A stretch of 64,000 nt of DNA, from positions 12,837-76,836 of the forward strand of contig CAZALI010000001.1 in assembly GCA_964486215.1 (NCBI GenBank), in the 5' to 3' direction. This stretch comes from an uncultured Muribaculaceae bacterium (GTDB lineage: Bacteria; Bacillota_I; Bacilli_A; RF39; UBA660). The notes beneath the pieces are model-generated. The model saw only the letters and a list, made by a program, of their open reading frames with translations, was not told the origin of the DNA and searched no databases. Positions 1 through 64,000 of this stretch are shown here, one piece after another. The position numbers and the translations under genes are program-made. The stretch's first letter is position 1. Each line of letters starts with the position of its first letter.

Positions 1-518
1 GAATGAGTATATTAAATCAATCATAAGTATTATTGCCAGTATTATAGATATATAATTTAGCTTTTTATTTGATAATTTATTAATAAATTTTTCAACTACT
101 GGTTGAAGTAAATATAAGAAGAAAACTCCTCCTATACCAAATCTAACACTTGGATTTAGGGCAATACGTCCTTCAAAGTTTAATTTATAATCATCGTATA
201 CCCATGGCCAGTCACCATTAAAGTATTCACAAATATAACTAGTTATTAATTCTAATGTCGTAGCGACAAACATACATCCAAGGAATACTAGTGGTAGTAA
301 ATACCATTTTTCTTTACCTTTTTTATTCTTAATAAGCGAATATATTGTGACTAAAAATAATAAAACACCAAAGCCGTATACTGGTAGATATGGTCCAAAT
401 AAAACTCCTCTATTAGTAAAACCAGTTTGATAAATAAGTACTTCTAACACTTCTTCATATATCCAACCTATAAAGGCATATATCATAAATATTAAAAAGT
501 ATTTTTGAATAGTTTTCA
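1..518 (-). CDS. Integral membrane protein, PF06541/DUF1113 (ABC_trans_CmpB)-like. Start codon ATG at 518-516; the 3' end runs off the window edge, so the gene is partial.
   Basis: Manual translation of the minus strand from 518 gives MKTIQKYFLIFMIYAFIGWIYEEV... with no stop before position 1. The RBS GGAGGTGAG lies upstream on the minus strand. There are several hydrophobic segments. This ORF is absent from the six-frame track because it is truncated. Confidence 0.4.
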
Positions 519-674
519 TATACTCACCTCTATTATGAGTATAAGTCTTTTAATTATTATAATCAACTTAAGAAATTTTATTTTTATAATTATTTTTATC
601 TTAATAATATTTTTTATTTATAGGAAAATTAAAAAAGTAAATTTATATTTCTATTAAAAGTAAATATCTACGAT

Positions 675-1061
675 TTGCTTAATATTCAAATCATTTATAA
701 GATGTTTTTGAGAGGAGGTGATTATATACTTAATCAGGTAATTTTAGTAGGTAGACTTACGCGTGATATTAGTGTGAATAAAGGTAAAGGATCTAAAGTT
801 GCGACTATATCTTTGGCTGTACCTAGAAGTTTTAAGAATTTAGATGGTAATTACGATACAGATTTTATAGATTGTTTAGCTTTCGATCAAGTGGCTGAGA
901 ATACTAAAGAATACTGTGGTCGTGGAGATATAGTAGGTGTGAAAGGCAGACTTCAAACAAGAAAAATAGAAGAGGATGGCAAGAGTAAAAATATAATGGA
1001 AATTATTACGGAAAAAGTAACATTTTTGAGTTCGAAGAAACCAGAAGAAGAAGCAGATTAA
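675..1061 (+). CDS. ssb: Single-stranded DNA-binding protein, short form lacking the acidic DIPF tail. The true start is probably downstream of the track start, near 726 after the RBS GGAGGTG (714-720), where no in-frame ATG exists.
   Basis: OB-fold SSB signature LNQVILVGRLTRD...ISLAVPRSFKN...DFIDCLAFDQVAEN...GDIVGVKGRLQTRKIEEDGKSKN. Confidence 0.75.
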   Translation: MLNIQIIYKMFLRGGDYILNQVILVGRLTRDISVNKGKGSKVATISLAVPRSFKNLDGNYDTDFIDCLAFDQVAENTKEYCGRGDIVGVKGRLQTRKIEEDGKSKNIMEIITEKVTFLSSKKPEEEAD

Positions 1062-1074
1062 CATCTGCTTTTTG
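1052..1074 (+). terminator. Intrinsic terminator after ssb.
   Basis: Stem AGCAGAT / ATCTGCT with loop TAAC, followed by a T-run. The stop codon lies within the hairpin. Confidence 0.5.
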
Positions 1075-1138
1075 TAAACTAAGAGATAAGTTTTGGTATA
1101 TTAGTTTAAATATTATATAATAAAATTGAGGTGTTTAT

Positions 1139-2455
1139 ATGAATGATTTTATAAATTTTGGTTATACTGAAGAGGATTATAAATATATAAGAAATTATTA
1201 TTTTATTAATGATATGAGTGATGATAAATTTGAAAGTAATTTTAATAATGTTAGTAAATGTTTATTGGAACTTGGTTATAGTAAAGATGAGATAATAAAG
1301 ATGACTAGGAAATTACCTAATATTTATAGTCATTCTGTTGACAATATAAAGAGAAAATTCAATGATATGATTGAATTTGGTTATAATAAAGATGAAATTA
1401 TAGATATAACAGTAAGTTCTCCTACAATTTATAGTCATTCTATGGAGACTATTAAACAGAAAGTGTCTAATATAATGTCTTTAGGTTATAGTAAAGATGA
1501 AGTATTAAAAATGACTAAGAATTGTCCTCCAATTTTTGGCTTATCATTTGATAATTTAGATAAGAAATTAAATGATATGGTAGATTTGGGTTATAGTAGA
1601 GAAGATGTATTAAATATGGCAAGGAAGAGTCCAGTTGTCTTTGCTTTGTCAATTGATAGTATGAAGCAAAAAATAAATGATTTGCTTGAACTTGGTTATA
1701 GTAAAGAAGATATTATTAAAATGGGTAAAAAATTACCTTCAATATATAGTCATAAAATAGATGATATAAAAGGAAAAATAGATAATTTTGAATCATTGGG
1801 TTATAGTAAAGATGAAGTATTAAAAATGACTAGATCTTCAGCTGATTTATTTAGTCATTCTGTAGAATATATAAAGCAAAGAATGGATGATATTATTGCT
1901 TTAGGTTATAGTAAAGATAATGTATTAAAGATGAGTAAAACTATTCCTAGGCTTTATGATTATTCACTTGATAATATAAAGAATAAAATAGACAGTATAG
2001 AATCATTTGGATATAGTCATGATGAAGTAATAGATATGTCTACTATTTTTCCTGCACTTTTCGGACTTCCTGTGGATACTTTAAAGATGAGAATAGCTAA
2101 TATAGAGAATCATGGCTATGATAGAGAAGATGTTCTCGACATGATTAAAAAAATGCCATCTCTTTTAGGATTCTCTTCTGATACTTTGGATGAAAAATTA
2201 GACTTTTATGATTCTATAGGTATGCATGATTTGGCATTGGTAGAAACTAGACAATTAATACAGAGTACAGCTCTTTCTTATGCAAGATATAAATTCTTTG
2301 AATCTACTGGGCTTGAAGTTAATATGAATAATTATAGTAAATTGTTTACTGGAAATAAACAATTTGAAAAACAGTATGGTATAGAAAAGAAAGAATTATT
2401 AGAAAAATATAATTATGATAATAATAAGGAGACTAAAGATGGAAGAACTTTATAG
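1139..2455 (+). CDS. Tandem-repeat helical protein with about eleven 35-aa repeats resembling mTERF motifs (LGYSKDEVLKMTKxxPxIFxxSxDxLKxKIxxLxxLGY).
   Basis: The repeat is visible in the translation with a 35-aa period, and at DNA level the block ggttatagtaaagatga recurs at about 1276, 1486, 1692, 1796 and 1902. The motif pattern (Leu-Gly-aromatic-Ser ... Pro ... hydrophobic Ser, then basic residues) matches mTERF repeats. Confidence 0.5.
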   Translation: MNDFINFGYTEEDYKYIRNYYFINDMSDDKFESNFNNVSKCLLELGYSKDEIIKMTRKLPNIYSHSVDNIKRKFNDMIEFGYNKDEIIDITVSSPTIYSHSMETIKQKVSNIMSLGYSKDEVLKMTKNCPPIFGLSFDNLDKKLNDMVDLGYSREDVLNMARKSPVVFALSIDSMKQKINDLLELGYSKEDIIKMGKKLPSIYSHKIDDIKGKIDNFESLGYSKDEVLKMTRSSADLFSHSVEYIKQRMDDIIALGYSKDNVLKMSKTIPRLYDYSLDNIKNKIDSIESFGYSHDEVIDMSTIFPALFGLPVDTLKMRIANIENHGYDREDVLDMIKKMPSLLGFSSDTLDEKLDFYDSIGMHDLALVETRQLIQSTALSYARYKFFESTGLEVNMNNYSKLFTGNKQFEKQYGIEKKELLEKYNYDNNKETKDGRTL

Positions 2456-2834
2456 TATGGGTATTAGAGATGAAATACTTAAAAGTATGATTGAAACTAA
2501 TCCGGAGATAACTGAGTTAAGTGATAGTGATATTAGAGATAAAGAAAATATATTACTTAATATGGGATGCAGTAATAAACAGGTGTTAAGTATTATAGGT
2601 AGTAATCCTACTTTTCTTAGTAGAACTGATGAAAGAATTAATAAATTGATAGACTATTTGGGTAGTATGGGATTTGATACTTTAAATATTTTATTTGATT
2701 CTAATCCATATATATTAAATTTAGAAGCATTTGAGATAGATAATTATATTAATAATAGAAAGAATAATGGAGAAGAGTTAGATAATATTATTGATGATTT
2801 AGATAGTAATCCATATTTGTTTTATGAGATGTAG
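2439..2834 (+). CDS. Second, shorter mTERF-like repeat protein. It begins at ATG 2439 with RBS AAGGAG at 2427-2432 and overlaps the upstream gene by 17 nt.
   Basis: Translation MEELYSMGIRDEILKSMIETNPEITELSD...MGCSNKQVLSIIGSNPTFLSRTDERINKLIDYLGSMGFD shows the same repeat grammar as 1139..2455. Confidence 0.45.
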   Translation: MEELYSMGIRDEILKSMIETNPEITELSDSDIRDKENILLNMGCSNKQVLSIIGSNPTFLSRTDERINKLIDYLGSMGFDTLNILFDSNPYILNLEAFEIDNYINNRKNNGEELDNIIDDLDSNPYLFYEM

Positions 2835-2932
2835 TTTAACTACTCTTTTTTTGTAAAGAAATGTATATAATTGTGATTATATTATTGTCATTATAAATAA
2901 CATTGTATAATTATAATAGTGAGGTTTTTATT

Positions 2933-3652
2933 ATGAGTGATGATTATGATTGGGCAGTTAGAGAACATGGAGGTGGAGTAAAAGTTGATCCACTTAAAGG
3001 TGACCATGGACCAGTACATGAATACTCAGTAGAAGAAGCAGCGGCTATAGAACATGGTGGAGGTGGAGTAAAGGTAGATTCACTTAAAAGTTATCATGGA
3101 CCAATACATGAATATTCAGTAGAAGAGGCTACAGCTATAGAATTTGGAATGGGTGCAGTTAAAGCTGATCCTATGGTAAAGCATGGAACTCGTGATGAAG
3201 AAATACTAAAAAATATTAATATTTTAAAAACAGCTAGTGATGTTACTAATTTAAGAGATCTTATGTCTAGTATTCCAGATAAAGCTATTCTTGAAGTTAT
3301 TTCATATCGTTATAAGAAATTTTCTAATATTGTTGATGATAGAGGATTTGCTTATTCCAAGAAGGCTAAAGAAGAATTAGAGACGGTTTTGGGTCTTGAC
3401 TTAGCCATTATAGAAGAAGCTATGAAAGAAGAAAGAGATTTATCAGAGATTGATACAGCTATTTATGTTGGACAAAATGAACATAAGAATGCAGATGAAT
3501 TGTTAGATACTTATAAAGATAAACTCAATAACTCTGGAGTAAATATTACTATTACCGATAAAGAAGGTGTAGAAAAAGATGCCATTGAAGTTATTGAAAA
3601 TATGAGAGAGGGTACTAGCAAAGATTTAGAAGAGAGAGGTTATGCAAGATAA
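2933..3652 (+). CDS. Hypothetical protein with an N-terminal ~29-aa repeat present 2-3 times (EHGGGVKVDPLKGDHGPVHEYSVEEAAAI).
   Basis: ORF with RBS AGTGAGG before ATG 2933; the repeat is visible in the translation. Confidence 0.5.
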   Translation: MSDDYDWAVREHGGGVKVDPLKGDHGPVHEYSVEEAAAIEHGGGGVKVDSLKSYHGPIHEYSVEEATAIEFGMGAVKADPMVKHGTRDEEILKNINILKTASDVTNLRDLMSSIPDKAILEVISYRYKKFSNIVDDRGFAYSKKAKEELETVLGLDLAIIEEAMKEERDLSEIDTAIYVGQNEHKNADELLDTYKDKLNNSGVNITITDKEGVEKDAIEVIENMREGTSKDLEERGYAR

Positions 3653-4034
3653 TAAAAGAAAGATAATTATAGGTGCATTTACTTTAGTAGTACTTATAAT
3701 ATTACTTATTTTTATGTTTAAAGGATTTAAGGCTACTAAAGATAAGTGTGATGTTTTTAGTGGTGGAGGATATGACTTACTTTTTGAGGCTAATGGTGGA
3801 AAGAAAGTTACTTTTTTAGATGTTTGTATAGGTTGTCCACCTGATGCTTATGATACTATTCCTACAACTACTAGAGCTGGCTATAAGTTTGCTGGTTGGT
3901 ATTACGATAAAGCTTTAACTAAGAAAGTTAAAGCTACGACTACTATGGATATTCCTACTAAGAATAAATATGATGAGAGAGGATGCCATATTGGTTACCA
4001 AGATATAACTTTATATGCAAAATGGGATAAATAA
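3642..4034 (+). CDS. Membrane-anchored protein with a Listeria-Bacteroides (Flg_new) type repeat.
   Basis: N-terminal transmembrane segment IIIGAFTLVVLIILLIFMF, and the motif GYKFAGWYYDKALTKKVKATTTMDIPT, which matches the GYxFxGWYxD hallmark. Confidence 0.5.
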   Translation: MQDNKRKIIIGAFTLVVLIILLIFMFKGFKATKDKCDVFSGGGYDLLFEANGGKKVTFLDVCIGCPPDAYDTIPTTTRAGYKFAGWYYDKALTKKVKATTTMDIPTKNKYDERGCHIGYQDITLYAKWDK

Positions 4035-4082
4035 TATTTATCTCTTTTTTATGTTATAATTATTTATAGTAGGAGTGATTTT

Positions 4083-4490
4083 ATGATAGAATTTAGAGAG
4101 TATGAAGATAATGACTTTGAAGATGTTAAAAATATAATAAAAGAAGCTTTTAATATTGATGTATTAAATATAGATAATGATTCTAATGTATATAGATTAG
4201 TTAGTGTTAAAGATGAAGAAGTAGTTGGGTATTTAGATATTACTTTTTCTCATGATGTTATTAGAAATTATAAATATGCATATATTAATTATGTGTGTGT
4301 TTCTAGTAGTTCTAGAGGACTTGGTATTGGACATAAGTTAGTAGAGAAAGCTATAGAGATTTGTAAAGAAAGAGGAGTATTTTCTATTAGATTAACATCT
4401 AATCCTAAGAGATGTCAGGCTAGAGATATTTATTTAAAACTTGGTTTTAAGATAAAAGATACTGATCTATTTGAGAGGGTGATAGAGTGA
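4083..4490 (+). CDS. GNAT family N-acetyltransferase.
   Basis: Motif A YVCVSSSSRGLGIGHKLVEKAIEICKERG. Confidence 0.7.
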   Translation: MIEFREYEDNDFEDVKNIIKEAFNIDVLNIDNDSNVYRLVSVKDEEVVGYLDITFSHDVIRNYKYAYINYVCVSSSSRGLGIGHKLVEKAIEICKERGVFSIRLTSNPKRCQARDIYLKLGFKIKDTDLFERVIE

Positions 4491-5710
4491 TATTAGATAT
4501 TATTAATAAAAAGAGGTTGGGAGAAGAGTTAACTTTTGAAGAATTAGATTATGCTTTTAATGGTTATCTGCATGGAAAAGTAAAAGATTATCAGATGTCT
4601 AGTTTACTTATGGCTATTTGCATAAATGGTATGAGTAAAGAAGAAGTATTTGATTTAACTAAGATATTTATAGATAGTGGTGAAGTATTAAACTATAAAA
4701 AGATTGGTACTATTGTCGATAAGCATTCTACTGGTGGTATAGGTGATAAAACTACTTTAGTTATTACTCCTATAGTCGCAGCTTGTGGAGTTAATGTCAT
4801 TAAAATGAGTGGTAGAGGACTTGGATATACTGGTGGTACTGCTGATAAATTGGAGTCTATTCCAGGATATAAACTTTCTTTAACTGATAAAGGAATTATT
4901 AGTAGAATTAAGAAAGTAGGAATAGTTCTTACTACACAAACTAAAAATTTAGTACCACTTGATAAAGCTATCTATTCTTTAAGAGATGTTAGTGGTACAG
5001 TATCTTCTGTTGGACTTATCGCAGTAAGTATTATGAGTAAAAAGATAGCTAGTGGAGCCGATAAGATAGTTATTGATTTAAAAGTTGGTGATGGAGCTTT
5101 AATCAGTAATAAAAAAGATGCTTTAGAATTAAAAGAATTAATGATAGATATAGGTAATAAATATAATAAAGAAGTTCATGTAATTATTAATGATATGAAT
5201 ACACCGCTTGGTTATAATATAGGTAATGCCTTAGAAGTAGAAGAAGCTATTGATGTACTTAAAGGAAAAGCTAAAAATAAGCATTTAATTGATGTTTGTT
5301 ATGACTTAGCTAGTGAAATGGTATCTATGGGTAAAGGTATTAGTAAAGAAGCAGCTCTAAATGAAGTTAGAGAAGTTGTTAATAATGGAAAAGCTTATGA
5401 TAAATTTGTAGAATGGATTACTAGTCAAGGTGGAAATATAAATAAACTTAAGATTAGTACTAAAACTAAGAATATTAGAGCATATAAGAGTGGTAAAATT
5501 ACTAAAATAGATGCCTTAGAAATTGGCAAATTGTCTGTTAAACTTGGAGCTGGTAGATTAAAACTTGATGATCAAATAGATTATGGAGTAGGAATAAAGC
5601 TAAACGTAAATGTTGGAGATAAAGTAAATAAAGGTGATTTATTAGCTACTTTATATGTAAAAAGAGATGTAAAAATAAATAATATTAGAGAAATATTTAA
5701 AATTAATTAA
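4487..5710 (+). CDS. pdp: Pyrimidine-nucleoside (thymidine) phosphorylase.
   Basis: HSTGGIGDKTTLVITPIVAACG motif and size (407 aa). Confidence 0.9.
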   Translation: MILDIINKKRLGEELTFEELDYAFNGYLHGKVKDYQMSSLLMAICINGMSKEEVFDLTKIFIDSGEVLNYKKIGTIVDKHSTGGIGDKTTLVITPIVAACGVNVIKMSGRGLGYTGGTADKLESIPGYKLSLTDKGIISRIKKVGIVLTTQTKNLVPLDKAIYSLRDVSGTVSSVGLIAVSIMSKKIASGADKIVIDLKVGDGALISNKKDALELKELMIDIGNKYNKEVHVIINDMNTPLGYNIGNALEVEEAIDVLKGKAKNKHLIDVCYDLASEMVSMGKGISKEAALNEVREVVNNGKAYDKFVEWITSQGGNINKLKISTKTKNIRAYKSGKITKIDALEIGKLSVKLGAGRLKLDDQIDYGVGIKLNVNVGDKVNKGDLLATLYVKRDVKINNIREIFKIN

Positions 5711-5771
5711 AAAAAGTATTTTATATAGAAAAAATATGTTATAATTTGTGTATAAGGTAAGGTGAAATAAT

Positions 5772-7040
5772 ATGGAAAAAATTTATGTTGATGAACCTCA
5801 AAAGAATAATAAGAAAAGTAAATGGAATCTTTTTAATGTATCTTTAGGTTTAACTTTTGCAGTTGCTTTTATAGCAATGGTATCAATCTTATTAGTAGGA
5901 CTTAGTGGACAGAGTTATGCATTAGATGATGATGAGACTGCTCCTGAAACTATTCATACTAACGAAATTAGTGCACTTATTGCGATGAGTCCAACACCTA
6001 GTGCTTTTCATGAAGTTGAAGTGTATACAGCAACAGCTAACAATGAAACTTTCCCAGTATTTTGCGTAGAAAGTGGAGTAACATATGCTGGTAATCATGA
6101 TCTTAATAGAGGAGATTTGATTGATGATGTTGGTTATGTTTATTTGTTCTCTAGATTAGAGCATTTATCTATGACTGATACAGATGCAGCTAAAAATAAA
6201 TATCTTAAAGCTTGGCTTGAGCAAACAGCAATTTGGTCTTATATAGGTCAAATTACTGATGCAGCTGATACTAAGACTGATGATTGTTTTAAAAAAGGCA
6301 CAGGAGCTGCATGCTATAATGAAGTTCAACAAGCTAATGAGTTGTATGTTTGTGATGGTAACCCTGCTGGTTGTCCAAAAACACAAGCACAGACTGTTAT
6401 AACTTCTGATGATACTTTCTATGAAGATTTTGGTATTGTTGATATAATCAATCAAGCTATTTATTATCATAATAATAATATTGATGCTCTTTCATTAACA
6501 ATAAATAAAGCTGGTTCTGAGTTTACTTTAACTGAAGATGGTAAGTACTTCCGTTCTCCTAAGTTAACAGTAGTTGCTAGTGCTGGAGTTGAAGATTTTG
6601 CTGAAGTACAAGATAACTATTCATTATCTTTAGTTAGCGCAGCTGAAGGTACTTATGTAGAAGGTATTAAAGATGGCGTAGCTAATAGATTAAATGATTT
6701 AAATGATTTATCTCTAAGCGAATATAAAGAATTCTATGTATATGTACCAAAAGATAAAGTAAATGAACAAACTAAGAGATTTGAAGTTTCTGTATCTGGT
6801 AATTTTGAAATATATTCTGGCTACTATTATACTGGACAAGGTGTTCAATCTGTTACTAGATTAAAAACACTTATTACTTCTACTGATAATGCAGTACCAT
6901 TAGAAATTGTTTATTCTCCTGATGTTCCAGATACAGCTATGAATGCTTCTCAAGGAATATATTTAGTTGGATTAATTGTATTACTTACTGGTTTAGGAAT
7001 TTTATATGTCAACGTTAAAAAACAACAAAATCAAAACTAG
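5772..7040 (+). CDS. Surface protein with an N-terminal signal anchor and a C-terminal sorting-signal-like tail. The tail is VPDTA + MNASQ + hydrophobic segment + KKQQNQN.
   Basis: N-terminal TM LGLTFAVAFIAMVSILLVGL. The C-terminus reads ...SPDVPDTAMNASQGIYLVGLIVLLTGLGILYVNVKKQQNQN. A sortase gene lies immediately downstream. Confidence 0.5.
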   Translation: MEKIYVDEPQKNNKKSKWNLFNVSLGLTFAVAFIAMVSILLVGLSGQSYALDDDETAPETIHTNEISALIAMSPTPSAFHEVEVYTATANNETFPVFCVESGVTYAGNHDLNRGDLIDDVGYVYLFSRLEHLSMTDTDAAKNKYLKAWLEQTAIWSYIGQITDAADTKTDDCFKKGTGAACYNEVQQANELYVCDGNPAGCPKTQAQTVITSDDTFYEDFGIVDIINQAIYYHNNNIDALSLTINKAGSEFTLTEDGKYFRSPKLTVVASAGVEDFAEVQDNYSLSLVSAAEGTYVEGIKDGVANRLNDLNDLSLSEYKEFYVYVPKDKVNEQTKRFEVSVSGNFEIYSGYYYTGQGVQSVTRLKTLITSTDNAVPLEIVYSPDVPDTAMNASQGIYLVGLIVLLTGLGILYVNVKKQQNQN

Positions 7041-7665
7041 AAATAAATTTCAATTAAAAAAGAGCCAGATCTTGTTATTTGGCTCTTTATTAATATTTCT
7101 TGGGACAATGTTTCTCTCTTGGGACTTCTTACTTAGTCTCCGTGATGAAATATATTCTGATATGATGTTAGCTTTTTCTACTACAACTAAGGATAAGAAA
7201 GATGTACCTATTACTAAGAATATTAAAGATAAGAATGGTACTATTTATGATCAAGGAGATATAGATTATGGAGAATACTTAGGTGTTTTATCTATACCTA
7301 AGATTGGTCTTAGGAGAGGATTTTTAGATGTTAATTCTAGGTATAATAATATACAGTATAATGTAACAATGTTACGTGGTTCTTCTACTCCTGATGTTAA
7401 GAATGGTAATTTAATGTTAATTGCTCATTCAGGAGATGCATATATTTCTTATTTTGCATATTTATATAGATTAGAAGTGGGAGACAAATGTTATGTAAAA
7501 TATAATGGCTATAATTATGAGTATCATATCGTTAAGATTTATAATACTCCTAAAACTGGTAAAGTAACTATATCTAGAAATTATGATAAAACTACTTTAA
7601 CTTTAATTACTTGTACTAAGGATAGTGATACTTTACAAACAGTTTATATAGCAGAAGCAGAATAA
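7006..7665 (+). CDS. Sortase family transpeptidase.
   Basis: N-terminal TM, a His in LMLIAHSGD, and the catalytic Cys motif TLTLITCTKD (TLxTC) near the C-terminus. Confidence 0.65.
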   Translation: MSTLKNNKIKTRNKFQLKKSQILLFGSLLIFLGTMFLSWDFLLSLRDEIYSDMMLAFSTTTKDKKDVPITKNIKDKNGTIYDQGDIDYGEYLGVLSIPKIGLRRGFLDVNSRYNNIQYNVTMLRGSSTPDVKNGNLMLIAHSGDAYISYFAYLYRLEVGDKCYVKYNGYNYEYHIVKIYNTPKTGKVTISRNYDKTTLTLITCTKDSDTLQTVYIAEAE

Positions 7666-7672
7666 TAATGGG

Positions 7673-8254
7673 GTGATATTAGTGAATAGTTCTTTTTTTG
7701 ATAAAATAGCTCTAGTTTTTAAGTACATATTTTCATCTTATATTACTATTGAACTATTCATTTTTTCTATACTATTATTTGCTTTATTAATTATTAATTT
7801 AAAGAGAAAAAGTACTGTTATTAATATAGGCTTTGTTACTATATTTTTTGGCTTATTATTATCAGTTATAGTTAGTTATACAGATTATATTAAAATATGC
7901 TTTAAAACACTTATTAAGAGTATTATGAAGTATGTTTATTTTCCATCTACAATAGTATATTTCTTTATAATATTATTTGTTACTTGTATGATTATTTATA
8001 CTATTTTTAGTAAGAGACTTACTAAGTTTAAAAGAATATTTAATTATAGTGTATTTAGTATGATATATTTATTATTTATGTTATTTGTTACTATTAGTGC
8101 TAGTAATGGAATAGATTTAAATAATATGAAAGAATTATATTTAAATGATACTATTTTATCTTTAGTTCAGATGAGTAATTTCTTATTACTATTTTGGATT
8201 GTTTATACTTTATTTTATAGATTATATCTTTATTATAAGAAGAAATTTGATTAG
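7673..8254 (+). CDS. Polytopic membrane protein, hypothetical. GTG start; an alternative GTG lies at 7682.
   Basis: About five hydrophobic helices. The gene is positioned after the sortase. Confidence 0.45.
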   Translation: MILVNSSFFDKIALVFKYIFSSYITIELFIFSILLFALLIINLKRKSTVINIGFVTIFFGLLLSVIVSYTDYIKICFKTLIKSIMKYVYFPSTIVYFFIILFVTCMIIYTIFSKRLTKFKRIFNYSVFSMIYLLFMLFVTISASNGIDLNNMKELYLNDTILSLVQMSNFLLLFWIVYTLFYRLYLYYKKKFD

Positions 8255-8262
8255 AGGTTTAT

Positions 8263-8814
8263 ATGGATGATTATGACAAGAAGGAATTTGGTTTATTATT
8301 TACTTTACTTGTGATAGCTATTACGACTGGTATTATAGCCGTTACGTATTCGCTATTCTTTTCCAGTGCTAAAAATAACGATAGTTTAAAAATAGCAAGG
8401 TGGGTAGTTAAAGTAAATAGTAAGAATGTTACTGAGAGTCAAGATCATACTTTTACTTTTGATGAATTTATATTCGATGATAATCCTAATGTAGAAGAGA
8501 ATATGTTTGCTCCTGGTGTTAGTGTAACTTTACCTATTACTATTGATGCTAGAGAAAGTGACGTAGACGTCGATTATGAAATAGTTGTTGATGAAGATTA
8601 TGTTCCTATAAATAAAGCTATAGTACTTAAGAATCTTCCTATTAGAGGTACACTTACTAAGTCTAATGGTATTATAAATATAAATAATGTAAAACTTGTA
8701 TGGGAAGATATTGAAGGTAATGATGAGGAAGATACATCTTTTGCTTTAAATAATGATTCGTTTAAAATACCAATAAAGATAAATTTAAAACAGCATGTTG
8801 ATAAAAGAAGTTAG
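8263..8814 (+). CDS. Membrane-anchored or secreted hypothetical protein.
   Basis: N-terminal hydrophobic segment LLFTLLVIAITTGIIAVTYSLFFSSAKN followed by a β-rich domain. Confidence 0.4.
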   Translation: MDDYDKKEFGLLFTLLVIAITTGIIAVTYSLFFSSAKNNDSLKIARWVVKVNSKNVTESQDHTFTFDEFIFDDNPNVEENMFAPGVSVTLPITIDARESDVDVDYEIVVDEDYVPINKAIVLKNLPIRGTLTKSNGIININNVKLVWEDIEGNDEEDTSFALNNDSFKIPIKINLKQHVDKRS

Positions 8815-8827
8815 ACTTCTTTTTTTG
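8805..8827 (+). terminator. Intrinsic terminator.
   Basis: AGAAGT / ACTTCT hairpin followed by a T-run. Confidence 0.5.
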
Positions 8828-8896
8828 TAAATTAAGTATATTTCTTATAATAATAGATAGTAATTATGATATAATTGTGATGATAGAGGTAAGTGT

Positions 8897-9901
8897 ATGG
8901 CAACAAAAACTAATAACATAAAAAAGAGAAGAAAAGATTATAATGACAAGAGTATTAGAAGTATCGATAAAAATTTAGATAATTCTAAAGTTTTTGATAC
9001 CAAAAAAATATCTGGTGCTAAACATGGCAGTGATTCTTCTTTAGATAAGACTAATATAGAAGAATTTCATTTTGATGATACTATGTTAGATGATTTTGAT
9101 AGTTTAGATGTTAGTTTTGTTGATAGTGGAAATAAGAAGAAAAAAGCTAGAAAAGAATTAAAAAAACGTAATATTAATAAGAAAATTAAGGTTAAAAGAG
9201 TTAGATTTAGAAGTATGAATTTTGTAGTATTTTTAATTTTAATTCTATTATCTATAGTATTAGGTGGTATTTTAACTTATATTGGTTTTTATGATAAATT
9301 TACACAAACTAAGATAGTTACTAAAGTAGAAGAGAAAAAAGTAGTTGACGATAACTATGTTTTTGTTGGGGACTCTTTATTTGCTCAATATAACTTGAGG
9401 GAATTCTTTGAAGGAGAAAGAGTAGTTAATTCTGGAATAGATGGTAATACTACTTCAGATATATTGTTTGATATGAATTATCGTATTTATAGGTATAATC
9501 CTTCTAAAGTATTCTTATTGGTTGGTACTAATGATATTAAGAAAGATAAAAGTGAAGAAGATATTGTTGAGAATATTGGTGAAATTATTGATGGTATTAA
9601 AAATAATCGTAAGTTAGCTGATATTTATTTACTTTCTCTTTTACCCGTTAATAAAAATAAAGAAGAAGATAAAGTAGATTTAGATATGATTGGTAGAAGA
9701 ACTAATTCTATTATCAAGAGTATTAATAAGAAACTTGAAGAGTTAGCTGAAGATAAAAAGATTAATTATATTGATGCCTATGATCCACTTACTGATGGTA
9801 ATGGTGATTTAGAAATTGATTATACTAAAGAAGGATTACATTTAAATGAAGATGGTTATAGTGCTTTAACTAAAGTTATTAAACGTAGTTTAAAGGATTA
9901 G
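8897..9901 (+). CDS. Membrane-anchored SGNH/GDSL hydrolase.
   Basis: Basic N-terminus plus TM, then the Ser block VFVGDSLFAQ, the Gly block GIDGNTTSD and the LLVGTNDI block. Confidence 0.7.
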   Translation: MATKTNNIKKRRKDYNDKSIRSIDKNLDNSKVFDTKKISGAKHGSDSSLDKTNIEEFHFDDTMLDDFDSLDVSFVDSGNKKKKARKELKKRNINKKIKVKRVRFRSMNFVVFLILILLSIVLGGILTYIGFYDKFTQTKIVTKVEEKKVVDDNYVFVGDSLFAQYNLREFFEGERVVNSGIDGNTTSDILFDMNYRIYRYNPSKVFLLVGTNDIKKDKSEEDIVENIGEIIDGIKNNRKLADIYLLSLLPVNKNKEEDKVDLDMIGRRTNSIIKSINKKLEELAEDKKINYIDAYDPLTDGNGDLEIDYTKEGLHLNEDGYSALTKVIKRSLKD

Positions 9902-9909
9902 GAGGTTCT

Positions 9910-10590
9910 ATGAGTACTTTTTATAAGAATGGTAAAACTTATATGTATTGTCCTCAATGTGGAGCTGAAATGGAAGAAAAAGCTAGGTTTTGTATGCATT
10001 GTGGTTATATAAATTATGATAATAAAGATAATAATTTTCTTAAACGTTTTGCTAGGAAGATAAAAAAATCACGTTTTAATATTAGAAAAGAACAAAGTGT
10101 AGATGATTTTTCTAAAGGAAGTAAAGTTACTCTTTCTAATTATAAGAAAGGTGACAAAGAGATTAAAAAGACTGGCTTGGAAATCAGATATACTTTGTTT
10201 AAAAATTTGATGAGATTAATTGTTTTAATAGTAGTTATTGTTGGTATTTACTATGGATATATGTTTATTAGAGATAAACAACAGAAGTATATTGTTGATG
10301 CTGAAAAGATAGTTAAGTATGTTAAAAATAATGTTCATACTTGTGGAAAGATTTATTATTTTAAATTTGATGAGAATTTAAGTTTAGATGTTAAATCTCC
10401 GTATACTAAAAAAGGATATAGTGGATATGTTCTTGTGATTAATGAAAATGGTGTTAAGAGATACTATATTTCTATGTATGATGGTACTTTTGGTTTTAAA
10501 GAATCTAGAGTAGAAGATTTGCAGTATTATAATGTTTTACCTTTATTTGGTGGAGCTAAGATTAATGATGTTACACAGACAAAGTGTTAG
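9910..10590 (+). CDS. Zinc-ribbon (CPQCGAEM...CMHCG) membrane protein.
   Basis: N-terminal CxxC...CxxC motif, a single TM segment, and a C-terminal domain ending YYISMYDGTFGFKE. Confidence 0.5.
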   Translation: MSTFYKNGKTYMYCPQCGAEMEEKARFCMHCGYINYDNKDNNFLKRFARKIKKSRFNIRKEQSVDDFSKGSKVTLSNYKKGDKEIKKTGLEIRYTLFKNLMRLIVLIVVIVGIYYGYMFIRDKQQKYIVDAEKIVKYVKNNVHTCGKIYYFKFDENLSLDVKSPYTKKGYSGYVLVINENGVKRYYISMYDGTFGFKESRVEDLQYYNVLPLFGGAKINDVTQTKC

Positions 10591-10598
10591 GTGATGAT

Positions 10599-11249
10599 AT
10601 GTTTTTTAAGAAGAGTGGTAATTTCGTTAGAGATGATGAATTATTAGATGATGAAGAGAAGAAATCTTTCTTTAAAGAATTATTTAAAAAGAAAAAGAAA
10701 GAAGATATTCCTCAAGATATTGATGATTCAGCTATAGATTTTGATAAACAATATTCTAAATTAAATAAGAAAAATGTTAATTTAGATGCTTTAATAATTA
10801 AAAGAATAATTATAGGTATAATTATTTGTATTATACTTTTTACTACATTACCTATAATAATTAGTAAATTTAGTAAAGGTAGAGAAGAGTATGCTTCTAT
10901 AGTAACTAAACTAGCTAAAGAAGTTAAAAAATACTATAATATGGATGGTCAAGTATGTACTACACAGAGCAGAGGTAGATATTATTATTACTTCTATGAT
11001 ACAAAAGAGAAGTTTGGAAAAGAGTATGCTTCTCCAATTACTGGTAATAAACTAGAAGGTTATGTAGAAATAGATATAGATTCTTCTGGTAATCAGAGTT
11101 ATTATGTATCTTTCTCTGATGGAATATTTGGTATGAAGAAGACTAATATTAATACTATTTCTAAGAAAGATGTAAGAATATTTCCATATTTAAATTTAGA
11201 AAGACATTCTAATATGGAATGTACTAAGGAATTTGTTTTTTCTAATTAA
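10599..11249 (+). CDS. Paralogue of the upstream gene that lacks the zinc ribbon. An alternative GTG start lies at 10584.
   Basis: TM segment plus a C-terminal domain ending YYVSFSDGIFGMKK. It shares the EGY...I motifs with 9910..10590. Confidence 0.5.
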   Translation: MFFKKSGNFVRDDELLDDEEKKSFFKELFKKKKKEDIPQDIDDSAIDFDKQYSKLNKKNVNLDALIIKRIIIGIIICIILFTTLPIIISKFSKGREEYASIVTKLAKEVKKYYNMDGQVCTTQSRGRYYYYFYDTKEKFGKEYASPITGNKLEGYVEIDIDSSGNQSYYVSFSDGIFGMKKTNINTISKKDVRIFPYLNLERHSNMECTKEFVFSN

Positions 11250-11261
11250 TTGTTGTATAAT

Positions 11262-11450
11262 TTAGTTGATCGAGGATTGGGGCTAATAATAAGAATTCTT
11301 ATTTTAGAGAGATCATGGTTGGTGAAAATGATTATAAGTACTTATTTATCTATCCCATAGAGATATAATAATATCCGGTGTAAGCCGTTATGTAATTAAG
11401 AAATAGAAGGATGGTACCGTGCATTGCACTCCTTGGACCATCTTTTTTTA
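11262..11450 (+). promoter_or_regulatory. T-box riboswitch leader, including a promoter at about 11253-11261 (TGTATAAT) and a terminator.
   Basis: T-box sequence AAGGATGGTACCGTGC at 11406-11422. Terminator hairpin GATGGTACC...GGACCATC followed by a T7 run ending 11449. Confidence 0.65.
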
Positions 11451-11466
11451 TTGTTTTGGAGGTTTT

Positions 11467-12420
11467 ATGTTTGATACTCATTATGATTTACTTACTATAG
11501 CATACAAAGCATATCTTACTAATGATTATTCTTATTTAGAAGAAATAACTAAGTATTTTAATGATAAGAATGTTACTGGTGTAATTGCGAATTTATACTT
11601 TATGAGTAAAGAAGAAATGGAAAATGAAATATGTGCTGGATATTATAAAGATGATGTTTCGGTACTTGATATGTTTGTTAAGTCGAAAGAGATACTTGAT
11701 AAGTATTTGCCTAATACAGAAATAATTTATAGTATTGAAGGTGCTGATTATATTAAAGATACTGTTGAATTAGAAAAATTATATTCTGTAGGACTTAGAG
11801 CTTTAATATTATGTTGGAATACTGAGAGTAAATATGCTTCGGGTAATAGAAGTGATAAAGGTTTAACTGATGATGGGAGAGAACTTATCTCTAAAGCAAT
11901 AGACTTAGGAATTGGAATAGACTTAAGTCATGCGAATAAGAAATCTTTCTATGATTTATGCGATTTAATAGAAGAAAAAAAGAATAATGGAGTAGATGTA
12001 TGCGTCTATGCATCGCATTCTAATGCGACATACTTATGTAAGAATTCACGTAATCTGGATGATGAACAATTGCATAGAATAAAAGATCTTGGAGGATTAG
12101 TTGGAGCTGTTGGTTATAGTTATTTTGTAGTAGATGAGCCTAATAATTATAGTGATATTTATTTAAAGAAGTATTATATAGAACATATTAAATATATAAA
12201 GAATATCGTTGGAGAAGAAAATATTATGACTTCTAGTGATGATATGGAATTCTGTAGTTGGTATGATGATAAATTCTCTAAGACATCAATTTACAATTAT
12301 AAAGATATTAAAAAAGACTTATATTCTGATTTAGAAGGAGAATTTAGTTTAGAAGAAATTAATAATATTATGTATAATAATGTTAAAAATAAAATATATA
12401 ATAAATTAATTAATAAATAG
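11467..12420 (+). CDS. Peptidase M19 (membrane dipeptidase)-like protein. The start is moved to ATG 11467, downstream of the T-box.
   Basis: FDTHYDLL (compare DGHNDLP), DLSHANKKSF and VYASHSNA blocks resemble M19 metal-binding motifs. Confidence 0.5.
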   Translation: MFDTHYDLLTIAYKAYLTNDYSYLEEITKYFNDKNVTGVIANLYFMSKEEMENEICAGYYKDDVSVLDMFVKSKEILDKYLPNTEIIYSIEGADYIKDTVELEKLYSVGLRALILCWNTESKYASGNRSDKGLTDDGRELISKAIDLGIGIDLSHANKKSFYDLCDLIEEKKNNGVDVCVYASHSNATYLCKNSRNLDDEQLHRIKDLGGLVGAVGYSYFVVDEPNNYSDIYLKKYYIEHIKYIKNIVGEENIMTSSDDMEFCSWYDDKFSKTSIYNYKDIKKDLYSDLEGEFSLEEINNIMYNNVKNKIYNKLINK

Positions 12421-12430
12421 GAGGTTTAAA

Positions 12431-13714
12431 ATGATAGATATTAATTTAATAAGAGAAAATAGTGATTTAGTAAAAGAGAATATTAAGAAGAAATTTCAAG
12501 ATGAGAAGTTGCCTCTAGTAGATGAAGTCAAGGAGTTAGATGAAAAGGCTAGGTCTTTACAGACTGAGGGAGATAACTTAAAAGCTGAAAAGAATAAGCT
12601 TAGTAAGAGTATTGGGGAATTCATGAGAAATGGTGAAAAAGATAAAGCTGATGAAGTAAAGAAAGAGATTGCCTCTAAAGATGAAAGAATTAAAGAGATA
12701 GATTCTGAATTACCTGATATTCAAGCTAAGATTAGGGAAGACATGATGGTTATTCCTCAAATTATGGATGAAAGTGTACCTATTGGAAAAGATGATAGTG
12801 AGAATGTTGAAGTACAAAAATTTGGAGATCCAGTAGTACCTGATTATGAAATACCATATCATGCTGATATACTTGAGAAAGTTGGAGGTATGGATAAAGC
12901 TAGTGCTGGACGTACTAGTGGAGAAGGATTTTACTATTTACTTGGCGATATAGCTCGTCTTCATGAAGCAATGATTGCCTATGCTAGAGATTTTATGATA
13001 GATGCAGGTTTTACGTATGCTATTCCACCATTTATGATTAGAAGTAATGTAGTAGAAGGAGTTATGTCTTTCCCAGAGATGGAAGCCATGATGTATAAAA
13101 TTGAAGGAGAAGACTTATACTTAATTGGTACTAGTGAACATTCAATGATTGGTAGATTTAAAGGACAAATGGTTAATAAAGAAGATCTTCCTATTACTAT
13201 GACAAGTTATTCACCTTGTTTTAGAAAAGAAGGAGGAAGTCATGGCTTGGAAGAGAGAGGATTATACAGAGTTCACCAATTTGAAAAACAGGAAATGATA
13301 GTTTTATGTGAACCGGAAGATTCTATGACTTGGTACAATAAGATGTGGAAGTTAACTGTTGATTTATTTAGAAACTTTAATGTACCAGTTAGACAGTTAG
13401 AATGCTGTAGTGGTGACTTAGCTGATTTAAAAGTAAAATCATGTGATGTGGAAGCTTGGTCTCCTCGTCAAAAGAAATACTTTGAAGTTGGTAGTTGTAG
13501 TACTTTAGGAGATGCTCAAGCAAGACGTCTTGGTATACGTGTTAAGAGTGATAAAGGTAATTATTATCTTCATACTTTAAATAATACAGTAGTTGCTACT
13601 CCTCGTGGATTAATAGCTGTGATTGAGAATAACTATAATGAAGATGGAAGTATTACAATACCTGAAGTATTAAGACCTTATATGGGTGGAAAAGAAAAAA
13701 TAGAAGTTAAGTAA
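12431..13714 (+). CDS. serS: Seryl-tRNA synthetase.
   Basis: N-terminal coiled-coil arm and class II core FRKEGGSHGLEERGLYRVHQFEKQE. Confidence 0.9.
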   Translation: MIDINLIRENSDLVKENIKKKFQDEKLPLVDEVKELDEKARSLQTEGDNLKAEKNKLSKSIGEFMRNGEKDKADEVKKEIASKDERIKEIDSELPDIQAKIREDMMVIPQIMDESVPIGKDDSENVEVQKFGDPVVPDYEIPYHADILEKVGGMDKASAGRTSGEGFYYLLGDIARLHEAMIAYARDFMIDAGFTYAIPPFMIRSNVVEGVMSFPEMEAMMYKIEGEDLYLIGTSEHSMIGRFKGQMVNKEDLPITMTSYSPCFRKEGGSHGLEERGLYRVHQFEKQEMIVLCEPEDSMTWYNKMWKLTVDLFRNFNVPVRQLECCSGDLADLKVKSCDVEAWSPRQKKYFEVGSCSTLGDAQARRLGIRVKSDKGNYYLHTLNNTVVATPRGLIAVIENNYNEDGSITIPEVLRPYMGGKEKIEVK

Positions 13715-13777
13715 TTTGACATTCATACCTCTTTTTGTTAGTATAGGTAATACGTGACTTTTGGAGGTAGATAAGTT

Positions 13778-14458
13778 ATGGATACTAATCTTCTTGATAT
13801 TATTAGTACATGTGATGATGATCCGTCCGCGGTTTTCCCGCTAATTAATAGAGGGGAAATGGATACTGTTAAGTATTTATTAGATAAGAATATTGTCAAT
13901 ATAAATACTGTTGATAGTAATGGAAATGATGTACTTGTCAGATTACTAAAATTAAGAGAATATACTTTAGTATTAAGGTATATGAAAAAGAAGAATTGGG
14001 ATGTTAATAAACAAAATATAGATGGAGATACTTTTGGACATATTTTAGCTTCACTTAATGATCCAAAAAGTATAAAAGTATTTGATACTTTAATTAGAAA
14101 GAAGAATTTTATACCTAATATAAAGAATAATAAAGGTGAAACATTACTCGATAAGTCTAAAGATTTAATACCTGTATTAAAGATAATAGAAGATAAGAGA
14201 TTTAATAATATAGATTTATATGAATTTAAGAAGTTATTTAGACTTAGTATTGATAATGATGACTATGGTAAATATTCTAAATTGAGTAATTTTGATTTAA
14301 TACTTAATTCTTTAGGTAAGAAAGATCTTCAACCTAATATGGAACTTTTAACAAAAAGAATGAAAGATAACAAAGAAGCTATAAAAAGTGATATAATGAA
14401 TAATAGTATAGATATTATACGAGATATAGTGAATTCTACTATAGAAGAAGTTAATTAG
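13778..14458 (+). CDS. Ankyrin-repeat-like protein.
   Basis: Repeats of the type DSNGNDVLVRLL...NIDGDTFGHILASLND...NNKGETLLDKS. Promoter TTGACA-17-TAGTAT at 13718-13746. Confidence 0.4.
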   Translation: MDTNLLDIISTCDDDPSAVFPLINRGEMDTVKYLLDKNIVNINTVDSNGNDVLVRLLKLREYTLVLRYMKKKNWDVNKQNIDGDTFGHILASLNDPKSIKVFDTLIRKKNFIPNIKNNKGETLLDKSKDLIPVLKIIEDKRFNNIDLYEFKKLFRLSIDNDDYGKYSKLSNFDLILNSLGKKDLQPNMELLTKRMKDNKEAIKSDIMNNSIDIIRDIVNSTIEEVN

Positions 14459-14474
14459 TCGATGATGAGGACAT

Positions 14475-14651
14475 AATTAATTATTGATATATCAGAGAGA
14501 CTATGGTTGGTGTGAATAGTTTATATTGGTAATTAATTCCTACCTTGGAGACAATATACGAAAGTATATTCGGGAGACCGTTATCAAATTAAGTTAAAAG
14601 AGGAATGGTACCGTGCATTGCACTTCCTGGTATCATTCTTTTTATTTTTAG
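14475..14651 (+). promoter_or_regulatory. T-box riboswitch leader for proS, with a candidate CCU (Pro) specifier.
   Basis: T-box AGGAATGGTACCGTGC at 14601-14616. Terminator GAATGGTACC...GGTATCATTC followed by a T-run at 14639-14650. Candidate specifier AATTCCTACC. Confidence 0.65.
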
Positions 14652-14661
14652 GAGGATAAAT

Positions 14662-16350
14662 ATGAGAATTGGGAATAGTTTTTTCTACACTTTGAGAGAA
14701 GACTCTAGTAATGATGCTAGTAAGAGCGGTGCTTTGCTTGTAAAAAGTGGCATGATTAAAAAGATAGGATCAGGTATATATACATATATGCCTATGGGTT
14801 ACAGAGTACTTCGTAAGATTGAGTCTATTATAGAGGATGAGATGGATAAAGCAGGAGCACAAGAGTTGTTGATGCCTAGCTTACTTCCAATAGACGTGTA
14901 TGCTAAAAGTGGAAGAGTAGATGCTTTTGGTAATGAGATGTTTAGATTAAAAGATCAAACAGGTAGAGATTTTGCTCTAGGTCCAACTCATGAAGAGATG
15001 TTTGCTATGGCTGCTAAAGAGAGAGTAAAGAGTTATAAAGATTTACCATTTAATCTTTACCAGCAAGCAGATAAATTTAGAGATGAAATTAGAAGTAGAT
15101 ATGGTCTTATTAGAGTAAGAGAATTTATTATGAAAGATGCTTATACTTTTGATACTCTAGATACTGTAGATAAGTCATATGGTAAGATGTATAAAGCTTA
15201 TTGTAATATATTTGATAGAATGCACATTAATTATAGAATAGTTAGAGCTTTAACTGGTGCTATGGGTGGAGATTTATCAGAAGAGTTTCAAGCTCTTAGT
15301 GATATTGGAGAAGATGACTTAGTATTCTGCGATAAGTGTGGTTATTCTTCTAATGGAGAAGTTGCTACGAGAAAGATTGTTCCTAGTAAAGAGACTCATA
15401 AGAAATTAGTTAAAGTAGAAACTCCTAATTGTAGTATTATAGAAGATGTTTGTAGGTACTTAAAAGTAGATATAAAGAAATCTGTTAAAGCTTTACTTAT
15501 GGATGTAGATGGAGAATTAGTTGCTTTCTTTGTAAGAGGAGATAGAGATCTTAATATTAGTAAAGCATGCATGCTACTTGGAGCTAAGAATATAGAATTT
15601 GCTAGTGATGAGTTAATTGCTAAGAGTAATGCTTGTCCTGGATTTACTGGCCCAATCAAATTAAATTGTAAGATAGTTGTTGATGAAGAAGTATTAACTA
15701 TGACTAATTTTGTAGTTGGTGCTAATGAAGCAAATTATCATATGATAAATGTTAATGTAGATGATTTTAAATACGATGTTAGTGGTGATATTACTAATGT
15801 TATTGCTGGAGATCTTTGCCCAAAATGTGGAAAAGAGTTATCTTTTGGACATGGTATTGAGATTGGTAATTTATTTAAACTTGGTACTAAGTATTCTGAA
15901 GCATATGATTTAAAGTACTTAGATGAAAATAATGAAGAACACTATGTTTATATGGGCAGTTATGGAATAGGACCTGGTAGAGTTATGTCTGCTGTTGCTG
16001 AACAAAATAATGATTCTCATGGTATTATTTGGCCTATTAGTATTGCTCCATATAAAGTAGGTATTGTTATTACAGATATGAATGATAAAGATAAAGTAAA
16101 TTGTGCATATGAGTTAGAAGAAAAGCTTGAAGAAAATGGTATAGATGTACTAGTAGATGATAGAGAAGATAGAGTTGGAGTTAAATTCAATGATATGGAT
16201 TTAATTGGTATACCTATTAGAATAACTATTGGTAAAGCTTTTAGTAATGGTGAAGTAGAAGTTAAGAAGAGGAATTCTAGTGACAGTAAGAATGTCAGTT
16301 TAGATAGTGTGATAGACGAAGTAAAAGAAATTATTAAAGATGAGGTGTAA
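14662..16350 (+). CDS. proS: Prolyl-tRNA synthetase, bacterial type with the INS editing domain. The start is moved to ATG 14662.
   Basis: MRIGNSFFYTLRED... class II motifs plus the insertion domain. Confidence 0.9.
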   Translation: MRIGNSFFYTLREDSSNDASKSGALLVKSGMIKKIGSGIYTYMPMGYRVLRKIESIIEDEMDKAGAQELLMPSLLPIDVYAKSGRVDAFGNEMFRLKDQTGRDFALGPTHEEMFAMAAKERVKSYKDLPFNLYQQADKFRDEIRSRYGLIRVREFIMKDAYTFDTLDTVDKSYGKMYKAYCNIFDRMHINYRIVRALTGAMGGDLSEEFQALSDIGEDDLVFCDKCGYSSNGEVATRKIVPSKETHKKLVKVETPNCSIIEDVCRYLKVDIKKSVKALLMDVDGELVAFFVRGDRDLNISKACMLLGAKNIEFASDELIAKSNACPGFTGPIKLNCKIVVDEEVLTMTNFVVGANEANYHMINVNVDDFKYDVSGDITNVIAGDLCPKCGKELSFGHGIEIGNLFKLGTKYSEAYDLKYLDENNEEHYVYMGSYGIGPGRVMSAVAEQNNDSHGIIWPISIAPYKVGIVITDMNDKDKVNCAYELEEKLEENGIDVLVDDREDRVGVKFNDMDLIGIPIRITIGKAFSNGEVEVKKRNSSDSKNVSLDSVIDEVKEIIKDEV

Positions 16351-16352
16351 TT

Positions 16353-17765
16353 ATGCTTTTACCTAATCAGAAAGAAGAAGCTTCTTTTGATAAAAAAGAG
16401 TATAAAGTAAAATCTTTTAATTTAGATAAATCTTATTTAGATAAGTATCGTGGTAAAAAGTTTTATTTAAAGACTTATGGTTGTCAAATGAATGAGAGAG
16501 ATAGTGAGACACTTGCCGCTATGCTTGTAGAATTAGGATATGATAGAACAGAAAATTATAGAGAAGCAGATTTATTATTACTTAATACTTGTAGTGTTAG
16601 AGAGAATGCTCATAATAAAGCTTTTGGTATGCTTGGTAGATTTAAACATTTAAAAGAAGAAAAGCCTGATATTATTGTTGGTATATGTGGATGTATGGCT
16701 CAAGAAGAAACTGTTTGTGATGAGATAATTAAAAACTATAAGTTTGTTAATTTAGTATTTGGTACTCATAATATAGATAAGTTACCTGAGTTACTAGATA
16801 AAGCTATTACTAATAATAGTCGTGAGATAGAAGTATTATCTAGAGAAGCAGATTTAGTAGAGAAGATGCCGGTTGTTAGAAGTAGTAAATATAAAGCTTA
16901 TGTTAATATTATTTATGGGTGTGATAAGTTTTGTACTTATTGTATAGTTCCTTATACTAGAGGAAGAGAGCAAAGTAGAAAAAGAGAAGATATTTTAGAG
17001 GAAGTTAATTCTTTAGTAAAAGATGGTTATAAAGAAGTAACTATTTTAGGACAAAATGTCAATGCTTATGGAAAAGATTTATATGATGATTATCATATGG
17101 GAGAGTTATTAGAAGATATTGCGAAGACTGGTATTCCTAGAATTAGATTTATGACTTCTCATCCTTGGGATTTTACAGATAAGATGATTGACGTTATGGC
17201 AAAATATCCTAATATAATGCCTAGTATTCACTTACCTGTACAGAGTGGATCTAATAGAATACTTAAACTTATGGGTAGAAGATATACTCGTGAGTCTTAC
17301 TTAGAATTGTTTCATAAGATTAAAGATAAAATACCTGGAGTTACGATATCTACTGATATTATTGTAGGTTTTCCTGGAGAGACAGAAGAAGACTTCTTAG
17401 AGACAATGTCTTTAGTAGATGAGTGTAAGTTTGATAATGCTTTTACATTTATTTATAGTGAGAGAATAGGTACTCCTGCTTGTAAGCTTAAAAATAGTGT
17501 AGATATTAATATTCGTGAAGAGAGATTACAAAGACTAAATGATAAAGTAAATGGATATTTCTTAGAACATAATAAAGAATTAATAGGAAAGAAGTTACCT
17601 GTTTTAGTAGAAGGCATTAGTGATAAGAAAAATATTTATTTTGGATATAGTGATACTAATAAACTTGTTAATTTTACTAGTGAAAAGGGAATTAATGCAG
17701 GTGATATAGTAGATGTGTTAATAAAAGAAGCACATACTTGGAGTATAGATGGAGAAGTTAGATAG
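16353..17765 (+). CDS. miaB: tRNA-i6A37 methylthiotransferase (MiaB family radical SAM enzyme).
   Basis: YLKTYGCQMNERDSE MTTase N-domain, GCDKFCTYCIVPYTRG radical SAM motif, and a C-terminal TRAM domain. Confidence 0.85.
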   Translation: MLLPNQKEEASFDKKEYKVKSFNLDKSYLDKYRGKKFYLKTYGCQMNERDSETLAAMLVELGYDRTENYREADLLLLNTCSVRENAHNKAFGMLGRFKHLKEEKPDIIVGICGCMAQEETVCDEIIKNYKFVNLVFGTHNIDKLPELLDKAITNNSREIEVLSREADLVEKMPVVRSSKYKAYVNIIYGCDKFCTYCIVPYTRGREQSRKREDILEEVNSLVKDGYKEVTILGQNVNAYGKDLYDDYHMGELLEDIAKTGIPRIRFMTSHPWDFTDKMIDVMAKYPNIMPSIHLPVQSGSNRILKLMGRRYTRESYLELFHKIKDKIPGVTISTDIIVGFPGETEEDFLETMSLVDECKFDNAFTFIYSERIGTPACKLKNSVDINIREERLQRLNDKVNGYFLEHNKELIGKKLPVLVEGISDKKNIYFGYSDTNKLVNFTSEKGINAGDIVDVLIKEAHTWSIDGEVR

Positions 17766-18069
17766 AGTTATTAATTATATTATGAATAGTCCTGAATATC
17801 AGGATTGTATCAAATTAAAGAAGCAGATGTCTTCTAATAAAGATTTAATTGAATTAATAGATAAAGTAAAAGATTTACAGAAGAAATATATTAAATCTAA
17901 TAGAGATGAGTCTATAAAAAAAGAGTTAGATTCTAGTGTTAAATTATTAGAAGAGATACCTATTTATAATATATATATGAGTAAACTTGATATAGTTAAT
18001 AGAGATATTGATTATGTTAAAGATGAATTAAATGAATATTTTTATAATATTACTAATAATGGCAAATAA
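17749..18069 (+). CDS. YmcA/RicA-like (UPF0342) protein.
   Basis: A 106-aa helical protein directly after miaB, as in Bacillus subtilis ymcB-ymcA. Terminator GGCAAAT/ATTTGCC at 18061-18085. Confidence 0.4.
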   Translation: MEKLDRVINYIMNSPEYQDCIKLKKQMSSNKDLIELIDKVKDLQKKYIKSNRDESIKKELDSSVKLLEEIPIYNIYMSKLDIVNRDIDYVKDELNEYFYNITNNGK

Positions 18070-18126
18070 TATTTGCCTTTTTTTTGCATAAATTGTATAA
18101 TTTATATAGACTAGGATGGTGGTTGT

Positions 18127-18420
18127 ATGGATACTCAAAAAGATGATAATTTTATTTCTGTAACTGATGATGAAGGTAAGAAATTTAGAGCAGAGATTCT
18201 AGATATCTTTCAAGTAGATGGTTATAATGATAATAATTATGTTGTCTATACTTTTGGAGAAGCTGTAGATGATAAGAATAGCCGTGTCTATATATCCAAA
18301 ATAGTTGAATCTGGTGATTCTGGTGAATTTAGTTTTGCTGGAATAGACGATGCTAAAGAGTGGGAAGCAGTAAATAATGCTTTTAATAAAACTCTAGATG
18401 CTGGTGGTGCTACTAAATGA
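18127..18420 (+). CDS. DUF1292 family protein.
   Basis: DDEGKKFRAEILDIFQVDGYNDNNYVVY pattern. Confidence 0.45.
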   Translation: MDTQKDDNFISVTDDEGKKFRAEILDIFQVDGYNDNNYVVYTFGEAVDDKNSRVYISKIVESGDSGEFSFAGIDDAKEWEAVNNAFNKTLDAGGATK

Positions 18421-18926
18421 TGGAAGATACTCTAAAAGAGATTGAAGATATAAATAAAATACTAGAGACTAATGAAGCTTATATAAGTAGTTTAAAAGAA
18501 AGAAAAGCTACTTTACAAAGTAAGCTAGGTAATAAAGAAGAAATAGAACCAGAAGAAAAAAAAGAGGAAATAGAACATTTAGATTCTGATGAGAAGAGTC
18601 CAGAAGAATGGGAAAGAGAGCAATTACAACTACTTAAAGAAAAAGAAATAAAGTTCTCTAGCAGGCAAAGAACTCTTTCATTAGGAAATGATAAGATAGA
18701 TATCTTACGTAATATGATAAAGCCTGTTGATAAGAGTATTAATTTAGATAAGTTAAAGAATAGTAATATTATAATAAATGGAGCTACTCCTATTACTGTT
18801 AGTAATGATAATATGGTAAAATTACGAGAAGCAATTACTCCTAAGAAAGAGAGTGTTGTAGAACAAGTACTTGATGATAGTATTCTAGATTCTTTAATTC
18901 CAACTGTTAAAGCTGCTACTATGTAG
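18417..18926 (+). CDS. Acidic coiled-coil hypothetical protein.
   Basis: ORF overlapping the upstream gene by 4 nt; E/K-rich sequence. Confidence 0.4.
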   Translation: MMEDTLKEIEDINKILETNEAYISSLKERKATLQSKLGNKEEIEPEEKKEEIEHLDSDEKSPEEWEREQLQLLKEKEIKFSSRQRTLSLGNDKIDILRNMIKPVDKSINLDKLKNSNIIINGATPITVSNDNMVKLREAITPKKESVVEQVLDDSILDSLIPTVKAATM

Positions 18927-18951
18927 TAGCTTTTATGTTAATAAAAAAAGG

Positions 18952-18980
18952 TTGACATATGTTTTTATATGTAATATAAT
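18952..18980 (+). promoter_or_regulatory. Consensus sigma-A promoter for rpsP.
   Basis: TTGACA (18952-18957), 17-nt spacer, TATAAT (18975-18980). Confidence 0.6.
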
Positions 18981-19006
18981 AACTACGTTATTGAAAGGAG
19001 ATTATT

Positions 19007-19282
19007 ATGGCTGTTAAATTAAGATTAATGCGTATGGGTGCTAAGAAGAAACCTACATATAGAATAGTTGCTACTAACTCTCGTAGAAGAAGAGATGGTG
19101 AATATATTGAATTATTAGGTACTTATGAACCTATGAAGGATAGTAAAGTTAAAATTAATGAAGAAGTAGCTTTAAAATGGTTAAATGAAGGAGCTATTCC
19201 TAGTGATACTGTTAAGAATATTTTAAGTAAGAATGGTATTATGAAGAAATTCGCTGAATCTAAAGTAAAGAAGGATAAATAA
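19007..19282 (+). CDS. rpsP: 30S ribosomal protein S16.
   Basis: [31 protein letters not shown]. Confidence 0.95.
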
Positions 19283-19283
19283 T

Positions 19284-19532
19284 ATGGATTTAGTGGCTTT
19301 AACTGAATTTATTGTTAAAAGTATTGTTAGTGACGAAGAAGCTGTTAGTGTTAAACAGTTTGATTCTGAAGATGAAAATACTATTTTAATCCAAGTTATT
19401 GTCAGTGAAGATGATATGGGTAAAGTTATTGGTAAGAATGGTAAATGTGCTAATGCTATTAGAACTTTAGTACAAGCTAGTAGTGCTTTAGGCGATAATA
19501 AATATGTAAAAATTAACATTGATAAATTTTAA
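19284..19532 (+). CDS. KH-domain RNA-binding protein (YlqC-like).
   Basis: VIGKNGKCANAIRTL GxxG KH motif. Terminator at 19531-19555. Confidence 0.8.
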   Translation: MDLVALTEFIVKSIVSDEEAVSVKQFDSEDENTILIQVIVSEDDMGKVIGKNGKCANAIRTLVQASSALGDNKYVKINIDKF

Positions 19533-19583
19533 GAAGTTTACACTTCTTTTTTTTTCTTGTATAATTAATATGAGGTATGTTTA

Positions 19584-20291
19584 ATGGATAATGTGAAAAT
19601 GCCTATACATCTTGGCATAATAATGGATGGTAATGGTAGATGGGCAACAGAGAGAGGCCTTGCACGTACAGAGGGACATAGAGAAGGAGCTAATACTTTA
19701 AAAGAATTAGTTCTGTATACTAATAAAATTGGTATTAAATATCTTTCTGTTTATGCTTTTTCTACTGAGAATTTTAAAAGAAGTAAACAAGAAGTAGATT
19801 TTTTAATGAATCTATTTACTACTTTATTTAAAAGTGAATTTGATGAAATTAATAGAAATAATATTAAAGTAATCTTTTCTGGAAGAAGAGATAATTTATC
19901 TACTAAAGTATTAGATGTTATGGATAGTTTAGTTGAAAAGACATCTAATAATACTGGTATGACTTTAAATATATGTCTAAATTATGGATCTAGAGCAGAG
20001 ATAGTTGATATGAGTAAAAAACTATGTACTCTATATAAAAATAATCAAATTAGTTTAGATGATATAGATGAAGAATATATTAGTAAGAATTTATATAATG
20101 ATCTTCCAGATATAGATTTATTAATAAGAACTAGTGGAGAGATTAGATTAAGTAATTTTATGTTATATCAATTGAGTTATGCAGAGTTATATTTTCCAAA
20201 TACTTATTTTCCAGATTTCCATAGTGATGAGTTAGATAAAGCTATAGAAATCTTTAATGATAGAGATAGAAGATATGGAGGAATAAAATGA
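19584..20291 (+). CDS. uppS: Undecaprenyl diphosphate synthase.
   Basis: HLGIIMDGNGRWA, and the FSTENFKR and RTSGEIRLSNF motifs. Confidence 0.9.
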   Translation: MDNVKMPIHLGIIMDGNGRWATERGLARTEGHREGANTLKELVLYTNKIGIKYLSVYAFSTENFKRSKQEVDFLMNLFTTLFKSEFDEINRNNIKVIFSGRRDNLSTKVLDVMDSLVEKTSNNTGMTLNICLNYGSRAEIVDMSKKLCTLYKNNQISLDDIDEEYISKNLYNDLPDIDLLIRTSGEIRLSNFMLYQLSYAELYFPNTYFPDFHSDELDKAIEIFNDRDRRYGGIK

Positions 20292-21088
20292 AAACAAGAG
20301 TTTTAAGTGCATTAGTATTAATAATCTTGATAGTACCTATTTTAATAATAGGAGAATGGCCTTTTAAAATTATGGTCACAGTATTTGCTTTAGCTGGTTT
20401 ATATGAATTACTTAGTATTAAAGGACAAGATGATACTTTACCAATATATATGAAGTTATTGGCATATTTAACAGTAATATTCTTATGTTTTAATAATTCT
20501 GGTAGTTTGACATCTACTTATAGTATTAGTTATAAGTTAATATCAGCTATGATATTTATATTCTTATTTCCACTTGTATTTATTAATGATAATAAAAAAT
20601 ATAATGTTAATGATGCTTTGTATTTAGTTGCTTCTGTATTATTTATAGGATTTAGTTTTAATTTAATGATTATTGCGAGAGAATCAGGTGCTGAATACTT
20701 ATTATATTTATTTATAGTTACTACTATTACTGATACATTTGCTTTATTTACTGGTACTTTGATTGGTAAACATAAATTGTGTAAAACTATTAGTCCTAAT
20801 AAGACTATAGAGGGAGCTATTGGTGGTACTATTATGGGTACTTTTATATCTACATGTTTTTATATGACTGTTATTGACAATACTAAATCTTTATTACTTG
20901 TAATACTTATATCTTTCTTATTAACAATAGTTGGTCAAATAGGAGATTTAGTATTCTCAGCTATTAAGAGGTATTATAAACAAAAGGATTTTAGTAACTT
21001 AATACCTGGTCATGGTGGAATACTTGATAGATTTGATAGTTTAGTATTTGTAGTATTAGCTTATATATTACTTATGGAATTTATTTAG
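20288..21088 (+). CDS. cdsA: Phosphatidate cytidylyltransferase.
   Basis: Polytopic membrane protein with the C-terminal signature GHGGILDRFDS. Confidence 0.85.
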   Translation: MKTRVLSALVLIILIVPILIIGEWPFKIMVTVFALAGLYELLSIKGQDDTLPIYMKLLAYLTVIFLCFNNSGSLTSTYSISYKLISAMIFIFLFPLVFINDNKKYNVNDALYLVASVLFIGFSFNLMIIARESGAEYLLYLFIVTTITDTFALFTGTLIGKHKLCKTISPNKTIEGAIGGTIMGTFISTCFYMTVIDNTKSLLLVILISFLLTIVGQIGDLVFSAIKRYYKQKDFSNLIPGHGGILDRFDSLVFVVLAYILLMEFI

Positions 21089-21098
21089 AGGTGGTTTT

Positions 21099-22151
21099 GT
21101 GACATTTATAATTAATTTATTACTGTTTATATTAATACTAGGTTTTATAGTTTTTGTACATGAATTTGGACACTTTATATGGGCAAAAATATGTGGAGTT
21201 TATGTATATGAATTTGCTTTAGGTATGGGGCCAAAACTTCTTTCTAAACAAGGTAAAGAAACAGAATACACAATTAGAGCTATTCCTCTAGGTGGATTTT
21301 GTGCTTTAGCTGGTGAAGATGTTGACGATGATGATAAAAGGAAAATACCTAAGAATAGAAGACTTCAAGATAAGAAGCCTTGGCAAAGATTTTTAATTAT
21401 GTTTTTTGGAGCTGGTAATAACTTTATATCAGCATTCATAATACTATTCTTTATTGCTTTAATATGGGGTGGAACTACTATGGATCCTGTCATTACTAAA
21501 GTAAGTAAGAAATCTCCAGCTTATGAGGCTGGTTTAGAGTCTAAAGACAGGATATTAAAAATAAATAAAAATAAAATTGTAACTAGTGATGATGTTACTT
21601 TATATTTAGCTGTTTCTAATCCTAAAGTAAAGAACAAATTTAAAGTAGAAAAAGAAGATGGATCAGTAAAGACATATGAAATAAAACCAGAGAAGAAGAC
21701 AGTTAAAGGAAAAGATTCATATGTTTATGGTATTATGATTAAACAGAAACCTACTCACGGATTTGTTAATAGTTTGTCTTATATGTGTAAGAAAGGCAAA
21801 TCAATATTTAAACAAATGTGGGTAACAGTATCTTATCTATTTACTGGTCGTATTAAGCTAAGTCAGTTATCTGGACCTGTTGGTATATATTCAATAGTAG
21901 GAGAGCAAAAGAAAGCCGGAATATCTAACTTATTATACTTAGTAGCTTTCTTAAGTATTAATGTAGGTTTTATTAATTTACTTCCTCTACCAGCTTTTGA
22001 TGGTGGACATATATTATTTATTTTAATAGAAATTATTAGAAGAAAACCTGTTTCACCTGAATTAGAAGCTAAGATACATACAGCGGGATTTATACTATTA
22101 TTATTACTTATGGTGATTGTTACTATTAATGATATACTTAATTTGACATAA
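21099..22151 (+). CDS. rseP: Site-2 protease RseP/RasP.
   Basis: GTG start, HEFGHF zinc motif, PDZ region and the C-terminal LPLPAFDGGH motif. Terminator at 22190-22222. Confidence 0.85.
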   Translation: MTFIINLLLFILILGFIVFVHEFGHFIWAKICGVYVYEFALGMGPKLLSKQGKETEYTIRAIPLGGFCALAGEDVDDDDKRKIPKNRRLQDKKPWQRFLIMFFGAGNNFISAFIILFFIALIWGGTTMDPVITKVSKKSPAYEAGLESKDRILKINKNKIVTSDDVTLYLAVSNPKVKNKFKVEKEDGSVKTYEIKPEKKTVKGKDSYVYGIMIKQKPTHGFVNSLSYMCKKGKSIFKQMWVTVSYLFTGRIKLSQLSGPVGIYSIVGEQKKAGISNLLYLVAFLSINVGFINLLPLPAFDGGHILFILIEIIRRKPVSPELEAKIHTAGFILLLLLMVIVTINDILNLT

Positions 22152-22271
22152 GCTTTTACGTAAATCATATAATATTAAAGTGTAAAGTACAGTTAATTAT
22201 GTTAACTGTTTCTTTTTTTTAAACTTGTACTGGTATATACTTATTATAGGAGTAGTGTAGAGGGGATTAAT

Positions 22272-22517
22272 ATGATAGTAAAGATTGAATTGATTATATT
22301 AAGTATTATTGCTATTGTATCTTTTATAACAGGTGTAGTTATAAATATACTAGACTCTTTGCGCGAAAAAAAGCTAAGAGAGAATAAGTTAAAAGCTAGA
22401 ATAATGAATGCTCCTCTAGATGGTACTACTATTATTAATGTTAATAATACAAATATAAATAGAAATGATAAGCCTGTTATCGTTAAATCTATGGATACAG
22501 ATGATGATATTATTTAG
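22272..22517 (+). CDS. Small membrane protein.
   Basis: An 81-aa ORF with an N-terminal TM segment. Confidence 0.35.
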   Translation: MIVKIELIILSIIAIVSFITGVVINILDSLREKKLRENKLKARIMNAPLDGTTIINVNNTNINRNDKPVIVKSMDTDDDII

Positions 22518-22535
22518 ACGAAAAGTGGTGATTTA

Positions 22536-23492
22536 ATGAAAATTATTAAATACATTATTGATACTACTATTAAAGGTTTCCTATTTATTATAAATACTAT
22601 TTGTAGTGGTATTTATACTGTATTAATAGGTTTTTTTAGATTGCTTAATTCTATTTTTAAAAATAAATTTGATAAACCATTAAATAGATTATATGGTAGA
22701 CAGAAACCAGCTTTAATATTATTACTTATAATTTATATGTTTAGTTTTACTGCTGTCTTTAATATGGTTTATTCTCCTAAACAAGATAAAGTTAGTCATA
22801 ATAAGCTTTTAGGCGATAATAATAATGGAGAAAAGAAAATATCAGCTGCATCTAGTAAGATGAGTGATAATAAGAATTTAGAAACTAATTTATATTGGAG
22901 ATTTGGAAAGACAAATTTAAAGGACGTAAATTTTGAAGAATTAAGAAAACAAAATCCAGGTACAGTAGCTTGGATTAGTGTTGATGGGACTAATATTAAT
23001 TATCCAGTAGTACAAAGTAGTGATAATGACTTTTATTTAACTCATTCTTTTAATAAAGAATATAATAATAATGGTTGGGTATTTATGGATTTTAGGAATA
23101 CTCCTATGGAAGATAAGAATGTTATTTTCTATGGGCATAATTTACTTAATGGAACTGGTTTTGGTACAGTAGGTGATATGTTTACTAAAAGTTGGAAGAA
23201 AAAATCATCTAGAACAATAATTGTTTTAACTGATACTACTGAGTATGTTTATAAAGTATTTTCTCTTTATTATACAAAACCTGTTGTAGGATACTTGACA
23301 GTAGTATTTAATAGTGAAGATGAATATGGTAACTGGGTTACTGATCTTAAGAATAAAGATACTATGGGATTAAATGAACCTGTATCAAAAGACAATAAGA
23401 TAATTACTTTATCTACTTGTACAGAAGATAATCAAGGTAGAAAGGTAGCTCATGCTAAACTAATTAGTGTAGAACCAAGAAAGATGAAATGA
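22536..23492 (+). CDS. srtB: Class B sortase.
   Basis: N-terminal TM segment, NVIFYGHNL block, and the catalytic IITLSTCTED block. Confidence 0.65.
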   Translation: MKIIKYIIDTTIKGFLFIINTICSGIYTVLIGFFRLLNSIFKNKFDKPLNRLYGRQKPALILLLIIYMFSFTAVFNMVYSPKQDKVSHNKLLGDNNNGEKKISAASSKMSDNKNLETNLYWRFGKTNLKDVNFEELRKQNPGTVAWISVDGTNINYPVVQSSDNDFYLTHSFNKEYNNNGWVFMDFRNTPMEDKNVIFYGHNLLNGTGFGTVGDMFTKSWKKKSSRTIIVLTDTTEYVYKVFSLYYTKPVVGYLTVVFNSEDEYGNWVTDLKNKDTMGLNEPVSKDNKIITLSTCTEDNQGRKVAHAKLISVEPRKMK

Positions 23493-23809
23493 AAAAGAAA
23501 AGAGTAATTGATTTAGACATTATTATAAAGACATATAATATTGTTTTAGTTATGTCTTTGTTAGTAGAAATATTAAGCCTTGTATCATTTATTAATGATA
23601 AAGTAACTATTTCTTTTATAGTGATTGATATTTTAGCTTTATTATTTACTATTATTAGTATAAATTTAATAAGAAAGAGAAATAAGTATACACCAATTAT
23701 AGGTTTAATTGGAGGACTACTATTATTCTTCACAAGAAATGTATTAGGTATTATGTTAGGAATATTATTAATATATAATTCTATTAGATTGGAAAAATAC
23801 TTAAAATAA
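23489..23809 (+). CDS. Small membrane protein.
   Basis: Three hydrophobic helices. Terminator GATGTAA/TTACATC at 23831-23854. Confidence 0.4.
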   Translation: MKKKRVIDLDIIIKTYNIVLVMSLLVEILSLVSFINDKVTISFIVIDILALLFTIISINLIRKRNKYTPIIGLIGGLLLFFTRNVLGIMLGILLIYNSIRLEKYLK

Positions 23810-23877
23810 TATATTTTTAGTTTATAATAAGATGTAAGCAATTACATCTTTTTGTTTTGAAAAGAGGAGGTGATAAT

Positions 23878-26043
23878 TTGGTAGTAGGTGTTTTGGTAGA
23901 GTTATCAGCTAAAAGTTTAGATAAAGAATTTGATTATTTAGTACCTGATAATATGATTTCTGATATTAAAGTTGGTATCAGAGTATTAGTACCATTTGGT
24001 AATAGAACAATAAATGGATTTATATTAGAGATTAAAGATGATAGTTCTTATTCTGATAAATTAAAGTATATTAAAGAAGTTATTGACAAAGATATAGTTT
24101 TAACTGATGAAATGTTATCTTTAGGCAAAGATATTCAAAAGATGACATTATCTACTTTAATAAGTGCTTATCAGATTATGCTTCCTAAAGCATTAAAAGC
24201 TAGTAAGAGTATTGTCAATAAAAAATATATTACTTATTATAAATTAAATGATTCTATTAATTTAAATGAATATAAATTAAATGATAAACAAAAGAGAATA
24301 GTAGATTTATGTTCTATTCCACAGAGAAGAGATACTCTTATAGAGATATCTGTAAGTAGTTTAAATACACTCATTAAAAAGAATATTTTGTTATGCGAAA
24401 AACGTGAAGAATATAGATTGAATTATAGTGATAATAAAATAATTAAACATAAACTTACATCTAATCAAGAAGAAGTATATGAAAAAATGCTTAGTTATAA
24501 TGACAATAAACCTTGTCTTTTATATGGGGTTACTGGTAGTGGAAAGACAGAAGTTTATATGGAGTTAATTGATTACTATTTAAAACAAAATAAAACAGCT
24601 ATTGTATTAGTACCAGAGATTAGTCTAACAGCTCAACTTATTAAAAGGTTCATTGATAGATTTGGAGATAAAATAGCGGCTTTACATTCAGCTTTATCTG
24701 ATGGTGAAAAGTATGATGAGTGGAGGAGAATAGAAAGAGGAGAAGCTCAAGTAGTTATAGGAGCTAGAAGTGCAATATTTGCTCCACTTAAGAATATAGG
24801 AGTAATTATAATTGATGAAGAGCATAGTGATTCCTATAAACAGAGTGATATGAATCCTAGATATAATGCGAAGGATATTGCATTAATTAGATCAAAAACA
24901 CATAATGCTTTACTTGTTATGGGAAGTGCTACTCCTTCACTAGAAGCTATGGCTAGAGCTAGAAAAGGTGTTTTCCATTTATTAGAACTAAATTCTAGAG
25001 TAAATGGAAGTACTCTTCCTACTGTTGATATTGTCGATATGAATAAAGAAATTAGGACTAGTTATGGGCACTTTTCTAGAGTACTTTTAGGCAAAATAAA
25101 GGAAAAAGTAGCTTTAGGAGAACAAGTAATTCTTCTTCTTAATAGGAGAGGTTATTCACCTGTTGTGATGTGTAAGAATTGTGGCCATACTTTTAAATGT
25201 CCTAACTGTGATATTACATATACTTATCATAAAAGTAATAATATGCTTATTTGTCATTATTGTGGTTATGCAGAAAAACTTCCTACTAGTTGTCCTGAAT
25301 GTCATAATTATTCTATTAGTGACATAGGAGTAGGAACAGAAAGAATAGAAGAAGAATTAGAAAAATATGCAGATGCTAGAGTACTAAGAATGGACTATGA
25401 TACTACGACAAGACATGGAGCTCATCAAAAGATGATAGATGCTTTTAAAAATCATGAGTACGATATACTTCTTGGTACACAGATGGTATCTAAAGGCCTA
25501 GATTTTCCATTAGTAACACTAGTTGGAGTAATAAATGCGGATACTTCTCTTAATATTCCAGACTTTAGATCTAGTGAAGTTACTTTCTCACTTCTTAATC
25601 AAGTTAGTGGTAGAGCAGGAAGAAGTGAAAAGCCTGGAGAAGTAATTATTCAAACTTATAATCCAGATCATTATGCGATTAAATATGCATCTAGTGGTAA
25701 TTACTTAGATTTTTACTTAGAGGAAATGAAGATTAGAAAAGTATTAAAATATCCACCATATTGTTATATATGTTATCTAAGAATTAGTGGAAAAGATAAT
25801 AGTTATGTAAATGGTGAAGCTAATAAAATAAAGAGAAGTTTAGAAAGAAATATAAATGAAGTTATACTTGGTCCAAGTGCTTCAGCTGTTTTTAGAGTAA
25901 ATAACATTTATAGATATGGAATTATCATTAAGTATAAAGATATTAATAATATTATAGATATCATACGCAAGATACAAGAGCATTATCAAAATAATAATAA
26001 AATCAAGATAGATATTGATTTTAATCCTACACATTTGATGTAA
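23878..26043 (+). CDS. priA: Primosomal protein N' (PriA helicase). The likely start is TTG at 23878, after the RBS AGGAGGTGA.
   Basis: Walker A GVTGSGKTEVY, DEEH box, Cys-rich zinc region CKNCGH...CPNCD...CHYCG...CPEC. Confidence 0.9.
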   Translation: MVVGVLVELSAKSLDKEFDYLVPDNMISDIKVGIRVLVPFGNRTINGFILEIKDDSSYSDKLKYIKEVIDKDIVLTDEMLSLGKDIQKMTLSTLISAYQIMLPKALKASKSIVNKKYITYYKLNDSINLNEYKLNDKQKRIVDLCSIPQRRDTLIEISVSSLNTLIKKNILLCEKREEYRLNYSDNKIIKHKLTSNQEEVYEKMLSYNDNKPCLLYGVTGSGKTEVYMELIDYYLKQNKTAIVLVPEISLTAQLIKRFIDRFGDKIAALHSALSDGEKYDEWRRIERGEAQVVIGARSAIFAPLKNIGVIIIDEEHSDSYKQSDMNPRYNAKDIALIRSKTHNALLVMGSATPSLEAMARARKGVFHLLELNSRVNGSTLPTVDIVDMNKEIRTSYGHFSRVLLGKIKEKVALGEQVILLLNRRGYSPVVMCKNCGHTFKCPNCDITYTYHKSNNMLICHYCGYAEKLPTSCPECHNYSISDIGVGTERIEEELEKYADARVLRMDYDTTTRHGAHQKMIDAFKNHEYDILLGTQMVSKGLDFPLVTLVGVINADTSLNIPDFRSSEVTFSLLNQVSGRAGRSEKPGEVIIQTYNPDHYAIKYASSGNYLDFYLEEMKIRKVLKYPPYCYICYLRISGKDNSYVNGEANKIKRSLERNINEVILGPSASAVFRVNNIYRYGIIIKYKDINNIIDIIRKIQEHYQNNNKIKIDIDFNPTHLM

Positions 26044-26079
26044 AATATGCTATTCTATTATTAGAATAGAGGTGTTTAG

Positions 26080-26331
26080 ATGCAGTTTTTTGATAATAAA
26101 GGAAATAATTATTCTGATAAAGAAATAGAAAACGAAAATTTAAACATAAATGAAGATGATAATGGTTCTGTTGTTAATAAAGAAAATGCTGATTATTATA
26201 AGCAATTAATGAGAGAGTCAACAACTAAGAAAGATGATTATTATGACAGTAATAATCCTATAATAAGAATTATTTTATTAGTATTATTTGTAATTATAGT
26301 TGTTGGATGTATATATGTTTTTACTAGGTAA
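26080..26331 (+). CDS. Small tail-anchored membrane protein.
   Basis: An 83-aa ORF with a C-terminal TM segment. Confidence 0.35.
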   Translation: MQFFDNKGNNYSDKEIENENLNINEDDNGSVVNKENADYYKQLMRESTTKKDDYYDSNNPIIRIILLVLFVIIVVGCIYVFTR

Positions 26332-26336
26332 TTTTT

Positions 26337-27431
26337 ATGTTTAACTATTTATTAAATAAAGATGAGACAATTTTGTTTTTAAAGACACTTATTAATAATA
26401 GTGTTTATCATGATAAAAAAGATTCTAATAAAGATGATGTTATTGGACTTTTTTATGATGCTTTATTTAAGTATAGTGTTTTATTAGATAGTGAAGATTA
26501 CTATAGTGAATTTTTAACTGATCTTAGAACAATCTTTAAAAAGATTAATAATATTAGTGAAATAGATGAAGGCATTAATAAATTACTTAGTAGATTAATA
26601 TTAAAGAAATTGGATACTAAAAATAAAAATACTTTTATTGAATATGTATATGATAGATTTATTAATAATGGTTATTTTATACATGCCTATAGTAATAAAT
26701 ATAAAAATAATATTGATAAAAATGGATTAATAATAGATGAATATGATAATTTATACGATAGATTTATTAAAGTACAAGATATTCTTAATAAATATAGTTC
26801 TTCTATTATTGATAAAGACTTTAATGATAAGAGTATTTATTTTACTGATAGTATGAAATTAGCTTACTATTATGCTTCTAGAAGTCCATATTATTTTTAT
26901 AACTTAATTTGTGGAGAAAAGTTTATTAAGAATAAAGATTCTTATAGTGAAAAGAATTATAAAGAATGTTTAGGTAATATTAAGAAACTTTGTTATAAAT
27001 ATAGTTTAACTAGTGATGATGAAGAATATGTAATAGATACTTTTAATAAAGAGTGGGAATTACTTGATAATAAAGATAATATTAATAGTTTTATATTAGT
27101 AAAAAGAAATGTTTTAGAGTATAATAAAATACCATTAGAGGAATTTATAAATAAATATAATACTGAAAGTTATGATTTTATTTTAGATAGATTAATTGAT
27201 GGTAATTATAGTAATATTAAATGTAATAAAAATATTGATAGAAATGATATTACTTTTATAGATATTAATCATGGTACTAAAGAAGAAGTTAAAGAAGATA
27301 AACATGAAGAGAAACAATATTTTGATGAATTTGATTTCAGTAATTCTTATGGTAAAGTATCATTACTATTGCTATTTGGAGCTATCTTAATTACTATTGG
27401 AATTATAATTACTATAATACTATTTGTATAG
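26337..27431 (+). CDS. Hypothetical protein with a C-terminal TM anchor.
   Basis: A 364-aa ORF ending LLLLFGAILITIGIIITIILFV. Confidence 0.45.
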   Translation: MFNYLLNKDETILFLKTLINNSVYHDKKDSNKDDVIGLFYDALFKYSVLLDSEDYYSEFLTDLRTIFKKINNISEIDEGINKLLSRLILKKLDTKNKNTFIEYVYDRFINNGYFIHAYSNKYKNNIDKNGLIIDEYDNLYDRFIKVQDILNKYSSSIIDKDFNDKSIYFTDSMKLAYYYASRSPYYFYNLICGEKFIKNKDSYSEKNYKECLGNIKKLCYKYSLTSDDEEYVIDTFNKEWELLDNKDNINSFILVKRNVLEYNKIPLEEFINKYNTESYDFILDRLIDGNYSNIKCNKNIDRNDITFIDINHGTKEEVKEDKHEEKQYFDEFDFSNSYGKVSLLLLFGAILITIGIIITIILFV

Positions 27432-27441
27432 GAGTGATAAT

Positions 27442-28365
27442 ATGAGAGTTGTATTTATGGGCACACCTAATTTTGCTTGTCCTGTATTATCTAGTTTAAT
27501 TGATAATTATGAAGTAGTAGGTGTTGTTAGTCAACCAGATAAAAAAGTAGGTCGTAAACAAATTCTTACTCCTACACCAATTAAAGAAATAGCTTTAAGT
27601 AATAATATTCCTGTTTTTCAACCAGTTAAAATAAGAGAAGATTATGAATCTATTTTAGAATGTAGGCCTGATATTATAGTGACTTGTGCATATGGACAGA
27701 TTATACCTAAAGAGATAATTGATTATCCTAAATATGGCTGTATTAATGTGCATGCTTCTCTTCTTCCTAAATATAGGGGAGGAGCTCCAATACATAGAGC
27801 TATTATGAATGGTGATGAAAAGACTGGTATTACAATAATGTATATGGATGAAGGAATGGATACTGGAGATATTATTAGTAGTGAAGAAGTTAAGATAGAA
27901 GATTCTGATAATTTAGAAACATTATCTCTTAAGTTAAGTGATTTAGGAGCTAAATTACTAATAAATACTTTACCAAGTATTATAGATGGAACTAGAGTAA
28001 GAACAAAACAAAATGAAGACGAAGTAACTTATGCTTATAATGTATCTAGTGAAGAAGAACATATTGATTTTAACAAAACTAGTCGTGATATATATAATTT
28101 AATTAGAGCTTTATCTCCTAATATTGGAGCATACTTTATGTTAGATGGAGAGAGAGTTAAAGTATATAAAGCTAGAATTGGTACTAATAAATATGACAAT
28201 GTCGGAATAATTAATAATATCTATAAAGATGGTATAGGCATTAGTTCTAGTGATGGAGAGATTGTTTTAGAAGAAATACAAGTTTCTGGTAAAAAGAAGA
28301 TGTCTGTCAATAGTTATTTAAATGGAATTAAAAAAGAAACATTAATGGGTAAGGAGTTAAAATGA
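27442..28365 (+). CDS. fmt: Methionyl-tRNA formyltransferase.
   Basis: MRVVFMGTPNFA..., HASLLPKYRGGAPI. Confidence 0.9.
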   Translation: MRVVFMGTPNFACPVLSSLIDNYEVVGVVSQPDKKVGRKQILTPTPIKEIALSNNIPVFQPVKIREDYESILECRPDIIVTCAYGQIIPKEIIDYPKYGCINVHASLLPKYRGGAPIHRAIMNGDEKTGITIMYMDEGMDTGDIISSEEVKIEDSDNLETLSLKLSDLGAKLLINTLPSIIDGTRVRTKQNEDEVTYAYNVSSEEEHIDFNKTSRDIYNLIRALSPNIGAYFMLDGERVKVYKARIGTNKYDNVGIINNIYKDGIGISSSDGEIVLEEIQVSGKKKMSVNSYLNGIKKETLMGKELK

Positions 28366-29072
28366 AAGACTTTTTAAAATATGTGAAAGAAATGCGAAAA
28401 AGTGAAAAAGGTAGAGCGATACTTTTCTTTGGTTTCTTCTTTATTTTCTTTTTAGCTTTAGCTATTATAGCTAGATTAGATCCAGGAGAGGCTCCTGAGT
28501 ATGAGCCTGCTTATACGCCTGATGTATCTATTGATCAGTTGCTTGATAATAATTTCAGTTATATATATACAATAGAAGCTGATACTAAAACTTATACAGT
28601 TACTGGTAAAATAAATGAAGGAATGGAAGAATTTACTTATGATGATGGTACTAATTCTACTAAGTACTATCGTAATGGTGAAAATTATTTAATTTATCAA
28701 AAAGATATGTGGGTAAAAGGATCAGAACCTACTAATTTGTTTAAATTCTTTAATACTAAATCTTTGAATAAATTAATAAAAAAAGCTACATATGATTCAA
28801 AAACTGATTATCAAAGTGGAAGAGTTAATCATCATTTTCTTATCAGTACTAATACTATTAATAAGGTATTAGATAAAATTAATAGTGATTTTGATGAAGT
28901 ACCAAATGAATTAGATGTTATATTTAATGAAAAGAAGGATATAGAAGAAATTAAGTTTAGTTTAAATAGTTATGGTGTGAATAATAAACTTGTCAAAAAA
29001 GATTTAACTATTAGATTACAGTATGATGATATAGGAAAAATTGGAGTAATAAAAAATCCATTAGATGAATAA
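28362..29072 (+). CDS. Membrane-anchored hypothetical protein.
   Basis: N-terminal TM segment followed by a β-rich domain. Terminator at 29072-29095. Confidence 0.45.
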   Translation: MKDFLKYVKEMRKSEKGRAILFFGFFFIFFLALAIIARLDPGEAPEYEPAYTPDVSIDQLLDNNFSYIYTIEADTKTYTVTGKINEGMEEFTYDDGTNSTKYYRNGENYLIYQKDMWVKGSEPTNLFKFFNTKSLNKLIKKATYDSKTDYQSGRVNHHFLISTNTINKVLDKINSDFDEVPNELDVIFNEKKDIEEIKFSLNSYGVNNKLVKKDLTIRLQYDDIGKIGVIKNPLDE

Positions 29073-29123
29073 GTCTATTTATAGACTTTTTCTTTTGTAG
29101 TATAATGTTTGTAGGTGATACTT

Positions 29124-30143
29124 TTGAATATATATGGATATACTTTAGAAGATATTGAAAATTATTTAGAAAAAATAGGTGAAAAGAAATTTCATGCTAA
29201 ACAGATTTATAGATGGTTATATGATAAAAGAGTTAATTCTTTTGATTTAATGACTGATTTAAGAAAAGAAGTTATTGATAAATTAAAAGAAGATTTTAGT
29301 ATGGATTTCATCAAAATAGTAAGAGTAGAAAAATCAGAAAAAGTTAGAAAATATCTATTTGAGCTTGAAGATCATGAACATGTAGAAGCAGTGCTTATGT
29401 TACATGACTATGGAAGAAGTGTATGTATATCTAGTCAAGTTGGCTGTAATATGGGCTGTAAGTTCTGTGAAAGTGGTAGAAGACGTAAAGTAAGAAACTT
29501 AGAAGCTTATGAGATGGTAGAACAAATACTTTTAATTGAAGAAGAATTTGGTCAATCTATTAGTCATGTTGTAGTTATGGGTATTGGGGAACCTTTCGAT
29601 AACTTTGATAATCTTATTCGCTTCTTGAAGATAATTAATTCTAACTTTGGTTTATCCATTGGTGCTAGACATATTACTGTTAGTACTTGTGGTATTATTC
29701 CTAAGATAGAAGAATTTAGTAATTTAGAAATACAGATAAATTTAGCTATTAGTTTGCATGCTCCTAATGATGAGATTAGAAATAAGATTATGCCTATTAA
29801 TAAAGTATATCGGGTTAAAGATTTAATGAAAGCTATAAAGAATTATTATGACAAGACTAATAGAAGAGTTACTATTGAGTATATTATGTTAGATGGAATT
29901 AATGATAGTAATGAATGTGCTTTAGAGTTAGCTAAATTACTTAGTAATTTAAATTGTTATGTTAATCTTATCCCATATAATGAAACAGAAAATATTGGAT
30001 TTAAAAGAAGTAAAATGATACAAATTAATAGATTTTATGATATACTTAAAAAGAATAATATTAATGTTACAATAAGAAGAGAATTTGGTGGTAGTATATC
30101 TGCTGCTTGTGGACAACTTAGAAGTAAGGAGGAAGATATATGA
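29124..30143 (+). CDS. rlmN: 23S rRNA and tRNA adenine-C2 methyltransferase RlmN. Candidate starts are TTG 29124 and GTG 29115.
   Basis: GEKKFHAKQIYRWLY, and CNMGCKFCESG radical SAM motif. Confidence 0.8.
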   Translation: MNIYGYTLEDIENYLEKIGEKKFHAKQIYRWLYDKRVNSFDLMTDLRKEVIDKLKEDFSMDFIKIVRVEKSEKVRKYLFELEDHEHVEAVLMLHDYGRSVCISSQVGCNMGCKFCESGRRRKVRNLEAYEMVEQILLIEEEFGQSISHVVVMGIGEPFDNFDNLIRFLKIINSNFGLSIGARHITVSTCGIIPKIEEFSNLEIQINLAISLHAPNDEIRNKIMPINKVYRVKDLMKAIKNYYDKTNRRVTIEYIMLDGINDSNECALELAKLLSNLNCYVNLIPYNETENIGFKRSKMIQINRFYDILKKNNINVTIRREFGGSISAACGQLRSKEEDI

Positions 30144-30880
30144 AATCCTTTTATTTAACTGATCCGGGTATAGTTAGAGATCATAATGAAGATAGTGTTG
30201 TTATTGTCAGTAATAAAGATGCTTGTTTAATGGCTATTGCTGATGGTATGGGAGGACACAGGGCAGGTGAGGTTGCTTCATCTATAGCAATTAAGTATTT
30301 AGGAGAACATTTTAAAGAAACATATATAAATGTAAGTAAAGTAGATGGAGTAAAATGGATAAGAAATGCTTATGAAGAGATAAATAGTTTAATATTTCAA
30401 CATGAGATGAATCATCCTGAAAGTAAGGGTATGGGTACTACACTTGTGTTAGCTATTCTTACTAAAGATTATCTATTATTTGGTAATGTTGGTGATTCAT
30501 CTGGCTTTGTTATGAAAGATGATGTTCTACATAAAGTAACTTATGATCATACTTTGGTTAATTTACTTGTTAGTGCTGGAGAATTAACTAAAGAGGAAGC
30601 TAGTAATCATCCTAAGAAGAATGTTTTGATGAAAGCTCTTGGTGCTAGTAGTAAAGTAGATGTTGATGTTTTTGATTGTAATATGGATATTAATGAGATA
30701 TTACTATCTAGTGATGGACTTACTAATATGCTTAGTAAAGAACAAATACAAAATGTTTTGCTGGAAAAAGAAGATGCAGAATATAAAGTTAATAAATTAA
30801 TTGCGAAAGCAAATAATCGTGGGGGTACAGATAATATTTCGGTTGCTTATTTAGTTCGTGAGGTAGGTGACTTTGAGTGA
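30140..30880 (+). CDS. stp: PP2C Ser/Thr phosphatase.
   Basis: IADGMGGH and LSSDGLTN motifs. Confidence 0.85.
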   Translation: MKSFYLTDPGIVRDHNEDSVVIVSNKDACLMAIADGMGGHRAGEVASSIAIKYLGEHFKETYINVSKVDGVKWIRNAYEEINSLIFQHEMNHPESKGMGTTLVLAILTKDYLLFGNVGDSSGFVMKDDVLHKVTYDHTLVNLLVSAGELTKEEASNHPKKNVLMKALGASSKVDVDVFDCNMDINEILLSSDGLTNMLSKEQIQNVLLEKEDAEYKVNKLIAKANNRGGTDNISVAYLVREVGDFE

Positions 30881-32640
30881 TAGCAAAAGGTCAAAAGATT
30901 AATGATCGTTATGAAGTAATTCGCTCTATTGGTGAAGGTGGTATGGCAAATGTCTATTTAGGTTATGATACTATACTAGATAGAAATGTTGCGATAAAAG
31001 TTTTAAGAGGAGATTTATCTAATGATGAAAAATTTGTTAGAAGATTTCAAAGAGAAGCTTTATCAGCATCAAGTCTTGCTCATCCTAATATTGTTGAAAT
31101 GTACGATGTGGGAGAAGACGATGGTTTATACTACATAGTTATGGAGTACATTGATGGTATTACTTTAAAACAACTATTAAAAAAACGTGGTAGTCTTACA
31201 TTGAGCGAGGCAATTGACATTATGTTACAACTTACTGATGGTATGGCTCATGCCCATGATTCATATATTATTCATAGAGATTTAAAACCTCAAAATATTA
31301 TGATTAAAGATGATGGACAAATTAAGATTACTGATTTTGGTATAGCTATGGCTCTTAATTCTACACAACTTACACAAACTAATAGCGTAATGGGTAGTGT
31401 ACATTACTTACCACCGGAACAAGCTAGTGGTAAAGGAGCTACTATTAAGAGTGATATTTATTCTATGGGAATTATCTTTTATGAATTACTTACTGGTAAA
31501 CTACCATTTAAAGGAGATAATGCTGTAGAAATAGCTTTAAAACAAATGAGAAATCCTTTACCTAGTGTTAAAGATGATAATCCAGAAATACCTCAAAGTA
31601 TTGAAAATATTATTATGAGAGCTACGGCTAAGAATCCTAAAAATAGATATGAAGATGCTAGAAGTATGCATGAAGATTTATTAACGGCACTAGATGATGA
31701 TAGAATAGATGAAGATCCAATTGAGTTTAAGTATTCTGAACATGATAATGATGATACTAAGAAAATAAAGAAGATAACAGATGCTGAAAAAGACGACGAT
31801 GAAGATACTGATGATCTTGCTACTAAAGTAGAAGATGATGACGATAAAAAGACTAGAAGAATAATAATTATTCTATCTATGATTTTAGCTAGTATCTTAT
31901 TAATACTATTCTTTATGTTCTTTATAATTCCAATGCTTACAGCTAAAAAGACTGTTGAAGTACCTAGTTGTAAGAATTTAACTGTTAGTAAATGTGAAAA
32001 GAAATTGCAGAAATTAGGATTTGATGTTAATCCTAAGATTAAATCTGTTTATAATTCTAAGATAAAGAAAGGTAAAGTTATTAGAACTAATCCTGGAGTA
32101 GGTAGAAGTGTTAAGCATGGAACTACTATTACTATTTATAAATCTAAAGGAGAAGAAACATTTAAGTTAGGTAATTATGTTGGTAAAAACTATAATGACG
32201 TAAAGAGTGAACTACAATTAAAGTATGGACTTGTTGTCAATATAGAGAAGAAAGAAGTAGAAGAGGCAGCTGAAGATACTAATTTAATTATTGAACAGAG
32301 TTTACCTGCAGGAACTAAAGTTAAAAAAGGAGATACTATTACATTATTTATTCCTAATTTAATAGAACAGTTCCCAGATATGGTAGCTTCTGGTTGGACT
32401 AAAGATGATGCTGAAGCGTTTGCTAAGAAATATGGTTTGAATCTTAAAGTTCAAACACAAGCTACAACTTTGTATAATGAAGGTAAGATAATAGATCAGT
32501 CACGTGCTCCAGGTACTAGTATAGTTAAAGGTTCTAATTTAACTATTACAGTCGCAACTAAACCTAAAGAGACACCTAAACCTAGTCCTAAACCAACACC
32601 ATCTAGTGATGAGCAGACTGAAGAAGATGACAATAGTTAA
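30877..32640 (+). CDS. pknB: Ser/Thr kinase with a TM segment and three PASTA domains. GTG start overlapping the stp stop (GTGA).
   Basis: Kinase motifs HRDLKPQN and DFGIA, a TM segment, and repeated PASTA-like units. Confidence 0.9.
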   Translation: MIAKGQKINDRYEVIRSIGEGGMANVYLGYDTILDRNVAIKVLRGDLSNDEKFVRRFQREALSASSLAHPNIVEMYDVGEDDGLYYIVMEYIDGITLKQLLKKRGSLTLSEAIDIMLQLTDGMAHAHDSYIIHRDLKPQNIMIKDDGQIKITDFGIAMALNSTQLTQTNSVMGSVHYLPPEQASGKGATIKSDIYSMGIIFYELLTGKLPFKGDNAVEIALKQMRNPLPSVKDDNPEIPQSIENIIMRATAKNPKNRYEDARSMHEDLLTALDDDRIDEDPIEFKYSEHDNDDTKKIKKITDAEKDDDEDTDDLATKVEDDDDKKTRRIIIILSMILASILLILFFMFFIIPMLTAKKTVEVPSCKNLTVSKCEKKLQKLGFDVNPKIKSVYNSKIKKGKVIRTNPGVGRSVKHGTTITIYKSKGEETFKLGNYVGKNYNDVKSELQLKYGLVVNIEKKEVEEAAEDTNLIIEQSLPAGTKVKKGDTITLFIPNLIEQFPDMVASGWTKDDAEAFAKKYGLNLKVQTQATTLYNEGKIIDQSRAPGTSIVKGSNLTITVATKPKETPKPSPKPTPSSDEQTEEDDNS

Positions 32641-32654
32641 TCAGGAGGTTTTAA

Positions 32655-33488
32655 ATGAGGGGACAAATTGTTAGAATAATTAGTGATTTACACTATGTAA
32701 AATATAATGAAGAAGTGTTTCCTTGTAAATGTAGAGGTTTGATTAAACATGAACATATTACTCCAGTAGTGGGGGATTATGTTCTTTTTGATAGTGAAAA
32801 ATTGTTAATAGAAAAAATTTTAGATAGAAAGAATATCTTTTCTAGACCAAAAGTTAGTAATATAGATCAAGCTTTTATTATTACTAGTATGGTAGTACCA
32901 GACTTTTCACTTAATTTACTTGATAAGTTAATAATATTAATGGAACTTCACAAAGTAAAACCAATTATTGTGATTAGTAAAAGCGATTTAGTTTCTGATA
33001 TGAGTGAATATGAAAAGATATTTGATTATTATAGATCTATTGGTTATACAGTAATTTATAATTATGAAGAAGATAAAATGAAAGAATTATTAAAAGATAA
33101 GACGTCTGTTATTACTGGACAAACTGGTGCTGGTAAATCAACTCTTTTAAATAGACTTGATTCTACATTTAATATTATGACTGGTGAAGTATCAGAAGCT
33201 CTTGGTAGAGGAAAACATACTACTAGGGAAGTTTCTATGTATGAATTATATGGTGGAGAAGTTATTGATACTCCAGGTTTTTCAGCATTAGATTTTAGTG
33301 ATTATTCTAAAGAAGAAATTAGAGATGCTTTTGTTGAATTTAAGAAATATAAATGTGAATATAATGATTGTATGCATATTAATACAGATAATTGTGGTGT
33401 ATATCAAGCTCTTATAGATAATAATATATTGAAGAGTAGATATGATAATTATCTAAAATTTATAGGAGATGATAATAATGAAAGTTAG
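32655..33488 (+). CDS. rsgA: Ribosome small-subunit biogenesis GTPase RsgA.
   Basis: VISKSDL, GQTGAGKSTLLN, and the C-terminal Cys cluster CxxxxC..C. Confidence 0.85.
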   Translation: MRGQIVRIISDLHYVKYNEEVFPCKCRGLIKHEHITPVVGDYVLFDSEKLLIEKILDRKNIFSRPKVSNIDQAFIITSMVVPDFSLNLLDKLIILMELHKVKPIIVISKSDLVSDMSEYEKIFDYYRSIGYTVIYNYEEDKMKELLKDKTSVITGQTGAGKSTLLNRLDSTFNIMTGEVSEALGRGKHTTREVSMYELYGGEVIDTPGFSALDFSDYSKEEIRDAFVEFKKYKCEYNDCMHINTDNCGVYQALIDNNILKSRYDNYLKFIGDDNNES

Positions 33489-34107
33489 TGCTTCTTTTTT
33501 AAGTAGTAATAATCCACCTAAAGATATTAGTTTATTAAATAACACTGATGTAGATTATATACATGTAGATATTATGGATGGGAAATTTGTTAAACAAAAG
33601 ACTATGCCATTTAGAGAGATGAAAAACATTTACAAGTATACTGATAAGCGATTAGATGTTCATTTAATGGTTAGTGATCCAGAGAAGTATATAGAAAATT
33701 ATGCTAGTCTAAATACTGAGTATATTACTATTCATGTAGAAATACTTGGTGATATTAGTAAATATATTAAGATGATAAAATCTTATGGTATAAAAGCAGG
33801 TCTTGCGATAAAACCTAATACTAATGTCAGAGATATTATTCCATATTTACCATATATTGATTTAATACTTGTCATGAGTGTTGAACCTGGTGAGGGTGGA
33901 CAAGAGTTTATTCCTGATAGTGAAGATAAAATAAAGGAAATAAGAAAATTATTTGATGAATATAATATACATGATGTAGTTTTAAATGTAGATGGTGGAG
34001 TTAATGATACTACTATTGATAAGTGTCATTTATGTGATATAGTTACTGCTGGTAGTTATATTCTAAGTAGTGATAATTTTCAAGAAAAGATAGATAGTTT
34101 AAGATAA
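33478..34107 (+). CDS. rpe: Ribulose-phosphate 3-epimerase.
   Basis: HVDIMDGKFV, HLMV and VEPGEGGQ motifs. Confidence 0.85.
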   Translation: MKVSASFLSSNNPPKDISLLNNTDVDYIHVDIMDGKFVKQKTMPFREMKNIYKYTDKRLDVHLMVSDPEKYIENYASLNTEYITIHVEILGDISKYIKMIKSYGIKAGLAIKPNTNVRDIIPYLPYIDLILVMSVEPGEGGQEFIPDSEDKIKEIRKLFDEYNIHDVVLNVDGGVNDTTIDKCHLCDIVTAGSYILSSDNFQEKIDSLR

Positions 34108-34142
34108 TTTTGTTATAATAAGAATAATAGAGGGGTGATTTT

Positions 34143-35000
34143 ATGAATAATGAACCTAATAATACAAATAATGTTAATAATACTAATAGTTCTACTACTA
34201 GTAATATTAATAATACTGATAATGTGAATACTAATACTAGTACTGTTAATACAACAACTACTAATCATGTAGCAACTACTAGTGCTCCTAATATTAATCC
34301 AGCTATTAGTAATATAAAAGATTCTCAAAGTATTAATACTAGTGCTTTTGCTAAAAGTGATGGACCAAGAATAGAGACTGAGAGTTCTCCTGCAACAACA
34401 ATTAATGCTTCTGCATATACTGCTACTAATAAGAAAGAAAAGAAAACTGCTAATGTAGAGGAGAAGCCTGCTAAGAGTAAAGCCGGAGTAATAATCTTTT
34501 TAATATTATTAATGGGTTTTGTTATATTCTTACCTAATATTACTAAACTAGTTGGTAGCTTAAATAATGGCGTTAATAATGAAAATGTTACTACTGGTGA
34601 ACTTAGATGTAGTCTTAAGAAAACTACTGATAATTTTGATATTACTTATGAACAGAATATTCCATTTAAGGATAATGAGTTAGAGTCATTAAAATTTATT
34701 ACTACTACTAAAGGTGATGTAACTAAAGATAAAAATGAATTAGAAGACTTAGATGCTACTTGTAATAAATTAAGTGAATTGGCTTCTGAGATTAAAGGAA
34801 TGGAAGTTAATTGTGAATTTGCTGGAGATAAGATGATAGAGACACATAATATTGAGTATAATGATCTTGACTTAAGTGCTATGAAATCAGCTTATACTGA
34901 AACTGGTGGTACTGCTCCTGAATTTACTTATAGAGATAATATTGACGATGTACAGAAACAACTTCAAGCTGTTGGTTATAAATGTAAAAAGATAAAATAG
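34143..35000 (+). CDS. Membrane protein with a ~120-aa N/T-rich low-complexity N-terminus, a TM segment and a Cys-containing ectodomain.
   Basis: Translation MNNEPNNTNNVNNTNSSTTSNINNTDNVNTNTST..., then IIFLILLMGFVIFL. Confidence 0.45.
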   Translation: MNNEPNNTNNVNNTNSSTTSNINNTDNVNTNTSTVNTTTTNHVATTSAPNINPAISNIKDSQSINTSAFAKSDGPRIETESSPATTINASAYTATNKKEKKTANVEEKPAKSKAGVIIFLILLMGFVIFLPNITKLVGSLNNGVNNENVTTGELRCSLKKTTDNFDITYEQNIPFKDNELESLKFITTTKGDVTKDKNELEDLDATCNKLSELASEIKGMEVNCEFAGDKMIETHNIEYNDLDLSAMKSAYTETGGTAPEFTYRDNIDDVQKQLQAVGYKCKKIK

Positions 35001-35058
35001 GAGTCTAATTTGGCTCTTTTTTTATTTTGTGATATAATACTTCTTATAGGAGAGATTT

Positions 35059-35697
35059 ATGGAGTCGATAAATAAATTTGTAGTTAAAAATATTTTTAAT
35101 ATAATTTGTATTTCTCTAATTATGATTTTTATCGGTATATATATGTTAAAACCTATAATTAATGAGAGTACTACTATTAAGATTGATGATAAAGATAAAG
35201 CTGTTAAGAGCTCTATTATATTAGATGTACAGACTAAACGTGTTACAGCAGTTAAGAAAGCTGCTATAGCTAAACAGAAAGCTGCGGAAGAAAAGAAACA
35301 GCAAGAAGCTAAAGTTGAAGAAGAGGCACCTAAGTTAGAGCCTACAGTTCAAGCTCGTGAAGAAAATGTTTTATCTGCTGGTAGTGGAAGAGTTACATAT
35401 TATTCATTAAATGGTGGAAATGTAGCTTGTGGAATACCTACTACTAATAGTTTGTATCATGATGCTAAGTATGGTAATGTTAGAGGATTAGCTGCTGGAA
35501 GTGAATTTCCTTGTGGTACTATTATCAACATAGATGGTGCTGGTATGGGTAGCTTTACTGGAATAGTAATTGATAGAGGTGGAGCTATTGGTATGGGTAG
35601 ACGTAATATGTTTGATATATTAGTAAACAATGATTCTATTGCTTATCAGTATGGAGTTAGTCAAGTAACATATAAAGTTTTAAGAATGGGATTTTAA
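35059..35697 (+). CDS. Membrane-anchored 3D/DPBB (RlpA/MltA-like) domain protein.
   Basis: C-terminal segment GRVTYYSLNGGNVACG...GTIINIDGAGMGSFTGIVIDRGGAIG. Confidence 0.5.
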   Translation: MESINKFVVKNIFNIICISLIMIFIGIYMLKPIINESTTIKIDDKDKAVKSSIILDVQTKRVTAVKKAAIAKQKAAEEKKQQEAKVEEEAPKLEPTVQAREENVLSAGSGRVTYYSLNGGNVACGIPTTNSLYHDAKYGNVRGLAAGSEFPCGTIINIDGAGMGSFTGIVIDRGGAIGMGRRNMFDILVNNDSIAYQYGVSQVTYKVLRMGF

Positions 35698-35713
35698 TTA
35701 CCATTCTTTTTTG
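35682..35713 (+). terminator. Intrinsic terminator. Its 3' half is tandemly duplicated at 35718-35747.
   Basis: AAGAATGG / CCATTCTT hairpin followed by T6. The second copy reads GGGATTTTAATTACCATTCTTTTTTT. Confidence 0.5.
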
Positions 35714-35767
35714 TATTGGGGATTTTAATTACCATTCTTTTTTTGTATAATAAATATTGGTGATAAA

Positions 35768-37921
35768 ATGCGTGAAGATATAATTGAACAAATTAGTAAA
35801 GATTTAAATATTAGTAATAAACAAGTTAGTACAGTACTTGAATTATTTAGTGAGGGAAATACTATTCCTTTTATTGCTAGATACAGAAAAGAGGCTACTG
35901 GTGGACTTGATGAAGAAGCAATTAAAAGTATAGGAGATGTCTATACTTATCAAGAAAATTTATTAAAAAGAAAAGAAGATGTTATTAGACTTATAGATGA
36001 AAAAGGTCTACTTACTGATGAATTGAAAGATAATATACTTAAATGTACTAAATTAGTAGAAGTGGAAGATTTATATAGACCATATAAAGAGAAAAAGAAG
36101 ACTAAGGCAACTGAAGCTATTAAGATGGGATTAGAGCCTATGGCTAAGATAATGATGTCTTTTCCTACTACTGGTAATATTCATGATTTAACTAAGAAAT
36201 ATGTTAAAGATAATTTAGATGAAGATAAATGTATTGAAGGATCTAAATATATAATAGCTGAATGGATTAGTGATAATGCAGTATATAGAAAGTGGATTAG
36301 AAGTTATTTTTATAAGAATGGTGTAATTGTATCTAAAAAGACAAAAGATGCGAAAGATGAAGCTAAAACATATGAAATGTACTATGAATATAGTGAAGCT
36401 GTTAAGTATATAAAGCCTCATAGAATATTAGCTATTAATAGAGGAGAAGCAGAAAAAGTACTAAATATTAGTATTGATGTAGAAAAAGAAGATATTATTG
36501 ATTATTTAAATAAAAAGATAATTAAAAATGAAAATAGTTTTGTAGTTAGTTATGTAAAAGAAGCTATAGAAGATGCTTATAAGAGATTAATTGGTCCTTC
36601 TGTTGAGAGAGAAGTTAGAAGTGATTTAACTGAGAAAGGTGAAGAAGCTGCGATTGACAACTTTGGTAAAAACTTGGAAGCTCTTTTACTTACTCCTCCT
36701 ATGAAGGAGAAGGTAATACTTGCTTTTGATCCAGGATTTGTAAATGGATGTAAACTGGCTGTTATTGACAAAACTGGTAAATATTTAGATTCTACGGTTA
36801 TTAAACCTTTCTTAAAAGGAAAGGAAGATGCTTTACGTGAAGTATCTCAGAAGACAGTAGTTGATTTAGTTAAAAAATACAATGTAGATATTATTGCGAT
36901 AGGTAATGGAACTGCATCTCGTGAGAGTGAAAAATTCTGTGCAGATATGATAAGAGAATATAAACTAACCTGCAAATACATTATTGTTAGTGAAGCAGGA
37001 GCATCTATTTACTCAGCTAGTGATGTAGCAATTGAAGAATTTCCGGATTTAGCTGTTGAAAAGAGAAGTGCTGTTAGTATTGGCAGACGTTGTCAAGATC
37101 CACTTGCGGAACTTGTAAAGATACCACCTGATGGTATTGGAGTAGGCTTATATCAGCATGATGTACAAAAATCAAAATTATCTACTTCGCTTGACTTTGT
37201 AGTAGAAAAGTGTGTTAACAGTGTAGGTGTAAATATAAATACAGCCTCTCGTTCACTTTTAAAATATGTTTCTGGTATTACTAAAAAGGCAATTGATAAG
37301 ATAATTGAGTATAGAGAATCTACTGGTAAGATTAAATCTAGAGAAGAAATAAAAAAGAAAAAGATATTAACAGATAAAGCTTATGAACAAGCAATTGGTT
37401 TTTTAAGAATAGCTGATGGTGATAATATACTTGATTCTACAGCTATACATCCAGAGAGTTATGATGTGGCTTTAAAATTACTTGATAAGATTAATTGTAG
37501 TTTAAATGATATTGGTGGCGATACTATTAAAGAGAAACTAGGTAAAATAGATGTTACTAGTATGTCTAAAGAATTAGGTACCGATACTTATACTTTGGAA
37601 GATGTTATGACTAGTTTAAAGAAACCTAATTTAGATCCTAGAGACGAGATGCCTCAACCAATATTAAAAAGTGATGTACTTGACATTAAAGATTTAAAAA
37701 TAGGAGATAAACTTCAAGGTACTGTTAGAAATGTAGTAGACTTTGGTTTATTTATAGATATTGGACTACATAATGATGGACTAGCTCATATTAGTAAGTT
37801 ATCAAATCAATATATAAAACATCCAAGTGATTTATTTAGTGTTGGAGATATAGTTGATTGTTATGTAGATGATATATCTATTGAAAAAGAAAAAGTAAGT
37901 TTAAGCTTACTGCCTAGATAA
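35768..37921 (+). CDS. tex: Transcription accessory protein Tex.
   Basis: 717 aa with YqgF/HhH regions and a C-terminal S1 domain. Terminator at 37916-37942. Confidence 0.9.
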   Translation: MREDIIEQISKDLNISNKQVSTVLELFSEGNTIPFIARYRKEATGGLDEEAIKSIGDVYTYQENLLKRKEDVIRLIDEKGLLTDELKDNILKCTKLVEVEDLYRPYKEKKKTKATEAIKMGLEPMAKIMMSFPTTGNIHDLTKKYVKDNLDEDKCIEGSKYIIAEWISDNAVYRKWIRSYFYKNGVIVSKKTKDAKDEAKTYEMYYEYSEAVKYIKPHRILAINRGEAEKVLNISIDVEKEDIIDYLNKKIIKNENSFVVSYVKEAIEDAYKRLIGPSVEREVRSDLTEKGEEAAIDNFGKNLEALLLTPPMKEKVILAFDPGFVNGCKLAVIDKTGKYLDSTVIKPFLKGKEDALREVSQKTVVDLVKKYNVDIIAIGNGTASRESEKFCADMIREYKLTCKYIIVSEAGASIYSASDVAIEEFPDLAVEKRSAVSIGRRCQDPLAELVKIPPDGIGVGLYQHDVQKSKLSTSLDFVVEKCVNSVGVNINTASRSLLKYVSGITKKAIDKIIEYRESTGKIKSREEIKKKKILTDKAYEQAIGFLRIADGDNILDSTAIHPESYDVALKLLDKINCSLNDIGGDTIKEKLGKIDVTSMSKELGTDTYTLEDVMTSLKKPNLDPRDEMPQPILKSDVLDIKDLKIGDKLQGTVRNVVDFGLFIDIGLHNDGLAHISKLSNQYIKHPSDLFSVGDIVDCYVDDISIEKEKVSLSLLPR

Positions 37922-38051
37922 AGATTTTCTTTATCTTTTTTTATTCAGAAAGTATCGAAAAGTAGTTTGCAAAATTGATATTATATGTTACTATATAAAC
38001 TATATACATTTTAGATATTACTAATATTATTACAAGGATGGGAGGTATGGT

Positions 38052-38954
38052 ATGAATAATATTGAAGTAACTAGTGTAAACATTATTGGAAATTTAATTT
38101 ATGAGGTTAGAGGGAAACAGGTAATGTTGGCTTCTGATTTAGCAAAACTTTATGAATGCAAAAATGGAACTAAGTCTATTAATTTAGCTGTTAGTAGAAA
38201 TATTGATAGATTTCCAAGTGATTTTTATTTTCAATTAACATCGGAAGAATATAACAACTTGAAGTTTCAAATTGAAACTTCAAGTTTAAATAATGAGCAT
38301 GGTGGTGTTAGAAAGTTGCCATATGTATTTACAGAACAAGGCGTAGCTATGCTTGCAACTGTTTTAAAAACAGAGGTGGCTTCTCAAATGAGTATATCTA
38401 TAATGAGAGCTTTTGTAGTTATGCGTAAATATGTTTCTCAAACTTTGTTGGAACAGAAATACATAAATAATCAAGTCGTTATAAATACAAAAAATATTAG
38501 ACAATTACAACGGTCATTAAATAAATTGGAAAAAGAGAAAAAAGTAAATGAAATTTATTTTAACGGACAAATATTTGATGCATATTCAAAAATATATGAT
38601 ATATTTAAAAGAGCTAAAAAGAAGCTTATAGTAATTGATGCATATGCAGATGTTTCGTTGTTGAATATTATAAAGAAATTTAATATAGACATTTTGATTA
38701 TTACTAGGAATAATAATCTTTTAACCAAACAAGATATAGATAAATATAATGAACAGTATCATAACTTGAAAATTGTCTTTATTGATACTTTTCATGATAG
38801 ATATTTTATTTTGGATGATAGAGAATGTTATCATTGTGGTACTAGTATTAACAGAATTGGTCATAAAACCTTTTCTATTAATTTAATAGGAGATAAAGAT
38901 GTTTGCGATAATTTGATTAATAAAGTTGGGCAAATTACTAAAACAAATGATTGA
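38052..38954 (+). CDS. ORF6N-domain protein (phage/mobile-element associated).
   Basis: N-terminal segment VTSVNIIGNLIYEVRGKQVMLASDLAKLYE...GGVRKLPYVFTEQGVAMLATVL. Confidence 0.55.
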   Translation: MNNIEVTSVNIIGNLIYEVRGKQVMLASDLAKLYECKNGTKSINLAVSRNIDRFPSDFYFQLTSEEYNNLKFQIETSSLNNEHGGVRKLPYVFTEQGVAMLATVLKTEVASQMSISIMRAFVVMRKYVSQTLLEQKYINNQVVINTKNIRQLQRSLNKLEKEKKVNEIYFNGQIFDAYSKIYDIFKRAKKKLIVIDAYADVSLLNIIKKFNIDILIITRNNNLLTKQDIDKYNEQYHNLKIVFIDTFHDRYFILDDRECYHCGTSINRIGHKTFSINLIGDKDVCDNLINKVGQITKTND

Positions 38955-38965
38955 ATGATTAATAT

Positions 38966-39457
38966 TTGTTTGATAAACTAAATTTTGGAGGATTATGTAT
39001 GAGTAGAGGATTTGAAATATGTAGAGGATTTGAAGATAAGAATATTAATTTGCCAGTTAGAAAGACTGCTAAAAGTGCAGGATATGATATAGAGGCAGCT
39101 GAGGATATAGTTATACCTAAGTTTAGTTTAGGAGTAAAACCAGTACTTATTCCTACAGGATTAAAAGCTTATATGGAAGATGATGAAGTATTATACCTGT
39201 ATAATAGAAGTTCTAATCCTAAGAAGAAAGGTTTAATACTTGCCAATTCTGTTGGAGTAATAGATAGTGACTATTATGGTAATCCTGATAATGATGGTCA
39301 TATTATGTTTGCTTTTTATAATGTAGGAGAAGAAGATATTTTAATTAAAAAAGGTGAAGCTATAGGACAAGGAGTATTTTCTAAATACTTAGTTACAGAT
39401 AATGATAATGCTAGTGGTGAAAGAATGGGTGGATTTGGATCTACTGATAATAAGTAA
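38966..39457 (+). CDS. dut: dUTP diphosphatase.
   Basis: SAGYDIEAAED, DSDYYGNPDNDGHIMF, and the C-terminal GERMGGFGSTD. Confidence 0.8.
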   Translation: MFDKLNFGGLCMSRGFEICRGFEDKNINLPVRKTAKSAGYDIEAAEDIVIPKFSLGVKPVLIPTGLKAYMEDDEVLYLYNRSSNPKKKGLILANSVGVIDSDYYGNPDNDGHIMFAFYNVGEEDILIKKGEAIGQGVFSKYLVTDNDNASGERMGGFGSTDNK

Positions 39458-39485
39458 AAAAGGCTTTTTAAAAGCCTTTTTTTGA
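39456..39485. terminator. Bidirectional terminator between convergent genes.
   Basis: AAAAGGCTTT / AAAGCCTTTT hairpin flanked by an A-run and a T-run. Confidence 0.55.
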
Positions 39486-39791
39486 TAATTCTAATATTTC
39501 ATCATAATTGTCATCTTTTGCCATAATATTTTTATGTATTTGATGACACTTTTCACATTTATAAATAATTTTATAAGTATCTTTAAATTTTTCTATACCA
39601 ATTGGTTTTAGTAATCCAAGACATGTATTTTGTCTATCTCCTGGATTTATGTCAACATGCTTTGAATAGAGGCAGTATGGGCAATGATCACGAGAAGAAT
39701 AATTTAGTTTATCTACGTGTCTGCCACAGTGTTCACAAGTAAATTCTTCATCTACTTCAGTAAATGTTTTCATATAATCACCTATATTCAT
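39468..39791 (-). CDS. RNHCP-domain zinc-ribbon protein.
   Basis: CEHCG...RDHCPYCLYSKHVD...CEKCHQIH. Confidence 0.45.
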   Translation of the reverse strand: MNIGDYMKTFTEVDEEFTCEHCGRHVDKLNYSSRDHCPYCLYSKHVDINPGDRQNTCLGLLKPIGIEKFKDTYKIIYKCEKCHQIHKNIMAKDDNYDEILELSKKGF

Positions 39792-39846
39792 AATAACATA
39801 TTTTGTGTTAAGAGTTAATTTTTGATATAATATTTATGGTGATAAT

Positions 39847-40983
39847 ATGAAATATGGCTTAGTACTTGCAGGTGGAGGAACTAAAGGTTCTTATCAAGTT
39901 GGTGCTTTAATCGCATTAAAAGAAATGAAGATAAATATAGGAGCTGTTTCAGGATCTTCTATTGGATCTATAAATGCGGCTTTATTTGTACAAGGAGATA
40001 CTATGTTACTTAGAGATCTTTATAGTAATATAGAGATGCATGATATTTTAAAATTAAGTGATAAGAATGCTTTAAAGAATACTGATACATTACTTAGTAA
40101 AGATAATGTTAAAAGTATGATTAAAGAATATATTGATAATAAAGGTATTTCTAATGAGCCATTAAGAAATTTATTAAATAAATATGTTGATATAGATAAA
40201 ATATATAAATCCAAAATAGATTTTGGTCTTATGACTTTTGATTTAGAGAAGAAAGAAGGCCTTGATTTATTTAAAGAAGATATTCCTAGAGATAAGTTTA
40301 TTGATTATTTATTAGCTAGTTCATGCTTTCCGGTATTTAAACCTCAAACTATTGGCAATAAGAAGTTTTTAGATGGTGGATTATATGATAATATACCTAT
40401 TAATATGGTAACAAAGAGAGGCTATAAAAAAATAATCATTATAGACTTATCTGGTGTTGGTTTCTTTAAGAGAAGTATAGATAAAGATGCTTATATAAAA
40501 GTTATTAAACCAAAAGAAGATTTAGGTAGTGTATTTGAATTTGATAAAAAACTAATTAATAGAAATATATATTATGGATACTTAGATACTTTAAAAGCAT
40601 TTAATAAGCTTATGGGTGAGAGATTCTATTTTAAACCTAACGAGTATTTTAAATTATTAAAGAGATATGGTGTTAGTAATACTTTAAATTTAGAAGAAGC
40701 TGGAGTAATATATAAACTTGATAAATTTAAGATATGGAAAGCTGATGAATTTATTGAAACTGTTTTAAGTAATTATAAAAGAGAGAGAAAAGAATACGAT
40801 AAAGTAAAAGCATCTAAACCTAATCTAAAAAATATTAAAGCTATTCTTAATAAAGGATTAGGAGTATCTTTATGTATGGATATTAATAATAATTATCCGA
40901 TGATATTAAATACTTATGGTGGTTTATTTAGTAATTATATTAAAGTATCTAAAATAATAGATGAAATTATTAGTAATGAATAA
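39847..40983 (+). CDS. Patatin-like phospholipase.
   Basis: LAGGGTKGSYQVG, GSSIGS (GxSxG) and the DGG dyad motif. Confidence 0.75.
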   Translation: MKYGLVLAGGGTKGSYQVGALIALKEMKINIGAVSGSSIGSINAALFVQGDTMLLRDLYSNIEMHDILKLSDKNALKNTDTLLSKDNVKSMIKEYIDNKGISNEPLRNLLNKYVDIDKIYKSKIDFGLMTFDLEKKEGLDLFKEDIPRDKFIDYLLASSCFPVFKPQTIGNKKFLDGGLYDNIPINMVTKRGYKKIIIIDLSGVGFFKRSIDKDAYIKVIKPKEDLGSVFEFDKKLINRNIYYGYLDTLKAFNKLMGERFYFKPNEYFKLLKRYGVSNTLNLEEAGVIYKLDKFKIWKADEFIETVLSNYKRERKEYDKVKASKPNLKNIKAILNKGLGVSLCMDINNNYPMILNTYGGLFSNYIKVSKIIDEIISNE

Positions 40984-41015
40984 TATGATATAATGTAATA
41001 GTTAGGTGTGATTAA

Positions 41016-41729
41016 ATGTTAGACTTTAAGATTAATGAATTTGAAGGTCCATTAGATTTATTACTTCATTTAATTAAAGTAAATGAAATGGATATAATGG
41101 ATATTAAAATAGAAGAGATAACTAAACAGTACATAGATTATATTGATTCACAAGAAAAATTAAATATAGAAGTGGCTTCTGAGTATTTAGTTATGGCTAG
41201 TGAATTGATTGAAATTAAGTCTAAATTATTATTACCTAGTAATACTTTAGATGAGGATGAAGAAGAAGAGGTAGATCCAAGAGAAGAATTAGTAGAAAAG
41301 TTACTTGAATATGAAGCATATAAGAAACTAAGTGATGTTTTAGTTAAAAAGAACGAAGATAGAAGTTCTTTCTATACTAAGTTACCTGAGAATTTTAGTA
41401 ATTATGCTAGTGAAGAAGCTATTTCAAATAATGGAGATATTGATGAATTAGTAGAAGCTTTTAAAGTATTCTTAGATAGAAAAAGTAAAAGTAAACCTCT
41501 TAAGACTAAAGTTACTATTAAAGAAGTTAGCGTTAGTGGTAGATGTATAGAGATTAGGAAAGCATTAAAGAAAAATAAAAAAGTATCTTTCTTTAGTTTA
41601 TTTACTTATGATACTAAAGAATATATAGTTGCGACTTTTTTAGCTGTATTAGAGATGGCTAAAGAAGGAGAACTTACTATTAAACAGAAAGATGCTTTTG
41701 GAGATATTATAGTGGAGAGTGTCAAATGA
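41016..41729 (+). CDS. scpA: Segregation and condensation protein A.
   Basis: FEGPLDLLLHLI. Confidence 0.85.
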   Translation: MLDFKINEFEGPLDLLLHLIKVNEMDIMDIKIEEITKQYIDYIDSQEKLNIEVASEYLVMASELIEIKSKLLLPSNTLDEDEEEEVDPREELVEKLLEYEAYKKLSDVLVKKNEDRSSFYTKLPENFSNYASEEAISNNGDIDELVEAFKVFLDRKSKSKPLKTKVTIKEVSVSGRCIEIRKALKKNKKVSFFSLFTYDTKEYIVATFLAVLEMAKEGELTIKQKDAFGDIIVESVK

Positions 41730-42301
41730 ATAAAGCAGTATTAGAAGGATTATTATTTGTTGTTGGAGAAGATGGACTAAGTTTAGATCAAATTAGTGAT
41801 GTTTTAGATATAAAAGTAGAAGAAGCTAAAGAATTAGTTAAAGAGTTAAAAAGTGATTATGAAAGTGAAGAAAGAGGTCTTAGAATAGACTTTTTAGGTA
41901 ATAAGTTTAAACTTACTACTAAGAGTGAACATAAAGATTATTATTCTAAGTTAATAGAAAATCCAATTACTAATAAACTTAGTCAAGCAGCTTTAGAGAC
42001 TTTAGCTATTATTGCGTATAATGAGCCAATAACTAGAATAAAGATTGATAATTTAAGAGGAGTTAGTACTGTTCAAATTATTAGAAAATTGGCTGCGAAA
42101 GGCTTAATAAAAGAGAGTGGTAGAAGTGATTTACCTGGTAGGCCTATTCTTTACGAAACTACTGATGAGTTTTTAGATTACTTTGGACTTTCTTCTCTAA
42201 AAGATTTACCTGATATGAGTGTATTCATTAATAAGAGTCAAGAAGAAGATAGTGATGATGAAGACTTATATAGTTCTAAATATAGAGAAGATAGTCAGTA
42301 A
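41726..42301 (+). CDS. scpB: Segregation and condensation protein B.
   Basis: LEGLLFVVGEDGLS; ATGA overlap with scpA. Confidence 0.85.
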   Translation: MNKAVLEGLLFVVGEDGLSLDQISDVLDIKVEEAKELVKELKSDYESEERGLRIDFLGNKFKLTTKSEHKDYYSKLIENPITNKLSQAALETLAIIAYNEPITRIKIDNLRGVSTVQIIRKLAAKGLIKESGRSDLPGRPILYETTDEFLDYFGLSSLKDLPDMSVFINKSQEEDSDDEDLYSSKYREDSQ

Positions 42302-42343
42302 CTTTACTTTTATAAAAAATGTGGTATAATTATATATGTAGTT

Positions 42344-42419
42344 GCCGAAGTAGCTCAATATCAGAGCAGTCGCGTTGTTTGCGAAAGGTTAGTGGTGTAA
42401 GTCCATCTCTTCGGCACCA
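42344..42419 (+). tRNA. tRNA-like element, 76 nt ending in CCA. It resembles tRNA-Thr(UGU) but has a degenerate T-arm, so it may be a pseudogene or an atypical tRNA.
   Basis: Acceptor stem GCCGAAG/CTTCGGC is perfect. D-arm GCTC..GAGC. Anticodon loop candidate GTTGTTT. The T-stem pairs poorly and there is no TTC motif. Own promoter TGGTATAAT at 42322-42330. Confidence 0.35.
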
Positions 42420-42481
42420 TTTTTGTTTATTACTAACTTTTAGTTAGTTTTTTTATTAATTATGTTATAATATATGTAGTT

Positions 42482-42568
42482 GCTTTCGTGGCGGAATTGG
42501 TAGACGCGGTGGACTCAAAATCCACTGGTAGCGATACTGTGCGGGTTCGAGTCCCGCCGAAAGCACCA
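42482..42568 (+). tRNA. tRNA-Leu (anticodon CAA), type II with a long variable arm and encoded CCA.
   Basis: Acceptor GCTTTCG/CGAAAGC. Anticodon stem GTGGA/TCCAC with loop CTCAAAA. T-arm GGGTTCGAGTCCCGC. Promoter TGTTATAAT at 42463-42471. Terminator at 42577-42603. Confidence 0.85.
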
Positions 42569-42642
42569 TAAGAAATAAAGAACTTATTATTAAGTTCTTT
42601 TCTTTATAAAAAAATGATATAATTTGTTTAGGAGGAGAAAAT

Positions 42643-43158
42643 ATGAGTACTGAAAAAAAACAAGAAATTAAAGATTTTATTGAAGAAAAAGCTTTAAGAT
42701 ATGGGCTTATATTAGTAGGGCTTATACTATTTGCTATTATTACTATAACTACATCTGGAGGAGAAAAGTTTAACTATGAGCAGGATAAGGCTGTTGAATA
42801 TGAAGGTGCTGAATACAAGATTGTTAAAGTGGAGAAAAAGCAAAATGATTTGTATGAAGACTATGATGATTTAAAAGTAACTATTAAGATTACTAATAAA
42901 AGTAAAGAGAAAATTAAATATGATAAAAATCACTTTTTTATAGCTAATAAAGATGATGAAGATATTACTAAAGCAACTCTAGCTATGGATGATGATAATT
43001 ATTTAGGTAGTGGTACTCTTAAACCAGGTGAGTCAGTAGAAGGAATTGTTTCTTGGACTATTAAAAAAGGAGCAAAAGATTTAAGAGTTAGGTATTTTGA
43101 AAATATAATATTAACTGGTAAAGAAGTACATAAATTTCAATGGTCATTGGATAATTAA
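42643..43158 (+). CDS. Membrane-anchored DUF4352-like protein.
   Basis: N-terminal TM segment, then a β-sandwich-like domain KVTIKITNKSKEKIKYDKNHFF. Confidence 0.4.
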   Translation: MSTEKKQEIKDFIEEKALRYGLILVGLILFAIITITTSGGEKFNYEQDKAVEYEGAEYKIVKVEKKQNDLYEDYDDLKVTIKITNKSKEKIKYDKNHFFIANKDDEDITKATLAMDDDNYLGSGTLKPGESVEGIVSWTIKKGAKDLRVRYFENIILTGKEVHKFQWSLDN

Positions 43159-43181
43159 AAAGAAAAGATAAATAAAAAGAA

Positions 43182-43811
43182 TTACTTGTTTAATAAAGTA
43201 ATTCTTTTTCCTTTTGTCTCGATAAAGCCATCTTCTTTTAGATATCTTAGTTCTCTAGACATAGCTGTTCTATCAATACATAAGTATTCAGCTAGATCTT
43301 TAAATGTAAATGGTAAATAAATGTACTTTGATTTTCTTTTATTATATTCAATGTCAAAATACTTTAATAATTTCCCTCTAATAGTTTTTTTACTTAGTAT
43401 TTCTATTCTTTCATTTTTACTTATTATTTTATCATTCATTATTAGAAATAAGTTTTTAATAAATTGATTAAAATAGGTAGTATCATTATCTAAGTTTTCT
43501 ACTATGTAATCATAATCTACAATAATTATTTTAGAGTCTTCCATAGTAATAATGTCAATATCTTTATTAGTTAGACTGGATGTAGTAGTAAAGACTTCAT
43601 TTTCATATAATTCTTCTATAGTATTAGTTGATCCATCATAGTTATTTCTATAGACTTTAATGTATCCCTCTTCAATAATACCAACAATATTTTCGTTTTT
43701 AAATCTCTCAGCTATTGACGTTTTTTTAGGAAAAGAATATTCTTTTGATTCTAGTAACCAAAGTAGTTTTTCTTTATTTTTTTGAGATATTTTATCGAAA
43801 GGATTTATCAT
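43182..43811 (-). CDS. Crp/Fnr family transcriptional regulator. The start is moved to ATG at 43811, after the RBS AGGTGGTG.
   Basis: cNMP-binding-like N-terminal half and the C-terminal HTH FTFKDLAEYLCIDRTAMSRELRYLKEDGFI. Confidence 0.75.
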   Translation of the reverse strand: MINPFDKISQKNKEKLLWLLESKEYSFPKKTSIAERFKNENIVGIIEEGYIKVYRNNYDGSTNTIEELYENEVFTTTSSLTNKDIDIITMEDSKIIIVDYDYIVENLDNDTTYFNQFIKNLFLIMNDKIISKNERIEILSKKTIRGKLLKYFDIEYNKRKSKYIYLPFTFKDLAEYLCIDRTAMSRELRYLKEDGFIETKGKRITLLNK

Positions 43812-43849
43812 TTTACACCACCTAAAAAATATTTTAACAAAAATTGTAA

Positions 43850-43869
43850 AATGTTGCAAATGCAACATT
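43850..43869. promoter_or_regulatory. Perfect 9-2-9 inverted repeat AATGTTGCA-AA-TGCAACATT between the divergent crp/fnr and nrdD genes. Candidate operator.
   Basis: Read directly from the sequence. Confidence 0.4.
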
Positions 43870-43920
43870 ATTTTTTTTAGATAAGTGCTATGATGAAAAT
43901 ATCAAAGAGAGGTGAAAGGT

Positions 43921-46116
43921 ATGAAAATAGTTAAAAGAGATGGACATATTGTTGATTATAGTCCAGATAAAATTGAGACTGCTATTTCTAAAGCTAATGC
44001 CGAAGTAGCTGAAGAAGAGCGTGTTACTGATGTACAAATAAGAAATATAATTAAGTATATTGAAGGACTTCATAAGAAAAGAATGTTAGTTGAAGATATA
44101 CAAGATATTATTGAAATGAGATTAATGGCACTTGGCAAGTATCAACTTGCGAAGACATATATTACTTATAGATATACAAGAGAATTAGTTAGAAGAAGTA
44201 ATACTACAGATAGATCTATCAAAGAGTTAATCGATGGAGAAAATGAGTATTGGAATACAGAGAATTCTAATAAGAATGCGAAAGTAGTTACTACTCAAAG
44301 AGATTATTTAGCTGGTATTACTAGTACAGATATTACAAGAAGATTCTTACTTCCTGAAGATATCGTCAATGCTCATGATACTGGTATTATCCACTTTCAT
44401 GATGCAGATTATTTTGCACAGAATGCACTACATAACTGTGATTTAATTAACTTAGATGATATGCTTCAGAATGGTACTAATATCAATGGTGTAATGATAG
44501 AGAAGCCTCATAGATTCTTAACAGCTATGACTATTGCTACACAATTAATTACAGCTGTTAGTTCTTCACAATATGGTGGAGCAACTATTACTCTTACACA
44601 CTTAGCTCCATTCGTTAGAGAAAGTAAGAAGAGAATTGAAGAAAAATATAAGAAACGTAAATTAACTAAAGCACAAATAGAAAAGTTTGTAGAGGAAGAT
44701 TTACATAAAGAGATAGTTGATGGAGTACAAACATTCCAATATCAAATTAATTCTATGACTACTACTAATGGTCAAGCTCCATTCTTAAGTGTTGCTATGT
44801 ACTTAGGAGAGACTGAAGAATATAAAGATGAGCTTGCTTTAATAATAGAAGAAGTATTAAAACAAAGACTTCAAGGTATGAAGAATGAACAAGGTGTTTA
44901 TATTACTCCTGCTTTTCCAAAACTTTTATATGTACTTGAGGAAGATAATATTAAACCTAGAAGTAAATATTATTACTTAACTAAATTAGCTGCTAAATGT
45001 ACAGCTAAGAGAATGGTTCCAGATTATATTTCTGAAAAGATGATGTTAAAGTTAAAGAAAAATGAGAAAGGTGTAGGAGAGTGCTATCCTTGTATGGGAT
45101 GTCGTTCATTCTTAACACCTGATAGAACTATGAGTTTAGGAAATATAGCTAAAGCTAAGAACTATGTTAAAGGTAAAGGTAAATACTATGGTAGATTTAA
45201 TCAAGGTGTTGTTACTATTAACTTACCTGATGTAGCTTTATCTTCTGGAAAAGATATGGATTTATTCTGGAAGATATTTGATGAAAGATTAGATCTATGT
45301 CATAGAGCTTTACAAATTAGACATAAACGTCTTTCTAAAGTTACTAGTGATGTAGCACCAATTCTATGGCAATATGGAGCTCTTGCTAGACTTGAGAAAG
45401 GTGAGTCAATACATGAATTATTACATCATGGATATTCTACTATTTCATTAGGATATGCTGGTTTATACGAATGTGTTAAGTATATGACTGGACATTCTCA
45501 TACAGATAATGGAATAGGTAAAGAATTTGGACTAAAAGTAATGCAACATATGAATGATGCTTGTAAGAAGTGGAAAGCTGAAGAGGATATAGATTATTCA
45601 GTATATGGAACTCCAATTGAATCTACTACTTATAAGTTTGCTAAATGCTTAAGAGAGAGATTTGGTAAGATTAAAGGTATTACTGATAGAGATTATATTA
45701 CTAATAGTTATCATGTACCTGTATTTGAAGAGATTGATGCATTTACTAAGTTAAAATTAGAGAGTGAATTTCAACAATTATCACCAGGAGGAGCTATCTC
45801 ATACATAGAGACTCCAAATTTACAAGACAACTTAGATACTGTTATGGAAGTAATAAAGTTTATTTATGACAATATTATGTATGCTGAGTTAAATACTAAG
45901 AGTGATTATTGTCAAGTATGTGGTTATACTGGTGAAATTCAGATAGATGAAAACTTAGAGTGGTATTGTCCACAATGTGGTAATAGAGATCATAATAAAT
46001 TAAATGTTGCTCGTAGGACTTGCGGTTATATTGGTACTAATTTCTGGAATAAAGGTAGAACTCAAGAGATTAAAGAGAGAGTATTACATCTAGATAATAA
46101 AGATGATGATGAATAA
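43921..46116 (+). CDS. nrdD: Anaerobic ribonucleoside-triphosphate reductase.
   Basis: ATP-cone N-terminus, a C-terminal zinc ribbon (CQVCGY...CPQCGN) and the glycyl-radical tail RTCGYIG. Confidence 0.9.
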   Translation: MKIVKRDGHIVDYSPDKIETAISKANAEVAEEERVTDVQIRNIIKYIEGLHKKRMLVEDIQDIIEMRLMALGKYQLAKTYITYRYTRELVRRSNTTDRSIKELIDGENEYWNTENSNKNAKVVTTQRDYLAGITSTDITRRFLLPEDIVNAHDTGIIHFHDADYFAQNALHNCDLINLDDMLQNGTNINGVMIEKPHRFLTAMTIATQLITAVSSSQYGGATITLTHLAPFVRESKKRIEEKYKKRKLTKAQIEKFVEEDLHKEIVDGVQTFQYQINSMTTTNGQAPFLSVAMYLGETEEYKDELALIIEEVLKQRLQGMKNEQGVYITPAFPKLLYVLEEDNIKPRSKYYYLTKLAAKCTAKRMVPDYISEKMMLKLKKNEKGVGECYPCMGCRSFLTPDRTMSLGNIAKAKNYVKGKGKYYGRFNQGVVTINLPDVALSSGKDMDLFWKIFDERLDLCHRALQIRHKRLSKVTSDVAPILWQYGALARLEKGESIHELLHHGYSTISLGYAGLYECVKYMTGHSHTDNGIGKEFGLKVMQHMNDACKKWKAEEDIDYSVYGTPIESTTYKFAKCLRERFGKIKGITDRDYITNSYHVPVFEEIDAFTKLKLESEFQQLSPGGAISYIETPNLQDNLDTVMEVIKFIYDNIMYAELNTKSDYCQVCGYTGEIQIDENLEWYCPQCGNRDHNKLNVARRTCGYIGTNFWNKGRTQEIKERVLHLDNKDDDE

Positions 46117-46619
46117 TGCAATATAATAAGATTAGAAAAATGGATATTTCTAACGGCCCAGGTGTTAGAGTATCTGTTTTCTTCCAAGGCTGTGAATTTC
46201 ATTGTAAGAATTGTTTTAATCCTGAGACATGGGCTTTTAGTGGAGGACATGAATTTACAGATGAGACTATTAATCATATCTTAGATTTATGTGATAGTGA
46301 TCATATAGCTGGTCTTTCTATGTTAGGAGGAGAACCAATGCATCCTAGGAATATAGAAGGTACTACTAAGCTAGCTAAAGCTTTTAAAGAGAGATTTCCT
46401 AATAAGAGCTTATGGTCATGGACAGGATTCTTATTTGATAAAGATTTAAAAGGAAAAGAAGTCTTAAATTATTTAGATGTATTAGTAGATGGACAATATA
46501 AAGATGAACTTCATGATCCTACTTTAAAATGGCGTGGTTCATCTAATCAGAGAGTTATCGATGTACCTAAGTCTTTAAAGGCAAAGAAAGTTGTTTTATA
46601 TAAAGATACTATTTACTAG
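46116..46619 (+). CDS. nrdG: Anaerobic ribonucleotide reductase activating protein.
   Basis: Radical SAM motif GCEFHCKNC; TAATG overlap with nrdD. Confidence 0.85.
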   Translation: MQYNKIRKMDISNGPGVRVSVFFQGCEFHCKNCFNPETWAFSGGHEFTDETINHILDLCDSDHIAGLSMLGGEPMHPRNIEGTTKLAKAFKERFPNKSLWSWTGFLFDKDLKGKEVLNYLDVLVDGQYKDELHDPTLKWRGSSNQRVIDVPKSLKAKKVVLYKDTIY

Positions 46620-46937
46620 TATCTTTTTTTGTAAAATAATATGTAAAGTACTTAAAAGTTTTAAAATAGTATTGACCTTATTCTTATAAAATGTTTTAAT
46701 GTAAGTGTTAGTACACAAGTTTTAGTTATTAACATAATAATTTATAATGATATTAATTATTTATTATGATTGTTAATACGTGCTTATCTGCTTGTCTACT
46801 AGTAGTTACAAATAAAGGAAAATATTATGTGGTAAGTGGCTAACGTAATATGACTAAGAGTTAGCTTCCATTGAACCGGGGTTAATAATGGTTATCAGTC
46901 AATTATTAATCTGACAAAAGTAGAGTTATCTTTTTGA

Positions 46938-46969
46938 GAATAGTGAGGTCATTTAACTATTCTTTTTTT
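46938..46969 (+). terminator. Intrinsic terminator inside the 1-kb gene-free region.
   Basis: GAATAGT / ACTATTC hairpin followed by T7. Confidence 0.5.
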
Positions 46970-46986
46970 ATATAAAAATTTGCACT

Positions 46987-47019
46987 AAAAAAGGATATTC
47001 ATTCAAATATCCTTTTTTT
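46987..47019. terminator. Bidirectional terminator.
   Basis: AAGGATAT / ATATCCTT hairpin flanked by A6 and T7. Confidence 0.5.
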
Positions 47020-47565
47020 CAATAAAGTTAAATAACGTTTCAAGAAACTTTTGATATTCAAATAATATTATAAATATTATTATAAATAACTAGGTAACTT
47101 GATAAATTAAATAACCGAGTTTCCCATTCACTTTATAACATTTGTATTTGGTATTATCAGTACCAAACGCGTGTTACCTTATCTTCGGGGAGTTTTCTTT
47201 CTCTTACTAAGTTACAGTATCTTGACTATAGTAAGTTATTGTTTAAAGTTTGTATTCCAAAACTTCCATAATTAAATGATAATTACTAATTTCTTCTTAT
47301 ATTTCTCGTATATATTAAATTAATAATACATATGGTACTACTATAAGCAAATACTCAGCAATTAATCAATTATTGAATAAATCAACAAAAGGTATAATTA
47401 CAATAGTATTAAACGAAATCGCAATCATGCCGATATCTTTTAGATCAAGATACATTATTAATTTAATATATAATTAGGTTATTGTCAATATTAATTTATG
47501 TTTTTAAAATGATTAGACACTTTATATGTAAAATGTGAAAAAATAGTAAAATTATGCAAAAAATA

Positions 47566-47593
47566 TTGTTAAATTAAATTTTCATGTTATAAT
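47566..47593 (+). promoter_or_regulatory. Sigma-A type promoter with an extended -10 element.
   Basis: TTGTTA, 16-nt spacer, TGTTATAAT. Confidence 0.5.
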
Positions 47594-47658
47594 TTTAATA
47601 GACATAGTAGGAAAGGTGGCATTGAAAATAGCAATATATAATTAAAATAGGTGGTTTG

Positions 47659-48351
47659 ATGAAGAATGAAGTAGAAGTTGATGCAAAAAAAGTATATAAG
47701 AAAAAGATGTTTGTAAAATTAGTTACAATTATCTTCTTAGCTTTACTTATATTACTTTCAATTATTTATTTATTTTTATATATTGTCTATGATGGTGGTA
47801 GGTTTACTATTAGTTTAGATAGGAATTTATCCAATAGAAAAAATGTCTATCTGTCGGAAGATGGTAAATTTGAAAATAAAAGATTCAAATTATCAGCTAA
47901 GACAATAGATTATATGGATAATATTTCTAAGGACTGGTTACCTGAGAATATCGATAAAGGTACTGGCAGCCATAATGGTAATAACTATATTGCTTATAGT
48001 TTCTATTTAGTAAATGCTGGTCATGAGACTGTCCATTATTGGTATGAGATAGATATTGACGATACCATAAAGAGAGTTGATGATGCTATTAGAATTATGA
48101 TAATTCAAAATGGCAAAAGAACAGTATATGCTAAAAGGAATCGTACTACTAAAAAGCCTGAGCCAGATACAGTGGCCTTTCGATCTAAGTCAGTTGTGGC
48201 TTTAAAGCAACGCAAGAAATTTAAACCGAAGAAGAAGGATCGATATACTATTGTCATATGGCTCGAGGGCAATGATCCAGAGTGCAAAAATGATTTAATT
48301 GGTGGAGAAATCAAGATGCATATGGACTTTACAGAAGAGCATATCAAATAA
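47659..48351 (+). CDS. Membrane-anchored protein of unknown function, the first gene of the TasA/SipW-like locus. An alternative TTG start lies at 47656.
   Basis: N-terminal TM segment VKLVTIIFLALLILLSIIYLFLYIV. Basic C-terminal region with locally raised GC content. Confidence 0.45.
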   Translation: MKNEVEVDAKKVYKKKMFVKLVTIIFLALLILLSIIYLFLYIVYDGGRFTISLDRNLSNRKNVYLSEDGKFENKRFKLSAKTIDYMDNISKDWLPENIDKGTGSHNGNNYIAYSFYLVNAGHETVHYWYEIDIDDTIKRVDDAIRIMIIQNGKRTVYAKRNRTTKKPEPDTVAFRSKSVVALKQRKKFKPKKKDRYTIVIWLEGNDPECKNDLIGGEIKMHMDFTEEHIK

Positions 48352-48369
48352 AAGAGGAGGAAAAGAGAT

Positions 48370-49404
48370 ATGGATAAGAAAACTCGTAATTACGAGAAAA
48401 AGAGAAAAAGAAAAATATTTTTATCAATTTTGATGATCTTGTTCGTAGGTATTATTTTAACTGCTAGTACTTACGCATGGTTCACAGCAAACCAAACTGT
48501 AACTGTTAATACTATTGATGTTAACGTAGCAGCTCAAAATGGTTTACTAATATCAACTGATGCTGATTCTTGGAAGACTGTTATTACTAATGAGGATATC
48601 ATAAATACTACTACTAGTGCATCTTCAAAATATAGCACTAATGAAAATATGATTCCATTTGGTACAGGTAGTCAAATTACACCAGTTTCTACTGTTGGTG
48701 AAATTGGTAGTGCTGGAAAACTAGCATTCTTTGCTGGTACACTTTCTAATAATGCCACTACTGATGCTTTAGAGTTAACTGCTAGTGCAGTAACTGAGGC
48801 AAAAGGAACTACTGGTGCTATGGTAGCTTTCGATTTATTCTTTAAAGTTACTGAAGAGTCACAAGTTTATTTAACTCCATCATCTAGCGTTATTAGTGCT
48901 GACCAAGACGATAGAGGATTAAAAAATGCTGCTCGTGTAGGTTGGTTAAGAGAAGGTAATGGTGATTTGAACCAAACTCTAGCTACATGGCAAGGATATC
49001 ATGCTACTAGTACTACAGATGGTGTAGCTAACCCAGCTAATAACTTAATTATTTGGGAACCTAATAGTGAAACTCATACTGCTGCTGGTACTGATAATGC
49101 AAGAAACTATGGTATTACTGATACTACACCAACTGCATTAACTTATGTTGGAGTAAAGGCAGCTATTACTAATGCTGTTCCAGTTGGTAGCCAAGATACT
49201 AACTATTTCGGTAGTGTAAAAGGATTATTTACTACAACTAATTCTACTGGAGTACCTGCTGGTACTAGATGGTTTAAATTAGCACCTGGTGTTACTAAAG
49301 TTAGATTCTATCTATGGATCGAAGGTCAAGACGTTGACTGTGAGAATGCAGCTTCAGGAGCTTCAATTTCTTACAACATGCAGTTCAGTTTATTGAACAC
49401 ATAG
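48370..49404 (+). CDS. TasA/camelysin-family protein with a SipW-cognate signal peptide.
   Basis: Basic N-terminus KKRKRK, a hydrophobic stretch, then STYAWFTANQ, which matches the GT(Y/W)A(F/W)F(S/T)D SipW-cognate class motif. 344 aa, T/A/G-rich. Terminator at 49418-49445. Confidence 0.55.
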   Translation: MDKKTRNYEKKRKRKIFLSILMILFVGIILTASTYAWFTANQTVTVNTIDVNVAAQNGLLISTDADSWKTVITNEDIINTTTSASSKYSTNENMIPFGTGSQITPVSTVGEIGSAGKLAFFAGTLSNNATTDALELTASAVTEAKGTTGAMVAFDLFFKVTEESQVYLTPSSSVISADQDDRGLKNAARVGWLREGNGDLNQTLATWQGYHATSTTDGVANPANNLIIWEPNSETHTAAGTDNARNYGITDTTPTALTYVGVKAAITNAVPVGSQDTNYFGSVKGLFTTTNSTGVPAGTRWFKLAPGVTKVRFYLWIEGQDVDCENAASGASISYNMQFSLLNT

Positions 49405-49459
49405 TTAGTTGGTTATGAAAAGGTCTTCCTTGAAGACCTTTTATTCTTAGAGGTGACAT

Positions 49460-49621
49460 ATGGATAAAGTAAATATTGAAGCATTAAATAGATTGAATAA
49501 TGAAGAGCTTTTATCATTGTATGATAGTATTAATGATCATATAAAATTTTTGAATGAAAATATAATTAAAGCTGAAGAGAAGAAAGAGGAAGAAGAGAGT
49601 AACGAGTCAAATGGAGAATGA
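49460..49621 (+). CDS. Small (53-aa) coiled-coil ORF, not in the supplied track. It overlaps the start of the next gene by 11 nt.
   Basis: RBS AGAGGTGA followed by ATG 49460. Translation MDKVNIEALNRLNNEELLSLYDSINDHIKFLNENIIKAEEKKEEEESNESNGE. Confidence 0.25.
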   Translation: MDKVNIEALNRLNNEELLSLYDSINDHIKFLNENIIKAEEKKEEEESNESNGE

Positions 49622-51269
49622 TGATAAGGTATTTATATTAAAAGAGATTGATATAGATAAAGAACATTTATCTTCTTTTCCTATGGAAACAGATTCTGGT
49701 ACTAAGAAAATAAAAGAAGAATTCCATAAAAAAGCTATTCAAGATAGAAATGCCTATGTTGATATGCAAATTAGGAAATTTACTGAGTATCGGAATGATG
49801 TTTTTAAAATGCTTAAAGCTAGAGCTCTTAGTATATTTCCAAATAATAGTATAAATGCATATGAAAACATTAATAATCACTTAGCTTTATTGCAAGATGC
49901 TGTAGTGGATACTAATAAATATGTTGATAACTACTATAAACTTGGATTCTCTTATCTAATAGAAGATATTGATGATAATGCTTCATTATTATTACTTAAT
50001 AAACACCTAAAAACATTTATTTCTAAATTTAATGAAATGGGTATAGAACTAAAAAAAGAAGATTTTAATTATACTATGTTTACGGCAAACTATATGAAAG
50101 AATTTTTAGATTCTTTATCTATGAATGATAATGATTTCTCTATGAAGATGAGGACTACTTTTGATTCTATATATTGGGAATGTCCTACTATTATTTATCA
50201 AATTAAGTTAAATTTACTTTATATTTTAGATAAATATAAGAAAGAATTAGACAAGTATTTAGCTGATAAAAATGCTAAATTATTAAATAATTTAGGCTGT
50301 GATAGGAATACTATTTTAGATGAGTATCTAAAGAAGAGATTAGAAGCAGGAGTTACTTTTGCGAGAGATGAATATAAGAATTTAGAAGTATTTTTGAATG
50401 GATCTAAGAATATAGAAGATTATTTACCTAGTAGTGAAATAAGAAGCAAAAATTATAATACTTATTGTAATGGTAATTTTGATGATTTAACTCCTGAAGA
50501 TAAGAATAAGTTTGATTTTGCTATGGCAGATTTACATAATACTTTAGTTGTTTTAAAGAAGTATTATACTTATGAACCTATTGTTAAGGACTTATTAAAG
50601 AAATATAAAGAAAAAGATAAAGTTAAGACTGAATTTGCTAATAACAATAAAGAAATAGATAAAGAAGATAAGAAGAGATTAGCTATTAATAAAGAATTTG
50701 CTAGAGCTAATGGAGAAGGATTCTTAGCTAAATATAATTCTGATAAGATTAAGAATGCTAAAGTTAAGATGAATGATGAAATTAGTAAGATTAAACAACT
50801 TTATCTTAAGAAATTTGGTTATGAAATTAGTATTAATTTAGATAAATATATAAAAGAATCTTCTACTTTGTATGATTTATTTATGGCATGTACTTCATCA
50901 TTTAATTATTTAAGTAATCAATTAAAGACTATTTATAAAGATGAGGAAGATTTTAATATTGAAAAAGAAGTTAATAATTTCTATAGATTTATCTTTAATC
51001 CTAGTAATGTATTCTTAAGGAAGAGTACTTGCTTTAGTGATTCTAAGATTGAAACTATTGTGAGTGATAAGTATCGTTTGTTGGGATTAAATATCAGTGA
51101 TAGTGATGTTAGTAAAGCATCTATTGATAGTACTATGGAAACCGTTGCTTATATCAATTTGATTCAAAACATTAATAAAGGAAGATTGTCTTTAGAAAAC
51201 ATTGCATTCATCTGCAATGTCAATAAAATAGAAGAATTAAAACCTGAAAAAGAAGCAGAAATGTTATAG
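49611..51269 (+). CDS. Hypothetical 552-aa protein, predicted cytoplasmic, with no recognised domain.
   Basis: K/E/D-rich ORF. Terminator GACCAC/GTGGTC at 51268-51293. Confidence 0.5.
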   Translation: MENDDKVFILKEIDIDKEHLSSFPMETDSGTKKIKEEFHKKAIQDRNAYVDMQIRKFTEYRNDVFKMLKARALSIFPNNSINAYENINNHLALLQDAVVDTNKYVDNYYKLGFSYLIEDIDDNASLLLLNKHLKTFISKFNEMGIELKKEDFNYTMFTANYMKEFLDSLSMNDNDFSMKMRTTFDSIYWECPTIIYQIKLNLLYILDKYKKELDKYLADKNAKLLNNLGCDRNTILDEYLKKRLEAGVTFARDEYKNLEVFLNGSKNIEDYLPSSEIRSKNYNTYCNGNFDDLTPEDKNKFDFAMADLHNTLVVLKKYYTYEPIVKDLLKKYKEKDKVKTEFANNNKEIDKEDKKRLAINKEFARANGEGFLAKYNSDKIKNAKVKMNDEISKIKQLYLKKFGYEISINLDKYIKESSTLYDLFMACTSSFNYLSNQLKTIYKDEEDFNIEKEVNNFYRFIFNPSNVFLRKSTCFSDSKIETIVSDKYRLLGLNISDSDVSKASIDSTMETVAYINLIQNINKGRLSLENIAFICNVNKIEELKPEKEAEML

Positions 51270-51358
51270 ACCACAAAAGTGGTCTTTTTTTTATGAATTT
51301 TTATTGGTTATTTACTTGTATTATGGTATAATGTTAATAGAATAATTGGAGTGTGCAT

Positions 51359-52618
51359 ATGAAGAGTGTGAAGAAAATTTTAAAGTATATAGCGTATGCA
51401 TTTTTATCATTTTTGATATTACTATGCGTATATACTTTTGTAGTAACAGATATTTTAAAGAAAGACCATGTAAATGTGTTTGGATATACATATTTTGTGG
51501 TAGCTAGCGGTTCTATGTCAGGTACTATTGAAGTTAATGATATTATCTTTGTTAAGCTTACTAAGAATGTCAAAGTAGATGATATTATTTCTTATAAAAA
51601 TAGTTCTGGAGAAATAATAACTCACCGTATTGTTGATAAGAGTGGTAATAGACTTATTACTAAAGGTGATGCCAATAATAGTCAAGATGATCCAATAAGT
51701 AAAAATGATGTACTTGGCAAGATTATTTGGATATTATCACCTAAAGTAATACTTGAATTTATCGCAGTATGCTTAATTGTATTTATTGGACTTGCTCTTA
51801 TTAATTTTGATAGGATATTTAAACGATATGTTGTTAAGAATGATAATACAGAGACAAATGATTTTGATAGAGAAGTTTTACCACAAGAAGTATTCTCTAG
51901 TCCAAAAGATAGAAAAGATTATAAACATAGTGGTTTAACTGTTACTATTCCATTGAAAGAGATAGATAATATCCGTAAGATACAGGATGAAGAGAAACAA
52001 GAAGATGAAGATGGAGTAGAGATATTAACAGAAGAAGAGGTATTAGATTTAGATAGTAATTCTATTGTTACTATCAGTAATACACAGAAAGAGAAAGAAA
52101 AAGAAATAGTTGATTTAGTTACTAATTTACTTAGAGTTAAGAATGATGAGTTAGCAACTTCTAGAATTAATAAGAAATGGTTACTTAAATATCAATTTAT
52201 TTATAAAATATCTAATATCATATTACTTGGTGATACTAAGAGTTTATTTGAATCTGTTGAACATCCTTCGTTTAAGGAAGTATATGATTATGACTTAGAG
52301 AAGATAGGCTTATATGAGAATTTACGAAATAAAATCTATGAAATGCCTATATATGTTTTCTTAAAAATATTATTTATAGCTATTTTATATAATGATGATG
52401 CTTTCTTTGACGGAGTATTCAAGATTATGAAATATAAAATTATGATTGATAAGAATAATCATTTTAGAACTATAAAGAATGATAATTATTCAAGAAGACA
52501 ATTAAAAGGATTAATTACATTTATGGAAAAGATTTCTAAACAATATGATAATAAGCATGTATTTGAATTAGATAAGATAGAGAGAATGACTAAGATTAAA
52601 AATTACGTTAACGATTAG
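51359..52618 (+). CDS. SipW-type (archaeal/eukaryotic-type) signal peptidase I fused to a ~270-aa C-terminal extension.
   Basis: N-terminal TM segment, then VVASGSMSGTIEVNDIIFVKL (Ser motif SGSM), ITHRIVDK (His) and ITKGDANNSQDDP (GDxN...D). A second TM segment (KIIWILSPKVILEFIAVCLIVFIGLALINF) is followed by a long additional domain. Promoter TGGTATAAT at about 51323-51331. Confidence 0.6.
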   Translation: MKSVKKILKYIAYAFLSFLILLCVYTFVVTDILKKDHVNVFGYTYFVVASGSMSGTIEVNDIIFVKLTKNVKVDDIISYKNSSGEIITHRIVDKSGNRLITKGDANNSQDDPISKNDVLGKIIWILSPKVILEFIAVCLIVFIGLALINFDRIFKRYVVKNDNTETNDFDREVLPQEVFSSPKDRKDYKHSGLTVTIPLKEIDNIRKIQDEEKQEDEDGVEILTEEEVLDLDSNSIVTISNTQKEKEKEIVDLVTNLLRVKNDELATSRINKKWLLKYQFIYKISNIILLGDTKSLFESVEHPSFKEVYDYDLEKIGLYENLRNKIYEMPIYVFLKILFIAILYNDDAFFDGVFKIMKYKIMIDKNNHFRTIKNDNYSRRQLKGLITFMEKISKQYDNKHVFELDKIERMTKIKNYVND

Positions 52619-52627
52619 GAGAAGAAT

Positions 52628-55600
52628 ATGAAACTTACTAAAAGAAAACTTACACATATAATATTTTCATTGTTCATGTTAATGATACTTTCTTTTAGTA
52701 TTGTTTCTTTTTTTTCTAGAAGTACTTTAAGTGATATTAATTATGTTAAATGGGATGGAAAAGAAGTAGCTACTTCTTTTGCTGGAGGTAATGGTACCAA
52801 AGAGAATCCATATAAAATTAATAATGGCGGACAATTAATGTACTTTAAGAAGATGGTAGAAGAAGAGAATAATTTTCTTGATAAATACTATGTTCTTGGA
52901 GCAAACATTGATTTAGATGATCATGAAATTACTCCTATTGGTACTGATACTAAGTACTTTAGTGGCTCTTTAGATGGAAAAGGATATACTATTACTAATA
53001 TTAATATCAAAGAAGGCAAAGAAGATAATCAAATAAACTATTATGGTTTATTTAATAAAATTAAAGGTACTATTAATAATCTTAATATAGATGAAATTAC
53101 TATTAATCCTGAAAGTGAAGATCCTGTTATTATAGGATCTTTAGCTGGTAAAATAGAAGAAGAATCTAGTATTAAGAATATTTCTATTCATAAGAGTAAT
53201 ATTTATTTAACTAATACTACTAATGATAAGTCTAATAATATAGCTTTATTTAGTGGAATAATAGAAGAGAAGAGTACTATTACTAATATTAGTGTATTTG
53301 GTAAATTTTATTCTCCTTATAGTGATAATGTTTCTATTATTAGTAATAAATTAGATAGTAATATTAAAAACGCTATTATGAAAGTTGAATATGAAGATGG
53401 TATTAATGATTTAGCTACTTTTGGTAATATAGGTGATGAAGTAGAAACTACTAATATATTTAATTTTATTAATAAAGATAGAATTGTTATTAAGAATGAA
53501 ACATATACTGCTAGTGAAGTAGTTAATGTATTTAATGATGAAATACTTGATAATTACTATTGGGATTATGATGAAGATTTTTCTATTTATGTAAGAGATA
53601 ATAAAATAGATAATACTCCTAAAGTTAGAAGTTTTAGTTTTACTCCTAGTGGTACTATAGCATTACATGATAGTGGAGTATCTACTGCGGATAAGACTGT
53701 TTATATTAATGATTTAACTAGTGATTATAACTACTACATGGGTCTTAATTATACTACTACTAGTAATGGAAATGTTCCTACTGGATCTAGTAATAATACT
53801 TATACTGATAGTAATTTAGTAGCAGTATATATGGCTTATAGAGGAGAAAGCATTAACGATGATGGAAAAATTGGATATGTATCTCTTAATGAACAAATAT
53901 CTGATTTTATATATTATAAGTATTATGTAATAGAAAATGGTTATATAACTATTCCTCTAATAGATAATCCATATGCTGATAGACCTAATGATATGGCTTT
54001 TAATGGATGGATAACTGATTATCCTAATGCAGTTGTTAGTTATGATGCTGATACTTATACTAGATATGTTAAGATACCGGCAACAACTGGTCCTATATCA
54101 ATTACTATGTATGCTACATGGACAGAAGCTACTGTTGTTAACGCTAGTGTTAGTAGTAATAATTTAAGTACTACTGGACTTAAACCTATTAGTATGCAAC
54201 CAATTATTACTAGGACTCCTAATTATAATGGTTATACTTTCCCAACTCTATATACAAGAGGTTCTGTAACTAGTGAAGCTAATAGAAATGGAGCTGTTCC
54301 TTATCCTGCTGGAGCAGTTGATGATAGAGGAAATAGTTTAAGTAACTCTATGTGTGAACCTATTGTTACTGGTAGTGGCTGGAATAGGAGATATAGTTCA
54401 CAAACATGTTATTACTATATGCAAGCTGATACTACTAATATTGATCCAAATGAGTCTTATTATCAAATAGGTAATAATGGTAGCATGACTTCTTATACAT
54501 TACCTACACCTACTGGATATGATTATGAAAGAGTTATAGATGTTGGTGATAGTGTAGCTGGTTTCTATAAGAGACATACGGAGGCTGGTAGTTTAGTTGG
54601 TTATTATAATAATAGAGGAGTTCAATATACTTCTGGTAGTTGTAGTAGTAATTGTGAGTATTATGAGTTAGTACAGTTTGATGAGAATAATGTCATGCAA
54701 GAGACGGATTCAGAAACACTTTATTATTACTTAGTTACTCGTGATACTAATATTGCCTTTTTAAATAGTAATATTCAAGGATTTACTAATAGTGTTCCAG
54801 TTACGGTTACAGGTATTAATAATGGTGTTGATCATAGTAACTATGAGATTCAAGTTAATACGCGTAGTATAAGAGCTGGAGCTGATTTAAGAGTTGAATG
54901 GGCTCTTGTCAATAGAAACAGTTATTCTACGAATACTAGTGGTCCATCTGATAGTAATACTAATAATATTTATGGTGAGTATCATAACTTGAAAATTGGT
55001 AGAGGAATAGAAATTGAAACTACAACAACGACAGAATGGCAATATATTGATGGTAGATATCAACAAGTTCAAGTTACAAGAAAATATTTGACTGCTACTT
55101 CTGTTGTTGGAGGAAGCTCTAGTGCTGCAGGTGGTAGTGGTAGTCCTGAAAAATATAATCTAATCGTAGAATCAGGCTATTATAATGTTTTGAGTGCTGT
55201 TAGTACAACTAGTTCTTCATCTACTTATTATACAAATGCTGTTGCGACATATGGTTGTGATTTTGATAGAGTAAATAATGCTGATAACTCTAAACTAGGA
55301 GTTTATTATACAGCTGCTTCTAGTTGGGGCGGTAGCATTTATAGTTCTTCTAGTTCTACTGATACAGAGTTATTCTCAACACAAATTGTTAAGAGTGGAA
55401 CATTTGGTGAAGTTGAGAGTGAAGCTGCATCTGGTATATATGCTGGAGGATTAAATGGTGGTACTATTTATGCTCCTGCTAGACTTATTATTGAAGGTGG
55501 AGATTTATTTAATGTTAATGGTGGACCATTAATTAGTTCTAATAGAAAAACTAAGAATATGATTTATATTAATATGAAAGGCGGAAATGCTGACTTTATA

Positions 55601-58600
55601 TTTGGTGGTGCTGCCTTATCACAAACTTATGGTAATCGTATTATCAATGTTACTGGTGGACAAGTTAATTACTCTGTATTTGGAGGATCTAATGGTGTCG
55701 AAGGTGGTAACGGTGATGGTACTTTGGATGGAGATTCTTTCGTATATGTTGGTGGTAATGCCAAGATTGGAGACGACTCTATTACTGATACTAAGTGGGG
55801 AGTTGAATCAGGCTCTGTATTTGGTATAGGTAATGGTAATTCTTCATATGATACAATTGGTTCTACTAATAATTCTAATGTTATTATAGCGGGTTCTGCT
55901 ACTATAAAGACTAATGTCTATGGTGGTGGTAACTATGGTGCTGTTGGTGTTAAAGGAAATACATCTACAACTACTACTAATGTTAAGATAATCGGTGGAG
56001 ATGTTAAAGGTAGTGTCTATGGTGGAGGTAATAATGCTGGATCTGGTACTTCTTCATATACTTCTACAGTAAACATTACTATGGATGGTGGTACTGTAGA
56101 AAAGAATGTCTTTGGTGGAAGTAGAACTAAAGGTATTATTTATGGTTCTACTAACGTTAATATAAATCAAGGTGTTGTTGAAAAAGACGTATACGGTGGC
56201 GGTGAAGGTGGTTATGAAGATAGTAATACTCCTGGTACATACGTTGCTCGTGACGTTAATGTAGTTATTGGTGATACTAATACAACTACTAGTAATTTAA
56301 CTATTAAAGGTAGTGTCTATGGTGGTAGTGCTTATGGTTCTGTAAATGGAAGTTCTAATAATGCATCTGCTACAGCTACATATAAGACAAATGTTACAGT
56401 CAATGGTGGAAAAATTGAAACCAATGTCTATGGTGGAGGTAAAGGTGATTCTACTCATACTCCAAAAGAATTTGGTGATGTTACTGTTACTATCGAAGGC
56501 GGTAGTATTGGTGACGTATATGGCGGTAATGATCAAGCTGGTTCTCCACAAAGAGGCGATGTTGTTAACTTAAATGGTGGAACAATTGCCAATGGATTTG
56601 GTGGAGGTAATAATACTGGGCAAACAACTACTAATATTAATCTAGCTGGTACAACTGTTACTGGTAACTTATATGGTGGTTCTAATAATGGTGGTATTGT
56701 TACTACTTCTAATGTTCATGTTACAAGTGGTTCTGTTACTAACGTATATGGTGGTAATAACTTAAATGGTTCAACGACAACAACTAATGTCATTATTGAT
56801 GGTGGTACTTTCTCAGGTGATGTTTATGGTGGAGGTAACCAAGCTAATTCTAGTACTTCAAATGTCACAATAAATGCTAGTACAAATCACAATGTCTATG
56901 GTGGAGGTAACCAAGCAGGTGTTACTACTCAAACTAATGTAAATATAAATGCTGGTACAATAGTTGATGTATTTGGTGGATCTAATAGTTCTGGAGAAAT
57001 CAATAATACTCATGTTATTGTATCTGGTACTGGTGCCAAGAACATTCAAAATGTCTATGGTGGTAATAATTTAGGTGGTACTACTGATAATGCTATATCT
57101 GTTATTGAAGTAAGCAGTGGTACAATTGGAAACATCTATGGTGGAGGTAATAAAGTTGGACTTGATACTTCTAATGTAACAGTTACAGGTGGAACAATTA
57201 CTTCTGTATATGGTGGTTCTAATACTAGCGGAGATCTTAATGAATCTAATGTAACTATTGGATCTACTACTAGTCAAGTTACGGTACAAGATGTCTATGG
57301 TGGTAATAACTTAGGTGGTGTTACAGATGATGCCAATATCGTTGTTACAAATGCTACTGTAAATAACTTATACGGTGGAGGTAATCAAGCTGCCGTTGGT
57401 TCTACACATGTAGAGGTAGTTGATAGTACTATTCAGAATATCTATGGTGGAGGTAACCAAGCTGGTGTTACTGGTAATACATATTTGGATGTTGATAACT
57501 CTACTGTTTCTACTAACATTTATGGTGGAGGTAATCAAGGAGCAGTAGGTGGAAATACTGAAGTTTATATTACTGATGGTACAATTGGTGGTAGTTGTTA
57601 TGCCGGTGGTAATGGTTCTACAGCTATCGTAAGTGGTAATACTCTTATTACTGTTGATGGTGATACTGTTGTTGGTAGTGCATCATCTACTGGAACAGAG
57701 GGTAGCGTCTTCGGTGGTGGTAATGCTGCTGCTACTGGTAGTTCATCTACTAATAATAGTGTTGCTACGGTAAATATTGTTGGCGGACATATTTATGGTA
57801 ACGTATATGGTGGTGCTAATACTTCAGTTGTTTATGGCGAAACTCATACAAATATTGGTACTAATGCTGTAAATGTATCTGGTTTAGACGAAGCTGATTT
57901 AATAATTGAAGGAACTGTCTTCGGTGGTGGTGAAGCTAATGCTTCTGGCAGTGATAGTTACGACTTCTCATTCATTTCTGTCACAAGAGGAATTGATGTT
58001 AATATAGATGGTTTGAATTATCTTACTCATGGAAATAGATTTGAACTTAATGGATCTATCTTTGGTTCAGGTAATGCTTCATCTTCTGCTGGTACTAGTG
58101 AAGTTTATATTAGAAATCTAGGTACGAGAACTAATCCTAGTTCAAATGTATCAATACAGAGAGCAGATAAAGTCGTGATTGATAATAGTGTTATTGAACT
58201 TTCTGGTACTGTTGATACTACAAATGATTATTCAAATATTAAATATTCATTGAACAGAATTGAAGACTTTATTATTAAAAATAATACGGTACTTCTATTA
58301 AAAGAAAATGCCAACCTTCTACAATCATTTAGATCTATGGTTGGTACTGATGGTAACGAAGTATTAGCAACTGTTAATATAAATGATGATACACAAACAG
58401 TTACTAAGAATGTTGACAATAGACTTTATATGTTAGCTGATAAGAACTTGAATGTTGCTACTAACCAGGATGCTACTGCTTATGGTGAAGTTAAAGGTAT
58501 GACATTCCTTGGAATGTATACTATGGGTACTACTGGTAGTAGGAGGTATGGTGTCTATAGTGATACATTTGATTATGGTTCAGCATCTGATGCTGGTGAT

Positions 58601-60718
58601 ATGATCATTGGTGGTACAAGTGTTAAAGGTTCACATCTCGTAAATCATGATATAACTAAAGATGGTTTCTATTCTAACTATCTAGATGAAGAGAATAACT
58701 ATTCTGAAGTTAGAGTAGCTTACGTAGAACCTCAACCACCAGCTTCAAACTTCTATATATGGTCTATTGGTGAAGAGACAATTAGTTATGAATTTACAAT
58801 GACGGCTTCTAAGTATGGTTCATTAGGTACATATACACTTTCTATGTCAGAATTTGCTGATGGTAATACAATCTTCAATGTCAGTGGATTTAATACTGAA
58901 GGTTTAGCAAGTGGTGTATCATTAATTGATTCTGATACTGTACCTAAGATTGCTCATACACAAGCAGAAGCTAATAGTGTCTTTGGTTTATCAATGAAAG
59001 CTGAGACACGTGAGTGGACTAGTTATGGTACAACAAAACTATTAAGTCGTGATAATGGTGATACGACTGGTACAGATAGTTATAAAACAGACTCTCAGTC
59101 TATAGCACCAACAATGATGTTCTATTTCTACCATGCTAAGAATATTGCTCTTACAGCAGAACTTGGAACAGCAGTATTAACACTACAAGCTATGGTACCA
59201 ATAAATGAGATAGAGTATGATATCCAGTTAATTACTATTACGATTAACTTAGAGGCACAAGAATACGATGACGAAGATGCTTACGATGCTTCAATATCTT
59301 ACGATAAAAAGTATGAGATGCCTTCAGCTACACCAGTTAATATTACTAATAGGAGCCAATTCACAGCATATTATTCTATGATTGCTATGCCTGAAAGCTT
59401 TAGTGCTTTCTATGGTAGAGATGGAGACTATTATCATGCTTTAGTTACAGATGCAGCTTTACCTGTTGGAACTGAGATTACAATGATTGATAATAGTATA
59501 GAGGGTCATCCTGAAGAATATTATTTAACAATAGATCAGGCTCGGTATAATGCATCGACAGCTCAACTTAGTGCTGATAGTGAAATTAGTTATAAACTAT
59601 CGGAATTCATAAAGATGGATAGTACTAGTACTACTAATAAATATAGTGACGTTCAAATGAATCAAGTTTACTTTGACGATGATTATAATCTAGTTATGGA
59701 AGAGTTCTTATTCATCTTTGACTTTAAGAACACGACAGTTTCTGATGGAGTATTAAATAAATATATGTTATTTGAATTACGTAATGGTGAGGATAGAACA
59801 ATGTATCACGTTGTTACTCCACGTCGACAATTTATGTATTACAATACATATGCAGCATCTAACTCAGTACTTGTTGGTTCAATTACTCCTGAACGTTACT
59901 TGTATCAAGATATTGATAGTACAACGCCAATTTCAGCAGAAGTTGACTACGACGAAACTTCTGGACGTGAGTCAATTATTGATACTAACTATGAGAGTAG
60001 TTCTATGGGACTTAACTTAGCTATTCTAGACCACAGTGGTAACCAAGTAAGTTCTAGTATGCTTATTGGTACATCAGTTACTATTAATAATACTGAGTAC
60101 TATGCTGATAGCGATGGTGTATTTAGAATAAAACTAGCTGGAAAAGTATCTAATATTAATGGTACGATGACATTGAAAACAGATAAGAGCCTGCCAGTAG
60201 GTGAATATACATTCAGATTTACTTTGTTTGCTTCTAACGATGGTCTTCATAATTCTGATCCAGATAGAGCAACAGTATATAATAGAACAGTAACGGTTGT
60301 TGGTAGTAATAACTCTATTGTAGTTACTGGTGATGATAAAAACAAAGTAGTAGACGGAGTAACTTCACTTAATGAATTAGGAGCTAAATACAATAATTAT
60401 AGTATTAAGTATGTATCAGCTTTGTCTAATCCTAACTTTAGAGTTTCTCTATATAAACGTGATATTACTGATAGCGTTACTACTAATTATACTGAAGTAC
60501 CATTTAATTCATTGTTTACTGATACATTAACTGATGCGACTGGTGGAACTGCTTATGAAAAAATTGTTCCTACAGGTACTTCACCGTTTAATGTTAGATA
60601 TAATTTTGCTGATAATTTAACTTCTGGAACTTATAAAATAGTATTTAAATTATATGATGGTAATCAATTAGTAGATAGTGATAATGAATTTATTATTGTT
60701 AAGAAGAGAACTCCTTAA
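52628..60718 (+). CDS. Giant (2696-aa) secreted or cell-surface protein with a central β-solenoid-like tandem repeat region.
   Basis: RBS AGGAGAAG. N-terminal signal anchor. The central region contains more than 30 repeats of about 25 aa with the motif x(V/I)(Y/F)GG(G/S)N followed by N(V/I)x(V/I)xxG(T/S)I. Confidence 0.8.
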   Translation: MKLTKRKLTHIIFSLFMLMILSFSIVSFFSRSTLSDINYVKWDGKEVATSFAGGNGTKENPYKINNGGQLMYFKKMVEEENNFLDKYYVLGANIDLDDHEITPIGTDTKYFSGSLDGKGYTITNINIKEGKEDNQINYYGLFNKIKGTINNLNIDEITINPESEDPVIIGSLAGKIEEESSIKNISIHKSNIYLTNTTNDKSNNIALFSGIIEEKSTITNISVFGKFYSPYSDNVSIISNKLDSNIKNAIMKVEYEDGINDLATFGNIGDEVETTNIFNFINKDRIVIKNETYTASEVVNVFNDEILDNYYWDYDEDFSIYVRDNKIDNTPKVRSFSFTPSGTIALHDSGVSTADKTVYINDLTSDYNYYMGLNYTTTSNGNVPTGSSNNTYTDSNLVAVYMAYRGESINDDGKIGYVSLNEQISDFIYYKYYVIENGYITIPLIDNPYADRPNDMAFNGWITDYPNAVVSYDADTYTRYVKIPATTGPISITMYATWTEATVVNASVSSNNLSTTGLKPISMQPIITRTPNYNGYTFPTLYTRGSVTSEANRNGAVPYPAGAVDDRGNSLSNSMCEPIVTGSGWNRRYSSQTCYYYMQADTTNIDPNESYYQIGNNGSMTSYTLPTPTGYDYERVIDVGDSVAGFYKRHTEAGSLVGYYNNRGVQYTSGSCSSNCEYYELVQFDENNVMQETDSETLYYYLVTRDTNIAFLNSNIQGFTNSVPVTVTGINNGVDHSNYEIQVNTRSIRAGADLRVEWALVNRNSYSTNTSGPSDSNTNNIYGEYHNLKIGRGIEIETTTTTEWQYIDGRYQQVQVTRKYLTATSVVGGSSSAAGGSGSPEKYNLIVESGYYNVLSAVSTTSSSSTYYTNAVATYGCDFDRVNNADNSKLGVYYTAASSWGGSIYSSSSSTDTELFSTQIVKSGTFGEVESEAASGIYAGGLNGGTIYAPARLIIEGGDLFNVNGGPLISSNRKTKNMIYINMKGGNADFIFGGAALSQTYGNRIINVTGGQVNYSVFGGSNGVEGGNGDGTLDGDSFVYVGGNAKIGDDSITDTKWGVESGSVFGIGNGNSSYDTIGSTNNSNVIIAGSATIKTNVYGGGNYGAVGVKGNTSTTTTNVKIIGGDVKGSVYGGGNNAGSGTSSYTSTVNITMDGGTVEKNVFGGSRTKGIIYGSTNVNINQGVVEKDVYGGGEGGYEDSNTPGTYVARDVNVVIGDTNTTTSNLTIKGSVYGGSAYGSVNGSSNNASATATYKTNVTVNGGKIETNVYGGGKGDSTHTPKEFGDVTVTIEGGSIGDVYGGNDQAGSPQRGDVVNLNGGTIANGFGGGNNTGQTTTNINLAGTTVTGNLYGGSNNGGIVTTSNVHVTSGSVTNVYGGNNLNGSTTTTNVIIDGGTFSGDVYGGGNQANSSTSNVTINASTNHNVYGGGNQAGVTTQTNVNINAGTIVDVFGGSNSSGEINNTHVIVSGTGAKNIQNVYGGNNLGGTTDNAISVIEVSSGTIGNIYGGGNKVGLDTSNVTVTGGTITSVYGGSNTSGDLNESNVTIGSTTSQVTVQDVYGGNNLGGVTDDANIVVTNATVNNLYGGGNQAAVGSTHVEVVDSTIQNIYGGGNQAGVTGNTYLDVDNSTVSTNIYGGGNQGAVGGNTEVYITDGTIGGSCYAGGNGSTAIVSGNTLITVDGDTVVGSASSTGTEGSVFGGGNAAATGSSSTNNSVATVNIVGGHIYGNVYGGANTSVVYGETHTNIGTNAVNVSGLDEADLIIEGTVFGGGEANASGSDSYDFSFISVTRGIDVNIDGLNYLTHGNRFELNGSIFGSGNASSSAGTSEVYIRNLGTRTNPSSNVSIQRADKVVIDNSVIELSGTVDTTNDYSNIKYSLNRIEDFIIKNNTVLLLKENANLLQSFRSMVGTDGNEVLATVNINDDTQTVTKNVDNRLYMLADKNLNVATNQDATAYGEVKGMTFLGMYTMGTTGSRRYGVYSDTFDYGSASDAGDMIIGGTSVKGSHLVNHDITKDGFYSNYLDEENNYSEVRVAYVEPQPPASNFYIWSIGEETISYEFTMTASKYGSLGTYTLSMSEFADGNTIFNVSGFNTEGLASGVSLIDSDTVPKIAHTQAEANSVFGLSMKAETREWTSYGTTKLLSRDNGDTTGTDSYKTDSQSIAPTMMFYFYHAKNIALTAELGTAVLTLQAMVPINEIEYDIQLITITINLEAQEYDDEDAYDASISYDKKYEMPSATPVNITNRSQFTAYYSMIAMPESFSAFYGRDGDYYHALVTDAALPVGTEITMIDNSIEGHPEEYYLTIDQARYNASTAQLSADSEISYKLSEFIKMDSTSTTNKYSDVQMNQVYFDDDYNLVMEEFLFIFDFKNTTVSDGVLNKYMLFELRNGEDRTMYHVVTPRRQFMYYNTYAASNSVLVGSITPERYLYQDIDSTTPISAEVDYDETSGRESIIDTNYESSSMGLNLAILDHSGNQVSSSMLIGTSVTINNTEYYADSDGVFRIKLAGKVSNINGTMTLKTDKSLPVGEYTFRFTLFASNDGLHNSDPDRATVYNRTVTVVGSNNSIVVTGDDKNKVVDGVTSLNELGAKYNNYSIKYVSALSNPNFRVSLYKRDITDSVTTNYTEVPFNSLFTDTLTDATGGTAYEKIVPTGTSPFNVRYNFADNLTSGTYKIVFKLYDGNQLVDSDNEFIIVKKRTP
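55400..58100 (+). repeat. Tandem degenerate repeats (period ~72-84 nt) encoding the YGG(G/S)N β-solenoid units.
   Basis: Near-identical blocks (a/g)tctatggtgg(a/t)(g/a)gtaa recur at about 56018, 56318, 56427, 56895, 57052, 57135, 57293, 57441 and 57521. Confidence 0.7.
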
Positions 60719-60770
60719 TTAATAATTGAAATTAAATTTTTAATATGATAAAATGAGAGTGGTGATTTAA

Positions 60771-61448
60771 ATGATAAAAAGAATTTTTGGGGTAATATGG
60801 GATATATTAGAAATTTTAATAATAATTTATGTTATATTCATAACAGCTTGTATATTATTTAGAAACGATTATGGATTTACACAGTTTGGTGATTATACTT
60901 TAGCTAGTCTTGGTAAAAATGATGCTAAATATATCAAGAATACTAATAATGGCGATCTATTAATAGTTAAGAAGAGTAAAAATATAGCTGTTGGTGATTA
61001 TATTTATTACTATGCTGTTATTGATGAAAGCTATGTAATTAGAACAGGTGTTGTACAAGGAGTTACTAAAGATGATTATAATTCTTTATACAATATAAAG
61101 ACTAAGATTTCTAATGATAAGACTGTTAAGATAAGCGTTAATCATAAACGTGTTCTTGGCAAAGCTGCTAATAATTATGCTAAGTTAGGAGATATTCTTA
61201 AATTCTTAGAGACAAGACTTGGTTTCTTAGTATTTGTACTTCTTCCTATTATGCTTGTATTTGTATATCAAATATATATATTCGTAGTTTTATTAAATTA
61301 TGAAAAGAAGGAAACTTTGAATAAAATTATTAGTACTAATAATAAAGAAGCTTTAAATAAACCAGAAGTAAAAGAAGAAAAACCTGTAGAAAAAGAAGTT
61401 CCAAAAGAAGAAGAGAAAAAAGATGATGAAGATATAGAAGTTTTATAA
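60771..61448 (+). CDS. Bitopic membrane protein, possibly a catalytically degenerate SipW-like paralogue.
   Basis: Architecture is TM segment, β-domain, TM segment, acidic tail, as in the SipW-like gene. Short local similarity FGDYT...NGDLLIVKK compared with FGYTY...NDIIFVKL, but no SGSM Ser or HR His. Confidence 0.35.
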   Translation: MIKRIFGVIWDILEILIIIYVIFITACILFRNDYGFTQFGDYTLASLGKNDAKYIKNTNNGDLLIVKKSKNIAVGDYIYYYAVIDESYVIRTGVVQGVTKDDYNSLYNIKTKISNDKTVKISVNHKRVLGKAANNYAKLGDILKFLETRLGFLVFVLLPIMLVFVYQIYIFVVLLNYEKKETLNKIISTNNKEALNKPEVKEEKPVEKEVPKEEEKKDDEDIEVL

Positions 61449-61499
61449 CTCTATATCTTTTTTTTTGTGATATAATTTTTCATAGAAAAGGAGGCTTAT

Positions 61500-62105
61500 A
61501 TGGATTTTAGTGAATTAAAAGAAAAAGCTAAGAAAAGTTTGGAAGGAAAATGGTCAGAGACTATAAAGTTAATGTTGGCTTATACGATATTAACAGGAAT
61601 ATTCTATGGACTTGGAAATACTACTGATAATACTACAGCTAAATCTCTTTATTCTCTAGTTGCTTTTGTTATTGTTTGCTTTATTACTTTTGGCTATTGT
61701 AGTTATTTCTTGAAAATATCACGTGATGAAAAGGTAGAGTGGAGAGAATTATTCAGTAAGACTAATTTGGCATTTGATTGTTTTATCATTTCTCTTGTCA
61801 CAGCGTTAGCTGTATTCGTTGGAATGATGCTATTAGTAGTTCCTGGTATTATAGTTGCTATTATGTTTTCACAAGCTTATTTTATAAAACTTGATAATCC
61901 TGATATGAAAGCAATCGATACTCTTTCAGAAAGTGCTAGAATTATTAAAGGTCATAAGATGGATTATTTCTTACTTGGTCTTAGTTTCTTAGGATGGCTC
62001 TTACTTGGATTATTTACTTTTGGAATTTTATACTTCTGGTTAACTCCATACATGAGTGTTACTATGTGTAATTTCTACAATAAAATAAAAGATGAAAAAA
62101 AATAG
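61500..62105 (+). CDS. DUF975 family integral membrane protein.
   Basis: N-terminal segment MDFSELKEKAKKSLEGKWSETIKL, typical of DUF975, and four TM helices. Confidence 0.45.
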   Translation: MDFSELKEKAKKSLEGKWSETIKLMLAYTILTGIFYGLGNTTDNTTAKSLYSLVAFVIVCFITFGYCSYFLKISRDEKVEWRELFSKTNLAFDCFIISLVTALAVFVGMMLLVVPGIIVAIMFSQAYFIKLDNPDMKAIDTLSESARIIKGHKMDYFLLGLSFLGWLLLGLFTFGILYFWLTPYMSVTMCNFYNKIKDEKK

Positions 62106-62179
62106 ACTAAAAAGTCTATTTTTTCTTGGTAAAAATAAATTAAAATGTTATAATGGAATTATAATAAGGAGACGATATC

Positions 62180-63913
62180 ATGAAGAAGTATTTGTTGATT
62201 GCTTTGATTAGTTTTTTACTTATACCAACACAAGTTTTTGCTGTTGATAAAGCTAGTAAAGTTATTAGTGGTTTAAGTGATAGTAACTTAGTTAATGATG
62301 GAACTAGTGATAATAATAAACGTTATGTAGGAATGAATCCTAATAACTATGTTTTATTTAATGGAGAGACTCCTGGAGTTGCTACTGAAAAATATAGAAT
62401 TTATTTAACAAATACTTTGTTGCCAAAGGATGATGAACATGATGGTTATCCTACTGAAGCAGATTGTACGTCTGATGTTAATAGTTATGTAGGGCATGTT
62501 ATGGATTATGGTGCTTCATATACTTGTACTCTAAATACTGATACTAGTGAGTATGAATTAAGAACGACAGGCTATTTAAGTAATGATTATATAAATACAA
62601 ATGGTGGTTATGATGATACTAGTTTATCTTCTTGCCAAGGTTTTATAAGTAATGTTGGAATGCCTGATACTGCGGCTTGTACGGAAAATCACATTATGTT
62701 CAAAGGCTGGAGAATAGTTGGAGTATTTAATGTTAATGGTGTTAAGAGAGTTAAACTTGTAAGAAACGAATCTATTGGTCTTTATTCTTGGGATAGTACT
62801 CCTAGTGATGTTAATGCTGGATTTGGTAGAAATGAATGGAGTGAATCAGGAATACAGAGATTACTTAATCCTGGATATACAGGAATAGCTAATAATAGTT
62901 TATATTGGGATAGTGGAAGTGGTTTCTGTTATACCAATGCAGGAGCATCTGCTAATCCTTGTGATTTTGCTGATTCTGGCTTGAAAGACAGCGGCAAAGC
63001 ATTTATAGATGACGCTTTATGGCATACTAGTTTTGTTAATACTGCTGCTAGTTCTGTTGCTTTATATGAAGCTGAAAAGAGTGGTAATACTACTATTACT
63101 CCTCCAACAGATTCACCAGCAACTGATGGTATAACAAGACATGCTACTTGGACTGGTAAAGTAGGACTTCTATCTGCTAGTGATTTAGCTTTAGCTAGTC
63201 TTAATTGTAATGCTAGTTTAATAGATAGTGGTGTTTCTGGATGCGCTAATAACTGGTTATTTGATACAACTAAGCCTACACTTACAATGACTTCTAGTGT
63301 TAAAGGAGTTTCTAAAGTACTTATTAATGATACTACTAATATATTTACTACTACTGATGCATCTAATCCTGGTGAAGTTTACCCAGCTGTATTCTTATCA
63401 GATGATACATATATTATCAGTGGTACTGGTAGTGTTAATGATCCATTTATTTTAGGTAAAGGTAAATCAGTAGATGTAGATCTTATCTTAGGTAATAATT
63501 ATAGTTTAAGTAATTATATAACTGATATTAGTGATTTCTCTTCACTTAACTGGGAAATTGATGATCCAACTGTTGTAGGAGTAAGTGGTGCTTCTCTAAC
63601 ACCTAAGAAAGTTGGAGTTACTAAGATGAGTACATTTACTAATGGTTTATATTATGTAGTAAATGTTAACGTAAGAAAAGTACAACCTAGAATAGATCCA
63701 GATGCATCTTCTAATACTAGTGGTTCTTCTAGTAGTAGTGTTAGTTCTGGAACAAGCAATTCATCTAATGAACTAGTAAATCCAAAGACTAGTTATTTAA
63801 ATAAAATTAATAATGTTAAGAATAATTTAAGAGGAGATATAATAACATTTGTAATATTCTTAGTAGTATCTGCATTCTCTTTATTCGCAGCATTTAAATA
63901 TAAGAAAAATTAA
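62180..63913 (+). CDS. Secreted surface protein with a Big_2 (bacterial Ig-like) domain and a C-terminal NPKTS sorting-signal-like tail.
   Basis: Sec signal peptide LLIPTQVFA|VD. Big_2-like segment LILGNNYSLSNYITDISDFSSLNWEIDDPTVVGVSGASLTPKKVGVT. C-terminal tail NPKTS...IITFVIFLVVSAFSLFAAFKYKKN. Terminator at 63913-63936. Confidence 0.5.
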   Translation: MKKYLLIALISFLLIPTQVFAVDKASKVISGLSDSNLVNDGTSDNNKRYVGMNPNNYVLFNGETPGVATEKYRIYLTNTLLPKDDEHDGYPTEADCTSDVNSYVGHVMDYGASYTCTLNTDTSEYELRTTGYLSNDYINTNGGYDDTSLSSCQGFISNVGMPDTAACTENHIMFKGWRIVGVFNVNGVKRVKLVRNESIGLYSWDSTPSDVNAGFGRNEWSESGIQRLLNPGYTGIANNSLYWDSGSGFCYTNAGASANPCDFADSGLKDSGKAFIDDALWHTSFVNTAASSVALYEAEKSGNTTITPPTDSPATDGITRHATWTGKVGLLSASDLALASLNCNASLIDSGVSGCANNWLFDTTKPTLTMTSSVKGVSKVLINDTTNIFTTTDASNPGEVYPAVFLSDDTYIISGTGSVNDPFILGKGKSVDVDLILGNNYSLSNYITDISDFSSLNWEIDDPTVVGVSGASLTPKKVGVTKMSTFTNGLYYVVNVNVRKVQPRIDPDASSNTSGSSSSSVSSGTSNSSNELVNPKTSYLNKINNVKNNLRGDIITFVIFLVVSAFSLFAAFKYKKN

Positions 63914-64000
63914 GGCAATTTATTGCCTCTTTTTTATGGCAATTTATTCTCTTTTTTTGTATGAATTTGTATTTAAGTATGTTATAATTTAAGAGTAGGA

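Follow-up and report, generated by a model that had tools for sequence, protein, structure and literature searches.

A window of 64,000 nt from a Bacilli MAG (positions 12,837 to 76,836 of contig CAZALI010000001.1; "the window" refers to this whole stretch throughout) carries two adjacent, overlapping genes, here termed L and S, whose products are supported as mTERF-type repeat proteins by profile searches, structure prediction and structural comparison. L encodes a long solenoid protein of regular 35-aa units with its own cap modules, while S encodes a short, acidic protein of the same family. With regard to function, we lean towards a reading in which L and S form a two-gene operon that is probably translationally coupled, with L as a sequence-specific DNA-binding solenoid and S as its acidic protein partner.

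Prokaryotic mTERF-like proteins were defined in 2024, in NAR, as the pTERF family, with a 35-aa period and an origin in Bacillota gut MAGs (PMC11417379). According to the pTERF section of that paper, the DNA binding of two members, pTERF1 and pTERF2, is sequence-specific and in the nM range, with a different motif for each, and the predicted targets of pTERF are linked to RNA-metabolism GO terms. The initial annotation of this locus had called bacterial mTERF homologues uncharacterised, a description that these binding data supersede.

Family and fold assignment

The mTERF family PF02536 (gathering cut-off, 23.1 bits) was the top Pfam match for both proteins, with 165.8 bits (E = 1.5e-48) for L and 41.4 bits (E = 1.1e-10) for S, the latter scored on a 139-aa version of the ORF; it was also carried by all listed homologues of L and by all but five of the listed homologues of S. 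The mTERF identity proposed in the initial annotation was thus upheld, and neither HMM nor fold searches of L and S gave a TPR or HEAT signal. A phmmer search of PDB sequences matched only human MTERF1 and MTERF3 as well as 4yxx, a designed 35-residue left-handed toroid, and no NCBIfam family scored above its cut-off. Structure prediction, which had been suggested as a check, led to the same family: AF2 models (pLDDT 89.5 for L and 95.1 for S) have three helices per unit in both proteins, the first 15 Foldseek matches of the L model were all mTERF proteins, with MTERF1-DNA complexes best (TM 0.73 on target), and the S model matched MTERF3 and MTERF1 best (TMq 0.79, rmsd 2.4). Superposition of the models on mTERFs implies a left-handed solenoid, a predicted handedness also suggested by the 4yxx match.

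Other assignments were rejected. UBA families appeared in Pfam as sub-matches of 13-25 residues on the LGY-helix part, ranked below mTERF, and in Foldseek at a probability of at most 0.16; TALE structures appeared only at Foldseek ranks 16 and 21 (TM ~0.3, rmsd 15-17). L and S are also distinct from classical eukaryotic mTERFs, which are nuclear-encoded and organelle-imported, in that they are bacterial genes with Shine-Dalgarno sites on a MAG chromosome.

Organization of the locus

The L and S genes are flanked by ssb, GNAT, PyNP and sortase genes on a contig whose content is bacterial, i.e., genes, RBSs and tRNAs (Table 1). The hairpin downstream of ssb likely sets this gene apart from the L-S unit, and the promoter-like site 5' of L is assigned by position, because the AT-rich DNA here has many such matches. 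The second ORF had initially been described as encoding 132 aa and overlapping L by 17 nt; the overlap stands, with the L stop codon at 2453-2455, but by reading of the sequence S most likely starts at ATG 2439 and hence is 131 aa long.

Table 1. Features of the L-S locus, in window coordinates
Feature	Coordinates	Strand	Basis
Likely ssb terminator, hairpin and U-run	1046..1075	+	RNA fold -12.6 kcal/mol, z -4.68, equalled in 0/200 shuffles
Promoter-like site TTGGTA-17-TATAAT, 5' of L	1093..1121	+	consensus match 10/12
L ribosome-binding site GAGGTG, ATG 5 nt downstream	1128..1133	+	read from sequence
L gene, 438-aa long mTERF/pTERF-type solenoid protein	1139..2455	+	ORF, Pfam, PDB sequence matches, AF2, Foldseek
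L N-terminal degenerate cap unit, residues 7-44, FGYTEEDY...	1157..1270	+	conserved in 20-homologue alignment A1
Nine canonical L units, 35 aa (105 nt), residues 45-359	1271..2215	+	exact register, DNA period, DSSP
Exact 34-nt repeat, copy 1 (unit 3 start)	1484..1517	+	sequence comparison, shuffles
Exact 34-nt repeat, copy 2 (unit 6 start)	1799..1832	+	short-read contig of same organism begins here
L C-terminal cap module, bacterial L-type specific	2216..2452	+	alignment A1, phmmer
S ribosome-binding site AAGGAG, within L end, ATG 7 nt downstream	2426..2431	+	read from sequence
S gene, 131-aa acidic mini-mTERF, 3.5 units, without cap modules	2439..2834	+	Pfam, hhalign, AF2, Foldseek
Possible operon terminator, weak hairpin then U7, over and past S stop	2826..2852	+	-6 kcal/mol, z -0.76, at which the hairpin alone is not significant; T-run read from sequence

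Repeat architecture and conservation of L

As had been proposed initially, L is built of about 11 tandem 35-aa units, nine in exact register and a degenerate unit at each end; by repeat parse, the C-terminal degenerate unit (residues 360 to ~395) opens the C-terminal module. The unit consensus in the window, LGYSKDEVLKMTKKSPSIYSHSVDNIKQKINDIES, agrees with the one first given. By DSSP of the AF2 model, the canonical unit has three predicted helices of ~10, 5 and 13 residues. The period is also evident as 105 nt in the L DNA, in eight copies with 61-74% identity. An identical DNA repeat within L had been given as 33 nt at ~1486 and ~1796; its presence was confirmed, but it is exact over 34 nt at slightly different positions (Table 1), with the two copies separated by 315 nt, or three units. 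Runs of at least 33 nt were absent from 2000 column shuffles, and the next longest real run is 18 nt. Since a Logan contig of the same organism begins at window position ~1803, within the 34-nt repeat, and an NCBI contig begins at ~2406, just past the repeat region, the unit number of L rests on one assembly; no exact copy of L was on record in the assembly collection.

Nine columns are invariant in an alignment of 20 homologues (alignment A1). In the N-terminal cap, G8 is invariant and Y9 is conserved in at least 90% of sequences, while the C-terminal cap, with the motif IGMH...QS..LSYARY.F...G..V.M.NY.KLF...KQFEKQYGI.K.ELL.KY.Y, accounts for four of the invariant columns (S376, A382, R383 and Y384). 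This C-terminal module gave 307 phmmer matches among 1.84e9 cluster representatives, and those listed sit mostly at or near the C-terminal end of their proteins. Across 630 family units, basic residues at unit positions 5, 10, 13, 27 and 29 are conserved at 61-98% (K alone scored for position 13, K and R for the other four), and L itself keeps 36 of its 45 such positions by a hand count from its units. Pro16, conserved in 91% of these units, is flanked by the hypervariable positions 14, 15 and 17. L is nevertheless an acidic protein overall (charge -11); its pI of 5.3 is near the bottom of the range for a family whose median is 8.8, and this counts against a DNA-reading model; acidic L proteins are present in 16 of 54 loci.

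S as an independent conserved gene

S is 100% identical to MBQ6477414.1, from a Bacilli bacterium MAG of a ruminant set (GCA_017432965.1), and has 410 homologues, of which, among the 120 listed, nearly all are 131 aa long. It was aligned to the L units by hhalign with a probability of 91%. With a pI of 4.05, S belongs to a family that is acidic throughout (pI 4.05-4.84); its conserved positions include 18 acidic versus 5 basic ones, and its C-terminal half is nearly invariant. The suggestion that a single frameshift might merge the two ORFs, with S as the displaced tail of L, is ruled out by the RBS of S, its near-fixed length of ~131 aa, its placement upstream of L in some other loci, and an L/S junction that is 100% identical in three independent assemblies; S is an independent conserved gene.

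Distribution, linkage and evolution

The rarity ascribed to bacterial mTERF homologues in the initial annotation was borne out, as the L/S family is carried by at least 67 of 185,579 species genomes and the C-terminal cap by ~300 of 1.84 billion cluster representatives; relatives of L and S were found only in low-GC, uncultured, gut Bacilli-like MAGs. Among 77 related loci, 54 have S beside L-type genes; where the L genes are complete, this holds for 42 of 51. L and S genes are all co-directional, and the 17-nt overlap recurs in 14 loci. L genes, which encode 2-15 units, form tandem arrays of 1-10 paralogues; the proposed length variability of the gene therefore holds between orthologues and between paralogues, the two levels that were compared. 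In P0077 and P0110, an XRE-type HTH_3 domain is fused N-terminally to L modules. Identity with a syntenic locus (L026) was 35% for L, 36% for GNAT, 56% for S, 61% for PyNP and 72% for ssb; L evolves faster than S, ssb and PyNP, and GNAT is as divergent as L.

L-S neighbours differ by lineage (ssb; mutL and holA; cmk and ftsZ; alaS and ruvAB; tex; or pyr genes), and the neighbourhood gives no functional hint because gene neighbours are not conserved across lineages. No L/S relatives were found in IMG/VR viral contigs by pattern and tblastn searches, nor any match to the 28-nt L/S junction in JGI metagenomes. A defence or mobile-element origin was not supported: the only PADLOC match was a weak, zero-stretch one to Cas11a, and PHROGs returned only weak families of unknown function; with regard to viral fold relatives, BFVD gave a single giant-virus protein, at TM 0.3.

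Comparison with known systems

L and S are probable members of the pTERF kind, to which they are likened by description, i.e., by period, mTERF annotation and host range. In the pTERF section (PMC11417379), cluster TR_35_C32, to which pTERF1 belongs as TR_35_C32_2, has, as its name implies, a period of 35, as do the nine L units; pTERF repeats carry an mTERF motif annotation and form three-helix units, as in L and S; 3-11 units are given per protein, compared with nine canonical units (11 with caps) in L and 3.5 in S; and members occur only in MAGs, mostly of Bacillota, with the ruminant gut MAG catalogue that served as pTERF source also containing the L/S organism, itself a Bacilli MAG. By contrast, the same section reports the canonical Pro and hydrophobic pattern as unseen in pTERF1, while Pro16 is a conserved feature of the L family, and the section makes no mention of an S partner, an L-S overlap, tandem L arrays or a C-terminal cap. 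pTERF1 (MBQ3414883.1) does not appear by name among the homologues listed for L, S or the profile, and the window has 11 copies of the pTERF1 motif, ACTNNNAGTC, versus 9.1 expected, a lack of enrichment that counts against a DNA-reading model of L.

Human MTERF1 (3MVA, 3MVB, 3N6S) shares with L its fold (Foldseek E = 9e-9, ~330 aligned columns), sequence similarity (phmmer 4.5e-9; 17-20% identity) and three-helix units of ~30-35 residues. However, the repeats of MTERF1 have degenerated and are interspersed; the nine L units, by contrast, stand in perfect 35-aa register. MTERF1 is an imported organellar protein, whereas L is bacterial and chromosomal, with N- and C-terminal cap modules of its own. 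In chloroplasts, the plastid RNA polymerase PEP, which is of bacterial type, is a target of two mTERFs: mTERF6 is described as terminating its transcription (PMC6085346), and mTERF5 (MDA1) pauses it from a dsDNA target site (PMC7909791). Action on a bacterial-type multisubunit RNA polymerase is also the mechanism proposed below for L, but mTERF6 and mTERF5 are nuclear-encoded eukaryotic proteins. MTERF4-NSUN4 (4FP9, 4FZV), which is among the structural matches of L and S, represents an mTERF with an obligate protein partner; in that pair, however, an rRNA methyltransferase serves as the partner and rRNA as the ligand, whereas S, the candidate partner of L, is a mini-mTERF with no enzyme linked to it. 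Finally, TALE/BurrH-type repeats share with L tandem 33-35-residue helical units, a few hypervariable positions per unit, a variable unit number and repeats that break assemblies, as well as the DNA-wrapping solenoid that is proposed for L; TALE units, however, are two-helix units with an RVD loop and belong to another fold family.

Proposed function and alternative explanations

With regard to DNA binding by L, its target, its contact with S and its role in vivo, we infer the following. By analogy with other mTERFs, the L solenoid most likely lies along dsDNA and reads a specific sequence, a view consistent with the finding that its best structural matches are MTERF1 complexed with a DNA termination site. 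Lys and Arg at unit positions 5, 10, 13, 27 and 29 would form a backbone-binding stripe, while the choice of sequence would fall to positions 14, 15, 17, 34 and 35. On DNA, L may act as a roadblock to or regulator of bacterial RNA polymerase, through termination, pausing or repression. The ligand of S, which has lost these basic residues, is most likely a protein and not a nucleic acid. The linkage of the two genes and the patterns of conservation suggest contact between S and L; candidate partners of S are the conserved L cap and a shared downstream factor, such that S may serve all L paralogues of a genome. Apart from the acidity of L and the lack of motif enrichment, this model has against it that RNA or ribosomal particles, instead of DNA, are the ligands of several eukaryotic mTERFs, including MTERF4 and the mitoribosomal proteins among the Foldseek matches.

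It is conceivable, though we regard it as unlikely, that L and its partner S bind rRNA or another structured RNA and help with the assembly of ribosomes or with the modification or splicing of RNA, roles that are filled by MTERF3, MTERF4-NSUN4 and several plant mTERFs. Foldseek of L also matches MTERF3, MTERF4 as found in mitoribosome assembly intermediates, and a Tetrahymena mitoribosomal mTERF, the heterodimer of MTERF4 with a protein partner (4fp9) sets a precedent for L-S, and some clusters adjoin RlmN, RsgA, a SpoU methylase or Tex, although gene neighbourhoods are inconsistent. While the RNA-metabolism GO terms of the predicted pTERF targets point the same way, the sole experiments on bacterial members in the pTERF section yielded specific dsDNA binding (PMC11417379), and fast-evolving L arrays of 1-10 genes and 2-15 units fit a conserved rRNA ligand poorly.

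Two further explanations appear improbable. L could be a polar replication-fork barrier (contrahelicase) or a site-specific DNA-architecture protein instead of a transcription factor; in animals, replication forks are also paused at MTERF1 and DmTTF sites, and DNA-metabolism genes adjoin several clusters: ssb does so here in the window and at 4-5 loci, and mutL and holA, or ruvAB, elsewhere. However, cmk and ftsZ, pyrimidine genes and alaS are neighbours as well, so that the DNA-metabolism neighbours may simply reflect small genomes; in addition, GC skew is positive throughout the window, and with this constant sign the window holds no replication terminus. We similarly give little credence to acidic L and acidic S forming a helical-repeat protein adaptor that binds no nucleic acid: the pI values of the two proteins and the 16 loci with acidic L would fit such a scaffold, but L keeps its basic stripe, most L proteins are basic, and family members bind DNA at nM affinity, as given in the pTERF section (PMC11417379). 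An artefact, in the form of a frameshift-split gene, eukaryotic contamination or a TPR, HEAT or UBA family, is highly improbable even though the two ORFs overlap in different frames and Pfam also lists UBA-like families, given a stand-alone S with homologues and an RBS of its own that is sometimes 5' of L, a junction shared by three assemblies, a contig with bacterial genes, RBSs and tRNAs, and UBA matches that are short and of low fold probability.

Significance

Returning to L as a DNA-binding solenoid with S as its partner, we tentatively raise a broader possibility, namely that L-S represents an undescribed two-component system of gut Bacilli, in which an expandable set of fast-evolving, DNA-reading L proteins (1-10 paralogues, 2-15 units) would act via one constant S as lineage-specific, programmable termination, roadblock or fork-barrier machinery. 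To the pTERF section of PMC11417379, the locus adds the S partner, conserved caps, tandem paralogue arrays and candidate specificity positions, and with these described the in vivo role is now testable; the paper proposes the bacterial mTERF as a possible new programmable DNA-binding scaffold. As it remains routine to describe mTERFs as missing from prokaryotes, as in a 2026 plant study (PMC12977773), a regular bacterial mTERF family is useful, and has a bearing on how a major family of organellar gene-expression proteins arose. If the two-component reading of L-S is true, its narrow, host-associated distribution would bear on the origin of eukaryotic mTERFs or on bacterial acquisition from eukaryotes.

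Results

L and S both encode proteins with the mTERF fold

The gene L, which encodes a repeat protein built of 35-aa helical units, and the small gene S, which overlaps it, both have PF02536 (mTERF) as their top Pfam family (165.8 bits, E 1.5e-48 for L; 41.4 bits, E 1.1e-10 for S; cut-off 23.1). Besides a designed 35-residue left-handed toroid, a phmmer search of PDB sequences returned only human MTERF1 (4.5e-9) and MTERF3 (2e-8). AlphaFold2 predicts three helices per unit in L (pLDDT 89.5, pTM 0.69). When this model was compared with the PDB by Foldseek, mTERF proteins filled the first 15 places, headed by MTERF1-DNA complexes (E 9e-9, target-normalised TM 0.73); TALE structures came no higher than ranks 16 and 21, with TM of about 0.3. 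The S model (pLDDT 95.1) superposes on MTERF3 and MTERF1 (TMq 0.79, rmsd 2.4-2.5 Å), and profile comparison aligns S to 3.5 L units. The UBA-like Pfam matches are short and sub-unit in extent, and NCBIfam holds no family for either protein. We regard mTERF as the fold and family of both proteins with near certainty. The initial annotation, which had proposed two adjacent mTERF-like repeat proteins in a bacterium, is borne out by Pfam, phmmer, and AlphaFold2/Foldseek alike; an assignment to TPR or HEAT with no mTERF signal, named at the outset as what would refute it, was rejected, as mTERF is the best Pfam match for both and neither TPR nor HEAT gave a signal.

Features of the L-S gene pair and its signals
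Feature	Position	Strand	Description
L gene	1139-2455	+	ORF, 438 aa
Ribosome-binding site of L, GAGGTG	5 nt ahead of L start codon	+	DNA reading
S gene	ATG 2439, end 2834	+	131-aa product; 17-nt overlap with L stop codon
Ribosome-binding site of S, AAGGAG	2426-2431, 7 nt before ATG 2439	+	DNA reading
L degenerate first unit	residues 7-44		
L canonical units	residues 45-359		n=9 (count rests on one assembly), 35 aa each, register exact
L C-terminal module	residues 360-438		one further degenerate unit at its start
Strong hairpin and U-run closing upstream ssb	1046-1075		-12.6 kcal/mol, z -4.7
Promoter-like TTGGTA-17-TATAAT	1093-1121		upstream of L
Weak hairpin and U7 run	after S		

L-S looks like a bicistronic unit of its own, because a hairpin closes the upstream ssb gene, a promoter-like site follows, and a weak hairpin with a U7 run lies after S. 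The DNA of L has a 105-nt period matching the protein units (8 copies, 61-74% identity) and an exact 34-nt repeat with copies at 1484 and 1799, the next longest run being 18 nt; a run of 34 nt was reached in 0 of 2000 shuffles of the unit-to-unit match pattern of L. Since the ORF, unit, and DNA-repeat readings agree, the initial description was correct apart from small numbers: the 438 aa of L and the 17-nt overlap stood, while S has 131 rather than 132 aa and the DNA repeat 34 rather than 33 nt.

S is a separate, conserved gene

S is 100% identical to GenBank MBQ6477414.1 ('Bacilli bacterium' MAG, GCA_017432965.1) and has 410 database homologues; among the 120 matches listed, identity is 54-68% and nearly all are exactly 131 aa. 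Its C-terminal half is near-invariant (LNILFDSNPYILNLE, DDLDSNPYLF). By tblastn, S is present in 54 of 77 related genomic loci, and in about 45 of these the match starts at residue 1-4 and ends at residue 128-131. The usual place of S is immediately downstream of an L-type gene, and some loci have it upstream instead; the 17-nt overlap recurs in 14 loci, with overlaps of 8, 4, or 1 nt elsewhere, and all L and S genes found in the related loci share one strand. A frameshift that split one gene into L and S, a check raised initially, is excluded, as S has full-length homologues and three independent assemblies agree at every base of the junction.

L varies in sequence and unit number

The consensus of 630 units is LGYTKEEVIKMTKSLPSIYGYSIENIKQKIEDLIS, with G2, Y3, P16, and K29 near-invariant, basic residues kept at positions 5, 10, 13, 27, and 29, and the greatest variability at positions 14, 15, and 17, on either side of the invariant proline, and at 34 and 35. 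A basic pI is the rule among L proteins (median 8.8), whereas window L is acidic (pI 5.3); despite this, it retains 36 of 45 basic-stripe positions, counted from the printed units. S proteins are all acidic (pI 4.05-4.84), the basic stripe positions of L being acidic or neutral in S, with 18 conserved acidic versus 5 conserved basic positions. Relative to a syntenic orthologous locus, L026 (ssb-L-S-GNAT-PyNP), whose L differs from window L by one clean 35-aa unit, identity is 35% for L, 56% for S, 61% for PyNP, 72% for ssb, and 36% for GNAT; L has thus diverged more rapidly than S or its flanking neighbours ssb and PyNP, and GNAT as much as L. L and S form a conserved, co-directional, overlapping pair of mTERF-fold proteins in which L is the variable and S the constant component.

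Canonical units number 2 to 15 per L-type protein (mode 7). Some L-type genes stand alone and others form tandem arrays. Of the 51 loci in which the L genes are complete, 42 contain exactly one S, and in one metagenomic contig the genes run L-S-L-S-L. An 11.5-kb contig from water deer caecum (RGIG8542; L016, 145-11367) carries ten L-type genes in an unbroken tandem array with no S, and another contig from this MAG (L037) has S ahead of three further L genes. Two proteins (P0077, P0110) have an N-terminal XRE-type HTH_3 domain fused to L units and the C-terminal cap module, and three (P0003, P0017, P0233) have two cap modules, i.e., two L modules per ORF. A cytidylate kinase is fused to L in P0004 (L027, 5365-7131), which may be a read-through or gene-calling fusion, cmk adjoining upstream in another locus (L083).

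Distribution among gut metagenomes

Scanning a single genome for each of 185,579 species yielded 77 loci from 67 assemblies (80 stretches kept of 82 found), all of them uncultured gut MAGs, whose hosts are human, rabbit, goat, deer, buffalo, chicken, and mouse; the loci have a median GC of 26%. The MAGs carry the labels Bacilli, Clostridia, Erysipelotrichaceae, Mycoplasmatota, Clostridium sp. CAG:433 or CAG:524, Ca. Onthousia, and Ca. Aphodocola, the last two being Bacilli incertae sedis. Three loci carry non-Bacillota labels, L013 (Ca. Nanosyncoccus), L046, and L066 (both Muribaculaceae), with higher GC in L013 (39%) and L046 (34%); these labels could reflect mis-binning, mislabelling, or rare transfer beyond the Bacilli-like clade. 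The L-specific C-terminal module matched only 307 cluster representatives among 1.84 billion, many of them fragments; searches of viral contigs and viral structure models found no relative, and defence-system models gave no usable match.

Many loci, together with NCBI and Logan contigs of the window's organism, end inside L repeats, so the repeats break short-read assemblies. Such ends occur in L078 (JAFRID010000019.1, 1-429), L079 (1-653), and many of L012-L075, and one contig of the window's organism begins within the exact 34-nt repeat; public MAGs and protein catalogues consequently contain too few L genes or hold them in truncated form.

Other genes in the window

The ssb gene (713-1061) has a perfect GGAGGTG at 713-719 with no ATG, GTG, or TTG at the right spacing, and since ATA 725 is where the conserved N-terminus of SSB (ILNQVILVGRL) begins, the sequence suggests a non-canonical start codon; the short product (about 112 aa) terminates in EEEAD and lacks the usual acidic-IPF tail. 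Just downstream of S, a 239-aa ORF (2933-3652) has an internal duplication of about 35-40 aa (GGGVKVDPLKGDHGPVHEYSVEEAAAIEH..., two to three times). It matches no Pfam family, and none of the 77 related loci has a homologue. Compared with L026, this ORF and the gene after it (Flg_new repeat, 3642-4034) are an insertion. A 422-aa predicted surface protein (5772-7665) ends in VPDTA, a hydrophobic stretch, and a basic tail, and a sortase gene follows immediately downstream, an arrangement suggestive of a substrate and its sortase with an atypical sorting motif. At gathering threshold, Rfam matches nothing in the 64-kb window apart from two adjacent tRNA genes (42344-42565), and GC skew is positive throughout, consistent with a single replichore.

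Discussion

Much of the mTERF literature, including a 2026 paper (PMC12977773), holds that prokaryotes lack the family. The window pair is nevertheless not a first, and the initial view of bacterial homologues as uncharacterised does not hold: in a 2024 tandem-repeat protein screen in Nucleic Acids Res (PMC11417379), prokaryotic mTERF-like proteins were named pTERF, and two members showed high-affinity, sequence-specific dsDNA binding. pTERF1 (MBQ3414883.1, a ruminant-gut Clostridia MAG; period-35 cluster TR_35_C32) binds ACTNNNAGTC with a Kd of 1.87 nM and pTERF2 binds another motif; all homologues come from MAGs, mostly of Bacillota, and contain 3-11 units. The window pair shares every descriptive feature of pTERF, pTERF1 being compared by description only, and its organism comes from the same MAG accession series (MBQ...). 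The pTERF section of PMC11417379 is silent on a small partner gene, on gene clusters, and on cap modules, and our literature search found the term 'pTERF' in no other paper.

We lean slightly towards a model in which L reads DNA as a roadblock or regulator and S, translated in a coupled manner, binds protein. Window L would bind a specific DNA sequence via its basic stripe, unit positions 14, 15, 17, 34, and 35 would set specificity, and DNA-bound L would act as a transcriptional roadblock or regulator. Among eukaryotic relatives, MTERF1 wraps around the DNA of a termination site, as PDB entries show, plant mTERF6 terminates transcription by the bacterial-type plastid polymerase (PMC6085346), and plant mTERF5 pauses this polymerase from a dsDNA target site (PMC7909791). 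Translational coupling may keep S in step with L, and S, to which the model assigns no nucleic acid binding, would bind either the conserved L cap or a shared downstream factor. The specific role proposed for L-S in vivo is more tentative than the combined model.

A role in RNA or ribosome biogenesis, as for MTERF3 and MTERF4-NSUN4, is unlikely, since L genes are fast-evolving and multi-copy and DNA binding has already been published for family members. Action as a replication-fork barrier or in genome maintenance, to which occasional ssb, mutL, or ruvAB neighbours are the sole pointer, appears improbable, as does a pure protein scaffold, suggested by the acidic pI of window L; artefacts can be dismissed with hardly any reservation. 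Beyond the DNA-reading model itself, it is conceivable, if rather doubtful, that L-S represents a two-component, expandable DNA-reading system.

Follow-up and report, generated by a model that had tools for sequence, protein, structure and literature searches.

What kind of structure is built by a set of genes that places a SipW-type signal peptidase beside secreted proteins and a giant repeat protein, and how far does that set extend? The question is raised by a block of same-strand genes in a 64,000-nucleotide stretch of DNA (the window). The first-pass annotation had placed this block after a gene-free stretch of 1 kb and had listed open reading frames (ORFs) of, in order, 231, 344, 552, 421, 2,696, 225, 201, and 577 aa. 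Both points stand: the stretch (46620–47655; 1,036 bp) contains zero ORFs of more than 40 aa, and sizes and order were recovered as given. A ninth ORF, encoding a 53-aa protein (S), was absent from the list. ORF calls and cross-species comparison together delimit a module of seven genes, A-B-S-C-D-E-F (47656–61448, + strand, as are all features below), and the block has accordingly been redrawn with S included and the last two genes (G and H) left out. The module comprises a SipW-type signal peptidase and an inactive copy of it, two remote TasA-like proteins, two cytoplasmic proteins, and a beta-helix protein of 2,696 residues; no published description of such a gene combination was found in the literature. 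All of its hosts are uncultured Bacilli from the gut, resembling "Mycoplasma sp. CAG:877" and related to mycoplasmas. A walled host is indicated by a sortase gene (22536–23492) and a PASTA kinase gene in the same window.

D (51353–52618; 421 aa) is an intact signal peptidase I of the ER/archaeal (SipW) type. It scored 64.6 bits against TIGR02228 (sigpep_I_arch; cut-off 51.85), the D-family profile matched human SEC11A/C (E = 0.0025), and S54 (GSMSG), H91 (THR), D106, and D112 do not vary among 34 homologues; by analogy with SipW and SEC11, these would be the catalytic residues, of the Ser-His rather than the Ser-Lys type. The peptidase domain (residues 1–135), flanked by transmembrane (TM) helices, is followed by a disordered acidic linker and an all-alpha C-terminal domain (~245–421), to which D is always fused and which is conserved and clade-restricted. 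A hydrophobic helix within the latter domain (327–346) may span the membrane as a third TM segment, in which case the topology would differ. Thus, the SipW-type peptidase and its large additional domain, as described at first pass, were recovered, the extension amounting to ~270 residues. Orthology with SipW itself is a different matter and was ruled out: the peptidase type is the same, but D reached 56.5 bits against the Bacillus SipW equivalog NF046067, the cut-off of which is 190.

F (60771–61448; 225 aa) contains two TM segments and an acidic tail ending in D-[IV]-E-[LV]-L. Alignment of the F and D families with hhalign gave a probability of 95.6% and an E value of 1.1e-8 across the TM and peptidase domain, and the ectodomains of 30 F homologues contain no invariant Ser, His, or Lys. 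F itself lacks both catalytic residues, Ser and His, and is, as had been suspected, a catalytically dead paralogue of D. A precedent is SipA/LepA of Streptococcus pyogenes, an inactive signal-peptidase homologue that is needed for pilus polymerization (PMC4049620). Like SipA/LepA, F combines peptidase-domain homology with the loss of catalytic residues. SipA, however, belongs to the bacterial P-type lineage and serves sortase-assembled covalent pili, whereas F comes from the ER/archaeal-type line, with two TM segments and an active paralogue, D, as its partner.

A (47656–48351; 231 aa) consists of an N-terminal TM segment and an ectodomain of ~185 aa, and is the most conserved component of the module (76% mean column identity). 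B (48370–49404; 344 aa) is secreted and rich in beta structure, and its signal peptide is of the SipW-cognate type: B scored 20.0 bits against TIGR04088, which is marginal, 1 bit above the cut-off of 19, and the same model detected 43 of the 67 members of the B family at E ≤ 1, with a best value of 9.6e-5. A candidate substrate carrying such a signal is thus encoded just upstream of the peptidase, as the first-pass annotation had proposed, while its assignment of B to the TasA/camelysin proteins found no HMM support. Neither A nor B matched Peptidase_M73 (PF12389, TasA/camelysin) at E ≤ 0.1, and no TasA, CalY, or TapA model was among the NCBIfam matches of the 67 B and 33 A homologues; of the three families named for searching, TIGR02228 and TIGR04088 were therefore recovered and Peptidase_M73 was not. 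Furthermore, none of the 33 A homologues matched TIGR04088, A did not match TapA (TIGR04087), and B had no sequence match among PDB chains. A and B are related to each other by reciprocal HMM cross-matches and share a C-terminal motif, W-x-E-G-x-D-x-x-C-x-N, which is the only part of B that is found in A. In B, conservation peaks at the strand following the signal peptide (0.87) and at the C-terminal EGQDVDCEN motif (0.91). The fold similarity of B to solved filament subunits is weak, with donor-strand filaments as the top-ranked structural neighbors. B is a candidate for the major subunit of a fibre, as a possible remote member of the TasA superfamily.

E (52628–60718; 2,696 aa) begins after a gap of 9 nt from D and follows D immediately in most loci, in agreement with the close tie between giant protein and peptidase noted at first pass. 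At the N-terminus are a TM segment and a conserved domain (WDG...GNGT..NPY); then come ~25 tandem VYGGGN units of 24–33 residues (~990–1810), which support the earlier description of a repeat-protein solenoid; a C-terminal region of 900 residues is also conserved, and conservation spans the whole length of E. No sequence match to E was found in Pfam or the PDB. Of 30 E N-termini, none matched TIGR04088, and two matched the TapA model TIGR04087 at a nonsignificant E of ~0.09. The N-termini of E and A did not score above the TM background with either TIGR04088 or an HMM of the B N-terminus; therefore, nothing marks E as a substrate of D or as joined to a fibre.

The remaining two proteins are cytoplasmic. 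S (49460–49621; 53 aa) is conserved, acidic, and helical, with the motif L-x-x-L-Y-x-x-I-x-x-H-I-x-[FY]-L, and the 3′ end of its gene overlaps the start of C. It has been called as a gene of 43–48 aa in the distant loci L046–L049 and L053, and as one of 30 aa in L052. C (49611–51269; 552 aa) is a soluble protein without a predicted TM segment or a known domain, and had no match in Pfam, NCBIfam, or the PDB. Its 74 homologues are all unnamed, C occurs only with this module, and it adjoins S in every arrangement of the module.

On balance, we favor the reading that the locus is a lineage-specific cell-surface assembly module on the SipW/TasA principle, a function that we infer from its components. 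Of the first-pass proposal of an uncharacterized fibre/adhesin assembly module, this core survives as the best reading; accessory status and the single unit do not. A and B would be exported through Sec, and D would cleave the signal peptide of B, probably after Ala36, exposing the conserved N-terminal strand WFTAN-TVTV. B would then polymerize by insertion of this strand into the next subunit. A is probably a membrane-proximal anchor or nucleator with a TapA-like role, because it is the most conserved component and retains a TM segment but, of B, nothing more than the C-terminal strand motif. F may hold or present subunits without cutting, as SipA does for S. pyogenes pili. E would be a membrane-inserted giant in which a beta-solenoid stalk of ~25 coils sets apart the conserved domains at either end; it would be produced together with D and F, and either be displayed alongside the fibre or be attached to it as the adhesive element. 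In the least supported step, S, C, and the C-terminal domain of D would come together in the cytoplasm as a sub-complex with a role in positioning or regulating assembly. Taken to its full extent, the proposal is of an undescribed surface organelle, in which the active and the inactive peptidase together constitute an assembly site in the membrane. Linked to S and C by the C-terminal domain of D, this site would polymerize the very divergent TasA-superfamily protein B on the anchor A, with E incorporated or co-displayed as a stalk or tip adhesin. We regard this fuller version as possible but tentative; if true, it would represent a chaperone-free donor-strand fibre controlled from inside the cell.

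Comparison with known systems shows the SipW/TasA theme in a new form. TasA fibres form by donor-strand exchange (PMC9674648), and TapA is a minor, anchor-like protein of the Bacillus operon (PMC10151520). [quoted passage not shown] Unlike their Bacillus counterparts, A and B fall outside the Peptidase_M73 and TapA families by HMM, and D scores far below the SipW cut-off and bears the long extension with the all-alpha domain. The pseudo-peptidase F, the cytoplasmic S and C, and the 2,696-aa solenoid E have no counterpart in Bacillus, and the cytoplasmic partners (S, C, and the C-terminal domain of D) are not matched in tapA-sipW-tasA. In Clostridium perfringens, likewise an anaerobic Firmicute, SipW is encoded with BsaA, a TasA-like polymerizing matrix protein (PMC7395162, PMC11580942). 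BsaA, however, is a recognized TasA homologue without sequence similarity to B, and the operon that encodes it includes a two-component regulator, but no pseudo-peptidase, giant solenoid, or peptidase-fused cytoplasmic domain. Archaeal homologues—the Saci_0406 threads, Pyrobaculum AbpA/AbpB bundling pili, and Pyrodictium cannulae—also have their subunits processed by an ER/archaeal-type signal peptidase and polymerized through an N-terminal donor strand (PMC9245690, PMC9715654, PMC12518558). The archaeal ABP operon pairs a pilin with a larger TapA-like protein, proposed to be a fibre starter and adhesin (PMC9245690). These systems belong to another domain of life, show no detectable sequence similarity to the module, lack equivalents of S, C, and F, and use a generic signal peptidase rather than a dedicated, fused enzyme such as D (PMC9245690).

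The main competitor is a dedicated-peptidase secretion module without a fibre, in which D matures a few envelope proteins (B, possibly also A and E) that would serve as adhesins in monomeric form, as a coat associated with the wall, or as enzymes. The weak fold likeness of B to filament subunits, the missing TasA-family HMM match, and the size of B, ~100 residues larger than TasA, would all suit such a module, as would the full-length conservation of E, expected of a structural envelope protein. Two degenerate loci from two species (L019 and L030) point the same way: D is kept next to scpAB without A, B, S, C, or E close by, and F was picked up in L019 but not in L030, so that D may serve substrates besides those of the module. 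Nevertheless, the top-ranked structural neighbors of B are donor-strand filaments specifically, B is conserved most at the post-cleavage N-terminal strand and at the C-terminal strand motif shared with A, and the characterized dedicated SipW-type peptidases encoded beside their substrates belong to fibre systems (PMC9674648, PMC7395162). We therefore consider the fibre-less alternative unlikely, and retain the assembly module as the preferred reading.

The transcription signals bear on both this reading and a further one. A promoter of A at 47566–47593 (TTGTTA-16 nt-TATAAT, with an upstream TG) had been proposed earlier. A sigma-70-like consensus scan by itself does not exceed chance, finding 103 sites where 113 were expected, but the promoter is supported by cross-species conservation, since the same −35/−10 pair and the leader motif ATAGTAGGRRAGG recur 45–60 nt before gene A in 27 of the 53 loci retrieved; protein identity among these species is only 45–70%. 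The motif (47604–47616) occurs once in the window; upstream of A it gave 28 matches in the 27 loci, L004 having a second, unrelated copy. The conserved 5′ leader (47594–47620) contains the Shine-Dalgarno-like ATAGTAGGAAAGGTGGC ~40 nt before the start codon, and a stretch of 34 nt is 91–94% identical in distant species; the leader is possibly a STAB-SD-type mRNA stabilizer or an operator. After B, a hairpin with an 11-bp GC-rich stem and a U-rich tract (49418–49446; −16.9 kcal/mol, z = −2.9), not called by a simple terminator scan, is possibly a terminator or attenuator. The conserved promoter, the Shine-Dalgarno-like leader, and this hairpin fit A and B as abundantly expressed structural genes. 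C is followed by an intrinsic terminator (51268–51293), with a 7-bp stem (hairpin 51268–51285) and T8, and a putative promoter of D-E-F (TTGGTT-17 nt-TATAAT, extended −10 TG; 51304–51332), below the scan threshold, was read from this sequence alone. The block is thus not one transcription unit, as first described; the terminator-like hairpins after B and after C split the module into two or three. At the C/D junction, relatives carry unrelated insertions.

TasA was first found with spores. That the products of the module likewise decorate spores rather than vegetative cells is very improbable, even though related uncultured orders of the RF39 type are predicted spore formers (PMC10868615) and L047 carries, a few kb before the module, a YabG-like (Peptidase_U57) fragment. 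Across species, the promoter of A is of the housekeeping sigma-A type (TTGnnA-17-TATAAT), not of the sigma-E, -K, -F, or -G type, and no sporulation genes were seen within or beside the module in the 64-kb window.

Comparison with related genomes, suggested at first pass for a locus then called accessory, showed lineage conservation instead. A-B-S-C-D-E-F are collinear in ~38 of the 42 GTDB species that carry D, and in the more distant metagenome contigs L046–L049; in L052 and L053, the same gene families occur in rearranged order, and the seven genes are co-inherited there as well. The chromosomal context is also kept, with scpAB adjoining the module in at least nine further loci with an intact module (11 in all, including L019 and L030) and nrdDG as a neighbor common to the window and its closest relatives. 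The scpAB adjacency and the collinearity argue that the locus is inherited vertically within its lineage. A mobile adhesin island, gained horizontally and present only in some strains, would explain the sharp shift in gene content past the 1-kb non-coding stretch, the variable neighbors G and H, and the slightly raised GC content inside E (0.34–0.37 vs. ~0.27), but it is the least credible reading, given that gene order and scpAB/nrdDG context are held, the GC rise falls on the Gly-rich repeats of E, and neither mobility genes (integrase, transposase) nor flanking repeats were observed.

G and H do not adjoin the module even in its closest relatives, and are local neighbors rather than members. 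The DUF975 assignment of G (201 aa) holds (PF06161; 130.1 bits, cut-off 34.8, E = 1.6e-37), although its place in the block does not. H (577 aa) had been described as a Big_2 protein with a sorting-signal-like tail, a label that has been dropped: Big_2 was not matched even at E ≤ 10, and the signal is non-canonical. The C-terminus of H consists of a TM segment and KYKKN, with NPKTS, ~20 residues before the TM segment, as the only LPXTG-like string.

Nine ORFs, all on the + strand, lie between positions 47656 and 63913 of the window, which has a G+C content of ~27%. Seven of them (A, B, S, C, D, E, and F) constitute a surface module, and the last two, G (61500-62105, 201 aa) and H (62180-63913, 577 aa), are local neighbors never seen beside the module in related loci. 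G is a DUF975 protein; H, earlier described as a Big_2 protein, has no Big_2 match in Pfam even at E<=10 and gave nothing useful against PDB sequences. The genes nrdD and nrdG are located upstream of A and end at 46619, and the 1,036 bp that follow them contain no ORF of more than 40 aa.

D (51353-52618, 421 aa) is a SipW-type signal peptidase, scoring 64.6 bits against TIGR02228, the ER/archaeal-type signal peptidase model (curated cut-off 51.85), but falling far under the cut-off of the Bacillus SipW equivalog (56.5 vs. 190). Ser54, His91, Asp106, and Asp112 are invariant among 34 homologues, and the family profile matches human SEC11A/C in the PDB. Residues 161-242 are acidic and predicted to be disordered, and residues 245-421 form a predicted seven-helix domain (pLDDT 70-90) that is better conserved than the catalytic domain. 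When 1.84 billion representative proteins were scanned in full, this C-terminal region was found in 48 clusters only, in all of which it sits at the C-terminal end of proteins of ~340-610 residues, with an N-terminal SipW/archaeal-type peptidase being present in 10 of the 10 distant carriers tested. Within the supposedly cytoplasmic C-terminal domain, residues 327-346 (window 52331-52390) contain a 20-residue hydrophobic helix, IYEMPIYVFLKILFIAILYN, which could be a third membrane segment; the last 75 residues would then be outside the cell.

Two predicted cytoplasmic proteins, S and C, are encoded ahead of D. S (49460-49621, 53 aa) is acidic, carries the motif LxxLYxxIxxHIx[FY]L, and was found in all related loci inspected; the first-pass annotation listed the ORFs of the block without this conserved small gene. 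Its 3′ end overlaps the start of C (49611-51269, 552 aa). C is 100% identical to an NCBI "Bacilli bacterium" MAG protein (P0310), is unrelated to the C-terminal domain of D (hhalign probability 0.3%), and yielded nothing useful when its profile was searched against PDB sequences.

F (60771-61448, 225 aa) aligns to D over its TM and peptidase region (hhalign 95.6%, E 1.1e-8), and across the aligned region no Ser, His, or Lys is conserved, which bears out the initial suspicion of a dead-peptidase paralogue. In function, its closest precedent is SipA from the S. pyogenes pilus system (PMC4049620). The extreme C-terminus of F (window 61428-61445) carries an acidic motif, D-[IV]-E-[LV]-L, similar to that of the D linker (window 51953-52000, residues ~201-216), [DE]x[IV]E[IV]L-E-x-E-[DE]-[VI]-[IL]-D. 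Both motifs are on the predicted cytoplasmic side and may represent a shared docking motif.

B (48370-49404, 344 aa), the candidate fiber subunit, passes TIGR04088, the model for the SipW-cognate signal, by 1 bit, and 43 of 67 members of the B family match this model. Neither B nor the anchor-like protein A (47656-48351, 231 aa) matches Peptidase_M73, TapA, camelysin, or any PDB sequence, and a PDB sequence search with the B profile returned nothing useful. The AF2 model of B, for which 67 homologues were used, is confident (pLDDT 82.9, pTM 0.80); Foldseek comparison of this model with the PDB gave nothing significant, with no match better than E 0.03. Conservation in B is highest just past the hydrophobic core of the signal peptide (residues 31-60) and in a C-terminal EGQDVDCEN motif. 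This motif is also found in A, and the HMMs of A and B match each other's proteins in distant loci. On the basis of the missing family match, the confident model, the conserved segment, and the motif shared with A, membership of B in the TasA/camelysin family was rejected; a remote TasA-superfamily-like fold, with a plausible role as fiber subunit, was accepted.

The giant protein E (52628-60718, 2,696 aa) has a single N-terminal TM segment and a conserved N-terminal domain (WDG...GNGT..NPY). Its repeat region (residues ~990-1810) comprises ~25 units of 24-33 residues in tandem (VYGGGN-x-G-x-T-x-V-x-I-x-GG-x-V) and is followed by a C-terminal region of 900 residues. No Pfam or PDB sequence match was found for E, and four segments of it gave nothing against Pfam at E<=10; judged from its sequence, the repeat pattern is a beta-solenoid signature. 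E is conserved along its full length in 34 orthologues, most strongly at residues 900-2400, and is thus not a hypervariable adhesin. In the distant locus L053, E has only 1,211 aa, with the N- and C-terminal domains kept and the solenoid absent, suggesting that the two functional ends are held apart by the solenoid as a spacer. A resemblance between E and B around "FTA", noticed by eye, was also considered. TIGR04088 matched 0 of 30 E N-termini, and with an HMM of B residues 12-58, E scored no higher than the plain TM helix of F and barely over shuffled controls; the likeness was therefore dropped and is not used as evidence.

We lean modestly toward the following scheme as the best explanation of the module as a whole. 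B would be matured by D, exposing an N-terminal strand of B, and would polymerize through donor-strand insertion, the mechanism established for TasA and for its relatives in archaea (PMC9674648, PMC9245690, PMC9715654, PMC12518558). A would act as a membrane-proximal anchor or nucleator, by analogy with TapA (PMC10151520), and F as a non-catalytic partner of D, with E being co-produced and displayed beside the fiber or attached to it. S, C, and the C-terminal domain of D would form a cytoplasmic sub-complex. The family identities apart, cleavage, polymerization, and all interactions in this scheme are what we infer. The main rival is that the dedicated peptidase serves envelope proteins that do not polymerize, a reading that we regard as rather doubtful.

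The −35/−10 pair at 47566-47593 is not significant alone; together with the leader (window 47594-47620; ATAGTAGGAAAGGTGGC at 47604-47620, motif 47604-47616), which comes immediately after the −10 box of A, it is conserved in 27 of 53 loci. The leader retains 91-94% identity between species with 45-70% identity in their proteins. The promoter conserved across species is of the housekeeping sigma-A type, which counts against a spore-associated module, an unlikely reading. The leader also holds a strong Shine-Dalgarno-like sequence ~40 nt ahead of the genuine ribosome-binding site and start of A. 5′ STAB-SD mRNA stabilizers are known from highly expressed Bacillus genes, and by analogy the leader could be a stabilizer of this type or an operator. 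A strong hairpin after B (49418-49446), a canonical terminator after C (51268-51293), and a possible extended −10 promoter before D (51304-51332, read from the sequence) point to two likely transcription units, A-B(-S-C) and D-E-F. In the 1-kb gap upstream of A, no riboswitch or ncRNA was found beyond a sub-threshold match to the Rfam PGK RNA motif (minus strand, 47147-47243; 42.9 bits vs. a gathering threshold of 50.8, E 0.001). In places, the gap shares 68-75% identity with intergenic DNA of the two closest relatives (L003 and L043); the match was not recovered in either and is thus treated as chance.

When GTDB was scanned with the D profile, 42 species were recovered, none of them cultured; their record titles include "Mycoplasma sp. 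CAG:877", "uncultured Tenericutes UMGS...", "Bacilli bacterium", and "Mycoplasmatota". A-B-C-D are collinear in ~38 of the 42, and E and F come next wherever the contig extends far enough. Even contigs with 31-35% identity in the C-terminal domain of D keep the layout 234/350/46/535/D/~2,770/180 aa. Furthermore, scpA/scpB lie a few kb from the module in nine or more intact-module loci besides the window, and nrdDG adjoins it in the closest relatives. This constant neighborhood indicates vertical inheritance and contradicts the earlier description of the locus as accessory; a mobile island is unlikely and is rejected on synteny.

More distant, rearranged versions built from the same families are found in L052 (1-11497; B-E-S-C) and L053 (6573-21316; A-B′-B-S-C-E(short)-x-x-F-B″-D′). 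In L053, B is represented by three paralogues (358-514 aa), and the D-like peptidase, of 720 aa, differs in its C-terminal part. Genes for a sortase and a T2SSE-type ATPase follow 3-5 kb downstream in L052. At two degenerate loci, L019 and L030, each from a different species, D is retained beside scpAB with A, B, S, C, and E lost locally, and F was detected in L019 only; D may thus act on further substrates, or the structural genes may have moved. Housekeeping genes occupy the expected place of E at both loci. Unrelated insertions occur in relatives exactly at the C|D junction. A variable two-gene cassette (L006 8060-9902; L002 5340-7386), absent from the window, encodes a 137-166-aa protein and another of 479-512 aa; the middle of the latter is of low complexity, and it has a C-terminal TM segment as well as an acidic tail. 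One lineage carries the cassette as an insertion at the C|D junction, whereas in another it lies upstream of A, beside a serpin gene.

The literature on RF39 with TasA and on SipW-cognate signals yielded no account of the module. The logic of SipW plus a cognate substrate is already known; going beyond it are the obligate fusion of peptidase D to a clade-specific domain, the pairing of D with pseudo-peptidase F, the S and C proteins, and the invariant linkage to a conserved solenoid protein of ~2,700 residues. If the proposed fiber scheme is true, the TasA/donor-strand filament superfamily would gain a branch invisible to sequence models, a second, independent inactive signal-peptidase paralogue would have been recruited to fiber assembly, and a domain fused to the peptidase would be introduced along with two partners in the cytoplasm, all without known relatives, hinting at regulated, inside-out control over a fiber type thought to self-assemble.

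The hosts, represented by MAGs of the "Mycoplasma sp. CAG:877", "Tenericutes UMGS", and "Bacilli bacterium" type, are abundant in the gut, have reduced genomes, and are uncultured. The module is a strictly conserved, large investment by such bacteria, and, occupying ~14 kb of a small genome and intact across dozens of species, is likely central to their lifestyle. The window also contains a sortase gene (22536-23492) and a Ser/Thr kinase gene with three PASTA domains (30877-32640), suggesting that this mycoplasma-related host probably has a peptidoglycan wall. A 438-aa protein of the window (1139-2455) shows a strong match (E 1.5e-48) to the mTERF domain, which is known chiefly from transcription termination factors of organelles and which we regard as uncommon in bacteria.

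Follow-up and report, generated by a model that had tools for sequence, protein, structure and literature searches.

Dedicated SipW-type signal peptidases are small enzymes that mature biofilm-fibre subunits, and the sole hint of a wider role for them is, to our knowledge, the short cytoplasmic tail of B. subtilis SipW. In the window analysed here, the whole stretch of 64,000 nucleotides, one gene encodes a peptidase in which a whole domain, folded according to structure prediction, sits where SipW has this short tail. The original prediction had described a SipW-type enzyme with a large C-terminal fusion that could be a cytoplasmic sensing or regulatory module. The explanation that we find best as a whole, and advance tentatively, is an active, dedicated S26B peptidase carrying a cytoplasmic docking or assembly domain (the C-domain).

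Reading frame, peptidase domain and membrane topology

The gene and its upstream signals comprise the following features.

51268..51285, + strand: terminator-like hairpin (AGACCAC-AAAA-GTGGTCT, then a T-run) immediately 3' of the C552 gene
51304..51332, + strand: promoter-like site (TTGGTT, 17-nt spacer, extended -10 TGgTATAAT at 51324-51332), read from the sequence
51348..51351, + strand: ribosome-binding site GGAG, 7 nt 5' of the peptidase ATG
51359..52618, + strand: whole gene, S26B signal peptidase with cytoplasmic C-domain, 419 aa plus stop
51386..51448, + strand: transmembrane (TM) helix 1, residues ~10-30
51449..51736, + strand: extracytoplasmic peptidase domain, residues 31-126
51737..51808, + strand: TM helix 2, residues ~127-150
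51809..52084, + strand: acidic, predicted-disordered cytoplasmic linker, residues 151-242 (~90 aa)
51932-51955, + strand: conserved linker motif GLTVTIPL
52001-52027, + strand: conserved linker motif EDEDGVEIL
52085..52615, + strand: C-domain, predicted compact eight-helix cytoplasmic domain, residues 243-419

The reading frame opens with an ATG at 51359, with a GTG in the same frame at 51353, and closes with the stop codon at 52616-52618. Its product matches MBQ6477469.1, entitled "signal peptidase I [Bacilli bacterium]" at NCBI, at all 419 of 419 residues, and the identical protein occurs on three contigs. Because of the promoter-like site, which was absent among the matches listed by a consensus scan, the peptidase and the giant-protein gene downstream may have a transcription start of their own.

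A fusion of this kind could be an artefact of a sequencing frameshift or missed stop that merges two genes, or else a non-functional remnant, and one metagenomic contig (L067) does encode the two parts as separate genes. The product has more than 1000 protein matches, however, and the 120 listed, which are 413-432 aa long and 57-84% identical, align over 99-100% of the query, so that neither a frameshift nor a missed stop splits the frame. This unbroken architecture recurs in all 120, from independent assemblies, and in 61 species. The stretch at 51900-51950, singled out beforehand for a frameshift check, encodes the conserved GLTVTIPL, and linker homology runs across it without a break. With the C-domain also under strong purifying selection at many invariant residues, and the same protein present on three contigs, an artefact is left with practically no probability and is ruled out by the conserved full-length architecture.

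Assignment of the N-terminal part to the archaeal/ER-type (S26B) signal peptidases I holds. Residues 15-132 score 64.6 bits against TIGR02228 (sigpep_I_arch; cut-off 51.85), whereas the bacterial-type model TIGR02227 gives 27.5 bits, below its cut-off of 47, and the domain aligns with SEC11A/C. All three sequence blocks named in the original prediction are present: SGSM at residues 50-53, THRIV at 88-92 and GDAN...D at 103-110. Ser52 is encoded by tct at 51512-51514, and G51, S52 and M53, invariant in alignments A1 and A5, match the GSM of SEC11 in a PDB profile search. I87-T88-H89-R90 is likewise invariant in the alignment and pairs with IVHRV of SEC11A/C, the base being His (His89, codon 51623-51625) and not Lys. 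In the third block G103, D104, N106 and D110 are invariant (A1, A5) and pair with GDNNxVDD of SEC11; Asp104 is encoded at 51668-51670 and Asp110, which probably completes the catalytic triad, at 51686-51688. A structural search with the model of this domain returned the S24/S26 fold, with 4n31 among the matches. The retained catalytic residues thus predict an active enzyme. As for its kind, the description as SipW-type stands with respect to type but not to orthology, since the Bacillus SipW equivalog model NF046067 (SigPepSipWBacil) gives 56.6 bits against a cut-off of 190.

Topology prediction had been proposed earlier as a check; hydropathy shows two strong TM segments, at residues ~10-30 (score 2.5) and 127-150 (3.1), corresponding to model helices at 2-32 and 128-148. 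The first follows the K-rich MKSVKKILKY, indicating a cytoplasmic N-terminus, and the second is followed by the basic stretch NFDRIFKRYVVK. This positive-inside pattern predicts that the catalytic domain lies outside and the part behind TM helix 2 in the cytoplasm, in agreement with the cytoplasmic location first assigned to the C-terminal part. The large C-terminal fusion is real and conserved, but its boundaries shift: because hydropathy places TM helix 2 at ~127-150, the peptidase part comprises ~150 aa rather than ~185, and the part behind the helix ~269 aa rather than ~235.

Linker and C-terminal domain

The region directly behind TM helix 2 is acidic (27 D+E versus 16 K+R over residues 156-262) and is predicted to be disordered, with AlphaFold pLDDT below 50 (30-44) for residues 158-241. 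Structure prediction of the remainder, suggested at the outset for residues ~190-421, yields a compact domain of eight helices at residues 243-419 (pLDDT 89.3, pTM 0.88); on this model the C-domain is an autonomous, compact domain. Residues 329-345 were considered as a third TM helix and rejected: their hydropathy is only ~1.8, they form a high-confidence core helix of the globular model, and distant homologues carry R, E or G there.

Conservation of the C-domain in the alignment is at least equal to that of the peptidase part, with F305, E307, Y311, Y327, F350, D351, K355, K358 and F369 invariant across 44 diverse members. Residues 243-419 match no Pfam or NCBIfam family, and Foldseek returned no match in PDB or BFVD. 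A suspected relationship to the neighbouring protein C552 was discarded (hhalign probability 0.1%, nothing by BLASTP). Among 1.84 billion proteins the domain forms only 47 clusters at 50% identity, in which nearly all full-length members are fused to the peptidase. Literature searches on signal peptidases of RF39, or on SipW proteins extended at the C-terminus, found nothing relevant.

Gene cluster, distribution and variant architectures

The peptidase gene lies within a cluster whose other members in the window are as follows.

47659..48351, + strand: A231, N-terminally anchored membrane protein, the best-conserved protein of the locus
48370..49404, + strand: B344, secreted protein with a SipW-type signal peptide (TIGR04088; basic n-region, then LTASTYAWFTAN)
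49460..49621, + strand: small 53-aa ORF overlapping the C552 start, with a 30-46-aa counterpart at the same position in relatives
49611..51269, + strand: C552, 552 aa, no TM segment, no known family, C-terminus ...EAEML
52628..60718, + strand: giant 2696-aa surface protein with an N-terminal hydrophobic anchor or signal
60771..61448, + strand: D225, catalytically dead paralogue of the peptidase domain (TM, beta domain, TM, acidic tail ...DDEDIEVL)

The order A231, B344, small ORF, C552, peptidase, giant protein, D225 is kept in nearly all of 68 loci, and no regulator gene belongs to the conserved cluster among the loci compared. The giant gene starts 9 nt past the peptidase stop, with its own ribosome-binding site within the gap, and its product lacks an LPXTG motif. 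Identity of A231 is 61-75% within the main clade and 50% in the divergent P0153-type loci (L065 and L066); A231 and B344 have the C-terminal motif W[LI]EG[NQ]D..C.N in common. The kinship of D225 with the peptidase domain emerges only from profile-profile comparison (hhalign probability 89.6%, E 1.9e-6), BLASTP between the two being non-significant.

The TIGR04088 match of B344 is borderline, at 20.0 bits against a cut-off of 19, and the model matches the same N-terminal position in seven of nine B344 orthologues at 14.3-19.9 bits, one of them above the cut-off. The N-terminus with LTASTYAWFTAN is near-invariant in 56 loci. From these sequence features B344 is probably the substrate of the peptidase and a fibre subunit. 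B344, A231 and ten B344 family members had no Pfam match even at E up to 1, and B344 and A231 had no PDB sequence match; their identification as TasA/camelysin (Peptidase_M73) is accordingly unsupported by Pfam or PDB sequence searches.

The architecture of peptidase plus C-domain was found in 61 GTDB species at 43-71% identity. The carriers are small-genome gut Bacilli represented by "Mycoplasma sp. CAG:877"-like MAGs, which we take to be the GTDB order RF39. Several variants dissociate the two parts. In L067 a short peptidase ending just past TM helix 2 is followed by a separate linker and C-domain gene and then by the giant gene; in L068 a TM helix plus C-domain, with no peptidase, lies immediately 5' of a giant gene. 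Some forms of the domain are thus apparently soluble or encoded by a gene of their own. In P0135 the Ser and His are gone but the C-domain remains; its neighbours are a sortase and a protein whose C-terminus resembles a sorting signal, and no giant gene is adjacent. P0168 carries two C-domains and a zinc ribbon in the same cluster. Since the C-domain is conserved, lacks described relatives and persists where the peptidase is dead or encoded apart, it represents a new domain family and could be entered in Pfam, for instance, as a DUF. L023 and L032 retain the peptidase and D225, with A231, B344, C552 and the giant gene absent within 10 kb, so linkage in cis to the giant gene is not obligatory for the domain.

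In a more remote type of cluster, the SipW-like peptidase is 703 aa long and has a large cytoplasmic extension of another kind, which suggests that this peptidase generally requires some cytoplasmic module. The L071 peptidase has no C-domain by HMM and ends in a different 530-aa extension, whose EAL-like end, suspected by eye, found no Pfam support.

Role of the cytoplasmic domain

The role of the C-domain most likely concerns assembly. We propose that a dedicated ER/archaeal-type (S26B, SipW-like) peptidase, active through Ser52, His89 and Asp110 outside the cell between two TM helices, would most likely remove the SipW-type signal peptide of the neighbouring B344 and possibly process other secreted products of the cluster. 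Behind TM helix 2, the acidic disordered tether and the lineage-specific eight-helix domain, both predicted to be cytoplasmic, would form a protein-protein docking or assembly module that holds the peptidase in a membrane complex with D225 and C552, and so may couple processing to the export and assembly of a surface structure made of a B344-type fibre and the 2696-aa adhesin-like protein. We favour assembly or docking over sensing because of the strict synteny with structural and secreted proteins, the shared tail motif and the split and peptidase-dead variants.

The shared motif is acidic and hydrophobic (D-I-E-V-L; more generally D/E-I/V-E-I/V/L-L). It terminates D225 and, in a looser version, C552, and it recurs inside the peptidase linker. 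A strict regular expression finds it in 39 of 52 D225 tails versus 0 of 380 unrelated ORFs and a loose form in 38 of 60 C552 tails versus 8 of 380, while its internal form is present in 53 of 63 peptidase linkers. It is the candidate docking signal of the proposed complex. Co-variation between the linker motif and the D225 tail is weak (32/5/11/4, odds ratio ~2, for loci that are not phylogenetically independent) and was dropped as evidence. AlphaFold left the linker motif undocked on the C-domain, within the segment of low pLDDT (30-44, residues 158-241). Against docking, the invariant C-domain residues persist in the divergent P0153-type subfamily, where D225 has no acidic tail and the linker lacks the motif. 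L023 and L032, in which the other cluster members are missing within 10 kb, also count against it.

A more specific version of docking, which we consider decidedly improbable, makes the C-domain the receptor for a new cytoplasmic targeting code: it would bind the ...D-I-E-V-L-COOH tails of D225 and C552, with an internal decoy copy in the linker, in a dedicated complex where the active subunit would be joined by its dead paralogue and a cytoplasmic scaffold. Binding of DIEVL tails by the C-domain would then resemble the way in which TPR domains hold the EEVD termini of Hsp70/Hsp90. If true, reduced-genome gut bacteria would possess a signal-peptidase complex specialised in the export of a TasA-like fibre and a 2700-aa adhesin, a bacterial analogue, built from different parts, of the multi-subunit eukaryotic signal peptidase complex.

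Regulation offers another reading, in which the C-domain would report secretion state or surface contact, by sequestering or releasing a regulator or through its own release, and would be an enlarged version of the peptidase-independent SipW tail. The precedent cited in the original prediction is described in PMC8767453, with reference to Terra et al. 2012: in B. subtilis the last 20 residues of SipW, which lie in the cytoplasm, switch on matrix genes independently of the peptidase function, and activation by this tail also appears in PMC13082335. Compatible with such a role are the cytoplasmic placement predicted by topology, retention of the domain in a peptidase-dead homologue, the apparently soluble or separately encoded forms, the zinc ribbon at the end of one variant and the slightly basic character of residues 263-419 (27 K+R versus 22 D+E). 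However, no known signalling family, whether HTH or otherwise DNA-binding, kinase or nucleotide-binding, was detected in the 44 members, the fold search gave no match, the domain has no homology to the SipW tail, and the constant neighbours are only structural or secreted proteins and a pseudo-peptidase, without a regulator gene. A sensing or regulatory module, as first suggested, therefore appears unlikely, and the context favours assembly or docking.

The C-domain could also act on precursors before or during translocation, as a cytoplasmic enzyme or export chaperone tethered by the peptidase at the exit site; the 2696-aa protein, for instance, would be kept export-competent or be modified. 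The invariant polar and aromatic residues E307, D351, K355, K358, Y311 and Y327 fit this, and the first four could equally form a catalytic or ligand-binding site. So does gene order, with the peptidase gene immediately 5' of the giant gene and, in most loci, in close translational coupling with it, and with the L068 variant in the same position; the 703-aa peptidase offers a parallel in its own extension. On the other hand, the domain resembles no known enzyme or chaperone family or fold, L023 and L032 have no giant gene nearby, and P0135 stands in a sortase context with no giant gene next to it. We regard this role, too, as unlikely.

The C-domain also marks a conserved and entirely unannotated surface-structure cluster (fibre subunit, giant adhesin-like protein, pseudo-peptidase and cytoplasmic partner) in a widespread uncultured lineage of human and animal gut bacteria. 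It provides an entry point to how these reduced-genome organisms attach to hosts or other cells, and to whether bacterial signal peptidases work in dedicated multi-subunit complexes.

Comparison with known systems places the window peptidase closest in type to B. subtilis SipW, which is likewise S26B with Ser/His/Asp instead of a Ser/Lys dyad (PMC8767453), has two TM helices and a cytoplasmic C-terminus, is encoded with a presumed substrate bearing a SipW-type signal peptide (TIGR04088) and has a cytoplasmic C-terminal part with a documented function of its own. Apart from not being orthologous by NF046067, the two differ in scale, SipW having ~190 aa and a tail of ~20 residues whereas the window protein has 419 aa, with 269 aa past TM helix 2 and a predicted folded eight-helix domain. 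Its neighbours, moreover, are not detectable TasA/camelysin homologues, and its cluster adds the giant surface protein, a 552-aa cytoplasmic protein and a dead peptidase paralogue.

SEC11A/SEC11C and archaeal Sec11-type enzymes share the TIGR02228 assignment and are the best solved-structure matches over Ser, His and GDxN..D. The SEC11 complex, however, is hetero-oligomeric, with unrelated non-catalytic subunits, and SEC11 has no large cytoplasmic domain of its own, whereas in the window the additional mass belongs to the peptidase chain itself and the accessory membrane protein, D225, is a peptidase paralogue.

A third parallel is SipA/LepA of Streptococcus pyogenes, a non-catalytic S26-fold protein that is essential for pilus polymerisation and encoded with pilins and a sortase (PMC4049620). 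Its structure (4n31) matches the model of the window's N-terminal domain, and D225 and the peptidase-dead P0135 beside its sortase are comparable pseudo-peptidases. SipA, a member of the bacterial (P-type) lineage, lacks a cytoplasmic domain; the window peptidase, for its part, keeps all of its catalytic residues.

The peptidase and its fusion to a C-terminal domain

Within the window (28% G+C), one ORF encodes a protein of 419 aa:

51359-52618, + strand: peptidase gene, ATG at 51359, stop codon at 52616-52618; SipW-like S26B peptidase, linker and C-terminal domain (C-domain, residues 243-419)

An in-frame GTG lies two codons 5' of the ATG, and GGAG precedes the ATG by 7 nt. The product matches GenBank MBQ6477469.1 exactly ("MAG: signal peptidase I [Bacilli bacterium]"), and public annotation names this protein only as "signal peptidase I" or "S24/S26 family peptidase". 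The original prediction had described a SipW-type peptidase with a large C-terminal domain, and the motifs that it named are present: SGSM at residues 50-53, THRIV at 88-92 and GDANNSQD at 103-110. The protein scored 64.6 bits against TIGR02228 (NCBIfam, archaeal-type signal peptidase I; cut-off 51.85), 27.5 bits against the bacterial-type TIGR02227, under its cut-off of 47, and 56.6 bits against the Bacillus SipW equivalog model, far under its cut-off of 190. A PDB profile search built from 17 homologues returned SEC11C and SEC11A as the sole meaningful sequence matches, with alignments spanning GSM, HR and GDxN..D. In the full-length AlphaFold model the N-domain adopts the S24/S26 fold, with structural matches that include the LexA and lambda cI C-domains, S. 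pyogenes SipA and E. coli signal peptidase.

Residues G51, S52, M53, T88, H89, R90, G103, D104, N106 and D110 were invariant in near and far homologues. By analogy with SipW, whose catalytic triad is Ser47/His87/Asp106 (PMC8767453), the triad is probably Ser52/His89/Asp110, with Asp110 the presumptive aspartate. Kyte-Doolittle analysis gave strong hydrophobic segments at ~10-30 and 127-150 (TM1 and TM2), and the K-rich N-terminus and K/R-rich flank after TM2 fit a predicted topology with both termini inside and the active site outside. Every testable feature of S26B family membership was found, and the N-terminal part looks like an active S26B peptidase. A weaker hydrophobic segment (329-345) was rejected as a third TM helix; it forms a core helix in the C-domain model and carries charged residues in distant homologues.

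A search of 5.8 billion proteins returned >1000 matches, and the 120 listed all covered 99-100% of the query at 57-84% identity, with lengths of 413-432 aa. Scanning one genome per GTDB species recovered 61 loci with the complete architecture (43-71% identity); all come from uncultured gut or rumen MAGs that are labelled as Bacilli, Tenericutes, Mycoplasmatota or Erysipelotrichaceae, "Mycoplasma sp. CAG:877" among them. The proposed fusion is borne out by this distribution. The possible frameshift flagged at 51900-51950 is absent: that region encodes the conserved motif GLTVTIPL in an intact ORF, and homology continues unbroken through the linker, excluding a frameshift or missed stop. Two points are well supported: this S26B signal peptidase looks catalytically competent and is dedicated to a conserved surface-structure cluster, and a disordered acidic tether joins it permanently to a cytoplasmic helical domain that is novel.

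Composition of the gene cluster

The partners of the peptidase gene and the sites between them are as follows:

47659-48351: A231, N-terminally anchored protein
48370-49404: B344, protein with a SipW-type signal peptide
49460-49621: 53-aa ORF (EELLSLYDSINDHIKFL...), overlapping the C552 start
49611-51269: C552, no TM segment, no family
51268-51285: terminator-like hairpin after C552
51304-51332: promoter-like TTGGTT-17-TGgTATAAT, read from the sequence, between C552 and the peptidase gene
52628-60718: giant 2696-aa protein, starting 9 nt past the peptidase stop
60771-61448: D225, last gene of the cluster

Among 68 related loci searched by tblastn, the order A231-B344-small ORF-C552-peptidase-giant-D225 recurred in nearly every sufficiently long one. 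Exceptions were L023 and L032, in which nrdD is followed by the peptidase and D225 without their partners, A231, B344, C552 and the giant gene all being absent within 10 kb. B344 matched TIGR04088 (SipW-type signal peptide) at 20.0 bits (cut-off 19), with the same position matched in 7/9 orthologues, and its N-terminus, K/R-rich and then LTASTYAWFTAN(K/Q/R)TVTV, is near-invariant across 56 loci. Because of this signal peptide, B344 is the obvious candidate substrate of the peptidase. A231 and B344 have in common a C-terminal motif, W[LI]EG[NQ]D..C.N, and weak BLAST similarity; they look like paralogues and may form a pair comparable to TapA/TasA, one the anchor and the other the fibre subunit. 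Neither homology to TapA/TasA nor a TasA/camelysin identity is detectable in either protein. The A231 anchor (YLFLYIVYDGGRFT) looks uncleaved.

Counterparts of the 53-aa ORF, 30-46 aa long and with the same EELL..Y motif, precede C552 homologues even in the distant loci L069 and L071; such conservation suggests a real, translationally coupled micro-protein. The 2696-aa protein has an N-terminal hydrophobic segment, a conserved start (KWDG..VA.SF..GNGT..NPY) and VYGG(G/S)N-type repeats in long runs, and its C-terminus reads ...Y[VI]IVKK; it lacks LPXTG and belongs to no Pfam or NCBIfam family.

Shortly before the cluster, 43912-46619 holds an nrdD-like gene (734 aa) and nrdG (TIGR02491, 180 bits), and L032 shows the same nrdD neighbourhood; 42344-42416 and 42482-42565 each hold a tRNA gene. 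The ~1 kb that separates nrdG from A231 (46620-47655) has no ORF of at least 60 aa, contains several promoter-like sites and gave no Rfam match at the gathering threshold. Downstream of D225, 61500-62105 encodes a multi-TM protein of 201 aa that scores weakly as YciC-family (31 bits; cut-off 227), and 62180-63913 a 577-aa secreted protein that has a Ser-rich stalk and is anchored by a C-terminal TM segment; related loci conserve neither of them.

Linker, C-domain and their variants

In the full-length AlphaFold model, linker residues 158-241 were of low confidence and disordered, and residues 156-262 are acidic (27 D+E vs 16 K+R). Two motifs are conserved in the linker, [ST]GLT[VI]xIP[LI]xE[IL] at residues 191-202 and an acidic-hydrophobic E-[IV]-E-[IV]-L at 215-223 (EDEDGVEIL). 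Residues 235-419, modelled alone from a 44-sequence alignment that included members of 27-40% identity, were confidently predicted to form a compact eight-helix domain (pLDDT 89.3, pTM 0.88), in which F305, E307, Y311, Y327, F350, D351, K355, K358 and F369 are invariant across the 44 sequences. Neither the window protein nor any of the 44 family members gave a Pfam or NCBIfam match in this domain, and the best Foldseek hits had E 0.63 among 350,542 PDB chains (TM < 0.3) and E 0.58 in BFVD. When 1.84 billion cluster representatives were scanned exhaustively by HMMER with residues 156-419, only 47 clusters were recovered; in nearly all of their full-length members the match lies C-terminal to ~150-210 residues constituting the same peptidase.

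Several homologues depart from this architecture, including:

L067 2-1561: split version of the peptidase
L073 5099-6232: P0135, peptidase-dead homologue with C-domain
L074 8515-10233: P0168, double C-domain and zinc ribbon variant

P0168 and P0137 carry two tandem C-domains and then a C-terminal CxxC...CxxC zinc ribbon in an otherwise unchanged cluster, and P0124 has a Pro-rich insertion of 200 aa within the linker. In L067 a short peptidase stops 12 residues past TM2, and a second gene, followed by the giant gene, covers the linker and C-domain after a low-complexity segment rich in P, Q and Y; seen on one metagenomic contig, this could be a true gene fission or an assembly error. On L068, a contig of only 1.3 kb, a protein with a single TM helix and a C-domain is encoded directly upstream of a giant-protein gene. 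In P0135 the GSM serine and the histidine are gone and the C-domain is kept; its gene has a sortase gene on one side and, on the other, one whose secreted product ends in a sorting-signal-like C-terminus. This setting beside a sortase resembles that of S. pyogenes SipA. Together, the split, peptidase-less and peptidase-dead variants point to the C-domain as an autonomous module, whose function would thus require neither a covalent link to the peptidase nor peptidase catalysis. The domain stays associated with surface-protein assembly genes.

C552 homologues of 24-26% identity led to related clusters in other lineages. That of L071 comprises A231-like, three B344-like, small-ORF, C552-like, giant-like (1204-aa) and D225-like genes, and its SipW-like peptidase (703 aa; L071 19208-21319) has a 530-aa cytoplasmic extension unrelated to the C-domain by HMM and matched by no Pfam family. 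It thus seems that dedicated peptidases in this type of cluster recurrently carry a large cytoplasmic module, with the C-domain apparently one solution.

D225, the shared tail motif and the role of the C-domain

The layout of D225 is like that of the peptidase (TM helix, beta-rich domain, TM helix, charged tail), and hhalign profile-profile comparison with the peptidase N-domain gave 89.6% probability (E 1.9e-6, 103 columns), with the Ser and His catalytic positions not conserved. Judged from these alignments, D225 is a catalytically dead paralogue of the peptidase domain. In 53 of the 68 loci its place downstream of the giant gene is conserved, and the pairing with the peptidase persists where the rest of the cluster is missing (L023, L032). 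D225 recalls S. pyogenes SipA, likewise a non-catalytic signal-peptidase relative, which is essential for pilus polymerisation (PMC4049620).

A related motif occurs in three proteins of the window:

51243-51266: C552 tail
52001-52027: peptidase linker
61410-61445: D225 tail

D225 orthologues terminate in [DE][DE][IV][ED][IVL]L-COOH (...KKDDEDIEVL in the window), and the window C552 in ...EAEML. As a strict regular expression the tail was found in 39/52 D225, 6/60 C552 and 0/380 unrelated ORFs of the same loci; the loose form [DE][IVLM][LIV]-COOH in 43/52, 38/60 and 8/380, respectively; and an internal form in 53/63 peptidase linkers. The simplest reading of one acidic-hydrophobic motif (D/E-I/V-E-I/V/L-L) on three cytoplasmic segments is a common binding partner, for which the C-domain would be the obvious folded candidate. 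The linker is not docked onto the C-domain in the full-length AlphaFold model, co-variation of motif presence is weak, and the divergent P0153 subfamily keeps the invariant C-domain residues with the motif absent from D225 and linker alike.

We tentatively regard a docking or assembly module as the most likely identity of the C-domain, a reading to which we give slightly less than an even chance: by way of the acidic-hydrophobic tails, the domain would arrange the peptidase, its pseudo-peptidase paralogue D225 and C552 at the membrane. That it is instead a tethered chaperone or enzyme acting on precursors seems improbable. No description of the C-domain, the D225 family, C552 or the tail motif was found in the family libraries or literature searched, and as far as these show all four are undescribed. 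A regulatory role like that of the SipW tail is likewise unlikely for the C-domain. Unlike SipW, the peptidase fails the SipW equivalog test, and the putative substrates of the cluster, unlike those of the SipW system, are not recognisable TasA homologues; as with SipW, an ER-type peptidase is encoded beside its candidate substrate and carries a cytoplasmic C-terminal part of apparently independent function.
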